From Blastocladiella emersonii ATCC 22665 (taxonomy: Eukaryota; Fungi; Blastocladiomycota): 64,000 bases of DNA. The DNA is taken from positions 496,001-560,000 of the forward strand of contig JANHCV010000013.1 in NCBI GenBank assembly GCA_025594325.1, given 5' to 3'. Position numbers and translations under genes: made by a program. This document shows, piece by piece, positions 1 through 64,000 of the stretch. Position 1 is the stretch's first letter. Every line of letters begins with the position of its first letter. The notes under the pieces were generated by a model. It searched no databases, had not been told where the DNA came from, and saw only the letters and a list, made by a program, of their open reading frames with translations.

Positions 1-417
1 CACTTTCGAAGAGTGAGGCAGATGCAGAGTCCAAGACGCCGACGTCCAGAAATGTGTCGCGTGGGAAAGCAGGAACAGCGTGGTGGGATCGCCGCGAGCT
101 GAGTCGTTCACCTTGGACCAAGTCGGCCGGCGGTGGGGCAAGCGACGGGAATGGCGTCCCAGTCGGTTGTTCATCGCGATGCATAGAGTCTTTCATCGTG
201 GTATGCTCCATGCTGGGGTGACACGGCGAGCGAGCGTGCGACTGAGACGCGATGTGCGTGACGCGAGACGGTCTCACAAGCGCGCGCCACAGGTCTCAGC
301 TGCTGCTGTCTCACATGCGCTCTCGCTCTCCTTCCCACGCTCGCTCACTCTGCCATGTAACGCCGCCACGATGAGCTCACACCATGCAACGCTTGCCTTA
401 TGTGCTCCTCGAGAGGA

Positions 418-1559
418 TGTGAGATCGTGCCATGCGACGTCCGCATCGTGCCCGCGCAGCACCGACCCCCACGACGTCGCCTGAGCTCGAGCCCGACTCC
501 GAGTCCTCGTTACCCGCGCTCCCATGCCCTCGCTTGTACGACCGATGTCTCGCCCCCTCTGGGCCCCGCTATTGCCCTTGAGGCCAGCAATAGATGTTGG
601 AGGGGAGTCTTTGAGCGTAGCACGTCCGAACCCTCAGTGGCGGACCGCTGCGGGTCGGCGATGCCTCGCCCTACGTCCTCCTCTTCTTCGCTGGCCGTTC
701 CTACTTGCTTGACGAGGTGGTTTTGGGTTTGACCAGCGCGATCGCTTCTCCAGTCCCAAGCATCCATATGGACGGATGTTAGGCCTGACCGCCGGCTAGA
801 GCAGCAACCTGAACCTGCGGCTGCGACGCTAAACCGATGCTCATGCCCAAGACTTTGATCGTGGGACGAATACCGCGCTTGAATGGTCGGTCAAGAGCAG
901 CCTCGAGCCGAGCTGCATCGAGCTGCTCGTTTGAGCATTGTGTAAGCCGGATGAGCGACCAACAGCGAGGTCGCTAGTTTGGCTAGTCAGCGGGTATCTG
1001 GCCGCTGCTCGTGCGTTCGCCGCTTCTTGCGCGCCGTAACCCCTCAAGAAGGAATCGCGTCACTCTGTAATCCATTTATCAAGCTTCTCGCCCAGTCCTG
1101 CTCCGCTCGTCACCGCGGAGCTCTGTCTCTCGTCGCCCTGCTCTACCATTCCGCTCTTTCAGCCATCCTCGCTCTCTCGCTCGTCCCGCTCTGGTCGCGC
1201 TGGCCGTGATCGTCATCACCCTGCGCTCCCCGCTTCATACCCTATTCTCGGTCTCTTCTGCACCGACGCCGCTGCCGTCGCTGAGTTCGCTCTTCCTCCC
1301 TTCTCGATCGTGGAAATCCCTCGAGTACTGTTCATATACCTGACCCTCGTTGTGCTGGACCTTCTGCCTCTTCGCCGCGTCGCGTCGGGTCGGTTCGCGG
1401 TCGTGATCCGGTCGAGGCCGCGGATCCATTCTCTAGTATCGTGCTGCTGTCACTATCGGGAGCCTCTGCCGCGGAAAATTACGTTCCGTGGCCGCACTGC
1501 ATCGTCTTCTCGTGGACGTGCTCGCGTTGCCGCGCTGATTGGACGAGGCCTCGCTCACA
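418..1559. mobile_element. LTR-like repeat, related to the solo LTR at 38440-39486
   Basis: 1077-1513 is a diverged reverse-complement copy of about 38500-38955 (shared blocks such as GTCGCCCTGCTCTACCATTCCGCT and CTGCGCTCCCCGCTTCATACCCTATTCTCGGTCTCTTCTGCAC). Candidate termini are TGTGAG (418) and CTCACA (1559), but there is no matching TSD, so the outer limits are uncertain. Confidence 0.5.
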
Positions 1560-1691
1560 TGTTGATCGCTCGCGCGGGTCGGAGACTCAACGATTGAAAT
1601 GTGGTGATCGCATCAACAGATGCCGCTTGAAAGGCAGTTTGTTAACACGATCACGAAATAAACAAAGATAGAGCTGAGAATGCATCGGATA

Positions 1692-3555
1692 CTAGAAACC
1701 GTCAAGACCAGGCTGGGCAAAGGGGTTGAATGGGCAGATTTGGCGATACTCCGCGTTCTTGTTCGTTGGGTCAAACGCGCGGAGCATAATGGATGAATCC
1801 GAGAAGCTGAAATCGATCGGAAGCATCGTGCCCATCTCGTACAACCTGGGCGTCATGTTGCACTTGTACTGGACCTTGGCCATGACCTTGCAGGTTTCAT
1901 CGACAAACCGCGGCACCTCAGGCGCACGGGAAGCGTAGAGCGTAAACTCGACCATGGTTTGGCTGGGACCCGATGGGTGCAAGAACTTGCGAAGCGGTGC
2001 GTTAAGCGGCAGCTCGTCGCCAATCTTGATGATGGGGAAGAAGACCCGGATCCGCTGACCGGCACCCGTCCCAGTCACGTACTTTTCGTGGCCAGGAATG
2101 CGGCCATGGACGCCGCGGCGGAACACGGTCGCTACTTCCAGACCATACGAGTGACGGGCACGCCGGCTTGACATGACCTCCGGGTTGAGGCCGTACAAGA
2201 GCGCCCCACGAACCACAGCGTCGGCAGCGTGTTCGTCAAAGTAGATGGCAAGCGAACGGTCAGGAAAATCCGCCTCGATGCGCTCCTGCATGTAAGGCAT
2301 GCAAGAAAAGCCGCCGACACACACCAAGTGCGTCACCGGCCTGCCGGCATCCCGACACTTGTTGATCATGTCGCGAGCAATCTTGGAAATGGCGGGGAAC
2401 ACCGTGTTGAAGCAGTCGATGACTGTCTGCCCAGTAAAGCGAAGTTCGCGGGTTTTGTGGTCGAGCGCCTTGCTGCGAACAAGCTCCATAAGCGTGGTTT
2501 TCGGGATCGCCGTCATGAGACGCGCGTCGAGAGGAATAATAATCGTGTCGTCGGCGTCGCCTGAGAATGCATGCTTGACCTTGACCCACTGCTGGTGCAG
2601 GTGGTCCGCGACAACCGGATACTTTGCCACGGTCTTGTCGTAAGCATCCTCGCCAACAAGCTTCCGCACAAACTGAACAAAGGCCTCGTCAAAGTAAGTG
2701 GAGCCCGTAGTATGACCGTCGGTCGACGTAATCTCGGACAGTTGAAGCTTATGCCAAGACGTCTCGCAGGCCTCGATCTCAAAAGCAGCAAGGTCGACAG
2801 TACCACCGCCCATGTCGAGAACGAGAGCGCGCGAGCCAGGTTTGAGATAGCCGCTCGTCAAGGCGACGTTGAACAAGGCGGCCTCGGGCTCGACACAAAA
2901 CTTGAGCTGAGGCGAATCGATCGAGGGAATCATTTCGGCCATGAAGGAAGCCTTGCGCATGGTCTGCTTGGCGGCTTCGGACCACCTTGCAGGGACCGTC
3001 ATGCACCACGTAAGCTTGGACCGGTTGACGCTGCCCCAGCCGGCCTGGGCGAGGTGCTGCTCGATATCATGGACAAGGAAGCTAAGAAAGTCGCCGATCA
3101 CGTCGACAGCCTGCAAGCCAAGGCGCTCCATGTTGGGGTCGTGATGCTTGCGGTCCTCGGCGAGAAGCAGCTTGACGCGCCGAATCAGCGTGTGCGTGGC
3201 ATCGTTGGTCGCAAGCATCGTCTTGAGCGCCTCGTTGCCTCGGGCAACCGGCGACTTGTCGTGGTCATAAAGGACCGCGGAAAGCGTTTTCGGATACGGC
3301 TCGTCGGCGCCGGGCCAAGAAGTCTTGACGGTCATGTTGGCGCCAATCTCCGAAAGCTGCCTGCGCTTGATTACGCCCTCAAGTCCGACGGTCGGCAGCG
3401 CCCAGCCCGAGTGCGAAGTGCCAAAGTCTGAAGATGAGGGGGTTCGTGTCAGCGACACGAACGAGTTGGCCGCTTGGCGGGCCAACCGCTCGCAGCGCGG
3501 TGCGGCGACGCGTACCGATCGCAATGGTAATCGAGCTTTCGAGATCCATGGTCAT
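1692..3555 (-). CDS. HSPA12-like atypical Hsp70 (actin-like ATPase fold), about 591 aa, 2 exons
   Basis: Exon 1 3555-3516 and exon 2 3427-1692, with intron 3515-3428 (GTACGC..CTGAC..CTTCAG). Splicing creates MTMDLESSITIAIDFGTSHSG. Also present: WCMTVPARW, CVEPEAA, VLDMGGGTVD, GSTYFDEAF, LVCVGGFS, AVVRGA, SRRARHSYG, all typical of the HSPA12 subfamily. Confidence 0.9.
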
Positions 3556-4236
3556 GATTGGTTTCTCGCCAGGGCGGCGGGCTTCGAACGGGGAGACGTG
3601 CTCGAGCAAATGATGCGCTGCGCCAGGCTCTTTAACGGGAGAGGGGGAGCAAGGACCAGACGCGTGCGGGCCGAGGCTGAGGACGCCGAAGGCTGAGCGG
3701 GCGAGCGCCTGCGGTGCCAATATAGCTTGTGTCCGAGTGCGGTGCGTGCACCAGACACTCTGCATGTCGCCTCGAGCGCTAGAGGAGCGCAAACGCGGTG
3801 TAAGGGCTCCAAGGCCTCGAATGCGGTGTAGAGAAAACCAGTGCGGTAGCTAGATCCGACATGGTGCACCGCGCGGTGCACGCACGGCTTCGCACCGCAC
3901 CAGCAAGTCCTCGAGCGTGCACGGAACCAAGCGGCTGTCATGTTGACCCTGCCCGTTTGCCGCCACTGAAGCGGACTTCGTGACGGGGCGGCCAAGTGAG
4001 ACGCGTCAATAAATCATGTGACGCGTACGGGGTGCCGAGGGCACTTGACAGTGCTACGAGCTGAGCCGCCCTTCCCACTTACGCGTCGATGCTCAAGCCT
4101 AGCGGCATAAGATCGGTTGAAAAAACGCGTTGGGATTTTGTTGGTGCTGTCGTTGGCTTGGTTCGAATGCATGGTCGTGAGACTCGCTCGCCGTGGCCCT
4201 GACAAGGACGAGAGCAAAACCTTGAGGAGCTCCGAG

Positions 4237-5230
4237 TGTCGCGGCTCAAGCCACGCCACCTCTGGCCAAACGCCCACCGCCGCCTCTCCTCACCGCCCAC
4301 GCCCAAAACGCGCGACGCGACGCGACGCGACACGCGCCGAAAAAACACGTGGCGGCTCAACACGGCGGCGGCGGCGACTTCACGCGCGAGAAAAAAAATT
4401 TAACCCTCGCCGGAAATTGCGTAACACGTCAAGTATGTGGATTTGCGAGTACACACACAGCTACAGTAAGAACTGTTGCGTGTACAACACGCAAAAGTTG
4501 TACTCCGCGCGATCACATCTGCTGGATGAGAGAGACATGGACAAGGACCTCGCGAGTAAAAGCGGGTATGAGGCTCAGTCTAGCCACACCCCGATCAACA
4601 GTACGGGCCAAGAAGCCCGAGTCGCAGGTGCAGGGCGCGAGCCAGCGGGCGTTTCCAGTTCGCTCGTGTGGTTTCATGTTCAGGGAGTGTATATTGAGTC
4701 CGAGAGCGCGCCGAGGATCTTGTGGGGCGCTAGTCCTGGCGAGCAACCACACTCGCGCGCGCCTGGGTACGCGCGGGGCGCGAGCGCACCATGGGAGCGA
4801 GTGCACGCGCGTCCGTGCCCACCGCGAGGGCACGGACGCCGGGCCCCACTGTGCCTACGGACGAGTTTTTGTGAGCGGAACAGCGGTGCTGATGGCAGCT
4901 GCGGGCCACGAGCTGACGCGAGCGGGCACCGCGCGCGCGAGGCCGCTTGGGGCTGCCTGACTCTGTGTCAGCACGGTCGACCGTGGCCGCCATCAAGCGC
5001 GGCCCGGTGGGCGGGGGACGTTGCACGATGCTTACATGGTGGGGGTTGAGTTCCTGCGTCACGATCTACGCTTGTGGGGAGCTGGCGAGCGACCCGGCGG
5101 CGTCGTTTGTTTGGTCAGAGCTGCCCACGTGTTTTTTCGGCGCGTGTCGCGACGCGCTTCGGGACGCGCGCGGGGCGGCGAAAAGGGCGGTGGGCGTTTG
5201 GCCAGAGGTGGCGTGGCTTGAGCCGCGACA
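4237..5230. mobile_element. Non-autonomous TIR element (MITE-like), 994 bp
   Basis: 45-bp perfect TIR (TGTCGCGGCTCAAGCC...; 4237-4281 vs 5186-5230) plus a second 27-bp inverted block (4326-4352 vs 5125-5151). Flanked by the direct repeat CTCCGAG (4230-4236, 5231-5237). No transposase motif seen inside. Confidence 0.8.
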
Positions 5231-6041
5231 CTCCGAGCGAACAGTCGTCCGTGCCCTTTTCGGCAATCAAGGACGCGTTGCGCCACTCACGTGACATGAA
5301 CCGCGCGCGTTTGATTTTTTTCATGAGCCGCTAGAACGTTTCCAGTTCGCCTTCATTTGAGGCGAAACCATTTCAACGTAGAAAGTTCAGGACTGGACGG
5401 CCGCGAATGGATGCATTGCGGCGAAAAACGGCGAGCGCATGTCAAACAACTTCTTTGCGCTGATCAGCGCCTCAGCGCGGACTTGGGCTGTTATTTTCTT
5501 CAGTCGTGGTTCAAGGGAGTCTACCGTTTGTGGGTAAGGGAGGAAGGGCACCACACGTCGCGGAACTGAGACGGCCCAAGGAAAGCACCTGAATTCTGGG
5601 GTTACTAGAAGCGGTTGAGAGTTGAGCAGCGCGACCGCGCAACTCAAGGCGTTATAAACCGCGTGATTCCATGCTGCGTGATGGTATGGTACGTTGGTGC
5701 GAGGAGCGCGAGACGACGAACACCAAGCGGGAGTGGGAAAAATGGCTTAGGGCGTCGGCACCTCAGGCGGCACCTTTACATGTGAAAGGATTGAGACAGC
5801 GTGAGACAGAGTGGAGGAGCCGCGCGCAAAGGACGAGCGAGCAAATAGCACCGCACGGTGTACTACACGTGCGCTCATTGACTCGACACCACGAAGCGGT
5901 GTTTACTGTCTGTATCACACCGCACTCAGGTCGAATGCGGTGTTGAGGTGAGCTCATTTCCGTATAAAGAGACGGCCGCCCCGCACGCCGTCGCCTCGCA
6001 CAACAGCTCTCTTCGCCTTATACACCTCCCAACACGCAAAG

Positions 6042-6760
6042 ATGCCTGATCAAGCAGTCTGTATCGGAGTGACCTATGAAGACAGTGTCTACGATCCCAT
6101 TCCGGGTACATATCTCAACGCATCTCAAGTGAACTGCTGGATGGAGGCTCACTCGATTCCCGCCTTTTAGGTTCCACGGCCGATGCCCAGATTTTCGCCG
6201 ACATTGCTGGTCGTATGGGTATCGACAACGTTCGCCCAGTCACCGGTGAGGTGACCCGCCAGGAGATTCTGGATGCGCTGACCGAGATGGTCGCTCAGGC
6301 GGAGCCAGGCGATAACCTCGTGTTTGCCTTCGCTGGTCACGGCGGTCAGGGTGCCGACCCCAACCATGCCGAAGGCGACGGCAAATTCGAGTGCATCTTC
6401 GGGTCCGACGCTCAGATCACCGACGCCGAGCTTCGTGCAATTCTCGCTGGGCTTCCCGAGGGCGCCAACATGACGCTGGCGATCCAGGCCTGCTACGCGG
6501 GTGGAATGGTCGAGTTCAACGATTTCGCGTCGGGCGATATCGCTGCAAACGTGGTTGCCATCTCGGCGTCGCAGCCCTACGAGGTTTCTTACCACACCGC
6601 GAGTCTCGCGCCGAGTTTCTTCCCGGCGGCGCTTGAGACGGTGCTTCAGGAGAATCCTGGCATTTCGTGGGTCGACGCTGTTCACCTCATCAACGAAATT
6701 GACGGCGTCCAGACCCCTTCCCTTTCTTACAATCGTCCCGAAGGTTCGTTCACACGCTAG
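6042..6760 (+). CDS. Metacaspase-like peptidase (clan CD, family C14), about 217 aa, no prodomain
   Basis: Exon 1 6042-6105, intron 6106-6170 (GTACAT..TTTTAG), exon 2 6171-6760. Motifs: AVCIGVTY, GSTADA, FAFAGHG (catalytic His), EGDGKFEC, IQACYAG (catalytic Cys), and a p10-like VVAISASQPYEVSY. Confidence 0.88.
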
Positions 6761-8645
6761 CTTTTTCTAAGAGAAACAAACAGTATTAACCCAACAAACT
6801 CTCGTTTTAGCTCCGTATGAGATGGCGTTCGCACCTATTAACTCCGAGGAACCGGCAAACTTTGAGGACCAGGAGTTCCTGGACTCGGTTCCGGACCTCG
6901 ATCATGTTCAGCCTGACGATTGCGTCGAGGATGAGATTCCGTTTGTGGCTGATGTCTGTGACGGAGACGCTGCATTCTGATCGAATACTCAACCTTTGCT
7001 TTTGTCGCACTGGCCCTGTCGTTGTCTCTCAGTACCAGCCGTGTTTGTCTTTGGATGATTGGCGCGTTTGGCAACCAAACTTGATTTGATCTTCTATGAA
7101 ACTTGGTTAAATCATGGGCGGCAGGATGCGGTTCTGTCGCGGCTGAGTGCCCGGCGTGTCATGTGCTGAGCATTCATTCATGCCTTCAAGTATCGTTTCC
7201 TTTCACTAGGGGTGTGTGCGTTGCACACCTTGTCTCAGCAGTAGGCAAGTAAGCTGGCCAAATAGTTGCCTGAATTAATCCCTTGTCATGCCCAACAATG
7301 ACAGGGTGAATGTCGAATATCCGGTGATTTAACGCGTTGATGGATGGATAGAGGCAACGCGATGACGCACGACGTGTTGATGTTCCGTGCCGCGATGATA
7401 CGTGCGTCGGCGAATGGTTTGAGACTTGGCGGGATATGGTCGGTCATGCTCGAGGGGTGTAGTTTTGCAAAGTTGAGCAGGCACTGGTCGCTGTCGTTCT
7501 GTCCGTTGCTCTTGATGATAAGCTGCCGCAGAAGAAGTGATCCAGTCGCGGAGGCCTTGCGGACGAGCACGATGCAATCGAGGTCGAAGAAGTTTGTCAG
7601 GTTGGAGTCGGTGGCCACGCGCGTGTTTCGCGGCGGCCATCGTGTTCTACGCGTCGCGCACCAAGTTCTGCGAATTCAGCTCGGGAGAAACTCAGCCTAC
7701 TGCTGAGAATTTGTGCGCTGGTTCAAGGCCGCGCGTGTTCAACGTCCTGCTGCTCGTCGGGACTGCTACCCGGACTATGTGGAGGCTCGCAATGATGCCG
7801 TGGACCTGTGGCTTTGAAACCAGCTGACATCACTCGCGCGAGTGCACATTCTCGGCGCGGCGCGTCTGCTCGCCGGGAGTGTCTCCACGGCCGCGATGAA
7901 AGTGAGCGGCGCGTTCACGAGCGATGCCGGAGGTTCTGGCGATGCGGACAGTCAGTGACGTCAGTCATGTCGGCACGTGTGTGGCGCTGCGCGTCTCGCA
8001 CCCGTGTCGCCTTCTCGAGGCGACGGGACGCAGCTTGCTCTTGATGTATCGGGGATTGGAAAAAAGGCCTTTCCGCATATCGTTGCCACATATGTTTATT
8101 ACACACGATGGGAATCTAAAAGGGAGAACCCCCGCCCAGGTTCATGAGCCCGAGTGGCGACGTGGGAAGCCATGGACCACATGCCCAACCCGATGGTCGA
8201 ACGAACCTAGAGCCTTCCGGTACAATCACCCACGACATGCATCAAGCCTAGGCCAAAGGCACACGCTGTCGCTCAATATCCTCCAACTGCTAGTAGTCAC
8301 AAGTTGGCAGTTGCTCGCCCAGCATCTAACTTGAATGCCGATCGTGCGGACGATGAAGGATGGATATGCTTGTGTGACCTCTTTACATTACTAGCGATTT
8401 CCTGGTGCAGCTTGATGTAACGAGGCTTTGTCTTTTGTAACGAATGTTATTCGCTGTGCGGCCGCCATCCTCCTCCGTCTCGGGAGAGTATCGTAACGGC
8501 GAGCAGATGTACTTTCAGCGCTAGTTTGCCGAGAATGATACCGCATGGACCACGAATCGACTCTGAGTCCCACAAGTCCACTCCCATAAATCAAACAAAC
8601 ACATGTAAACTATAGAATGACGAGCAACTGTGACTTCACGCAAAA

Positions 8646-10862
8646 TTAATTCGCGTGCGACGGTGCGAGGCGTGCAAGCTCCGCTCGCTGCTCGGGCGTT
8701 GAGCCAGCAATATCGGACAGCATCGTCACATCGGCAGAAACAAGGATCAAGTCGAGCGCGCCGTCTGGGAGACACTTCGTAAGAGCTGTCGGGACGGGCG
8801 CAAGGGCAGAGAAAAGCTCGGCGACTAGTCGCGTATCGTGGGCAGCAAGCGTCGTGACAAGGAAGGTGATTGAGGATTGCGATGCCGCGGTAGCAAGCTT
8901 CGGCGCGCAGCACTCGTTGGCTGCTTCATCGGCAACTGACTCGGCCACTTCGTCCTTGACATGGACGAAGTACGATGAGAGCACGCGCGGCGCGGAAGCG
9001 GAATCGGACGTCGATGGCACGAGCGCAAGCAGAGTACAGAACGCGTCGCGCCAGCCCTGCTGGTAGGAAGGAGGGCAATCGAGGCATAAATCATAACAGG
9101 AGATCCATTCCGCCAATTCGTGGTGCTGACCGGAGAGAAGCCCAACGATCATGATGCTGAGCAAGTGAGTTGCGGCGCCCGATTTGCGCACCGCCTCCAG
9201 GCCATCGTCCTTGCTCTCGGCGTATAGCAGGATGTTGGTAATGTGAATCGAGACGACATGAACGGCGGCAAGGGACGGCGAGAACGGGTCGTTTAAAGCG
9301 TCAGTAACAAGCGCGCGAGACATGATGTCAAGGAGCTCCACGGAATCGGCGGTCGCGCTGCAATTGAGGAGGGAAAGAATTGCTGCGCTCAGATTCAAAG
9401 GGCTTTGCGCGGCAAGCACGGCGGCCAAAGGACGCCTGAGGTCATTTGCCGAGGTCATGTAGGCGAGCCGGATTAAACACTGCATCAACTCTGGAGCTTG
9501 ATCCTCGATTCCAATGCAAGCGTGCCTGAACGCTAAAGGTGATTGATCGCGCGCGTTCAAACGGGTGAGCTGGGGGTAGCAAAAGAACGGCGCTGGAAAA
9601 TCTTAAACCGTACCATCAATGAGGAAACCGTCCCACCTTTTGGGATCGCACGCCGCACGCATGTTGTCTAGAGTTTGGTTCTCTCCAAAGTTAAGCGCGC
9701 ACGCAATCGCTAACGCCCAATCGGACGCGTCGAGTAGGCCGTGATCCATGAGTGGACAGAGCGCTGTAAACTTGTCAACATGTATATACAGCCGATCTCG
9801 AAGGCTCGCACGCACACGAGCAAGCCGCTCGGGAGTAGCCGAACCAATGAGCACGTCCGTGTACTTGACAACCAACTGCACAAGAACGAGGGGATCGCTG
9901 ATAGCGAGCAAGTTCATCATTGATAACTCGCTGGTCGAGTCTCCGTCCGTCCAACCGCGGGCGAGGAGCCAGTCCAAGATGGCAAAGGTAGACAGACGGT
10001 GATTGCGGTCCTTTTGCACGATTAACATGTCCACAACGGGATCAAGCGACAGAGATTTGACGACGCTGTCCTCGTCCGCGGCGTAGGGTGGATTCGTCAG
10101 CAGCTCAAGCGCGTCGAACTGCCACATCATGGCGGCGAGGGCGCATAAAAAATCAACGAGTCGTAGAGTTGGCGAACCTTGGCCACCTGCAAGTTTCAGG
10201 TTGCTCTCGATATTGAAGTAGTTTGGAGCAAACGTCCGAAACGAAAAGAGCTTGTTCCAGTCCGCGCAGTGAAGGCGAGTGTCAAGGAGCGCGGGACACT
10301 GCTCTCCAAGTGCCTCCAGGCAGAAATTGAGCAAAGAAAGCCGGCTGCTGGTGACTGCGCACCCGATGATGGTAAGGAGGGTCACGAGCGGCTCTCGAAA
10401 CGCAGAAAGATGCATCTCGTTGAAATTTCGCTCCTTGTAGCCATTAGATAATCTGCGCGCAAAGCTAACAAGACCGTTGGCAAACGCGTCTGGGTCGCGA
10501 ACTTGGAGCGGTCGCTGGTGCACGGAACGACCAAGAACCCATGCGGCAAGAATTCGGAGGGGCTCGGGATGAAGTGTGTGCTCCCGCTGGGAAAGCCACT
10601 CAATAGCAAGTCCGGTCACGGAGCGGAGAGGCATGGGAGGGTGATGGTAACCTTCACGGATCCGGAAATATTTGTACTTGTCGTGTTGCGCCAGAGCAGG
10701 GCGGTGGAGGTCGCGGAAGGCCCAAATCACGTTGACAGAAAACTCTCGCACGGCCGAGCACAAGGTACGCGACGCAGCGGGGACCGCGGACCGCGGCTTG
10801 GTCAACTGGAGGACGGCGACGGCAAGTTCGGCCGGAAGGTCGGAGAGGCATAAATTCAGCAT
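8646..10862 (-). CDS. Family A copy A1: F-box-like N-terminus + helical body + Cys-motif C-terminal exon, about 711 aa
   Basis: ORFs 9603-10862 and 8646-9560 are joined in frame by intron 9613-9533 (GTACGG..TTTAG), giving WDGFLID-A-FRHAC. N-terminus LCLSDLPAELAVAVLQL; C-terminal CLDCPPSYQQGWRDAF and NECCA. Confidence 0.8.
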
Positions 10863-11049
10863 GCTATTGGTTCATGAAGTGCGTTGCATGGAGTGTTTCA
10901 TGGAAGCGACGTGGATTCTCGCAAGGCAGGGGGAGAAGAAGGCGGGGAGGCGAGTTCGCCTTGACCAGTGCCGCCGACCGAAGCGTCCCTTGTTGAGCAG
11001 CTCACCACTCGGGCGGCTCTCGCTCCCCGCACTCTCACACCATACCATC

Positions 11050-12867
11050 ATGAATCGAATGAAGACCAATTTTGACGTGGCCGAGCTGATAGAGCGCGTT
11101 CTCGTCTGCGCGGTGCACCTGAGCGACCCGGCGGACGTCGCGGGACTCATGCAGCATGCGCGGGTGCTGCCGCTGGACCGGATCCCCGCCGTCGCCATAG
11201 CCATCTTGCAGCACGCGCCCGCGCTCTCCATGGACGCGGCAAGCGCACGCGGCGCCGTTGGCGTGCTCGACAAGTGGCGCAGCTCTGGCTTGCCGCTCGT
11301 GTACTCGTCAGCCGCCCTGCGCGACGCGAACATGTCGTCGCTCGAGGTCATGGAGTGGTGGGCCGCATCGGGCCTCCCCATTGAACTTCCAGACTACAAC
11401 TCGGGCCGATCGCTGCGCGAGCACTGCACCCTTCAGTCTCTATGTCTATTATTTCCGGACAAGGTGCGTCGTTCGTTGTGGATCGCGGCTTACATCTCGA
11501 TGCTGACGAGCGCCAACACGTAACCCCAGCTGCCCGTCAGCGCAAACTGCGTCTCAATCGAGCAAGCGGTGACTTTGATTGCTTCCGGCCAAGCGACCGA
11601 GGTCGCGATTGCCAACCAGCACTGCTCGCTCGCGGCCATCGCGCAGCTCAACGCGGCCATGGCAAGCCCCGACCAGGTGCTGCGCTCGCTCAAACTGAAG
11701 CAGTGTACGCTCGACATCCCGCGGCTCCTCGAGTTCCGCTTCCCCGACTCTCTCACCCACCTCGAGTGGAAACAGGGCTGGACCTCGCGGCGCGTTGGTC
11801 CCAAGCAGTTTGAGTAGTGGTCGTGGCCGCCGCTGCTCGAGTCGCTCTCACTCGCGTGGATTGCGCCAGGCGGCCACTCGGAGCTCTTCTTCCGCTCATT
11901 TCCCGAGACTCTACGGTCGCTCTCGCTCGAATATGTTACGCTTGAGCCGAGCGAGTACTGCTGCTTCTCGCTGCTCCCGCGCGGGATCACGGACCTGACG
12001 CTGCGCGGCTGCCAGCTCGAGGGCGACGCGTTTGGAATCCTCTTCCCGCACCTCCCGCCCGCCCTCGTTTCGCTCGATCTTCGGGCCAACTCGCTCACCG
12101 CGACGCAGCTCAGCGCCGTGTACCACCATCTTCCACCGACGCTGCGCTCGCTCAACCTGTTCAACACGGACATTTTCCGCGCCGACATCTCGAGCGGCGA
12201 CGAGGACGAGATTGACACGTCGTTGCTCGGCTGGACGCTCCCTGCTGGTCTCGATGTGCTCAAGATGGGGCACTGCAGCGAGACCTGGTCGAAGCGAGAA
12301 CGCGCTTCCAAGAACCGCGGGATGGCGCGGGCCATGCTTGCCGCCATGCTCGCTGCGTCGGTCCCACCCAACCTCGTATCCATGCACCTAACCAACGTCG
12401 AGCTGTGCGACGCTCCGCACCAACCCTTGGAAAACGTTTTCCGCTCGCGCACCAACCGCTTCCACCCTGGCGCACCCTCGCCCTCCGCTATGGCGCTCCT
12501 CGCCCCGCGCTTGTCTCCGTCGCTGCGCGAGCTGAACCTCCGCCACACGTGCATCGGCGCAGCGGGTGCGCGGCTGCTCGCGGACCACATGCCGCCGGGA
12601 CTTGTGCTGCTTGACGTATCGCGGGCGGACATTGACGACATGGCGGTGGGTGTGCTCGCGCCGGTGCTCCCGCAAACGCTCAAGGACGTGGATCTCGGGT
12701 GGAGCCTGTTCACAAACGCGGGCGCGCGTGTGCTCGCGGCTCACCTTCCCGACGGGCTCGCGCGGCTCGGACTGAGCAGGATGGCGCTTGGCCGCGAGGT
12801 GCTCGAGCTGCTCAATGCCAAGCTTGCAATCAAGCCGGAGCTCTTGGAGGATGAGGGCGACTGGTGA
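11050..12867 (+). pseudogene. Family D copy D1: ankyrin-like repeats + RNI-like LRRs, one in-frame TAG
   Basis: Exon 1 11050-11463 (MDAASARGAVGVLDKWRSSGLPLVYS), intron 11464-11529 (GTGCGT..CCCCAG), exon 2 with many LPxxLxxLxL repeats. A single TAG at 11815-11817 lies where D2 has Ser (FESWSWP), and the frame continues to 12867. A sequencing error cannot be excluded. Confidence 0.75.
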
Positions 12868-14251
12868 CAGGGGCTCGGTCGCACGGCGGCTCTCAGCTGA
12901 TGAATAGAGTAGGGTAGAAGTGTTGCGCTGACAGAACCTGAGCCCGATTCTGAAGCAAAGATGTCGGCCGAGTTGAGCAGACAAGGTGCGTTCGCACAGA
13001 TGCAACCAGCGAGCCGAGCGTCTCTCAAACGCCAACGCTGGCGATTACATGACACATAGTTGGATTTGCATCAAGTGATTCGAGCCGTCCATGAATCGAG
13101 GTTTGCGGGAAGAGGGAAAGATGACCGGCGCGTGATTCAAAGTCGCGTCGCGTCACGTTTCGCCTTTCGCCTTTCGCTTCTCCGCGAGCCGAGCCCTTCC
13201 TATCTCCTGCTCTTTACGCTCGACGCACCCGCTTCGGCGGCACTCCATGCAATCACTCTAGACGCGAGTTTATATCCGGCCGACCCCACTCTTCAAACCT
13301 GCCGCGGACTTGAGCTGCCGTCGGCCGAGTGCGGCGTCATCTGGCTACGCTAGGCCTCTACATGTTACTTGATGTAACACCTGGGCGTCGCCGGCCAAAG
13401 AACAACTCCGCCGCACTCAAGGATGGACGAGGTGCTGTCCTCCAGTCGATGACGTCAGCAACGATGGTTGTTCAACGTGGTTGCGCAACCTTGTGAAAAC
13501 GTTACGAGCAGCGTGCGAACTGGTGCGACCTGCGGCTGTTTGCTCCGCTGACGGCGTGCTGACTGACCTACGCGCATCATGTTTCTAGGATCGCCATCAG
13601 TTGCACTGCTCAAGTGATCTCACTTCGCAGCTCAGCCTGAAGCCGGGCAGGGTTGCGCAATCAGTCCAGACCGCCGCCGACTCGTCACTCTTGCACCTCG
13701 ACCCTCGTTCGCAGGTCGCCCGATTCGCGATCTCGCCCACCCGTCGGCCGCTCTTCTCCCTCACATTCTATGCGGCCCCTGCGGTCGGCTCAAGCTGGGC
13801 CCGACCCGCTCGCCAGCTTCAGCAGATGCCGCCCGCTGATCGCGTTCATCGTGTCGAGGGAGGATCGCGTTCCTTCCGCTCGCTCTGCTGGATCTGGCGC
13901 CGGGACTGGGTACACTGTGTCATCGCTGCGATCGTCGCGTTCGTTTGCGTGGGGTCTGGTCAGCGCCATGGCGAGTGGGCGGGGCCGCGAGTCGGATCGA
14001 CTGTGCGCAGAGGATTGGTCGGCGGCCGAGTCCGGCGCGTGGGACGCGTCGTATAGAAGCAACTTGCTGTAGTACCTGAGTATCGCGCGCGAGAGGCTTG
14101 GTGAGAGCATCAGCGAGCGACGCGTCGCGATATCACGTTGTGCGGTGCGGCTCGGTGGAGCGGAAGCCACCGCACCGTGCACCGCACCGGTCACCGCTAG
14201 GCCTCCGCTCTCGCTCCTCGTTTCCCGCATCAACTGCATGTATCTCTCTCC

Positions 14252-15145
14252 ATGAAGAGCTCCAACTCCATGCAATCACAACCATCTTCAATGTCGCGCC
14301 AACCGCGGCAGTATGCGCGTCGTGTGCGCACGGCGGCCAATGTGCCCATCAGCCCGACGCTGCTTCCGCCACGAGGTCCGTATCCACCGCTTCTTGCCTG
14401 ATTGTGTGATCACCGGCGGACATCAATGACTTTGAGCATCTGGCTGACGAACCTTGCAGCCCACGCGACGCTCGCACGGCTCAAGACGACGTACCCCGAA
14501 TACGACTTTTACATCAACGTCAACGGCAGCTTGGTCCTCGAGTCGGCAACGGGAACCTTGCATCCCACGACATGTCCCGCTTGCAACATGGAGTTGTGCG
14601 TATCCCTCGCCATCCTCCCTCGCGTCGTCACGACTCACTCTGTCCGAACCGCCCACGTGTCTAGCAAACGCTCCAACGACCTCGCGCGCCACTTCCACAC
14701 GGCACACGCGAGCGAAACGCTTCTGTTTGGCTGCGTTAGCGGGTGCACGGGCCGGACCAACCGCCGCGACCACTTTCTTGCCCATCTGCGCCGCAACTTG
14801 ACCACCTGCACGCTTTCGTTCCTTGTCGAACTCGCGCGAGGTGGCGGCGACTCGAACGGAGCTGGCAATGGTGCGCCGCGCGACGTCGAACTTATGACAA
14901 CTGTTGCGGCCCTGTACCCCGATCCCGAGCGAGGCGACGACGACGACGACGGGATCGCGTCGCTCACGAGCGCCGAGCGACTTGCGCTTTTTGTCAACGA
15001 GATCGGCTTCGACCAACTCAACGAGGTGCTCGCGTCGCTTGGCAAGGACGCGGTGCCCGAGGGGCTTCCTTACCCGCTCACTATTGGTACGGCTTTATGG
15101 AATGCAAGTCAAGACTTGACTGCTTGGGCTCGTCTAGCGTCGTGA
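14252..15145 (+). CDS. C2H2 zinc-finger protein, about 246 aa, 3 exons
   Basis: Exons 14252-14375, 14460-14595 and 14665-15145. Removing intron 14596-14664 (GTGCGT..TCTAG) gives the canonical finger CPACNMEFKRSNDLARHFHTAH, followed by a second finger-like CVSGC...RRDHFLAH. The first exon is less certain. Confidence 0.8.
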
Positions 15146-16648
15146 CGGCATACTGACCTGATCCGCGCTCGGCCCACACTTCTGTGTAGCGGCCTTTGGC
15201 GTCGATCCACCGCCACCTGATGCTGCTCCTGCTGTAGCGCAATTGACTCGCACAGGGCCATCATCTCGCGCAACGCCATCGACTCGCGCAGCTTCATCTT
15301 CCTGCGCGGCGCCACCGGCTTGCCTCGGAAACGGGATCGCTGCGGTGCCTGCTTCGACCAGCGAAGTCCCACTTGTGCCTTCTCTCACGCTTCCGCTTCC
15401 GCCTTCGCCTCTTCGCCTTTCGCCTCTGTTGGTGCTGCATGACAAGCCCGATCAAACTTTGGACCTTCCTCTCAATCATACCCCCGAGCACCACGCGCTT
15501 CGCTTACATTTGAACACGACACACAACTCGCTTCCCCTGCCTCTCGATTCGGTTGACGTTGATGGTGCTGCAGTGGGAGTAGCTCCGTTCGCATGCATCG
15601 ACCAAGTGAGCGAGGTCGATCTTGGCAACCCATCCCCGCCGGCCATGGGCTCAGTCGCGACCACGAGTGCGCCAGCGCCCGAGTCGTTGAGCTGGCTTGC
15701 CGTCGTAGCGGCCGCGCGCGAGCGCGACGCGACAGCCGGACCATCGACTTTGGAGCCTCGGCACGCCACCCAGTCCCCGCCTTCACCTTTTGATGGTCCA
15801 ACACCGTCTACCCGCACGCAGTTGCTTGAATTCGACGAGGTTGACACCCATCGACTCGTCGTGTTAGCACGCGCGGCGGGGATACGCGTTTCGCTGCACC
15901 GGAGCTCCACGCCTGCTACGAGCCTGCCCGTCGAGCCGCTCCCGTCACCGCTGGACGGCAGCGGGCAGCGGACCAGGCGTAGGCGCCATTCTTCAAGTAC
16001 GCGGTACTTGCCTTACTAGCCGCGTGATGTATGGGAATGGAAGCGTTATAGAACATTGTTCGGCCTCGCGCATCAGCACCGCGAGGAACTTGACGGGCGG
16101 ACGTGGTCGCCCTCGGATGCAAGTCCAAGTCCCCACGAGCTTGATTACGAAATCAAACCGCTGCGTTTGTGCTCTAAAGGTCATCTGCGCTGTGAAAGGA
16201 GAGGCGGTGCAGGCTGAGGCGAGGGCGATCCGCGTGGGCCCATGGACGTGTCGCGATATCACGTTTTCGTCTCCACCGCACCGCGAGACACTGCTCCGAC
16301 CTCACCGCCCCCGCCGCCGTGCCTCTTCGCACCTCTCCTTGAAGCCTCGCACTCCGACCCCTCGTCCAGCACAACTGCGACTCTTATCACCGACCATCAG
16401 TGACCGCGCTGCGCCGAGCGACCAGCCCCGCGTCCCTCGCCGCGGTCGCCTCGTTCCAATCCGGCGTGCACGAGGGAGTCGATCGGAACACGAGGGACAC
16501 GCCCCTGCAGATCCCGCGTATCCGTCCTCGGTGGCGGCCCGCGAACAACGAGTGCTACAAGAGGAGGGTGTGCCCGCCGTGTGCCGCAGCTTCTTCACTC
16601 CTCCCGCATACCCGGCCTCCCCCGCTATCTATTCCCGTCGACCTGCCC

Positions 16649-17917
16649 ATGCGAGCCGTTGCAGTTGCCGCACTCTCTTCCGCCTTGGGGGCGAGTGCTG
16701 CTCGGCCGACGTGGACCGCACTCGCCCGCCGCGGGCCGCCCGCTCCCCTCTCGCTCCCGCACTCAACGATACGGAGATACAACTGCCCGCAACGCACCCT
16801 CTACACCGCCATGGACCGCATGCATTCCACTCCGACCGACGCTCCGGCACTCTCCTCGGCGTCGACGGCGCCACCGACCGCCCCGTCAGCGACGTCAACG
16901 CCCGGGATCATGGGCTCGCTGCGCCGCAGCATGTCGAGCCTCTCGCTGCGCTCCATCATCTCGACCACGTCGGCCGCCGCCAGCACGCTGTCGCGCGGCG
17001 CTGCCTCGGTTGCCGCTGCCGCCACGAGCTCGGCGTCCGCCGCCACCGCGACCGTCGAAGAGTACCCCGAAGACGTCGACTTCGCCGACGACGACCCGTG
17101 CGCGAGCTGCGCCGACCCGTGCGCCGAGCACCCGCAAATGTCGGCGCGCCTGCAGGCCAAGGTCAGCACGTCGTCGATGCTCGGCAGCGTCAAGCCGTAC
17201 TCGCACCACCTCGTCGTGTGTTCGGGCAACACGGCGCACTCGTGGGCCGCGCGCGTCGAGACCGAGTCGGCGCTCGCGCGCGCCGTCGGGAAAGCTGCCG
17301 ACGCCATGCAGACGTCGACGGTCGTGCGGCCGGGCGTCAACCGCGTCCTCGCGACCGTGTGCGACCGCGCGTCGTCGGCAGGCTCGCCGGGTCACTACTG
17401 GGACGACGCGGGGAACGAGATCGAGTGCGCGGACGTCATGGTGTTCCCGGACCGCGTGGTCCTGACGCACGTCACAGCAGCCAACGCCGAGGCCGTCATC
17501 ACGTCGTACTTCGCGCACGGCGAGGTCCGCCCCGACGCCTTCCCCGACGCGACGTGCACCGCGGGCGCGCCGGCGGTCGCCCCCCTCGACATTGAGCAGT
17601 GCGTGCTCGTGTGCGCGCACAAGAAGCGCGACTCGCGGTGTGGCGAGGCGGCGCCGCTCCTGATCCGCGCGTTCCAGGAGGAGGTGGACGCGTACGAGTC
17701 GTCGGCGACGCTCACCCCGCACAGCGTTGGCATCTACGGCACCACGCATATCGGCGGGCACAAGTTTGCGGGTACACTCATCGTCTACCGCGAGCGCGAG
17801 GGACACTGGTACGGCCGCGTGCGCACGTGCGACGTGCCGATCCTCGTCCGCGAGCAGCTCGTCGACGGCAAGCCCGTCAAGAAGTTCTGGCGCGGACGCA
17901 TGTCGCCCGCGTCGTGA
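16649..17917 (+). CDS. APD1: APD1/AIM32-family sucrase/ferredoxin-like (thioredoxin-like ferredoxin) protein
   Basis: CASCADPC, GSVKPYSHHLVVCSG, VMVFPD, VLVCAHKKRDSRCG (Cys ligands), THIGGHKFAG (His ligands), WYGRV, FWRG. Start at ATG 16649 or 16811. Confidence 0.9.
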   Translation: MRAVAVAALSSALGASAARPTWTALARRGPPAPLSLPHSTIRRYNCPQRTLYTAMDRMHSTPTDAPALSSASTAPPTAPSATSTPGIMGSLRRSMSSLSLRSIISTTSAAASTLSRGAASVAAAATSSASAATATVEEYPEDVDFADDDPCASCADPCAEHPQMSARLQAKVSTSSMLGSVKPYSHHLVVCSGNTAHSWAARVETESALARAVGKAADAMQTSTVVRPGVNRVLATVCDRASSAGSPGHYWDDAGNEIECADVMVFPDRVVLTHVTAANAEAVITSYFAHGEVRPDAFPDATCTAGAPAVAPLDIEQCVLVCAHKKRDSRCGEAAPLLIRAFQEEVDAYESSATLTPHSVGIYGTTHIGGHKFAGTLIVYREREGHWYGRVRTCDVPILVREQLVDGKPVKKFWRGRMSPAS

Positions 17918-17994
17918 GCGTTTGGGTGAGTTGATGAAGAAGAATACATGTAATACGCTAGATGTTACAACCACAGGTTGGTGGTGATCCAAAA

Positions 17995-20374
17995 TCAAGG
18001 CGAGCGGCTGCCAAAGATCCGTTGCATGTGCGCCTCGTGGCTGCGGCGGTCGGTTCGCGCGATAAGCTTCTGCTGGATGTTCTCTACGGTTTGAGAGAAG
18101 CCAGGCTGGCTCGTGGCGATGGGAGCGACGCGCTTGAGCTGCGTGACGAGCGGCCCGGCATACGAGGTCGTAACGAGTTGGCCGAGCTCATAGCAAGTGG
18201 CAACGCCGCCGTCAAAGATGCCCGCGGGCAGGAGCTCGATCACCTCGTCCACTACGTCACGGTTGCGCTTGAGGAAGAGGAACATCGACCGCGGATCCGC
18301 GCGGGCGACCGACCCATACACGTGCTGGAGCGGCCCATTCGGGACCAGCTTGGCACAGCAATTGTTGCCGCACTCGTCATCCCGGAGCTCCTTGAACAGG
18401 CCGACAAATTCACCCGTGATCAAGGCCGATTCCTCGTAGTATCGGTTTTCGTAAGCGGAAAGCGCGGTGGGGAAGCGGGCGAGCAGGGCAGTGAGTGGGC
18501 ACTCGGAGCAGAGCTGGAGCTCTGTAGTGTAGTAGGAGCAGGGGTGTTGCTCGTCGACGCTGGCCCAGAGGATTGCGCCGAGAAAGTACGGCGCCGAGCC
18601 CGTCTCGGCCAGGATATCGAGAGCACGAGTTCGCGTGCTTGGAGCGGCAAGCGCGGCAACGGCGATAAGCGCCGTCCAGGTCGTGACCTCGGTCAGGTCG
18701 ACCACTTCGGCGCCGTTCATGCTCAAGGCTCGAGCGATGATTGAGAGGAGGTCGAGCGCGTCGATGAAAAGCCGCCAGTTGGGCAAGTTTTCGAGTGACT
18801 TGGCCATCGAGCTGCTGCGCGCGAGAATCTGAGCGAATTCCACGGTCAAGTCGCTTGAAGCAGTCTGGCGCGCGAGCCAGATCACGCCTGCGAGTCCCGC
18901 ATATTCAAGTGAAGTTTTGAAGGCTGTACGCGGTGTCAGTCGGGATCGGGGCAACACAACACGTAACATATCTAGAATGGCGCGTACCAGCGAGGAGGAG
19001 CTCGTCCCATTGTTCAGGGGCGACGCGGCTACGCGCAAAATCGACCGCCCAGTGCGAGTAGAACAACTCAAAGATCGGGCCCTCCAAGGCCGAGACCACG
19101 AACTCGCACCAGTCAGGGAACGCGAGGTCGAGGGCGCCGCTGCAGCTCAACAGATTCGTCAGCTCGGCCTGCTTGATTCGCCCGTCGCGAACCCAGCGCA
19201 TGACCGTACCCCTCAAGGCCTTCTTGTCCTCGACCGTGTGGCCAACCAAGACAACACTCGCGTGGTTCGTCACGGATCGAGCCAGTGCGCCGGACCCAAG
19301 GATCGAGATGATACGAACAAGGGAGGCCTTGTCGTTGTTGTAAGAATTGGCGTTCCACCCGTCCGGGACCGTCCAGCTGTTGCTGAGAAGCCAATCAAGA
19401 ACGCGGGCGGCGCGCGCCCACTTGGCCACCATTTCATTGGTTTTGGGCACATTTTAAAAGTTTGCCAGACTCTTGATCCGGCCCACGATAAGCGACGCCA
19501 GTTCGTTTTGAGAGGCAAACGCGACAAGTGGAGCCAAGCCGCAGCCTGACTTGCAAACAGCCCGAAGGAGGTCATCGTTCAAGCCAAGGAAGGCCAAAAC
19601 ACCAAGGAAATCAACCAGCCGAAGCGTTGTTTGTGAAACGTTGCCGCTGAGGCCCGACGTGCTCGGCCGCATGTCGTGAGGGCATAGGAACATCCACTGC
19701 CACCAGGGCAGCGCCAAGCTCAAGACCTGCGGCGTCGCGCGAGCCATTTCGGTCACCAGGGACTCGAACAGGGCGGGCAAAGGAGCCGCGGCCGCTTCGA
19801 TAATGACGCGAAAGAAGGGGTCAAGCGGCTCCTGCAAAACTTTTGTTAGACTCGGTGGGGTCACAGGCATGTCCCAAACAGGCGGTACGCAAAGTGGCAC
19901 AAGATCGGTAGCCGACTTGCCGAGCGCAAACGCGGCCAGCCGGTCCCCGCCGACGCAGGACGCAAACGCGCGAAGAAGAATGTGCCGATTATCGGGCGCC
20001 GCTTGCGTGACGGTTTGATCCAGCGGGCGGTGTATCAAATAGGGATAAGTTGGCATCGCGGAATGGTAGCTGGTTTATGCAGAGGCATAGCTTGGTCGAA
20101 TGGAAAAAGCCTGGTTCATGCTCGCATAGCCATATGAGCCCCTGGTTGCTCCGTAGTCAAGAGTGGGGACGGAAGGGATACCCGAGCGAGGGAGGCGATA
20201 GTAGCAAGGATAGGTCCAGAAGCTGAGAGTGCGAGGCTCGCGGACAGCCGAGGCAAGCAGGCCCGAGCAAGCCGGCACGCAATCTCGAGAGTCGGCGAGC
20301 CGTGAGACTTCGGCGAGCACCTCGGCAGGCAGGTCGCCTAGACCAAGGGTTGCATGTTGCATCGAGTCGTTCAT
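17995..20374 (-). pseudogene. Family A copy A2, disabled
   Basis: Frame is preserved but there are in-frame TAA codons at 20077-20075 and 19456-19454. The conserved intron is 18987-18924 (WDELLLA-A-FKTSLE). A 10-codon in-frame deletion removes xYQQPWRDAL (CSECPL|TALLARFP). Confidence 0.75.
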
Positions 20375-21204
20375 TGGTTACTGCTGCATGGGTGCTGCTT
20401 GCGAGGGAGAGGGTGGAGCCAGGCGCGGAGCGAGCGAAAAGGTGCGAGCGGCAAGCCCGCGCGCATCACGCCGCGGGTCACATGATAACTCGACGCGTCT
20501 CCCACAGGCGCAGTGACGCTCGCCGTGAAGCAGCGCTTGGCTCCTACTCGATCGAAAATCGCGTGCTGAAAATCTCCACGCCGATCGACCGTACTCGGTC
20601 GCGTCTATGGACGAACATGCTCAGACAGACGAGAACGAGGGGAGATCGACTTCTCACTGTGTTTCTGATCGGAGTTTACGTCACTTTGCTTGCACAATAA
20701 TCACCGCGATAATGGCCAGAGACCCGTAAAGCTTGGCCGACACCCATCACGTGTGGAGCAGCCTCAAGCCTGTCGGCCATCACTTCGAGATATCCGCACT
20801 TCCACGAGGCCGAGATGGAAGAAATAAGCGCGAATACGAAGCAAACGTGCTCAGAAATACAAAACATCGAAATGCTTCCTGGCCCGGAATCATTGCTTCG
20901 CTTTTAATTGGCACGCCTCGAAACAGCCGCAGGGGATTGATCTCTGAAATCTGTCACTACCGCAAGATTCAACCTTCCAAACGGTGATTGAACTCGATGA
21001 ATCCACAACCTGCAGCTGGAGGCCACCTCGCTCAGCCCACGCACCAACAACGCGTGTTCAACACAGCCCGTGGCGTGCGAGTCGCCCATCACCTTGCTCT
21101 TCTTTCAGAGTTGAGAGCTCCATCGCTGAGCCCTTCCTGGAGGGCTAAATGAAGTTGCTCTCTACACCCATTTTCACTTCCGATGAGACAGTCAGCGACC
21201 AGAA

Positions 21205-21860
21205 CGCGACTAAACCGCGACTAAAACGCGACTAAACCGCGACTGAACCGCGACTGAACTGCAACTAAACCTCGACTGAACCGCGACTGAACCTCGACTA
21301 AACCGCGACAGAACCATGGACAAACCAAGACCAAACCGTGACTGAACCTCGACTAAACCTCGACTAAACTCAGACTAAACTCAGACTAAACCTCGACTAA
21401 ACTCAGACTAAACCGTGACTGAACCATGACTGAACCACGAGTAAACCTAGAGTAAACCTAGAGTATATCTAAACTCAACATCGACCGAAGACAGAGTAAA
21501 CCTAGAGCAAACCAGAGCAGAATTCTATTCGACTTGAGTCAGACTATGAGCAGACCCTGAAACTTCCACATCAACCCCAAAGTAGACTCAGACTGAACGC
21601 AAAGTAAACTCAGACTAAACTAAAACTAAACTGAAATTAAATCCGAGCAAAAGCAGATCAGACCCGGACCAAACGCAGACTAAACTGAAACCAAAACCAG
21701 ACTAAACGCAGACCAAACGCAAACTAGACTCGGACTAAACGCAAACTAGACTCAGACCAGACTGAAATTGAATGAAGCCAGCGCCGAGACAACTCGGAGC
21801 AAACCTGAATAAGACCTGAGTGGACTGAAAGCAGACTGAAAGCAGACTTGGACCAAAACC
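21205..21860 (+). repeat. Left subterminal tandem array, 11-bp unit ACCGCGACTAA, degenerating inward
   Basis: Repeated GACTAAAC/GACTGAAC/CAGACTAAAC at about 11-bp spacing. Confidence 0.9.
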
Positions 21861-21889
21861 AGACCAGAACGCGACCAGACAGTCTGCTC

Positions 21890-22530
21890 CCATTTCACTT
21901 ATTTCACTCCCCTGCTTAATAACTCCCAAAGCACAACTCAGGAGACCTCCATGGCCTGTCGCGTAGTAGTAGATTCCGTCGAGAAAATACGCGCTATCGC
22001 AAGGGTTGGGCACCTGAGGTCAGCTACGCGCCACAAGGCCAGCCTGCCTACACCCCATGTATCTCACTGCCCTGCTTAATAACGCCCAACGCACAGCTCA
22101 GAAGACCTTTATGAACTTACGCGTAGTATTATATTCCATTGCGAAATTATTTGATATCGCAAAGGGAAAGGCACGCAATGTCAGCTGCGTGCCACAAGCA
22201 CGATTTGCCCTTTCCCCCCATATTTCACTCTCCTTCTTAACACCACCCAACTCTCTTCTCAGGAGCCTTAAAAAGCACTGGAGTTAGTAGTAGATTCCGC
22301 TCAGAAGTTACGCGATGTCGCAAAGGGGTGAGCACGCAAGGTTAGTTACGCGTCACAAGGCCGTCCCGCTCAGACCCCACTTATTTCTCTTTCTTGCTTG
22401 GTGTCGTACAACTCACAGCTCAGAGAATCTCTAAAGCCTTGCGAGAAGTAGTAGATTCCGCCGAGAGGTCGCGCGATAACGCAAAGGGGTGAGCACGCGA
22501 GGTTAGGTACGCGACGCGGGCCAGGCTGGC
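21890..22530 (+). repeat. About four degenerate tandem copies of a 160-161 bp unit
   Basis: The anchor GTAGTAGATTCC-like motif ends at 21977, 22137, 22298 and 22459. Also shared: CGCAA(A)GGG, CTGCTTAATAAC, CACAGCTCAG. Confidence 0.8.
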
Positions 22531-23354
22531 TTGCCACGCTGCGAATATCGATGGACCACTCGAGCGCAAGGCTTCGGCAGCATGCTTGGCAACCCAGTAA
22601 GAGCGCGCCCGAGTGTCCATCACGTATCCTTAGACGAATTGTTTGAGCTGACCATGAGCGACCAAACGTGCAAGGGTGCAGTCAAGTCTGCGCTCAGCGG
22701 CGTGCCCATAAAGTAGTTGCCTGGCCCATTTCACTGCGCGGAATTGGCCAAGCTCACTGAAAAGCCGTGAGGGCGCGATCTACGGGGACCGTGGCAGCGC
22801 GCCACGAGCCCCGCTCCTTGCAAGGGCAGCAACAAAAGGCGAGTCGTGGTCGTGCTTCAGGTTGGGCACCACTTGTTGCAAGAACTCAAGACGATGACCT
22901 TCCTCTCAAGCCATCGTTTGGGCTGCCGCGGCGGTGACTTTACCCGCTACGTGCACGCCAACAACGCTGCCCCACAGTGTGGCGACGGGTCGGGGCGTTC
23001 GGGGCGTGGGACCGCTCTCCGCGGCGTAAAGGTCTGTGCCAACGGCCCATAAACAGATTGCATCAAGTCACATGGGCATAAGATTCATGAGAACAGGTAT
23101 TCATGGATGTCCGCGGTCGCTTGGAGGAGCGGGGCAGGGAGCGGGGCTCGGCGCTCGTTTCGTTTCAGCCGCCGGCTCGGCCGCGTGCACTTGAGCCACG
23201 CGCGGGACACGGCGTGCCGACCTCGACCCCGGCGTCGCTCCCAAACACCGCATCTCGCGGCCCGCTCACTCCGTGCATCGGCGTAACCATCTCAATAGCA
23301 GCTCGCTTGGCCGTCCCACCCGCCGCTCCCTTCGCTCTGTCCGACTTCCCTGCC

Positions 23355-24484
23355 ATGTCTCAGAACAAGCATCTGCTGCGCCTGCAACTCGCGGCATGTA
23401 ACATGGTCTTGAACAATGGAATGTCGGTGCGCGAGGTCGGAAACAAACTTCTCTGCAGCCACTCTACGATTTCGCGCTGGGTGGTCGCTTACAGGGCGGG
23501 TGGAGTCGCTGCGTTTGAGCCCGTCCCGCGTCCGCCGCGCGAAACCAAGCTCGACGCCGACGACGATGAGGTGCGTCGCGCTCCACAAGGTATCCGCCGC
23601 GTCGGGCACGGTGCTCATCTTCAACCCGCGCTCCTGCCCCTGCAATCTAGTTTGTGCGCGTTTCCATCACCAGCACCCCGTGGCTCACCCTACGCGACAT
23701 TTCCGAGCTGCTGCGCGCGGAGCGCATCAAGTCGGTCTCCGTGTCGACGCTTTTGAGGCTTCTCGACCGCCTTGGCTTCTCGAAGACGGTGGTCAAGTTG
23801 CGCGGCGCCAACTACAACGAGGAGGCGCGCGCCGCCTGGCGCCAGTACGTCGAAACCGCTGGCTTCAGGGCCGACCAGCTTGTCTTCTGCGACGAGTGCG
23901 GCATCCAGCCGACAGCGGCCAACCACCGCTTCGCGTGGAGCGAGACAGGGGTCCCCGCCGTCATTGTGCAGCCGCGCGCGCCCACGAGCACGCGTGTCAA
24001 CCTCGTTGCAGCCATTTCCACGTTGAGGCCCCTCCTCGCGCACGCCGCGCCGTACAGCATCAACATGGAGACATTTTGGACCATCATTCGCGACGACCTG
24101 GTACGTTGCGTCGATCTTGTGCTCCGACCCCATCCACTTCACGCGTCTCGCCTACACCTCTCGTTCCTGTAGATCCCGCACATGAATCCTTATCCCGAGC
24201 CGTGCTCAATCCTCGTTCTCAACAACGCTTCGTTCCACCACTCGCACAGACACATTGCCGAACTCGAGCGCGAGTTTGGCATCGCGGTACGCTTCCTTCC
24301 GCCGTACTCGCCCAACATGAATCCCATCGAAAACACTTTCAGCACATTCAAGGCTTCGCTCATCAGCCACCCGATCACGGGCCTGGACAAGGACGATCTC
24401 CCGCACGCGTACGCGGAGCGCTACTTTGACTGCATCACGCCAGCTTCGAGCGCTCGCTACGTCGCTCATGCCGGCTACAATTGA
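23355..24484 (+). CDS. IS630/Tc1/mariner-superfamily transposase, about 325 aa, 3 exons, probably inactivated
   Basis: Exons 23355-23570, 23651-24100 and 24173-24484 (GTGCGT..CTAG, GTACGT..TGTAG). HTH region SVREVG..CSHSTISRWV, second HTH LTLRDI..VSVSTLLR. DDE-domain motifs LVFCDECG, LVLNNASFH, FLPPYSPNMNPIE. Confidence 0.9.
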
Positions 24485-24546
24485 GTCGAGTCGGATACGG
24501 TGAACTCGTTGTGTATATGGGATAGGACGGGGGAGGGTATAGGAGA

Positions 24547-24595
24547 TACATCACATCACATCACATCACATCACCATCACCATCACCATCACCAT
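24547..24595 (+). repeat. Compound microsatellite (ACATC)n(ACCATC)n
   Basis: Read directly; the opposite strand encodes the DGDGDGDVM C-terminus of the convergent gene. Confidence 0.85.
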
Positions 24596-27339
24596 CGTCA
24601 GAATCGTCAACGACGGCCGTCACACGAGCCCGACCGTGACCCTGCGGTGGACCCGCAGGCGGCGGCGGGAGACCCATGCCGAACATCTGCGCCGCGATCG
24701 GCATACCAAAGTTGGCTGACGCGTTGGCCGGCGCGTTGCGGCGGTGCTGCTCGGTCGGCTGCATCGGCATCGGAGCAGCTGGTAAAGGAAGCGTCGCGTA
24801 CACGGAGGGACCGGGAAATTGGACGAAGCGGGCGGGATACGCAGCGTGGCCCATGGCGGCCATCATGCCGCCGACGATCTGGCCAGCAAAGCGCCTGAGT
24901 TGCTCGTTAACTGCCGCCCCAATATTGTTGGACTCGCCCTAGTCGTGCGATGCGGCGCGTTCTGGGTCAGGTTGCTGGCGGTACATGCGCACGCTCAGAG
25001 TCGCGCGTACCTTGTGATATCTGCGTCGAGGGCTGCGCAAGCGGGACCGTGTACGCGAACGCGAGCGGCGGTCACGGCGACGTGGGCGCGGGCGCGAGCG
25101 TGAGCGTGATCGAGATCGGGAACGGTGGTCACGGCTACGTGAGTGCGAGCGAGGCCGGGAACTCGACGACGCGTATGAAGAGCGGTTGTCAGCACGCGTT
25201 GGGACACTCGGCTGCGGCGGTGGACGAGGCCGCGGCAAAGGGGAGCGGCCGCGCGCGTGCGAAGGGCGGTCGCGCGAGCTGGAGCGGGAACGAGCCCGCG
25301 ACGACGATGCCGATGGCTCGCCTGAGCGCGAGCGGCGGTCGCGCGTCGGTTCGGCTACGTCCAAGCGAGCCGATGGGGTCGGCGTTGGACGAGCGGGAGC
25401 CGCAGTCGCACTCGGCGGCGGAGCAGCAGGTACAGCGACGCGGTCCATGGTCGGCGGATCGGCGAGCACGGCGGCGCGGTTCGTGGTCGGGTGTTGGTCG
25501 TGGTACAAGCGCTCCATCGACTCCTACATGCTGGCCCGGGCCTGCGCCATGAAGTCCTCGTTCAGCTGCTCGGCGAGGCCGTTGTCGGGATCGTCGAGCG
25601 AGTGCAGCGGCGAGTCCTCGCGTCGGTCGAGCGTGCGAGAGCTGGCGGTCCGCGTCGCGAGTCGGATCGCGGGATCGTCGCCCGGCAGCGGCAGCGGCAG
25701 CGGCCGCGGCGGTACGAGCGGCGCGGGCGTATCGCGCGGATCGAGTGGATCAGCACGACCGCGAGTACCTGCAGAACTACCAGCGAGCGACGCGGCCGAC
25801 CCGCCGAAGCGACCCGGAGCGGCGGCACGGGTAGTCGTAGCGCTGGCCTGCGACTCAGCGATGAGCGTGTGCGGGGCAGAGCGCGGCGAGGCGGCAGCAG
25901 ACGCGGCTGCAGCTGCGGCCACGGCGCGCGCGCTCGGGACGATGGTCTAGAATCAGGGAGCGTGCGCAAGGTCAGTGCAAGTCGGCGAGTATCACACGCA
26001 CGGCAAACGTACGTCACGCGCGGGCCGAGGGCCAGCGCGAACATGACCATGCCGCCCATCCGTCGCTGCGCCAAGCGGCGGCGCACGAGCGCTGGCGGTC
26101 GGCGGCTCGCTGCGCGACGGAAAGACGACCTGCGGCGCCGCCACCGCGGTCGCACGCGCACACAGCTTGTTCAAGCAGTCCGTGTCGACAATGATGGTTG
26201 GCACCTTGTTCGTGTTGACGGCCGCCTGCACCATGAGCTTGAGCATGTCCTTGTTGACAAGCGCAAAGGTGTTGGCGGGGTCGTAGGCCTCGGGCTTCTT
26301 GGACTTTCGAGACGAGGTGGGGAACGTGTAACGGAGCGGCGCCTTGGCCACACACGAGTAGCTGCAGGCGCAGAGCGTGTCGTCGAGCGTGGTGTTGAAC
26401 GTATCCCACACGTTGGCAGCCCCCGCCATTTTGATGAGCATCTGCGCGTTCATGGGGCAGTTGTTTTTGCAGCGGCCGTTGATCTTGAGGTTGGCCTCGA
26501 GGGTCTTCAAAGAAGACGACGGCGACGCGGACGTGGTCGACGCAGACGCGGTTGGCGCGGGCGACCGCAGGGCCGGCGGCTTGCGCGACGACGTTGGACC
26601 AGGAATACGGCGAGTAGCAAGCTGGCGGCTCGAGCTTGCGCGCGCGGGCTTGTCAAGCTGCTCGTACTCGTCGTGGTCGTGGTCATCATCTCCATCGCTC
26701 GCCTCCTCACCACGGTCAGCGCCAGCGCCAGCGTCGCTTTCCAGCTCCGAAAGCGTCGACTCGCCGTCGTTGTCGTCGACAGGGTGATGGAGGGCGGGCG
26801 CTGTAGATGCGCCGAGTGGAACCGAGGACGAACTAGACTCGCGGCGCACGAGAGGGAGTGAGTCGTCACGAAGACAGGGTGGTGCGCCAGCGAGTCTGCG
26901 TACCAAGCAGCTGAGTACTCCTTGTCGCACGTTGAGCACATGTTCACGGCGACCTTGCTTGGACTAATGATGCCGAACACCGTGTCGAGGTGCTTGAACA
27001 GCGTGGTACCGTTGGGTTTCAACTTGAGAAAAGCGCGAGCACCGGCCGGCATCGTCTCGAGAGTGCCGGGCCAAAATTCAATGGCTACGCGCGGAAGCAA
27101 GGGGCAAGCGCGTTAGTTGCAGCGCGACGGCGGCCAAGCTGGATGCACGTACTCTTCTGCCCAGGCGGCGGAAGCAGCATACCGCTGCAGAAAGGATCGC
27201 GGCAGTCCCCGTGGCCGCCCATGAGGCAGATGCCGCAGCTGAAGCAGCCAGTGGGGCCAACTCGAAGCGTCTTTTTCGAGCGCCGGACGTTCATGGCGAG
27301 CACCGCAGCGGGTAGGTCGTCAAGTTCGTACGTCGGCAT
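24561..27339 (-). pseudogene. Five-exon cargo gene, about 833 codons, one in-frame TAG; Cys-rich N-terminus, acidic tract, globular core, RS-rich region
   Basis: Exons 27339-27153, 27084-26904, 26832-26013, 25946-25011 and 24938-24561. All four introns (66-72 nt) start GTACG, end TAG and are phase-compatible. TAG at 25526-25524 (ASM*ESMERL). Confidence 0.72.
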
Positions 27340-28586
27340 GGCGGAGGGTGGCCTGCCGTTCCAGCGCCGACACGCGACGGACAGCAGAGGAGGGGGAGGA
27401 GGAAGGGCGAGGACGGCGGTGACTCGGCGCGCGGGTTGGGTTGCTGGAGGTGTGGGTGGTGCGGTCGCGACACGGCGGCCGAGAGTGGTGGTTGAGCAGG
27501 AGCAGGAGCAGGCGCTGCTCGAATGCGGGAGAGAGGACGGGCAGCGGAGGTCGGAGGTCGAAGTGGAGCCAAGCCGCGGGCGAGCGGAAGGCCGTGGCGG
27601 TGGCTGTGCGCGCGCGTCGCCTCAGCGTGGGCGGGCATTTTCAGCTCGCCGCGCCGCCCGAAAGCGCGCCGCCACACGCAAAGCAGGGGACCAAGGACAA
27701 CAATGCATCGAGTGGGCAACGGGATTTATTCATGTGGTGGGATTTTTGAGTGGCCCGAACAGTCAAGGGCGCCCAAGTCGAGGTGGCGCGGCGCCTTGCG
27801 GGATCCGATCGCGCGCGCCCACCCTCACTGTCGCGTGATTCCGCGGCGCCAAGCGCTTCCCCTTACAAAACAACAGAGGGTTGCTCCATCGCCGGGGATC
27901 AATCAGCAGGGGTGATGGAAATCGGGGTGAAAGGAGTGCAGCAGGCGCCTTCGACGCGACGCGTCTCGTTTCACTGTTGGCTGTGGCATCGCGGCCGATG
28001 CGGCCATGGCCACCGACGCACGGGACGACGCGAAGATCGGCGCCAGCTTTGTCCAGCACTGATCAAGACGGTGATGCCAGGTCGGACTCGAGGGCGTGTG
28101 TAAGGTCGGCAATGCAAGGGGTGCGCGGGGAAGTGGAGCGCGCTTGCAGGGCTTCTCGCCGAGCCCCCTCCCTCCCTCCCTCATCGCCGAAATGGCTCCC
28201 GCGACCCGAGGCCTGGCGTCGGCCCTCTGGCGTCAGGTCGGCGGCGGTCCCAGCCAAACCGGCGTCGGACCTGACGCCAGGTGCGACGCGAAGGTCATGG
28301 CTCGGCGTCACGAGGGTCCCTGCTCCCCGCCACCTACCACGTCCGCCATGAACCATGAATTTTATGCCTCGGCAACTTGATGCAACATGTTTATGGTTTA
28401 TGGGCAATCGCTTGAGACTTTGACGCGGTGAAGAGAGGCTTTGCGCTTCGACTCGTGTTTGACCCGTGAGACCGCATCGCTCGCGTGCGCGAACTTCGCG
28501 CAAAGTCACCGCCGCGGTAGTTGAGAGAACGAGATCATGTATTTCGACCAGCGGCGCACGCCACGCGCCGCAGCTCGTTTTCGTTG

Positions 28587-29250
28587 TTAGTTCTTTAAGG
28601 GATGGCGCTCGCTACGCGCCGCCGCCGCAGGACCCGACTGGGTCCCCTGCACCACCACCTCAAGCAGGTCGCGCTCCCACAGGTACGCCATGAGCGCGGC
28701 TGACCCCGCGCAGTCGAACGGGATGAGCAGCCACTCCCGGTACTCGATGTCGAGCTTGAAGTTGCCTGCGCCCCAACTCGTCAGCGCCGCGGGCCAATCG
28801 GAGTTGGGCACGACGTGAACGAACGTCTGGAAGGCCGCCACGCTCACGGCGTGGTACCGACCGAGGCCCATACCCGGCTCCGCGGGATGCAGGGCGAGCG
28901 CCTGTACGGGAATGTCCTTGTACGTCACCGTGCTGCCCGGCGCGTCGTTCTGGACGCGGAACTGCTCGACGATGGCCACTTTGTGCTCGGTGCCGTTGTG
29001 CGTGAAGTGCAGCGCGGCGGCCGGCTTCCCGACGCGGTACTTCTTGTCCGACGTGAGATAATACCGTACGCGAGATAATAGCAGATGTTAGCGACTGAAC
29101 GATTTGGGTATGAGCACACAGCAGGCGGCGAACCATGACCCAGTTCGTGTGCGCCTTGCCACGGATTGGGAACTTGCACTTGCCTGTGAGCTGCTCGTTG
29201 CGGAATCCGCCGAGCGAAAAGGCCTCGAACGAGATCGCCTTGGACATGGA
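28587..29250 (-). pseudogene. Small cargo gene resembling the C-terminal domain of Plavaka/CMC-type transposases
   Basis: ...HTNWVM|YYLTSDKKYRVGKPAAALHFTHNGTEHKVAIVEQF...HAVSVAAFQTFVHVVP. The intron has a GTTCGC donor and GCTAAC branch, but the expected acceptor reads GTACGG instead of GTACAG. The family resemblance is from memory of the motif pattern only. Confidence 0.4.
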
Positions 29251-30339
29251 GAAGTACACGTGTCGCGGGGCGTGAGCGTCAGTTTCTTGTGCTTGTGATA
29301 CAAATCGCGCGCACACGGGGGTACCTTGACGTCGTCGGGACCCAGCATCGGGTTGTCGGCCGCTCGCTGCGCCGAGAGTCCGGAACCCACTTGTGCGCTG
29401 CTCCCAGAATGCGGTCGTTCATGAGCTCAAGCGGATGCTCGAACAACGCCCGAGAATCAGTGCGAACATCCAGTCGGCGCTGATGCGCGGATCAACGTTC
29501 AGTTGAGCTCCTGGCGCGTGGAAATCTCGAGCTCGACGGGTGACGACATTGAGTTCAGGACCCTGTAAGGGCAATCACACGGATTCGACATCTCCAGGGA
29601 CGGTATAAGTAGAGCTCGACACTTTGAGTCGGTTGCATAGAGTCAGTGGATGGGTTTACATGGTGCGTCGAGCGGTGAGGGAGGCGAGGGACGCGAAGGT
29701 CACGCCACGTGACGCGTTCGACTTTCGCCGATCGCTCTTGAGCGTGTGCGTTGGGCGCGGATGGCTGCGGCTCCCGCCGAACCGCCAAGTCCTCAGCTCA
29801 CTCCTCTATCACCATGCACACGACGCATCCACCCCCTCCGCATCGCGTGCGGCTCTCGTCTGTCTGTCGCCCGCGCCGCGGCGGCGCCCGTGTCATGCGG
29901 TCGCCTTCGCCGCCTCGCTCGCCATGCCCGAGTCGTGTCCGCGGCCTCCAAGCTCGCCTAAGACAACGGCCCGACCCCCACGACGTGCTCGGGACCACCA
30001 AGGAGGCGTACGTCGCCGCTGCGGCGGTGCATCCGCGTTGTGCTGAGTCGCCGCGAGCGCGCGTATTCCGTCGACTCATCTGCCCCACTTTCGCCCTTCC
30101 CTTCGACACCCTTCGCCCTCGCCACGCGCGGGACCGCTGCCGATCGTCCTCCGCGTTGGATTGGCTCGGCTCCGCCCGTCATCACCCCTTATCACTCTCC
30201 GCCTTGAACATTTCGTTCGAACCACGCTGACCCGTGTCTTTTCCCACCTCAGTAGTCCGGATCTCCGCCCACCGAGCGCTCGTGCTGAGCCGTGCCAAGC
30301 GCGCCTCGTGTGACACGCGATCGGCCGTCTCGGCGACGC

Positions 30340-31137
30340 GTCCATGGCCACGCAGCGGACTCGACCGGGCTGTTCGACAAGGGCCTCGCCAAGCGCGTGC
30401 ACGGCCGAGTTCGGCAGGGTGTGCGCGTGTATCGCCGAGGCTACGGTGCGACCCGCTTTCTGACGCGTCCTCGGTGGTGTAGCGACCACGTTCCTCGCCG
30501 TTGTGATTAAGGCCGCCAAGCTGCTCCGCAATGCGGTACGCTTTCTCACTCGCTGTGGGCGTTTGCGCCGCCCGGACCTCGTGGCCGTCGTCGCCCGCGT
30601 GCCCGTGGTGCCGTCAAGGCCGAGATCGGCTCGACCACCGACTGCATTGCCATGGTCACCAAGGACGCGTCTGCAACGTCAACCACGGCCCCGACCATGA
30701 CCATTGACTCTGACGTGCTGTTCCTCGGCCTCGCCAAGGCGATCAAGGTCAAGTACCGCGTGATTGAGGGCAACTTTGGTCACGGTGCGTTCCCGACCTG
30801 GTTTGCTGCAATGGACGCGCACCTTGAGCACCTTGCTGACGCACACGCACCTCCCGCTGCAGATCAAGCTGTCGGGCGCTGGCGCCAAGATCGACAAGTT
30901 CCTCGACTCGCTGTCGTGCGCGGACAAGTGGGACTGAGCGACCATGACCTCGCAGTACGTCTCTCACGCACGATCATCTCCCCCGCCCGGCTTTGCTGAC
31001 TCCGCGTCCCTCACCACCAGGGCGACGGCTGTCGGCGGCGCACAAGTCCAAGTTCGATCTGCTGCGACGGCCGGCGACCACAGCCGTCGCCAGCGTCAAG
31101 TTGGAGATCAAGTCGCTCAACATCAAGGAGTGGTAGC
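30340..31137 (+). pseudogene. Degenerate multi-exon cargo gene of unknown function
   Basis: Segments with coding-like codon usage (DSDVLFLGLAKAIKVKYRV; IKLSGAGAKIDKFLDSLSCADKWD; RRLSAAHKSKFDLL...LEIKSLNIKEW*) are separated by GTGCGT/GTACGT..CAG intron-like stretches, but the phases do not reconcile. Confidence 0.35.
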
Positions 31138-31624
31138 GGCGGCGGTGGTGGCCACGGACGAGCTCGGGCCGCGAGCGCCGGACTGGCGCGGCGGTGGCCG
31201 CGCGTGGCGGCGTACTATGATTATTCTAGCGCTTTTATTCGAATGGGTCTATTGAAATACCTATCAGAAGAAGCACGTGATTCATCATTGAGGCGCATCG
31301 CGTCCCGCTCCGCTGACCCCAACGCGACCTCTTAGGAAGGAGTGGCGTAGCACATTGCCCGTGTCTGTGCGCGCTCCAAGTCCTGACTCCGCCTCACATC
31401 GCCCGTAAACTCTTGCGCAACCCCACATGGCCGGGAGCTGTGGTGGCAACTGAGAGCAGCGCTAGCGGTGGGGAGCTTGGGTTCCCGCGCGTATGGTTAC
31501 GCAATTCATGTTCGCATCGTGTAACCGTGGGTGGTTACAAGCCATTACCTCAAGGATCATTAAGCAGGAAAGAGAAAAATATGGAGTTCACGATGTGCCG
31601 TCTGGTCGTGGTTTGATTGTGGAC

Positions 31625-32341
31625 TGCTGCAGGTTCAGTCGCGGTTCAGTCGCTGTTCAGTCGCGTTCAATCACGGTTTACTCCGAGTTCAGTCGCTGTT
31701 CAGTCGCGGTTCAGTCACGGTTTAGTCGAGGTTTAGTCGAGGTTTAGTCGAGGTTCAGTCGAGGTTCAGTCGAGGTTCAGTCGCGGTTCAGTCGAGGTTC
31801 AGTCGCGGTTCAGTCGCGGTTTAGTCGCGGTTTAGTCGCGGTTTAGTCGCGGTTTAGTCGCGGTTTAGTCGCGGTTTAGTCGCGGTTTAGTCGCGGTTTA
31901 GTCGCGGTTTAGTCGCGGTTTAGTCGCGGTTTAGTCGCGGTTTAGTCGCGGTTCAGTCAAGGTTTGGTCGCGGTTTACTCCGAGTTCAGTCTGAGTTTAG
32001 TCGCGGTTTAGTCGCGGTTTAGTCGCGGTTTAGTCGCGGTTTAGTCGCGGTTTAGTCGCGGTTTAGTCGCGGTTTAGTCGCGGTTTAGTCGCGGTTTAGT
32101 CGCGGTTTAGTCGCGGTTTAGTCGCGGTTCAGTCAAGGTTTGGTCGCGGTTTACTCCGAGTTCAGTCTGAGTTCAGTCGAGGTTTAGTTGAGGTTCAGTC
32201 ACGGTTTAATCAAGATTTTGTTGAGGTTTAGTCAAGGTTCAGTCGAGGTTTAGTCGCAGTTCAATTGAAGTTTAGTCAGGGTCTGATCCGAGTCTGATGC
32301 GGGTTTGGTCCGAGTCTAGTCAGGGTTTACTCATGGGTTTA
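31625..32341 (-). repeat. Right subterminal tandem array (TTAGTCGCGGT)n, inverted relative to the left array
   Basis: Long perfect runs at about 31810-31950 and 31997-32130. A variant block recurs at 31951 and 32127, giving a 176-bp (16 x 11) higher-order repeat. Confidence 0.92.
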
Positions 32342-32523
32342 GTCGCTGACTGTCTCATCGGAAGTGAAAATGGGTGTATCAGGTCGGACGTCACAACGCC
32401 GCTCACATGAAATCCAGACGTGCGTTTGGGCTCAGTCGATTTGTCGCGAGTTCGCGAGTTGGGAGACAAAAACGTTGAGAATGTGTGTATCGAGGTTGGT
32501 AGCGAACACAAAAGAAAAATACT

Positions 32524-34837
32524 CTAGAATCGGTCATTCGTTCGGGTCAACTTATTCTTGAGGCGATGCTCAACAACGTTCAGTGCTTGAGTAAAGCCCG
32601 GGTCCGAAGTCGCGACGGGAGCAAGCCGCTTCAAGTCGCGGATGACGGAGTCCCGATCCGAATGTATGTAAGTGAGCTGGGCAAGATCGTAAGCGGAGGC
32701 TACACCGTCAAAGATGGCCTCGGGCAGGTAGCTCGTAATGTAGCGAGCAGCTCCCGGGTGGCGCTTGATGAGCTGGAACATGGACTGCGGGTCAGCTCGC
32801 GCAAGTGTATCAAGGAAGGCACGCAACGGCCCATTCGGGGCCGACTTGGCGCAGCAATTATTTGAGAGCTCGAGCCGCGCCGCCTGCTGCACGCGGGACC
32901 AATGCTCGGACGTCACCTTCGCCGACTTCTGGTAAAAGCGGTTGTCGTATGCCGACAAAGCGGCCGGGAACCGCGATAAGAGAACAGCGAGCGCGTCGCG
33001 CCACGGTTGCTGGTACACAAGCGGACACTTGTCGCAAAACTCGAGCTCGGGCGCCACGTCCAAGCACGGCTCACGGTCCGAAATGCTGGTGTGAAGCATG
33101 GCACCGAGAAAGTACGGTGCCGTACCCGTGCTGGCAATTATTTCGAGCGCGCGATCTCGGGTGGCGGAAGCCGCGAGCGCCACGACCACAATCCAAGACG
33201 TCCACTTGGAGAGCGAGCTTAGGTCTGCGCCCTCCGTGCCAAGCATTCCGACCGTTTGCGCCGTGATTGAGAGAACGTCGAGCGTATCCGCAAAGAGATC
33301 CCAGTTAAGCAGCCTTTCAAGCGAGTCGGCGACTTTCTCGCTGAGAGCGAGCGTTTCGGCGAACTGCGGGACAAAGTCATGCGAGCTGGTATCCCGGGCC
33401 AACCACACGACGCCATGAATGGCAGAATTTTCGAGCGAGTTTTTGAAGGCTACACGTCGCAAATCGGGCCATGGGTCAGACTCGCGTCCTTGTCAATCCA
33501 ACAAATCCCGTCAGTACGAACCATGGCCGAGAACTTCGTCCCAAAGCTCTTCATCAACCCGTTCGTAAGCAAAATCGGCGCCCCAGTCCGGGACAGCATG
33601 ATCGCGATTCGGCGTTAAAAACGAGGAAACGACCACATCACTCCAGTCCTCGACAGTAAGCTCGAGTGCGCCAGCGTCAAGAAACGTAGCAAATTCGGCC
33701 TCAGTAATCCGGGAAAAGGTAAGCCAGACGCGTGTTTCGGCGAAAAGGTACCGTTTCTGTTGGGCGTCCTGTCCCGCGAGGCTTTGCTGCGGGTGATTTT
33801 TCAAAGCGCGCGCAAGAGGCGTTGGTCCGAGCGCAGAAATCGTCGTGGCAAGCGAACGAGATTCTTGCCACGAGTTGGTCCAGCCGTGGTCAAGGAGCCA
33901 GTTGAAGACTCGAGCCGCGCTCGCCTTGCGCGCAGCAACTGCGCTCGTGTCGGCCAGTTTGCCCGGGGTTCGACGGCTCTGCGCATGGTTCATAATGGCT
34001 CCTACAGGGGGCTTGAATGAGGCGCACTTGGTGAGCGATGGCGTATCAAGACCAGAAGCCAGCACGGCCTGAAGAAGGTCGTCTTCGAGCGAGATGACGG
34101 CGTAAACGCCAAGAAAGTCGATAAAGCGCAGAGGGAACTCTCCCATTGACCCGCGATCGTCGTCCGTGAGTTGTACACCCTGAATAGTACGCCATTCAAG
34201 CCACTTGTGCGTGATAGTTAGCACCTGCGGCAATTTGCTTGACACGTCGGCGATCAGGTACTTGAGAAGCGAGGCACGAGAGGTCACGACCGCCTCAATC
34301 AGGACGCGAAGGAAAGGAACGAGGGGTTCTCGCATGAGGCGCGTCACGGTTATTTTGAGCGGCAACGCGCCGTCATTCGCAAGAATGCAATTCGAGAGCT
34401 GTTCGGTGGACTTGCCTGCAACAAACTCTGCAAGCCGGTCACCGCCGATGCAGGCAACGTAGGAACGAAGTAGGGCGTCCCGTCTCGGTGACGGCTACAC
34501 CGTTGGACCGCTGTTTAGCGAATACATCGATCACGGTATGAACTGTTCGGGTACGTACATCCTTGAGCGACGCTGCCGTTGATACGGCGAAATGGGCAGC
34601 CCGACGGCCATAGGGCTGAGGTGCGCGAGCAGGCGGAAACAGAAGCGGGTGAACCCATGCGATAAGGGCTCGCGGTTCACGGATGGCCGTCGCAAGCGCG
34701 ACCGATGCAAGCGGAACGGCGGGCCGCGGCTGGCAAATTTGGACGACTCGTTCAAGAAGCGGCGAGGGTAGGCGCTCGAGCGTGAGTCCCACTGGGCCTG
34801 CACGTTGCAACAAGTTGGCTTTCGTTTTCTTCTTCAT
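32524..34837 (-). CDS. Family A copy A3, about 725 aa, 3 exons
   Basis: Exons 34837-34559, 34494-33522 and 33449-32524. Introns are GTACGT..GTGTAG (64 nt) and GTTCGT..GTGTAG (72 nt). Motifs LTLERLPSPLL, CDKCPLVYQQPWRDAL, NNCCA. Confidence 0.78.
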
Positions 34838-35133
34838 TCGATTACATTCGCCTGCGCGGTGGGAGCTGGTGTGAAGCCGCTCGCGGCGCAAAGGGACACC
34901 CGATCGCCGCTGTGGCGCGTCACGTTCGGTCACATGAATGTCCGTCGCGTGTTTTGAGAGACAGCGGAGACATCTGAGGGACCTTGTTCGTCCTTCATTC
35001 TGAACGTTACATCAAGTATGATATTAATATAAATTCAAACAACAGAAAAGCCGATATCCAAAGCAAACAATTTAATTTTGGGAGTCCGCCGCGTCTGCAA
35101 GCGGCTTGCAACCGCGAGCTGATATGTATCAGT

Positions 35134-37393
35134 TCACTCAGCATTAAACAATGAACCATTGAGGCGCCGCTCGAGCACAGCCAACGCGTGATCAAAGGCA
35201 GAATCATTAGTTGCGACCGGCGCGAGGCGCTTGAGGGAACAAATCAGGCTCGCTCGGTCATCGCGTGTGAACGTGAGCTCGGCAAGCTCATAGATCGAGG
35301 CCACACCACCATCAAAGATGGCCGCAGGCAGGAGGCCGACTAAGCCGTTTACGACTCCCCGGTTCCGCTTCAAGAATTGAAACATGGAGCGGGGGTCGGC
35401 TCGAGCGATCGCAGCGAGAGTGTTGGCAAATGGGCTGTCACTGCCTGAGGACTTGGCGCAGCATGTGTTGCTGAGTTCGTGCTTTGAAGCGTCGTCCAAG
35501 GACCGAGTAAGGATGCCCGCGGCATGGTTTTTTGTTGGGAAAAACTTGTTGTCGTACTCGTTGAGAGCAGTCGGAAAGCGGGCAAGGAGTGCGCCAAGTG
35601 CGTCACGCCACGGTTGCTGGTACGAAAGCGGGCATTTCTCGCAGATTTCGAGCCCAGGCGCGTAGTCCGTGCACGGCTCGTGGTCTTCGAGGGCAGCCCA
35701 AAGCATAGCGCCAAGAAAATACGGGGCTGTGCTGGTCGCGGCCAGGACGTCAAGTGCCTGAGCGCGCGTCGAAGGAGCAGCAAGTGTAACAACGGCGATC
35801 CATGAGGTCCATTTCGGAGGGACGGAACTCAAGTTGACCGTCTCGGCGCCAAGCAAGCCAATGGTCCTGCACACGATCGTCATGATATCAAGCAGATCCG
35901 CAATAAGATCCCAATCAAGCAGGCTGACAAGCGAGCTGGAGACGTTAATGCTGGCTGCGAGGATCTCTACGAATCGAGGCATCATGTCACGCGCGCTGGT
36001 TTGCCGAGCAAGCTTCACCATGCTCTGTACAGCAGCATTCGTATGCGAGAGTCGAAACGCTAGCGAGGGCACCGCACAGTGAGTGTCAGAAAGAATGAGC
36101 CGCAAGTAAGCAACTTCCGCGGACCGTACCTTCAACGAGGACGTCATCCCACAACGCAGTTTCGACCCGAGCACGCGCAAAACTCGCTCCCCAATCCAGC
36201 TCCATGTTGTGGATCGAGTTGAAGAATGAAGTGACAATGACATCGGCCCAATTCTGAACTGACATCTCAAATGCTCCGTGATCGACAAGTGCCGCAAGCT
36301 CGGACTCGGAAACAAACCCAAGCAAGAGCATCTTCCGAATGTTCAGAAAAAGTGCCTGTTTTTGCCGGCCGGTGTGGTTCTCAAGCATCTTTGTTGGGTA
36401 TTGGATGAGAATGCGCGAGAGGGCCTTTGGCCCAAGGAAGGCGACAATATTTGCCAAGGAGCGATCTTGGTTCGAGCTACTGTTCCAGCCGTTGCCAAGA
36501 AGCCAATCAAGGACGCGAGTCGCGCTGGCCCGCCGATTCACGACTTTGATTGCATCACCCGCGTCAGGAAATCCAATGCGCGCGATCCTGAGACGAGCCG
36601 CGTTTGCCGCTGGGTTGAGCGACGCGAAAGCAACCGCCGAGTTCAAGCTGCGACCAAGCTTAAGAATAGGCTGCAGGAGCTCGTCTTGCATGCGAAGAAT
36701 TGCAAAGGCGCAGAGGCAGTTGGTCAGATCAAGTGAGGACCGACCCAGCGCTTCGAGATCTTGTTCTGACAATCGCAAATCGCTTTTCACAGAGGGTGAG
36801 AGCAAATCCAACCACTTGCAAAAGGGAAGCGTGAGCTCATGTAGCCCAGGGGCCATATTGAGCAAGTCGTCGACCAAGGCGTTAAAGAGCGTTGGGCGCC
36901 CTGTTGCAACGGCTTCGAGAAGGACAATCAAGAGAGGTGCGAGCGGCTCTCGAAGGGCGCGGAACGTCCGAAAGTTGGTTGACGTGTCGTAGCCTCGCGT
37001 AGTCATAAATACCAACAGCTGCTCGGCGGACTTGCCAGAAATAAACGCCGCAAGTCGATCTCCGCCAAAACACGACACAAATGAACGGAGCAGGGCATCC
37101 CGCTTGAGTGACGGTGTCTGGACCAAGGGTAGTGCTGTATAGGATGCGAGCAGTCGTGCCCGGCCAGTTAACCTCAATCTGTAGAGGTGCGGAAGGACAT
37201 TGGGAAGCGTCCATAGGACGAGAGCTCGCGGCCCCCGAACAGCCGTCGTGAGAAGGCTCGAAGAAGCCGGGACGACGTGTCGGGCACAACAAAGCTGCAC
37301 GACAAGTTCGAGAACTGGCAAAGACAGCTCTGCGAGCCCGAGAGGTGCTTGGCGAACACGTTGCATGGAGTTATTTGCTTGCATTTGCTTCAT
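35134..37393 (-). CDS. Family A copy A4, about 729 aa, 2 exons
   Basis: Exons 37393-36130 and 36059-35134, with intron GTACGG..CTGAC..CTAG giving WDDVLVE-A-FRLSH. Motifs LGLAELSLPVL, CEKCPLSYQQPWRDAL, NTCCA. Confidence 0.82.
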
Positions 37394-38439
37394 GGTTACT
37401 TGCGTCGAGGAGAGCCCGTGAATTCAGCGCGACGGCAGGGGGACTTAGCCCCCCTGGCGACGGTCAAGCTCGAGGCGACCGGCAACGGGGTCAGCTGAGA
37501 TCAGCTGATGCGCGAAGCAAAAGGCGACGCGACCGCGAGCACCAGAACGCCGCGCTTTCTCCACCCCAACGTACTCGATGTCCGCACCCTGAAACCACGG
37601 AAGCGAATGAAATTCGCGATCCCGGAACTTATAGAGCGAGTGCTTGTCTACGCCATGCAGCTGCACAACGATCCGACCGACGTCGCGGGCCTCATGCAGT
37701 CCGCGCGGGTGCTGTGCGAGGCGCTGATTCCCGGCGTCGCGCACGCGATTCTTACACGGTCACCCGAGCTGACCATGGACGCAGCAAGCGCTCGTGGCGC
37801 CGTTGGCGTGATTCAGAAGTGGCGCATGTCCGGCCTGCCACTCTTCTACTCGTTCAATGCCTTCAAGGATGCACACGAATCTTCGCTTGAAACCATCGAG
37901 TGGTGGGGGCGGTCCGGTCTTCCGATCCGTGACCCGAGCTTCCCAAACAGCTCGACCATTGACTTGTTTGATCGATGCTATGGCGTTTCGTTCACGTCCA
38001 TTTTCTTTCCTGGTTACGTACAACGGTGAGCCGGTAACAAAAGCGACGCCCACCCATGCTTATGCAACCTTCGTTCATCTAGACTCCAATCCAGCGACGC
38101 TCTTACGTCCCCAAAGATGTGGTTTGCCAAACGATTTCTAAGGCTATCGTTGGTATCAGCTTTGGCAGCTTGACCAAGGTCGTACTCTACAACCAACATA
38201 TCTCTCTTGCTGCCGTTGACGCACTAAACGACGCCATGGCGAGCCGGGTGCAGGCTCCTCGCTTGTTCAAACTAGTCAGCTGCGCAATTGACCTCCCTCG
38301 CTTCTCGCTGCTCCGATTTCCGCCTTTGCTCACCCACCTCGAGTGCGCTTCTGGATGGAGTTCGCAATGGATTGACGAAGAGCTCTTTGAGTCGTGGTCG
38401 TGGCCACAGTCACTCAAATCCTTCTCCATTTCTGGGCGC

Positions 38440-39486
38440 TGAGAGTTCAGGGATCGTTTGCGACGACGAAGTAGTGCGAGGGGGTGGATCTCGGTCGCCG
38501 TGTATACGAGAAGACGAGAAGACGAGAAGACGGCGCGGCGCGACCACGGAACGTAACCTTCCGCGGCAGAGGCTCCCGATGGTGGCGGCAGCACAAACAC
38601 TAGAGAATAGATCCGCGGCCACGACTGGATCACGACCGCGAACCGACCTGACGCGGCGAAGAGGCAGAAGGTCCAGCACAACGAGGTTCAGATATATGAA
38701 CAGTACGCAAGGGATTTCCACAATTGAGAGGGGAGGGAGAGCGAACACAGCGACGGCAGCGGCGTCAGTGCAGAAGAGACCGAGAATAGGGTATGAAGCG
38801 GGGAGCGCAGGGTGATGACGATCACGGCCAGCGCGACCAGAGAGACGGGCGAGAGAGCGAGGATGGCGGGAAGAGCGGAATGGTAGAGCAGGGCGACAAG
38901 GGACAGGGCACCGCAGTGACGAGCGCAGCGAGACTGGGCGAAGAGCTTGATGTAGACAGACCTGGATCACGACCGCGAACTGACACGACGCGGCGAAGAG
39001 GCAGAAGGTCCAGCACAACGAGGGTGCTGACCAACGCCAGGGCGCGGGCGGCGGCCGGTACTTATCGTGGTCGTGGGCGAGGCGAGGCCGCTGCTGGCGG
39101 AGGCGGGCGAGGGGCGCTGAGCACTGCGGTGCGGCAGCGACGATCGAGTCGAACAGGTTGGGCAGATGATCTTGGGGCACGGCGCGAGCGGGCCGAGCGG
39201 GTTGGGGCACACGGCGCGGGATCATGGGGCGAGAAGCGCGCGAGCACGCGAGTTGAGGGTCGGTACACGGGCGGGGACACAGCGCGTGATGCGCCAAGTG
39301 GCACGGCGGGTGAACACAGCCGAGATGAGGAACACGGGGTAGCGGCGGAACGGGGCCGGAGCGCGCGAGAAGGCGCAATCGGGTGGTCGGCGGCGCCACA
39401 TCACGTGCGATATGCGAGACAGCGTGCGAGACAGAAAAAAGAGAGAGGAGGAAGCGTGTAGACAGGGAGCGAGCCACCCACTCACA
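38440..39486. mobile_element. Probable solo LTR, 1047 bp
   Basis: TG..CA termini with a short imperfect inverted repeat (TGAGAGT/ACTCACA), a 4-bp TSD GCGC (38436-39, 39487-90), no coding capacity, and a related copy at 1077-1513. Confidence 0.75.
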
Positions 39487-40164
39487 GCGCGTATTTGGAG
39501 GATACTTCCCGCTGCTCATTGGGTCCCTCCCCAACAGTCTTGTGTCGCTCTCCATCAACAGGGTCTTTTTCGATTTAGGCCCGAGGCCAAGGTGGTGCCA
39601 TCACTTGATGTCTCCCACGTGTACTTGCCAAACTGTCGCCCAAGGCTTGCGGACTTGGGGATGACGACTTTGGCGTCCTGTTCCCCCACCTTCCTCCTGG
39701 CCTTGTCGCCCTGGATATCAGTGATAATCACCTCACAGCATCGCAACTCAGTGCTAGCTACCACCATTTACCAGCAACGCTTCGTTCACTCAACCTGTGC
39801 AAGAACTCGCTCAGGTTTGCAACCAATAACGAGCTACTTGGTTGGTCATTCCCTTCCGCGCTTGAGCATCTGGAACTCTCATACGCCATTTGGGAGGACC
39901 GTCGCCCGTCATCAGTTCAAGGTCTGCGCATGCTCTCAGCGCTAGAGATTCAAACTCTCATTGCCGACTCGATTCCACCCGACCTGCTTTCCCTCCATTT
40001 TGACCAAGAGTGGGAGGACGGCTTGATGGTCATGGCAGGCCACTTTGCCCCACGCCTTCCTGCCACGCTACGCGAACTCACCTTTGTTGGATCGTCAATG
40101 GGTGCTGCGGGAATGCGTTTCTTCGCCAAGTTTATGCCGCCCCATCTCACGAAGCTTACCCTAA

Positions 40165-43100
40165 GGGCCCGTTTGGTCCACGGCGTTCTGACGATTCAGC
40201 CACGCATTTTCTCATTCTGACGGAACGGGGCTGACGTCAGAACTCGTTCCATCACGTTTTTTTCGGGCCAGTTGCAGGCCGTTCAGGCGCTTCAGGCAAT
40301 CGGTGTCTGTGCATTCCCAGCATGTCTCTGCAGACACGGCCGTGCCTGTACAGACGCGTGCAGCCTGCGCAGCCTGCAAAGCCTGTCAAGCCTGCAAACG
40401 GGCCACTGAGCCTGCAACGCAACCCTCATGGCTGCCACATCCCCGCGCTTCAGGTTCACTCGGAATCAGGATCGAGACATGGGTAGATGAACAAACAGGT
40501 ATATCACATCACAGACACGGCCACGGAGAGGGTGGAGGGGAAGGGTCGGGGAACTTGGCTTGGTGGCCTTGAAGATCGAGTTGGTGAGCGCCGCTGCGCC
40601 GCTGCAGGACGGCGACATGGGCGAGAGCAATGCGCACGTTCTTGGTCGGGTTGTCGCGGGAGCGTGTCAAGCAGTTGCGGGCTGTTCAAGTGGGTCGGGG
40701 AGAGAGGTGTGAGTGAGAGCGACTCAGAGCGACAAGTGGAGAGAAGATGCGTACTGGACGGCTGGATTGTGCGCACATGGGGCCAAGTCGCTTGTCCTGC
40801 CGATCAAGCACTCGAAGTCGGATTCCTACGAGGGGTAAACGGGAGAAGGGGAGAGGGGTCAGTGACGGCAGACATGAGCGAGCAAGCGTGGCAGGGAGAG
40901 CGAACCGTGCGAGGCGAGCGTGGGGCGCTGCACAACAGAAACTTGGCCGAGGGCCAGTCGATGTGGCGAGAGGGCGCGGTGGGGAAGACGTTGAGAAACG
41001 AGGAGGGAGGTGGGGTGATGAGGTACTTGAAGCCCAAGCGCTACGAGGGGAGAGCGGGAGAATGGGATCGAGGTCAGTCACGGCTGGATTGCGCGAGCAA
41101 GTATGATGGGGAGAGCGAACCGTGTGGGGCGGAAACCTTGCCGAAGCCCAGTCGGTGTGGCGAGAGGGCGCGATGGAGAAGACGCCGAGCGACGAGGGAG
41201 GGAGGTAGGGCGCTTGGTCGAGATGCAGGCGCCGCGGAATGCGTGGTACTACATGAGTCTGAACGGGTCAGCATGTCTCGCTCTGGGCCGGAGCACGACG
41301 CGCGAGTGAAGGAGCGGATAGTGGATCAGGAGGAGCGGGGAGGGCGTGTGGAGGGGACGTGGAGCGCGGGGAAGGCTGAGTTGGCGACACGGCGAGGCGC
41401 CGCGACGCAAGCGGCGCGGTGGGAGCAGGTGACCGTTGCGAGCAATCCCTCGGGCAGCGGGGGCGGCAGGGCGACACGATCGAGAGGTGGGCGAGGAAGG
41501 GCGGCGGGTACGGTGGGCTGCGGCCACGGCGAGCGCGAGCGCGAGAGCCGGCGTACAGGAGGCGTGCGAGGGAGCGAGGCGCCAACTAGCGCTGGGCCGC
41601 GAGGCGGGCAGCGCTGCGAGCGTTCGTGGGCATGTTGTTGGTGCGTAGGGTTCGAGCAGCAGACCGGGCGAGCGTTGCGAGCGAGTTGGCGGAGCGGGAG
41701 CGGCGCGGCGGCGATCGCTTTTTGTGCGGTGGCTGGGCGGCTTGCCTGCCGCCGCGATCGGCGAAAGGCGGGGGCCACAAAACGTGACGCGGCTGCCATT
41801 CAGAGCAGCACCTCGCCCTGTGCTTTTCTGGACTTCGCGCCGGCGCGCTCGCGCGACCAGTCGCCGCTCCCCATGCTCGCCCAACTCACCCGACCTGGCG
41901 CACTTCGAGGACGTCTTCTCCGCCCGGTCCCGTGCGGGAACTCCTCCCGCCGCCGCCCGCCGCTGATCGCTGTCGCCGCGGCGCACACACGCCCGCTCCG
42001 CGACTGTCTCCGCTTCACCCGCGCGCGTTCTGCGGCCGCCGCGGCTCGCCCGCCGATCGGACAGGCGCAGGACGTGCGCCGCGTTCGTGCCCGTGTTCCG
42101 GGTGGGAAGACGGGCGGCCGCGTCGCTCTTGCGCGCGACAGTGTGCCCCTTGACCGCGTTCGACCGCGACAGCCTGCGGCATCGTCAGCAACGACAGATG
42201 CGCCTCAGCAGCGACTTCGTGATCTCACACGGGCCGTTCGAGAGCAGGTGCACCGCGGCCCGCGAAGGCCGCACTTGAGGCGAAGAGCAGGGGCACATCG
42301 GGTTCGCTTCAACCGCCGCGGCCGCGACTACACCGCGGCCAAGCGCTTCGCCTCTCGCAAGACTCGGCGCAACCAGCCCGTCACCTTCACAGCACGCCTT
42401 GCTCGCTCTCTTCCAAAGATCGGGAGCGCGGGTGCGGGCGACTCGGCGGCAGCCTCACCCAGAGTGCTATCCATGAAGTTGCGTTGGCGGGCGAGCGCGT
42501 CCAACTCGACGACGCCGCCCCGCGCGAGGTCGCTCACTCGTTGCTAGCACGGCGGTGCCGTCCGCCTCGCTGGGTTTCGCGCAGGTGCACGGCCAGCTGA
42601 CGGGCTCAAACATCCGTGTCGAGTCGCTGCATCGTAATACATCGGGTTGCGGGGAGTGTCATCGTTTTTAAGTGCGAGGGGGACATTTTAGTGAAGAGTT
42701 TGGTCGCTGCGGGAGAGCGGGGATGCTGCCGGCGGGCCGCTGCAAGCTGGCGGGGTGGTCTGCGGCGTCTGCAGGGCCTGCGAGTGTCTGCGGTGGCCTG
42801 CAAACGGGTGGGGAGTGGCTGCATCTGGGCCCGAGTGGCTATCCGCGGTGAGCAAGTTTCGTGATGTCTGAGGCTGAGTGAATGTTTGGTCCATTCTCGC
42901 GTGGCTGACCGGTTCTGCTCATTTTCGCCTGAACCGTTCGGGACCTCCGGAGGTCCCGAACGACGCTCAGAACCGTTCTGTCGCTCACTTCTCCCCTCAA
43001 TACCTGCTTCCCCTCGTGCCAAAAAAGTATACTCGCCCCACCAGCGGGTTCCTCAACGGTTGCTGTGCCTCAAAGCAGTCCCTGAAAGAAAATGCGAGGT

Positions 43101-43901
43101 GCCCTCGCGTTTGTATGAGAACTGCCGTGCATAAGCTTCTACTCCGTCGCGCTTCTCTCGCTCCCCTTCGTCCGTCAGGCCGCGCACCACTCGTTCGCGC
43201 ACGAAGGAAATGACCAACGTCGAGATACATCGTTCGCTACGTTTCCTTTCGAGGCGGAGCGCGCGCCATGGCCCTCAGCAGCTGATTGATGGCACGCCTG
43301 ATGCGTCTCCCAAGCTCAAGAAAGTTAGCGTCCCTGGCGACGACAGTGCGCTCTAACATGCGTAGAAGACGCATATCATTGTTGAGTCCGTCGCAAGTGA
43401 AAGAAAGACCTTCTGCTCCCCGCGCGATGTTGCAAGTGCTGAGAGACGTTGAGTGAAACTGCTGACCGCGTCGCGTCGTTCATGCGAGCACTGACCACGA
43501 AACGGCCACGTACACCCTCAAGACCTCGTATAGCTAGTCCTCAACGTAGTTAAAAGGTTAATCTAGGAGCGCACGAGTCCATCCTGGCGAGGAGGTGGAG
43601 AATAGGAGCGAGACCTAGCGCAAGGACCGTGTCTGAGTGGAACGCGCTCCATTCGCTGATGCGAGTGCTGATGGTGACGAACAACGAGTGTATGAAGGTG
43701 AGCAATGGTTACTGAGGCAGTGTGCAGCTCGAGCGCGCTTTCGTCGGGTCGCAGCGAGCGTTCTCAGCGAGTGTGAGAATGAAATGAGGCGATGATGTTT
43801 GGGTCACGGTTCTGAGCAGGACGGGCTGGAGCGGAATGAGGTCATTCTCACGGTTCTGTTCTGACGTGGCGTTCTGACGCGATTTTGGACCAAACGGGCC
43901 C
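40165..43901. mobile_element. PIF/Harbinger-superfamily element, 3737 bp, apparently non-autonomous
   Basis: 16-bp TIR GGGCCCGTTTGGTCCA, TAA TSD (40162-64, 43902-04) and multiple subterminal GTTCTGAC motifs. No DDE transposase motif recognised inside. Confidence 0.9.
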
Positions 43902-44616
43902 TAAGTCAAGCCGAACTCACATATGAAGCCGCTTGTATCCTTGGCCCCGCGTTGCCGCAGACACTCAAACAATTGTGCATTCACTCGAACCCGCTGACTG
44001 ACAAAGGTGCCGAGCTTCTTGCCACATACCTTCCAGATGACCTTGATGCGATTTATGCCGATGACCTTGACACGACTGAGGTTGGTGATGATTTTCTACG
44101 CGCCAAGGTCAAGCCTGGAGGGTATTTCGAAGGGGGATGGCGCGACAATGTTGATCTTGAACTTGAATAATATGCTGTGATTTTGAACGTCGTCGCTCGA
44201 TCTGGAATGAGACTTGTAGGGCGGCCGTCTGGGAGGCGGGCTTCTTGCGCGACCGCCAGCCATCGGGTCTCTCGCACCCCACCGACCTTGCCGGTGTGAT
44301 TTTCGCTTTGAGAGCTATTGGGACGTCAGTCGAACTCATGCGGATGCGTTACAGAAACAACGAGACTATTCAGTCTTCTCAAGGCCCAAGTTTCGCGCCA
44401 ACAGCACGGAAGCGGATCACTTCACCGCTCCCCAAGCAAGTCCTCGTGTTTTTCTTCCAAGGTGTATGAAGTTGCACGGCTCACGTAGGGGCGCACTCTC
44501 GAGAAAGCGAAGAACGGCTACGCGATGCGCCACAGCACGTGCGCTCGTGACCAGTCGCTCTCACACTTGACGGTCATGCGCGCCAGCCTCGCTCCTCCAC
44601 CTTGCTCCGCACCACC

Positions 44617-47219
44617 ATGCAAACCGATAAAGCGACTCCATGCAATGGGGATTCGAGTTCGGACTCGCTCCATCTTGCTGATTTGCCGGCCGAACTCGTT
44701 GGTCATCTCCTGCGCCTGGCGGTGCCTCGAACCGCCATCCCGCTCGCGACGGGTGGCTTTGCCGAGATTGCGGCTGAATCCGACACCCAGTGGGTCTGGC
44801 GGTGCACCTGCATGCTCCGGCCTGATCTATGCGGCTGGGGCGAGCTACATTTGTGCGACGAGGACGATTGCCCCTGCGGCGAGCACAGCTACGGCGGACC
44901 CATCGACCTGCGCGAGGCAATGCCGTTGACGCCGTACCTTTGTCACCTTGCTTGCCACGAGCGGACTGATGCGTGGTTTCGCGAAACGGAGCGGGTCTGC
45001 TGGTATACTTCGGAGGAAGGAGACGTGTTTGACGAGCAGACCGTTACCTGCCTTGTTGCGCTCTTCTCGGACAAGACTCTTCCCGCTCTTTCACCCGATG
45101 CCCTTGCTGAATGGGCAACCAACGTTGACTTGACCTTCGAGGAGAACGGGTACTTTGATCCAGCAGAGCACGCAATCACGCCTCGCTTTTTCGTTCTGCG
45201 CCAGCTCGCCATGGTGTTTGCGGCTCAGGGCCGGATCGAGTCGCTCACGCTCGTACTGGACGCGCTCGCACGCCAGCCCTCCGCATCGCATGACCTGTCT
45301 CTCAGTTCGTGGTCATCTTTGGACATTGACTGGCGATCCCGCAACCAGGTCAACCGGCTGTTCTGGGATACGAATTGGAGTCACGACATCAGGTCGTTCA
45401 AAGACCGACTCAGCCCTCGCTTCTTCTGCTACCTTGCGCTCGTCGCGCTCAAGTGGTGGCGGCCCGAGGTCCTCGAACTTCTTAAACGACCCGAGTACGG
45501 GGTCCGTCGCGACATGTTCGCCCGCTTCCCTATCCACCCCATTGTCGAGCGTTCGTGCGATCCCTCGCTACCCGCCGATCTTATCGTTGCGACGCTTGCC
45601 TGGTTTGCGGGCGATAACGGGGAACACCTCGACCGCGAGGCAGCACCATCGCTTGCAGCCAGTCTTGTCTTCCACGCCAATTCAAACTGCACTGCCCAAG
45701 TCATCCGCCGGTTTGGTGCCCACTCGGACGTGCCGTATCACCACAACTATTACAGCACGAAGCTCGCAGCGGCACTGTTGGACGGGGACGAGGGCGCCTT
45801 GGAAGGGATTCTTGCGACGGGCAGGGTCGGCGACCACTTGACGACCTTGACCGAGCTGATTCACTTTGGTTTGTTGGATTACGGCCAGCTAGCGCGACTT
45901 ATACTCATCGCGATTCGGACCAAGGAAACGGACCCCGATCTTCCGGTCTGTGCGCTCTCTCCAAAGGCTCGTGGTCGAGTCCTTCAAATGGGTATGTCAT
46001 TACCTTGCCTCGTTGTGATCATGGACGTAGACTGACATGATGCCTCACCCCAGCCTTGCACTTTGCGTTGGGCGTAATCAACCACTGCGACGAGCACGAC
46101 AACCCGCTTCCGCCTCAGCTTACTTCAACCAATACCGTTGCGCTTGTGCGCGAGGTCACGGCGATCCTGACCACGGCGATGAAATGGGGTGCTGACATGG
46201 CGCCGCTCCTGCATCAGCCGATTATCATTGCGCTCACCGCCGCGGGAGCTCTGTTCGACGTCATTGCGTTCCTCGATTTTCACGGTCGCGCACACCTCAT
46301 GTTCCAGTCACACGGCCTTTACCCGTGTGCTCCTGCCCATCGATTCCAGGAGAGTCTTGCCCTTGGCACGACTCCCGCACTAGTATCCCTTTTGTGCAAT
46401 CCTCGCACTGCCGCCGACACGATTGCTCAGCTGTCACAGTTGCAGAGCGAGCGCGGCAATCTCCAGGTGGCCCAGTGGTTCTTTTACTTGTTGTTGATTC
46501 CAGAGTCTCGCGGAGCGACTGACTACTGGACCATGGACGAGTACCTCAACTCGCTTCCGCTCAAAGTCTTTTCGAGAGACGTGCTAGACGCTGGAGCTGC
46601 ACGCGCGACCTCGAATGCTGCGGTTACTGAAGCGACGACTTGTGGGCGTTCTCGCTCGGATCGCCTTGGGGCTCGACCTGCCGACCTTCCCGATGCGGCT
46701 TGGCTACCGTGGCAGTATGCAGTCCATACGGTTCTCACCAAAGTCCCTGGCTTTCATCTGTTACGTGGATCGATTCCTGCGCCCGCGCGCGAACCTCTCT
46801 TCTCACACGACGCACTGCACCTCGCCGACGAGCTGCGCCGCGCCGAACGCACTAGCGGCACCCGCGGACCAGGGTCTGACTTGGCGTGGATCATCGAGCA
46901 ACTACACGCCGCGGCTCCGTGCCTGCTCATCAACGAGTACATTCGCGTTAGCGTGACGAGCCCGCGGTGCGTGTGGCGAATGCTTCCGTCACGTTCGCTT
47001 GATGGAATTCGATCGCCTACGTGGGTCCTCGCGGCAGTGTGCGTGGCGCTTGACAGCGCTCGGGGCAACGAGGTGGCTCCATGCGAGCACGTCGCCGAGA
47101 TCTTCGCGGCGGCCACCGTGACCACGGCATCCGTTGAGTTCCTTGAGTCTGTCCGCGATGCGTGCAAATCACGCGGATTAAACGTAGCGCAAGTGGTGCC
47201 CGGTTGCACGAGATCATAA
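44617..47219 (+). CDS. Family A copy A5 (divergent subfamily), about 846 aa, 2 exons
   Basis: Exons 44617-45991 and 46054-47219, with intron GTATGT..CTGAC..CCCCAG giving VLQM-A-LHFAL. Motifs LHLADLPAELVGHLLRL, a Cys-rich insert LCGWGELHLCDEDDCPCG, and WLPWQYAVHTVLTKVP. Confidence 0.82.
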
Positions 47220-48243
47220 TACACTGTTTTTTACCGCGATCACTTACAGGGGCTTTCAAAACACGAGGCTCGAACGCGTTGCGCCACTCACGGGATCGGT
47301 AAGCGAGGCTTTTCGGTCGTGACGCAGCCGACGTCGCTCCGCTTCCGCTCTCCCAGCACGGCTCAGTTTCTGTCCGGATGCCAGCGCCATTTAGATGCAT
47401 TATGCTTGACGGATGCCTTGCTGATGATTTATGACTGTGAAAGCGACTCCCGACGGTCACATTGCCGAACCCCGCGGGCCAACTTTAATGAGCTGCACCG
47501 CGGCTGAGACCCGCTTCTTCAAAGGCAAATGATGCCTGCTTTGAGCTTCAAGCGCTGTGTCAATGATGCGCTTTGCAAGTTCAGTCCATGCACGACGGGA
47601 CGTACAGCTGGTTGTGGCCGCCAGCACAAACACAAAGCCGCGTTCGCACCACAACGCTCGAGTCGCCGCGCAGCCACGTCCACGCTCGACGATCTGGTGA
47701 GCAAGATCATTATAATTTCGCACACAACACTTCCTGTCCGCGGGCCGAGCCCATGCGCGCCTCGAGGCTTACAGACGCGCGGTTGCGAACGGTACGCCGA
47801 CAGGCGCGGTTCCATCATAGTCTGAGTTCATTCTTGTCGCTAACACGGCCATAGTGTCCCTCAAGTGATTGTCTCGCGCTCACATGCGGCTTTGATTCTC
47901 CAGCAAACACGTTGACGCCACAAATCATTCTTGCGCCCTCTACACATGGTCCTAATGCGCTCATCGGGCTTGCACGAGCTCTTTACTGGGTGGTAGCTTG
48001 GCAGCCCGCCAAGCGGATTGGGTCTCGCCAACCTTCCCGTACCGCGCTGCTGGGCCGCACTCGCGCGAGTTCCGTGAAAAGACCGCGCCGCTCGCGCGGC
48101 TGTGGCCCTCGATGCAATAAGCGCACAGCGCTGATGTTTGGAGGCTGCGTGAGGCTCAAGCACATCGGCTGTCACGCTCGCGGGTCGGTGTGACTGAAAC
48201 TCGAGAGCATAAATCAAGTAATTTTTTGGCTTATCCGCTTAGC

Positions 48244-49069
48244 CTACACAGCTGATGGGGCAAGTCGCAGCAACTCAGCGACGTACACAGCTGTAAAGCC
48301 CGTAAGAAAGGCGAGCTGAATGACCTTGAGGTTCGTGAAAACCAAGTCAAGCGCTCCATCAGGATATGGCGTAGCGAGGCACTGCGGGGACGTTGAACAC
48401 GGGAAACCGGCAGTTGATTGCGGCAAGGAATCCAAGGTAAATCAAAGGAGTTGTGGCTCATCAGCCGGCTGGGTCCACTGCAGCCGGGTCTCAAACAGCG
48501 TAGGGCACTGGCTAGCGAAGGTGCTGAGACGCGTATCGAGGTGCGGAATGCAAGTGGCCTTGATCGCACATGCCGCAACAAGAAGGAGAGCTACGATGGG
48601 ATGCTGGAATAGTCAAACGAGGTACTGAGAGCTCGCGCACTTGATCAAGTCGTACAGATATTCTGCGATGCAATCTGGCTCCTGGCAACAGTCCAAGTGG
48701 TGGCGCAAGGCACGGGTTTCAATGTAGTCGGTAAAGACTAGAGGGTGCTCGTCGAAAGGCTTCGGGGGACGCAAGCAGAGTTGGGGTCGCGCGAAATGCG
48801 GGCTGTTGCAGCTGGAGTCAGGGCGAGGGTGAAGCTTGTCTGGCAACGCCCGAGAACGCGTGCTCTCCTCAGGCGCAAAGTTGACAAAGGCTCTGAATCA
48901 TGAAAGAAGAGCAGGCGCAAGTATTCTCAACTGTCGAGCCCGGGAAGTGCGACGCGGCGAGGGCAGCGGATCGCGGGCGGGCCAGCTTGAGGGCGGCGAC
49001 GGCAAACTTGGCTGGAAGGTCTGGAAAGCATAAATCCAGCATGCTGATGTTCCGCCGAATGGTTTGCAT
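48244..49069 (-). pseudogene. Family A relic A9 (A1-like N- and C-termini, centre largely deleted)
   Basis: MLDLCFPDLPAKFAVAALKLARPRSA matches the A1 N-terminus, and PDGALDLVF...AELLRLAPS matches the A1 C-terminus (PDGALDLIL...AELARLAPS). The span is only about 830 bp versus about 2200 bp for A1. Confidence 0.7.
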
Positions 49070-49193
49070 GGAGTCTTACATGGAACTGGCGAAAGTGTGG
49101 GCGGTGCTGGCGGGCGGCGAGGAAGGAGAACGGACGCCACTTCGGCGGTTTCCACGCTTCAGCTCTCGCTCCCCCCTTCCCTCTCCGCACCCT

Positions 49194-51708
49194 ATGCCTC
49201 TCAACATGGAATCGGATGAAAGAACTTCTTGCATTGCGCGCCTGGACCTCGAGCCGTTCGGACTTGCGGACCTGCCCGTCGAGCTGGTCAGCCACGTTCT
49301 GCAGCTGGCCATGCCGCGACCCGCCGTCCCGCTTGCGACGAGCTGCCTCGCTGTGGCGGCAGCCGAATCCGACACCCAGTGGGTCTGGCGGTGCACTTAC
49401 ATGCTGCGGCCCGACTTGTGCGGGTGGGCCGACCTGCATCCATGTGACGACGACTATTGTCCCTGCGCCGACTTGGACGCCGACACCGATTACCACTCTC
49501 GAATCAGCCCGCATGACGATATGCCGCTTACTCCTTACTTGCACCATCTTGCCTGCCGTGAACGGATCGCAGCCTCGCGCCGCGAGACGGACCAGGCTCG
49601 CTGGCTTCAGGCGGCGGACGTATTTGACGAGCCAACCGTCGCTCGCATCATCGCGAGATTTTTGGACGATAATATCGACTCAATCTCAAGAGACGAGTTT
49701 TCCGACTGGATCGACGAGGTCGGGCAGGTGGCTGAAGCCGGATGCCTGCCGGAACTTCTCGAGTACGCTATCGTGCCTCACTTTTTTGTCTTGCGCCAGC
49801 TGGCCATTGTCTTTGCTGCCCAGGGCCGTATCAACGTTCTTTCTCTTGTGCTGGACAAGCTGTCGATGTACCCGGAGCCTTCGCATAACCTCCCGCTGAT
49901 TGCATGGTCAAGCTTGGAGCTTCACTGGCAGCGTTCGAACCACGTTGTCGGGTGTTTCTTCGCATCGGAGCAACCGCCCACCTTCTTTCTTCATCTCGTG
50001 TTCGTGGCAATCAAGTGGTGGCGACCCGAGGTCCTCGAGTTCCTTGAGCAACCTTGCTTTGGGATCCGCCGCGAAATGTTTGCCAATTTCGACTTCGCGT
50101 CACTCATCCGAAGCTCGTGCGATCCTTCAATTCCTAACAAGGTAGTCATCGAGACGCTATCGTGGCTCGTTGGGGGGTGTGGGGAGCGGCTCGATCGTCA
50201 AGAGGTGCCCTTCCTCGCCAATCTTCTCGCTGGGCGTGCAAGTCCGGAATGTACCGCTCTTGTGGTTCGGCAATTCGATAGTTACCCTGGCGTTCCGGTC
50301 TATCCCAAAGTGGTCCGGGCGGAGCTTGCAGCTGCGATGCTTGGCGGAACAGACTGGGACGCACTTGATAACATCCTTGTCGCGGGTGACCTTGGTGATC
50401 TCGGCCCACATCGAGGGATTCTGCTTGAAATTTCTGAGCGCGGCATGTTGAATAGTCAGCAAAGTGCGCGTATGCTTTTGATTGCGATTCGCGCCAACAA
50501 CGGCGACCTCGGCGTTGTGGTACCTTTTATCCGTTTGAACGAGTTTTTGGACGTCCTCCAGAGCGGTACGATACTTGATCGCAACGTGACGACGTCACGA
50601 TCGCTAATGTACGATACGCTTGCAACTAGCTATGGTGCTTGTGACCAAAGCTGCTAAGGCGCAGATGTCAAACCCTCCTGCGGCTCTGGCTGGCGCACCT
50701 AGCCCTTGGGATGAAATGCTTGAAGTTCTTCTCCTGGCTTTACACAACAACCTCGATCTCACGGTGCTCCTCAACCGCCACGTGCTCACAACCCTAAAGC
50801 AAACCACCATGCTTTCTGATGTTTTGGCGCTCTTGGACAGCTATGGCGCTGTGCCGTTTATTCTCAACGCAAGCCAACTCCCGCTTTATATGCGGTCGTC
50901 TTGGCTCGAGTACTCTTTGCCGGACATCATGCTCCCGCTTCTCGTTGCCCTCCTGTGCGACCCTCGCACGGCACCATCAACGATTGCGCGGCTTGCTCAG
51001 CCGCAAGAGGGGAATGCGCGGCTTCAAGTTGCGCATCGGTACTTCTTCCCTCTGCTCCATTCTGAAACTCGCAATCGCGCGCTTGGAAACGTGGTTGCAA
51101 GCACTCCCTTGAGCGGACGCGGCGTGCGGACGCAATCCCGATCCCAGTCCACCCTCGGACAATCCAGACCCGCAACTCAGGACTGCTGGACCATGGACGC
51201 GTACTTTGATTTGTATCCGCCCAAGTCCTTCTCACGTGAGGACGTTCTCGACCTTCCCGTGTTGGGAGCCTCGGCCGAACCAAATGGTAAGCCAATCAAG
51301 CTTGAACCACGAGCGCATCCCAAAACCCCAAACCTGCCGCCCGCCGATCTTCCCAACCCGACTTGGGCTCCGTGGCAGTACGCGGTACACGTCTTCCTCA
51401 CCAAGGTTCCGGGTTTTATGCAACGCAGTCAAACCATTATTCCCATGGCTGTGCGCGAGGTGTTGTTTTCTTCTGACGCGCTGCTCGTGGCTTATGAACA
51501 GCGTCGCGACGAACTTGCACGCGGCTTGCGTGGGCCTGGCATAGACATGGCGTGGATCATTGAGCAACTGTACCACGCGGCCCCAAAGTTCATTCTCAAT
51601 GAGCTTATTGGGGTCTCGCGTACAAGTCCACCACACGTACTGCGGATGCTCCCACGCGTGGCGTTTGACCAGGCAAGCGGAAAAGCGGGACGTGTTGGCA
51701 GGGCCTAA
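49194..51708 (+). CDS. Family A copy A6 (same subfamily as A5), about 816 aa, 2 exons
   Basis: Exons 49194-50565 and 50630-51708, with intron GTACGA..GCTAAT..CTAG giving VLQS-A-MVLVT. Clear similarity to A5 throughout. Confidence 0.82.
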
Positions 51709-52319
51709 GAGTCGCGAAACGACCAGCGAGTGATGGAATATAGTGCCTTGTTCGCCCTCCGCGCACCCCAACGCTTTTCTGGGTCTGAATGCCGTGAGCA
51801 CGGTTTAGAACCCAGTCTTAACACTTTCCGGTCATTAATATTGCATAATCGATGAGTGAGCTTCCGGAGACGAGGTCGTAGACGACCGTTCAGTGTTGAA
51901 GCGCAGCTTATGTCTGCCCTCCCTCATTACCCGGACGTTTGTGGGCTTCGCGAGTCCAGGTTATGGGCGGTAGCTTCAGCACGTTATACGGGTATGATGG
52001 AGAAGGCGTATAGGTAGACTGAGCTGTATGGTCTCGAGGCAACCGTTCCGCGTTCGACTCCTGTTGACGCGTTGCACATGCTGAAAGTGGATTCTGGTTC
52101 GTCCCGGCGCCCGCCACTCACCCTTTTTTTTCGCTTGAAAAAAGCTCCTTCTTGAAAGATTTTCAACCTAGGAATAATGATTGACGTCAACTTGCGGGAG
52201 CTGCAACGTGCCGATGGACGCGTTGCGCCACTCACGTGACCGAGGGCTTGCCGCGGGGCGCGAAGCCTGGTTGCCTGGCTGCGTTCGCGCGAATACCGGG
52301 GCATTTGCGCGCCGTGCGC

Positions 52320-54034
52320 GTACTTGCAGCCGTTGATACCTTGCGATTGAGCTGAAAGGCTCCGTACGACGTGCGCGGCCTTGCTCAGTATGCCCGCGTC
52401 CTTCCGCAAGCACGGATTCCCAACGTGGTCCGAGCCATCTTGACCCGGTCGCCCATCTTGTCCCTGGACTCTGCGGGCGGTCGCGGTGCCGTCCAGGTGC
52501 TCGAAAAGTGGCGCTCGTCGGGCCTCCTGATTGTGGGCGCCGAGACCACCATCAGTCAGGCGCTGCTGAGTTCTCTCGAATCCATGGAGTGGTGGGCAGC
52601 CTCGGGCTTCCCCCTCAATCTGCCGTCAGTCTCAGCCAATGGTCCGCTTTAAGCCGGGGTTCAACGCATGACTCTTGCTCGCTTTTCCACGCTTTTCCCG
52701 AACTTAATACGTGCGATCTGACTCCATGGAGCACCGAGCAGCGGCTGACCTGCGTTCGTAGCCGCAACCTCCTGTCGAATCCCCGCACGCGACGGTTCTT
52801 GATGCCACATCTGACATTGCCCAAGGGCGTGTGACCGAGGAGAAATTCCACAACCAGCACTTCTCGCTCGCAGCTGTCGCCGACCTTAACAAGGCCATGG
52901 CGAGCCCGGAACAGGTTCTTACTTCGCTCAAGATCAATCATTGCGCGAACAACTTCCAACGCCTCGCGATGCTCCGCTTCCCCAAATCTCTGACCCGTCT
53001 TGAGTGTCTTCGGGGTTGGCTCAGTTTTTCTTCTATCTGCGGCCATCCCGAGACGTGGTCCTGGCCGCCGGACCTCGAATCGCTCGCAATTTTGTCCCTC
53101 GCACCTCGGAGCTGCACGGCTCGGGTCTCCCAATCGCTTCCCGCCAGACTTCGCTCGCTGTCGTTTTGCGACATCGCGTTCGAACTCAACGTTCACGCAT
53201 ACCTCACGTCGCTCCCGCAGGCGCTTGCGCACTTGATGATCGCCCGCTGCAACCTCAACGAAGCGGCCCTTATTGCCTTGATCACGCATCTCCCTCCTGC
53301 GCTCGTCTCTCTCGATATCAGCGGTAACCACCTGACGGCGTCGCTGCTGGGCTCGTTCCTCGAGTATATGCCGCCCACGCTCCGCGCACTCAATCCATCC
53401 AGCCGATACTTGCCCGTCGCACCGACCAGCACATCGCTCACCTGGTCGTTTCCGACCCAGCTCGAATTGGCTCGACTTGAAAAGGTGCGCGCAATATCAT
53501 GCTGAAATGCCCCAGTCCGGCAGCTATGCCAACACGCTTCCGCAGCGCGAGTTCCTCGCCCTGGTTGCCGCGTCGCTTTTGCTTAACCTCGTCTATCTCA
53601 ACTTTGGCCACAACCAGTTCATCCGCGAAGCGGACGAGATGACGTACTCCCCGATGGCGATTCTTGGTCCGCGCCTGCCTCATTCTCTGCACACACTAGT
53701 TCTTTCTATGACCCTTCTCGGGCCCATTGGCGCGCAGCTTCTCGCCGAGTCCATGCCGCCGGTGCTCGATGTCCTTGGACTTTGGGTGACGGGTCTCGAT
53801 GACGAGGCTCTGATCCATCTCGCGCCCGCTCTCACCCGCACGCTCAAGAACGTGTCGCTGGAGTGCAACCCGTTCACTGACACTGGCGCGGCGCTCCTCG
53901 CCGAACACCTGCCCGACGAGCGAGATGAGCTCTCCGTCAACTGGGTTCAGCTGAGCGACGAATCCATGGACTCGCTGCGCGCCAAGGTGTCCTCAACTGG
54001 CCAGTGTGAGAACGGCTTTGAGCTGCCTTTCTGA
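52320..54034 (+). pseudogene. Family D copy D3 (ankyrin-like + LRR), disabled
   Basis: LDSAGGRGAVQVLEKWRSSGL and LRRs are present. Lesions: in-frame TGA at 52353-55, no nearby ATG, a frameshift near 52650, an apparently mutated donor (ATACGT) and a frameshift near 53490. Confidence 0.8.
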
Positions 54035-54175
54035 GTCAAATCTGTGGGTCCATGTCGTGTGTTGAAGACGCTGTACGTTCCTATCGATTGAATTTGCATC
54101 CATGTCGTACGCACGCGATTGAAACTAGGATTAGGAGAGTGTATGACGAACGAACAAAACAACAACCATTTATGA

Positions 54176-56539
54176 TTACGACGAGTAAGCTGGCCGCCGC
54201 TTGAACCTTTTCTGCAGCTGGTCGTCCTGCCTCGCCGACTTGAGCGGGCTGAAGTGCCATCCCGAGACGCGAATTAACTCGGTCATCTGCTCAAGCTGGA
54301 CTCCGGGAGTCCTCTTTCCAAGTTCTCTGACACGATCAAACGTCATCCGACCATGTAAGGCCTCGTCGGGAATCTTGTGCGTAAGGATTGGCGAGGCAGG
54401 CCACAGCACAACGAGAAGGTCCGCAACGAGCTGCGGCGACTTGGAGATCACCGCGTTTACCACGAACGATGTGGTGGTACTTGCAGGGTCCGTCAAACAA
54501 CACGTGTTTGAGCGTTCAAGGTCAAGGGCAATCTCATGCGAAGCCTTGACGGAAGCAAAGAAAGCCAAGAAAAATGGCGAAAAGTCGGCGGCTGGGTCAA
54601 TCAAGTCCAAAAGCAAAGTGAAAGAATCGCGCCAAGCGGCCTGATACGAGAGCGGGCAGTTGGGGCACACAGTCAAGCTGGGCACGGTTGGGAAGACGAG
54701 GTCGTTGTGCGACGCAAAGTACGAGGCAAGCATTGCGCACAAAAGCGACATGGCCGTGTTGGAGTTGCGCACGAGATCCAGGGAGCGCGCCCTGGTTTCC
54801 TCATGCGCAAGGAGCGAAGTGGCGAGCCAAGAGATTGCATGGGAAACCGTTGCCGACGGGAAGCCAAGCTTATCCGGCGTGGCAGGAAGAAGTCACAACA
54901 CGACGCTGAAGACATCGGCCTGATCCGCAGTTGGCTGCTCTGCGCCAAGGAGCGCCGAAATGAGTCCAAAGCGTTTGTGTGAAGCCAGTTTGTTGAAATG
55001 TTCAGCACCAAAGTGATCAATTGAGTTGGCTGAACCTGATTCGTGTGCAAGGTAAATCACGCCATCCAAGACGCAGGGCTCAAAGCGCGATTCCGAGCAA
55101 GTCTTGTTGAATACTAGACACGAAAAAAACGGTCGCCGTTAGCTCACCACTGATGGAAGGGATTCGCGTGGGAGGAGCGTACGCTTGACGAGGGTCTCGT
55201 TCCAGAGTGGTGGGTTGTGTTCAAGGGCCAAACGAATCGCTAAAACCTGAGTCGTTTGGTCGTGGCGAAGCGCGTCGTCGAGCGCAGACACAAAGTAAAA
55301 CGACTCAAGCAGCCCAGTAGGAAGGAGATGAATGACGCGATCAACTAGATACAGCTGATCCGAGTAAAACTTGGTGATCTCGTTTGCAAACTTTGATCGA
55401 TCCAGACGCTCCAAGTCCTCCTCGACCTGTTTGGGGAAGCCTTCAACAAGCAGTGCCAAGGCTTGCGGGTACGTCCTGGCAATTTGGTGTAGAGTTTCGT
55501 AGTCACCGTTTGAAACGCAGCATGCCCAGCCGCGTGAATAAAGCCACCCAAAGACGGCAGCAACACACTTGCACGATGGAGTGAAAGTTGGCTTCCTGTA
55601 AAGTCCGAGCAGCCAGCGTGAAGAATATTTCATGGAGAAAGCCTCCGCCAGCTTCTCTTGCTGAACGGCGTAGCGAGGGCGGGAGACCGTTTCCAGCGAG
55701 GCAATTTGCCAGGAGCCAACCGCGGCAAAAGCAAGGACATAGGTGAAACGAGCTGGGTACTTGCAAAACGCGAAAACGATGCCGGCATCGTCCGCACTTC
55801 CAAGGTCGCGGACGGAGATAGTGTTCGCCCAATCAGACCAGTCATGGGTGAGCGTAAGAAGCTGCGGGCAGGTGGACTTGATGTCCGCAAAAACGGACTC
55901 AATGATGCCGCTTTGGCCCATTGCTACCGCGTAGACCGCGACTAGAACAAGCAGGGCAAGTGGATGCCGATTAAGCTGACTCGTGGAGTCTGATTTAGCA
56001 CTGTCGATGATTGCGCGGAAGTCAAACGGCACTACTTGGTCGGTTTTTGGCGGCGGATCGTGGAAAATGGCGTGAGAACCCGCGCAAGCAACGAGCGCTC
56101 GCATGAAAGACTGAGCGCACTGAAAGTGGAAGTAGAATAGCGATCGCTCGTTTTCCTCCTCTGAGGCACGCATAAGCTGTTCCCACCGGGAGTGGAGAAC
56201 AGCGGCTAGGTTGGACCAAAGGCCGCCGGGTTGCTCAGTGCTGCTTTCAGTCAAATGAGCAGCCGTGCGCCCGCCCGCGTGGGCGACGGTGCTTGAATCC
56301 ACATAGCAAGCCAAGTCTGCGTTGGTCAAAGAGCGCAAAATTTCGCGAATGATCCAGGTTGAGAGAGCACCCGTGCTCGAAGCCATGGTAGATAGAGCTC
56401 GAGAGGCAAGTGCAAGCGCGGAGCGAGGCCGCGCGAGTCGTAGGATCGTGCCCAGTAGTTCGGGCGGGAAGTTGGCAAAGCCCGCGGCCCTCGCCCTTAA
56501 CCTTGAAGAGCGCCAAGTCGGTTGCATGGAGTGTTTCAT
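54176..56539 (-). pseudogene. Family A copy A7, one in-frame TGA
   Basis: Exons 56539-55183 and 55113-54176, intron GTACGC..GCTAAC..TCTAG. TGA at 54895-54893 lies where A8 has Cys (VVL*LLP vs IVLCLLP). Motifs CPNCPLSYQAAWRDSF, NTCC. Confidence 0.75.
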
Positions 56540-56730
56540 GGAAGTGACGAAAAATGCTTCATGGAGTGCCGTGCGAAGGGAGCTGGAATTGGGGGCTGAG
56601 CAGCGGCGTCCAATTTGGCTTGCACGTGGCGGTGGCGCCACGTGGTGCGCCAGCCGCGCGGTTGCCATGCACCGCCCCGTCGCGTTCTCCCTCCCGCGCC
56701 CCTTCCGATATCTCAAGCCATCGACGATTG

Positions 56731-56790
56731 TTCGAATGAAGAGCTGATGCAACGCGCGCTGCTACAGTTATCGTTCAAGGTCATTGGACC
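56731..56790 (+). pseudogene. Possible 5' relic of a family D gene, head-to-head with A7
   Basis: TCGAATGAA-GAGCTGATGCAACGCG resembles the D1 start (TCGAATGAAG...GAGCTGATAGAGCGCG), and lies about 190 bp from the A7 ATG, the same spacing as the other A/D pairs. Confidence 0.35.
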
Positions 56791-57483
56791 GATCCGTCGC
56801 AGTCGTCCAAGCCTGTAGCCCGCTCTAATCAAGCGGCACAGGTGCCTTGCGCTTCGTTCTTGAATCGTTTTCAGCTACATAACAGAATTGCTTGGGAGCA
56901 GCTCTACACTAGACTTGTTTCTGAGCAGAGTGTGGAAGGTCGATGACCTTCTGGTCCTCTGAAAGCCCACGCTCCCTCCCTGTTTGCTTGCCGTAGATCA
57001 TCCGTAAATCATAAGCCAATCCGCTTCCCGCGCCCGATTTCCCCGCGTTGCGAGCAATAAAATCCAGGCCGCAGGCTTGAATCTCCGGCGTGATTAGCTG
57101 CTTGATCTGGTCAGCCGCGAGGGCTTGTCCATTTGGCAAGCGCGGGCGACGCCGCTGCCTCGCTCAAAATTTATTGCGGGCCATGTCTACCCCGTACCCA
57201 GAACGACGCGATTGGTGCACAATGTGTAGCATCCTTCCTTGACGCAATAGTAGCTCTCACGTGGTCATTTGGCGCTCTTTCAGATGCTGCTGCGACCCAA
57301 CCATAGCCCCTCAAGTTCTTGGCAAATGGTTTGCCTAAACTTGGTTGATCGCGTCACGATTGCCCCAGCCACTGGTCCATGTCTGACTGCACTGCCACGC
57401 TGCAAGTGTTCACCTGCTTTACTGAACAACGGTGGTATGTACGATACAACGTGTTTGGGACACGAAACGACGCATGGGCGCGA

Positions 57484-60400
57484 TCACAGCGAAGGCGCTG
57501 GCCGCCGCCCAAACTTCTTGCACAGGTTGTGATCCCGCTCGGCAAGGACGCAATCGGGAAGCTTGAAGTACTTCCCTGAGATGCGCATCATCTCCAGAAT
57601 GTGCTCGTGCTTTGCCCGAGGGAAGCGATCGACCAAGCAAAGATACAAGATGTTCATGATCCAATACAGCGCCTAGCTGGGAATCGTTCGCGTTAAGATC
57701 GGCGAGACTGGCCACAGTGCAAAGATCAGATCTTTGAGCAGTCGAGGCGCCTTGGCCCCCATCACGTTCGAAATGAAGGATGGCGCCGTGTCGGCCGGGT
57801 CCTGAGCGCAGCACGCGTTGGCGAGCTCATGCTGCAACGCAAGATCGTGTGGAGGGCGGACAGAATGTAAATAGGCTCGGAGGAACGGCCACTTGGTGCT
57901 GCTTGAGTCGCTCAGCTCAAAGAGTGCGAGAAACCCATCACGCCAAGCAGGTTGGTATGAGAGCGGACAGTCTGGGCAGGCCGTGAATCCGGGCACGGTC
58001 GAGAAAACGAGATCGATGCGCGAGGAAAAGTGGGCGGCGAGCATTGCGCACAGGAGTGGCTCGGCCGCGCCAAAGTCCACTACGCCAGCGGCCCAACTTG
58101 TGCACGGCGCGCGCGCTCACCAACCGACCAATCAGCGTTAAGGGTAGTCCACGATTTTATTGGTCGGCTTGCGCCACATCTGACCCCATGACCCGCCCGA
58201 CGCGCCGCGCCACCCCGATTTAGCATCCGCCAGCTCACCCCGCACCGCACGCCGGCCCGATCCGCACCGCCGCCGCACGAACACGTTTTCGGCGCCGGAA
58301 TCTTAGTCAGGCACCGGCCCGAGCGCCGCCGCCGCCGGCTCGACGACGATCGACGATGACCGGCGAGGGCGTTGGCGAGCGGCAGAGTCCTTGACGACGA
58401 CGAGGACACGAAGTTGAGGGCACCGTAGCGGACGACCTGGACGAGGAGTGAGGAGCGAGGCGCGGTGGTCAGTGATCGTGTCCTGCGTGCGCGGCGTGAG
58501 AGAGCGAGGGGGCGTACCTGAGCGTGGAGGGCGGACGGGCGCGGTGACGGCGGCCGGTTCAAGGTAACTACAGACGAGCAGGGCGACGTCAGCGTGCGTC
58601 GCGGCGGCGCGGTGGACGCGGACGACGTACCTGGAACGGCCGACGATCAGGGACGCGGTGCGGGCATGGTCGAGATCTACGCGTTGCGAGCGGGCGGGGA
58701 TGAACGTCAGCATCAGCGTGGAGCGCGTCGCGGGGCGGGCGAGGCAGGCGACGGGGACGCGCGAGGCATACATAGGGATGATGAACGGCCGGCGAGGGCC
58801 GCTGTGAGGAGAAGAATGTGGAGGCAGCAGCGGCCCTCTCTTTATAGCCGGCGGCCGGCGGGCGGGGGCGGGCGGGGCGGGGGTCGGTGCCCGGCGTAGC
58901 GGCGCAGCGAGCGGGGTCGCTCGGCGGGGGTGGATAGCCCCATATTGCGCCTCGCCGTGTGCACCGACCGCAGCCGTCGCTCACCCCCGCCGCGCTTCTC
59001 GCCTCACTATCCCTCGTACCCGTGGCGCCTCGACCCAGACGGCTCAGAAAAAACTTTCACGGACAAGCTTAATCGTATCCCGAGCCCCGCGACGGTGCCC
59101 GGCGCGCTCTGCGGCCAGTCGCGCGCGGCAACGCGGCCTCCAAGCAGCCCGCCCGCGTCGCGGCGACGCCCTCGGGCGCGGGACGGGCGGCGGCGGTAGC
59201 AGATGATGCACACGGTCTGTCTCACGCGTCCGATAGTGCGTGGGTCGTGGTGGTGAGCTAGTAGACGGCCTAGAGCTCGCCGCGCGCGCGAGCCATGGCC
59301 ATGGCCACGGCCACGGTCCACCCACCACGCGCTCGGCGCGCAGCACGGCGTCGTCCCGCTGCTTCGCGAGCGTCAAGAGATGCTGCGGGGTGCCCGTCCC
59401 GCCGCGGTCCCGCGCCAGCGCTAGTCGCGCGCCGCGGCCGCGACCCGCTTCGCCGCCGCGATGCGTGGTTTGGAGCGGCCCAAATCGACCGCCACTGCGA
59501 GGGCGCACAGCTAGCACCCTCTCGGGGAGTCGTGTGCGGTACGGAGCTCACCCCGTCGTCTCGGGCAGCAGCCGTGTCCGAGTCCGGCTCGACCGTGGCG
59601 GTGCGTGCGCGTCGCGAGTGCGAGCGGGCGACCTGAGTCGTTCCCACGGTGGCGGGCTAGTGGCGCGGGGACCACGTCAAGCGTCGGGCGCCCTGCGTCG
59701 TCGTCGCCCGTCGCCGCGCGCGGCGCACTCAGCTACGGCCGCCGCGGGCGGAACGGTGGCTCCCGCCCGACGCAACAGATGCGCCGAGCTCACGGCGGCA
59801 GGATAGACTCGTTTGGGTGATGAAGAACTTCGTATATTGCTGGTGCTTCGCGAGCGAGGGCCGCGGCCGACTGACACGGCGAGGCGAGGCAGCGCCCGCC
59901 CTACGCCGGGCGAGGGCCGGGCTCGGCGGCAGCGATACATGAGAGTGCATAGAGTGTGGAGTTGCGTAGACGAAGCGTGTGCGACCACGAGGGGGAGCGC
60001 GAGAGAGAGGGGAGAGGGGGAGCGGGCAGCGGCGAGGCGGCCGCGGGGCTGAGCAGCGCGGAAAACGCTAAGTCCCGAGCCGCACTGCGGCAGCCCGCCC
60101 TGAAGGGAAACGGAGAGCGAGGGAAAAAGAAAATTGATTTTCAGCCGGCGCCCAGCTTGCGCCCAGCTCACCGCGGCGGTGCGGTGGAGCGATGTGGCGC
60201 AACGCCTGCAGCTCCGCGCGCGCTGATTGGCTGGCTCCCCGGCCGCCAGCTTGTTCACAAGTGGGGCCGCAAGCGTAGTGGTCGCACACAAGGCCCAGCG
60301 CGCGCGACTTGGTATCCTGCGTCGCGACTACCGAGGTGACAAGCCAAGAAATCGCATGATTAACGACCGCAGAAGGCTTCCCGATCGCGGTCAAATCCAT

Positions 60401-60720
60401 GGGAAGCAGACACAATACAATGTTGAAGACATCAAGCCGCTCTGCGGTTGGCTGCTCGGCGCCAAGGAGAAGAGAAATGACGCTGAAGCGCTTGACAGCG
60501 TCGCCCTCCGCAAAAAAGTCGATGCCAAAGGTAGCGATAAGGCTGGGCGATCCGGTCATGCGCGTGAGGTGAAGCACTTTGTCCAGGAAGTTGGAATTGG
60601 CGTACGAATCAAGACGGGGTTGCTTGAATACTAACCGTGAAGCGAGAGTCAGCGAACACTTCGAGTCCAGATGGATCAAACAAGATGTACGTCCAGTCGG
60701 GAAGAACGTTGTTAACCGAC
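57484..60720 (-). pseudogene. Family A copy A8: last exon only, interrupted by a CACTA element and a TAG
   Basis: Acceptor at 60631. Removing the element restores LVCD-FGAAEPLLCAM, colinear with A7 LVRNSNTAMSLLCAM. TAG at 57675-57673. Motifs CPDCPLSYQPAWRD, NACC. The F-box-containing exon was not found upstream. Confidence 0.8.
58078..60280. mobile_element. Non-autonomous CACTA (En/Spm) element, 2203 bp
   Basis: Starts CACTACGC, ends GCGTAGTG, with about 28 bp of imperfect TIR, a further inverted CCAATCAGCG block and a 3-bp TSD GTC (58075-77, 60281-83). Confidence 0.9.
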
Positions 60721-61439
60721 GCGTGTGGCAACCAGCCACCTGGTCGCATGTGACCAACCGCACACCTGTTCCTGCGCTGCCTGCTGCCCGCGGCGGCGCT
60801 CCCGGCATTTGCATCCACGCTCCCCTCACCCCGCCTTGGGTTCGGGGCTGGAGGCAGAAATACACATCCCTGACTAGCTGTATCGTGGTCTCCTCGTGTC
60901 CCTCTCCTCGCCACGCTACATTTTTTTCAGCTAGTTGTCCTCATGGCATCCGAACCTCCCATCACCCTCTCTACCACTCAGACGCTGCCCGCCACCTGGC
61001 CTGGTCCGTTTTTTTTCTTCTCCTTCAAGCTCTCGGTTTCTTGCACAGCACGGCGCTTGCCTCGCGCTATCCCCTACCACGCCGTCCGCCTGGCCCTCCT
61101 GCTTGCGCCGCGCTTAGCGCGCACTCTGCTGGCACCGGTGCAGTCACTTTTGCGCGCCCAACGCCTCAGAGGCAGCCAGCCGCCGCCTCGGTCTCCCCCT
61201 CGCCCGCCATGCGGCCCATCCTGTGTTGCGGGCTGTTTCCCGCCACTGTACGCCACCGTTGCTGCTCGCCTCGTGTGTTAGTCTAGTTTTGAGTGCGTCT
61301 GCCACGGTGCTCGCCACCCTGCTTGCCACCACCCACCCGCCCGCTCTGGTCGCACGGGTTCTTCTTCCCCCTCGGCGCCCTCTGGACCGCGCGCCTGCCC
61401 GTCTCTGCAATGCGCGCCGTCTGCGTCTCAGCTATCTCG

Positions 61440-61700
61440 CCGCGCTCCGCCACCGTGCACACCCTCGCGCAGGCGCCACCACCTGCCCTCCCCGTCGCGC
61501 CCACGCCCGCCGCTCGCGCAGATCGCCGCAGCGCTGTCGCGCCCGCGCTCCGCCACCGTGCACACCCTCAAGCAGGCGCCACCGCTGGCCCTTGGCTCGC
61601 GCTTCGCGTGCTGGTCGCTTCCTCAGCCGCCTGCCCTTCCCATCGCGCTCGCGCCCGCCGCTCGCGCAGATCGCCGCAGCGCCATCGCGCGTGCCTGGCA
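61440..61700 (+). repeat. Local imperfect tandem duplication (about 105-130 bp)
   Basis: CACCGTGCACACCCTC and CCCGCCGCTCGCGCAGATCGCCGCAGCGC each occur twice. Confidence 0.7.
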
Positions 61701-63599
61701 TCACCGTCCTGCGTCTTTGTGCAGTTCCTGCAATAGCTGGACCACGTTGCTCGCCCTCATCATCCTCGGCCGCGGCGTCACGCACTCGCCGCCGTGCCCT
61801 GCATACCCGCCCACCCGCCGGTTCCTTCGCCGCCGCCGCCGTCTTCAACGCGGCCGCTCGCCCTCATCATTGCGGCCACCGCCTCGTGCAGCCGTGGCGA
61901 CGCCATGCGCGCTTGTCCTGCTCGGCCCACCATTGCCGGCCCCCGCCCATATTGACTACAACAACGAAAACGACAAGATAAGAACAGAAGAACAACCTCA
62001 ACCGCGGCAGCTACCACTCGTGCAGCTGCGGCGCTGCTGTGCGCGCTTGCCCATCTCGGCCCGCTATTGCCAGCCGCTGCCACGCGCGTCCGCCCTGCTT
62101 AGGCCGCTGTCGCTGGCCGTCGACCACATCCATATCTACCACACCAACAACATCAAAACATCTACATCATCCGCCACCTCACGGCGCCACACCCGGCCGC
62201 CGGGTCGCCTGCTCGCGCGCCTGCGGCGGTTGGTCGCTGCCGCTGCCCCCGCCGTCTGTCACGCGCCTTCGCGTCGACCTCCAGCTGTGCGCATCCAGCC
62301 CGCCCTCAAGCTCCATGGCCGCCGGCACTCTGTCACGCTCGCGCGCCTGCTCAAGTTCCAGCCGTGTACCTCCCCCGCCACCCCGTGGTCAGCCGCGCAC
62401 CGTCGCCGTCACTGCCACCTGGCCTGCGCCGTCACTGGCTGCCCACGTTCTTCTCGCTCAAGTTCCTCTCGTTTCGCCCGCCGGCCTCCCGCTCCCCGTC
62501 CTCCACGTTCTCAGCCTCGACTCTCCTGGTCCCCAGCGCGTCTCTGCTACCTTGCCAACCGCCAGCCGCCATCGGCTGCGCGCACCCTGCGCACCTCACG
62601 CACCCGCCCCACGTCCAGCTCGCCACCCTCATGAGCCCAAGTGATCCCCGTACCCGCGCCTCGCAGCGCCACGACGTCCTCGTTGTCCATCCACGGCGCT
62701 CCAGGTCCTGCGCGGCTCGTGGTCCCCACTCGCGCTTGTGCGGTGGCGCTGCGACCTCCGCTGCGGCCTCAACGTCGGCGCTGTACCGCCCTGCACACAC
62801 ACACACACGCGATAGCGTACAACATAATAATGATACCTCCATCACCAACAACATCTCGCAGGGGCTGACGTCATCATTGCAGCCCGATAGGGCCGACGTC
62901 GTCCTTGCGCGCTCCTCCGGCTTCATCTTTGTCGCGCGATAGCGCCTGAGGTCCTTGCGCTCCTTTGGTCAGGCCCGCCGCTGCCGGGCGCGTCGCCACG
63001 CCTGCCGCCGCCCACGATCCATCCTCAACATCTTTGGCGACGTCTTCTGCTTCAGCACCCCCAGCAACGTCTTCCACGGCACCTCATGCAGCTTCTCCCA
63101 CACCATGCTCTGCAATTCCCCCTGCATCGGCCGAGCTTGACGGCTCCGCGCCACCAGAGCGCCCCAGCTCGCCCATTGTCTTTCTGCCTTGGCCGTCAGG
63201 CACCCGCTTGGCAGGCTGCGCGACTGCAAGCGCGTCAACTCCAACATCTGCGGCACCGTGGACAGGCGAGTACTAGCAGTTCCTCGCCATCAAGGCCGTC
63301 GTCAGCGCCGCACTGCGCCTCGCCTGCTCAACAACACTACTCCAAGCTGTTCTTCGTTTGCCACCAACGCCTCGTACGTCGGCATTGGCGCCGCCCTCCT
63401 CCAGGGTATCCGCAACTCCCCGCGCCGCTTCAACTCTGCATCCCGCTCTCTGCGGTCAGCCGAGCGCACACTCTCGGTCTCCAAGCTCAAGCTCATCTGC
63501 ATTGTCTCTGCGCGCAACCGCTGCGGCACCAACCTCCGCGGCCGGCACCGCCGCCTCAACGCGTGCCACGTCTGGTGCCACTACCTCCACGCCCAAGCT

Positions 63600-63905
63600 C
63601 ACGCTGCGCTGGCCAACGCTGTGCTCGCCTGCGCCGCGCCACGTTTGCCTACGCTGCCTTCGCCTGCGCCGCGCTCATGCCGCGCCCGCGCTGTGCCTCA
63701 ATCGCCTGCGCTGCGCTCACCTGCTCCGCGTCACAATCGCCTACAACGCGTTTGCCCGCGTCTTGCGCGCCTGCGTCACGCTCACGTCGCGCTTGCCTGC
63801 GTCACGCTCACGTCGCGCTCGCTTGCGCCACGCTCACGTTGCGCTCGCCTGCACTACGCTCAAGCCGCGCTCGCCTGCACTACGCTCAAGCCGCGCTCGC
63901 CCACA
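63600..63905 (+). repeat. Degenerate GC-rich tandem repeats
   Basis: GCGCTCGCCTGCACTACGCTCAAGCC occurs twice, and several CGTCACGCTCACGTCGCGCT-type units are present. Confidence 0.7.
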
Positions 63906-64000
63906 TGTTCTCGCAAAAGCGACTCTTGCCCATCCTCGCCAACTGGCTCGACACGCTCCTGTCGCCCACCTGCCCAGTGTCCTCAACGTCCCAACATCCT

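Follow-up and report, generated by a model that had tools for sequence, protein, structure and literature searches.

A probable new IS630/Tc1 family transposon of 11.2 kb with long arrayed ends in Blastocladiella emersonii

IS630/Tc1 elements are textbook small, single-gene transposons, and the transposition efficiency of those that have been studied drops with size. Tc1-like elements of the IR/DR type, such as Sleeping Beauty, carry two sites per end within ~230 bp, and the ciliate Tec and TBE elements (Euplotes, Oxytricha) are IS630/Tc1-related, with several ORFs, long inverted ends and, in the case of Tec, a TA target. EnSpm/CACTA elements display CAC...GTG termini and long subterminal arrays whose motifs are usually found in both orientations; they are also large and carry several genes. 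Published fungal IS630/Tc1 examples, namely Tc1-OP1 and Tc1-MP1, measure 1.7 kb and 5.7 kb with terminal inverted repeats (TIRs) of 141-169 bp, and bacterial Tn630-NC1 consists of two IS630 copies around four genes (PMC11544213). In a 2017 survey of fungi, Allomyces macrogynus, the only Blastocladiomycota member included, was reported to contain hardly any DNA transposons or none (PMC5751038).

Here we describe an 11.2-kb element of Blastocladiella emersonii ATCC 22665 (assembly GCA_025594325.1), located at 21165-32376 of the 64-kb stretch of DNA that was analyzed as a whole, referred to below as the window (Table 1). We think it likely that this is a new and architecturally unusual cut-and-paste transposon of the IS630/Tc1 family, and not a carrier of host genes. 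An earlier note on this DNA had recognized TA flanks, perfect TIRs, inverted 11-bp arrays, an intron-containing IS630/Tc1-type transposase and a position between tandem paralogues, all of which were borne out. Indeed, the 35-mer starting CACCCATTTTCAC occurs exactly twice in the window, once on each strand, with 0 mismatches, and the element termini are CAC...GTG (CACCC...GGGTG). Tandem Repeats Finder detected a period of 11 at 21205-21458 on the left side (23 copies, with decayed units on to ~21850) and at 31632-32261 on the right side (57 copies, with decayed units on to 32328). The arrays occupy 0.65-0.72 kb per end, 1.4 kb in total, and point inward; core positions of the units are conserved (8-9 bp), and positions 10-11, or a 2-3-bp spacer, are variable. 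The core was matched 176 times across the six ends of three copies, never in reverse orientation. The 160-bp repeats have only a 16-18-bp inverted echo at the right side, at 31559-31577.

The DNA flanking the element is collinear paralogous coding sequence (~18064-20420 vs 32560-34790 and 35161-37530). No further copies or fragments of the element were found within the 64-kb window, nor does the TIR recur inside the element, leaving a single transposase gene and a single pair of ends. The joined flanks have no DNA-level match in the window that would represent a paralogous empty site. A contig that diverges from the window at 21125 is not an empty site either, as it carries paralogue-like sequence that is absent from the window. 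A search of the whole window against Rfam gave no match.

Table 1. Features of the B. emersonii element (window coordinates) and its two sister copies (coordinates of their own contigs).
Feature	Coordinates	Strand	Remarks
Left TA target-site duplication	21163..21164		TA also at both ends of L001 and L003
Left 35-bp TIR, CACCC start	21165..21199	+	exact match, 0 expected by chance; identical across 6/6 ends
Left subterminal array, 11-bp units, core GACTRAAC	21200..21860	+	~48 recognizable units; single orientation relative to end
Four tandem repeats of 160-161 bp	21841..22500	+	0.65 kb
IS630/Tc1-type transposase gene, 325 aa, DD34E	23355..24484	+	exons 23355-23570, 23651-24100, 24173-24484
Segment deleted in L001 and L003	24054..26535		takes transposase exon 3 and most of P0002
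Orphan spliced gene H9P43_009017 (P0002, 411 aa)	25524..27339	-	Cys-rich N-terminus, acidic tract
Second deletion, also in L001 and L003	27726..28693		takes the nested element's terminus
Nested transposon copy, one end truncated	28182..~31345	-	separate 4.0-kb TIR family; ~3.2 kb
Right subterminal array, 11-bp units	31625..32341	-	~64 units; inverted relative to left array
Right 35-bp TIR	32342..32376	-	exact match
Right TA target-site duplication	32377..32378		
Copy L001	7745-16451		8,707 bp; separate contig
Copy L003	4453-15540		11,088 bp; separate contig

The two sister copies carry TIRs identical to those of the window copy, are flanked by TA on both sides and hold the transposase gene at the same position. 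TA is thus present on both flanks in 3/3 copies, at unlinked loci whose flanks differ. The earlier note had asked whether the ends would be paired elsewhere and had assigned the transposase to this element, noting no separate TIRs around it. Among the copies seen, ends never occur unpaired or without a transposase gene. The gene occupies the same place in three unlinked copies and is part of the element, or has at least moved together with it; around the gene itself, only short inverted matches at chance level were found, and no private TIR pair. Both internal deletions, whose junctions show 2-4 bp of microhomology, are common to L001 and L003 at different loci, indicating that a deletion derivative was itself mobilized. 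Contigs from reads of the same strain revealed at least one further insertion flank and a third deletion form, in which 24446 is joined to 30994. The divergence between copies is mosaic, ranging from 0.4% to ~9%, and gene conversion has thus blurred their history; of those seen, the window copy is structurally the most complete.

Two predicted GT-AG introns, 80 and 72 bp long, separate the three transposase exons, and the spliced product is stop-free; the first splice is the same as in the GenBank models of both sister copies, and the gene is unannotated in GenBank for the window copy. Pfam identifies HTH_28, HTH_29 and HTH_32 in exon 1 and HTH_33 in exon 2, that is, an N-terminal bipartite helix-turn-helix DNA-binding region, followed by DDE_3 in exons 2 and 3. 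The NCBIfam profile NF033545 (IS630 family transposase) is collinear with the three exons (profile positions 3-61, 79-211 and 219-285 of 299), with scores of 34.9, 53.0 and 45.9 bits that are each below the 100-bit cut-off and whose simple sum is 133.8. When aligned with 15 relatives, D, N (at a D position) and E fall on the conserved catalytic triad, and 34 residues lie between the second D position and E, whether counted on the spliced product or in the alignment. HTH_Tnp_Tc3_2 of Tc1 proper does not match the transposase at E <= 0.1, and mariner and pogo markers (Transposase_1 with DD34D; DDE_1 with a CENP-B-type domain) are absent, DDE_3 being the only DDE match. The nearest outside relative in a search of 1.8 billion representative proteins has ~33% identity, and by this measure the transposase is very divergent; exons 2 and 3, searched against PDB sequences, gave a sole, non-significant match to Sleeping Beauty (5cr4).

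In the window copy, the second catalytic Asp is changed to Asn (codon 24221-24223), as is the conserved Asp of the SPDxNPIE motif (24314-24316). Because of the first of these replacements, the window copy is probably not autonomous and would depend on the transposase of another copy. A variant contig carries A>G at 24221 and 24314, which restores Asp at both positions, and may belong to a deletion form that loses the last 12 transposase codons. None of the copies recovered has a transposase that is demonstrably complete and canonical, since L001 and L003 lack exon 3 and the window copy carries Asn. The transposase genes of the window copy and L003 differ at 1/619 nt, too little to gauge selection; comparison of the window copy with L001 gave a selection ratio of ~1.5, which together with a stop codon in L001 points to neutral decay.

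Besides the transposase, GenBank lists three spliced gene models inside the element, at 25524-27339 (-), 28587-29348 (-; P0157) and 29895-31136 (+), and the earlier note had viewed at least two or three unrelated genes as cargo. The latter two models lie in the nested transposon copy, which ends sharply at 28182 with CATCGCCGAAAYGG, next to CTGACGCCAG motifs; this terminus is common to five other loci with unrelated outside flanks. The family of this nested copy is present at at least eight other loci, has CATCG...CGATG termini and is complete in L009 and L010 (4,008-4,010 bp, with 2-bp duplications GC and GG). Neither the CACCC TIR nor an IS630-like gene occurs at any of its seven loci L004-L010, within 10 kb on either side. 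The segment 28182-31345 is of foreign origin, and the two models within it are thus not independent cargo. PlavakaB elements are defined by CATCA..TGATG-type termini and a 2-3-bp duplication (PMC12730594), and the nested family has termini and duplications of this type. A Plavaka C-terminal domain, as had been suggested, was not found, with PF18759 matching neither the window segment nor a 3.8-kb relative in L007; the family is non-autonomous here, so that its placement in PlavakaB is one by termini alone.

The claim of cargo thus holds at most for P0002, which may be true cargo or an accessory gene and lies in a 3.7-kb portion of the element. Its codon-position GC pattern is coding-like, and its C-terminal domain resembles unnamed Basidiomycota protein clusters (Atlas, part of the protein); no paralogue or homologue was found among 5.8 billion clustered proteins, and neither another copy of the gene nor a transposon affiliation was detected. 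P0002 and the P0157 family have no Pfam or NCBIfam match, the Atlas gave nothing reliable for P0157, and the AlphaFold models of both are unusable (mean pLDDT 36.7 and 35.2).

These data suggest a mechanism in which the three-exon gene near the left end would encode a 325-aa transposase with two N-terminal HTH domains and a DD34E RNase-H-like domain. This enzyme may recognize the 35-bp TIRs and probably also the ~50-65 11-bp units per end, putative binding sites that lie one helical turn apart in the same orientation; it would then excise the element and reinsert it at TA, which would be duplicated. The size of the element is accounted for by four parts: the arrays (1.4 kb), the 160-bp repeats (0.65 kb), the nested copy (3.2 kb) and a 3.7-kb portion with the orphan gene; the nested transposon would have entered before the family spread and would now be carried along. 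As a tentative extension, which we regard as possible and clearly less probable than the reading above, the element could represent a deep-branching, undescribed IS630/Tc1 lineage of early-diverging fungi, whose ends would have acquired CACTA-like, helically phased arrays of ~50-65 transposase-binding sites each; such multivalent ends would let a small Tc1-type enzyme synapse and move payloads of >10 kb, including another transposon and P0002 as an accessory gene.

An unlikely alternative is that the element is non-autonomous, either EnSpm-like (ESTA) or Harbinger-like (PHISTA), and moved by a transposase from elsewhere, the IS630-like gene being an old passenger, relic of a nested IS630/Tc1 element without ends of its own. 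The CAC...GTG termini, the hundreds of base pairs of subterminal motif repeats, the large size and the several genes all recall the EnSpm/CACTA habit, the IS630-like gene is catalytically mutated in the window and truncated in the two other copies, and the element demonstrably holds relics of another transposon. Against this, the gene sits at a constant position in every copy with no relic TIRs, the catalytic residues are canonical in one variant, and the subterminal motifs, usually found in both orientations in EnSpm, here all share one. Fungal ESTA and PHISTA also duplicate TA, which alone is therefore no proof of an IS630/Tc1 mechanism, and the EnSpm-related clade has CA..TG termini; CAC...GTG with TA indeed falls within the range given for EnSpm/CACTA, Plavaka and ESTA (CA..TG termini, 2-5-bp duplication; PMC12730594). 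Pfam models of Plavaka and EnSpm matched no ORF scanned, and no ORF of the most complete copy gave an EnSpm, Plavaka, Harbinger or RAG1-like transposase signal; ESTA transposases, however, were recognized by HHpred only (PMC12730594) and may escape Pfam, so that the missing match is weak evidence.

Still less probable is that the element has captured functional host genes as passengers and serves as a vehicle for host gene duplication. The three spliced models would fit such a role, as would the coding-like GC pattern of P0002, its lack of transposon affiliation and the likeness of its C-terminal part to Basidiomycota clusters; however, two of the three models sit in the truncated nested transposon, P0002 has no homologue in the proteins searched and hence no known donor among host genes, and it is dispensable for spread, L001 and L003 having moved without most of it. 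That chance, segmental duplication or misassembly created the inverted ends has next to no probability, the only point in its favor being the general risk of repeat-rich assemblies, and it is already refuted by three copies on three contigs with different flanks and exact TA duplications and by independent short-read contigs that reproduce both L001 junctions and one further flank.

An IS630/Tc1 family transposon remains the likely interpretation. As the earlier note had proposed, 11.2 kb is large for IS630/Tc1, and we found no description of such an element for this lineage in the literature. With members of 8.7-11.2 kb, movement at least in the form of deletion derivatives and dozens of phased short repeats at each end, such a natural family would be useful for asking how the layout of the ends bears on the amount of cargo that can be moved. 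Blastocladiomycota also gain a defined family of DNA transposons. In the annotation, the three genes that GenBank lists as 'hypothetical protein' are transposon content.

When compared to EnSpm/CACTA, Plavaka and ESTA (PMC12730594), the element is alike in its CA..TG-type termini, short-motif arrays, size of >=10 kb and several genes, as well as in TA for ESTA, but its sole recognizable transposase is of IS630/Tc1 type and its motifs have one orientation. With fungal and bacterial IS630/Tc1 elements (Tc1-OP1 of Ogataea polymorpha, Tc1-MP1 of Mucor piriformis and bacterial IS630; PMC11544213) it shares TA, TIRs and a single DDE_3 transposase with an N-terminal HTH and DD34E, whereas its 11.2-kb length, its 35-bp TIRs followed by arrays and its two introns set it apart from the fungal examples. 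Composites of the Tn630 type also use IS630-family machinery to move extra DNA, but the Blastocladiella element is a unit transposon, with a single transposase gene between a single pair of ends. Tec and TBE, compared here by description, are similar in transposase superfamily, TA (Tec), long inverted ends and extra ORFs; they differ in host kingdom, and we know of no 11-bp arrays in them. Finally, Sleeping Beauty and its IR/DR relatives resemble the element in having a Tc1-type transposase and in placing multiple putative binding sites within a long inverted structure at either terminus, but the Blastocladiella element carries dozens of 11-bp units, as putative sites, at each end.

Across the window, the 35-mer that begins CACCCATTTTCAC has just two matches, both without mismatches (none expected by chance), and TA adjoins the element at both ends. 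Inside each of these terminal inverted repeats (TIRs) lies an array of 11-bp units, the left and right arrays being mutually inverted; the perfect 35-bp TIRs, TA flanks and inverted arrays described in the earlier note were thus borne out. Cut into register, the units share GACTRAAC(C) as their conserved core and vary in a spacer of 2–3 bp, and none of the 176 core matches at the six ends examined is in reverse orientation. Given that the core is conserved, the spacer varies, the period is helical and the polarity strict, we read the arrays as putative additional transposase-binding sites. The right-side inverted echo proposed for the 160–161-bp repeats comes down to a 16–18-bp motif.

On the left flank, an 8.3-kb read contig follows the window and leaves it at 21125, 39 bp before the insertion, for a similar, non-identical sequence found nowhere in the window; this sequence probably represents a collapsed paralogue from the flanking gene family. 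The tandem family A paralogues on either side of the element (17918–21160 and 32400–37530) lack any GenBank gene model over the part that L002 covers.

Coordinates of the element, its sister copies and related features (window positions unless a locus is named)
Feature	Position	Strand	Size or value	Remark
Window copy	21165–32376		11,212 bp	contig suffix 013.1
L001 copy	L001 7745–16451		8,707 bp	contig suffix 005.1
L003 copy	L003 4453–15540		11,088 bp	contig suffix 008.1
Left TIR	21165–21199	+	35 bp	exact match search
Right TIR	32342–32376	-	35 bp	exact match search
Left 11-bp array	21205–21458		23 copies	decayed units on to ~21850
Right 11-bp array	31632–32261		57 copies	decayed units on to 32328
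Four repeats	21841–22500		160–161 bp each	left side, after array
Transposase exons 1–3	23355–23570, 23651–24100, 24173–24484			GT-AG introns of 80 and 72 bp
P0002 gene	25524–27339	-		GenBank model
P0157 gene	28587–29348	-		GenBank model
Third gene inside element	29895–31136	+		GenBank model
Complete 4-kb family copy	L009 7710–11719		4,010 bp
Complete 4-kb family copy	L010 7760–11767		4,008 bp
Window vs L003 divergence	21750–23000		~3%
Window vs L003 divergence	23000–24053		0.4%
Window vs L003 divergence	26536–27725		~3%
Window vs L003 divergence	28694–30750		~9%	nested segment
Window vs L003 divergence	30750–31640		~1%

When the three exons are joined, they encode a stop-free transposase of 325 amino acids. 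Exon 1 matches Pfam HTH_28, HTH_29 and HTH_32, exon 2 matches HTH_33 and the start of DDE_3, and exon 3 the rest of DDE_3, the only catalytic-domain match; mariner and pogo domains are absent among the Pfam matches. The exons also match NCBIfam NF033545 (IS630 family transposase, 299 positions) collinearly at 3–61, 79–211 and 219–285. The intron-containing IS630/Tc1-type transposase that had been noted was borne out. The first splice (DDDE/FVR) is the same as in the GenBank models of the sister copies, and a gap-free alignment with relatives supports the second. FCDECG, VLNNASFH and NPIEN align on the D, D and E columns, the second and third separated by 34 residues, and the window copy carries Asn at the second catalytic Asp. 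Searching 1.8 billion representatives exhaustively yielded only 350 proteins at E = 0.001 or better, the closest from outside the species at 33% identity (E = 5e-12); the relatives that carry names are IS630 transposases of bacteria and 'Tc1-like' proteins of Basidiomycota. The gene (23355–24484) has no annotation in the GenBank record, which holds truncated versions (H9P43_005235 and H9P43_006950) for the sister copies at L001 and L003, loci on other contigs of the assembly. Just past its stop lies a microsatellite, (ACATC)n to (CACCAT)n (24548–24592), at which read contigs break.

The earlier note had also described a cargo of at least two or three unrelated multi-exon genes. P0157 has at least nine paralogues (63–87% identity) on seven contigs, and we fetched seven such loci (L004–L010) with 10 kb on either side. 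All are collinear with 28181–31333 at 78–86% identity, the shared homology stops sharply at CATCGCCGAAAYGG (28182), and outside that point each locus has a different flank; a CACCC TIR or IS630-like gene was found in none of the seven within 10 kb on either side. The complete copies in L009 and L010 have CATCGCCGAAAYGG as TIR and 2-bp duplications (GC, GG). This collinearity, shared terminus and the complete copies identify two of the three 'cargo genes' as content of a truncated nested transposon, which in the window lacks the last ~200 bp of its far end. P0002 stands apart: it exists in a single copy, has no Pfam or NCBIfam family assignment and is similar in part to unnamed Basidiomycota clusters.

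The 4.0-kb family (L009, L010 and also L004–L008) is non-autonomous, with CATCGCCGAAACGG termini and 2-bp duplications. These fit the PlavakaB pattern (CATCA..TGATG termini, 2–3 bp duplications; PMC12730594, 2025). A Plavaka transposase domain was looked for in the window segment and in a 3.8-kb copy in L007, and not found. A palindromic subterminal motif, of TTTGCGCAAA or CTGGCGTCAG type, separates two subfamilies, whose content appears in GenBank as many different 'hypothetical proteins' (P0157–P0166). L004 also holds a possible Polinton-like or virus-like insertion, a run of four minus-strand genes (13323–18523) with a Pox_A32-type packaging ATPase among them.

The window itself matches contig JANHCV010000013.1 of GCA_025594325.1 (B. 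emersonii ATCC 22665) at 100% identity. The L001 and L003 copies, reached via the two paralogous truncated transposase models, have TIRs identical to those of the window copy and TA on both flanks. Compared with the window copy, both lack 24054–26535 and 27726–28693, and with them transposase exon 3, the bulk of the P0002 gene and one nested-element terminus. Since the same two deletions occur at two unlinked TA sites, a deletion derivative itself transposed. P0002 is dispensable for element movement, and the nested transposon has been carried since before the three copies separated. Each sister copy has one later-acquired insertion of its own. That of L001 (14237–15276; 1,040 bp), with its TG...CA ends and duplicated CCGT, resembles a solo LTR; that of L003 (4711–7949; 3.24 kb), within the left 11-bp array, is a PIF/Harbinger-type element with TIR GGGCCCGTTTGGTTC and a TAA duplication, and carries a Myb_DNA-bind_3-domain gene (5023–6110).

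Logan contigs from three runs of B. emersonii ATCC 22665 reproduced both L001 element junctions, and contain one further insertion flank without a match in any of the fetched loci and a third deletion form, in which 24446 is joined to 30994; deletion junctions show 2–4 bp of microhomology. Word depth over unique element parts is only ~1.2–1.5x that of the flank, indicating a low copy number. A variant contig over 23996–24441 has 11 differences from the window copy, of which 24221 A>G and 24314 A>G turn two Asn into the conserved Asp (VIDNASFH, SPDMNPIE). Both Asp-to-Asn changes are G-to-A at CpG, where many inter-copy transitions fall. Divergence between the window and L003 copies is mosaic across the element, a pattern that points to gene conversion as well as point decay. 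The nested segment (28694–30750) is ~9% diverged from L001/L003 while the transposase exons of those copies differ by 0.2–2%, which suggests either conversion from other 4-kb family members or CpG decay that runs faster in the more repeated sequence.

The CAC...GTG termini, subterminal arrays and size would all fit ends of an EnSpm-like or Harbinger-like TA-duplicating lineage (ESTA, PHISTA) with the IS630-like gene as a passenger. We consider this main rival unlikely, as a transposase of that sort could not be detected, the IS630-like gene holds a constant position and there is a variant with canonical residues. On the most economical reading, the element represents an IS630/Tc1 transposon family with a window copy that is structurally complete, catalytically disabled and mobilisable in trans.

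Literature searches found no description of B. emersonii transposons. We regard the element, which will interest transposon specialists, as a new, architecturally unusual IS630/Tc1 variant and not as a carrier of host genes. Published fungal IS630/Tc1 elements measure 1.7–5.7 kb with TIRs of 141–169 bp, and a bacterial composite is the sole relative described with cargo (PMC11544213); the window copy, in contrast, measures 11,212 bp, with TIRs of 35 bp.
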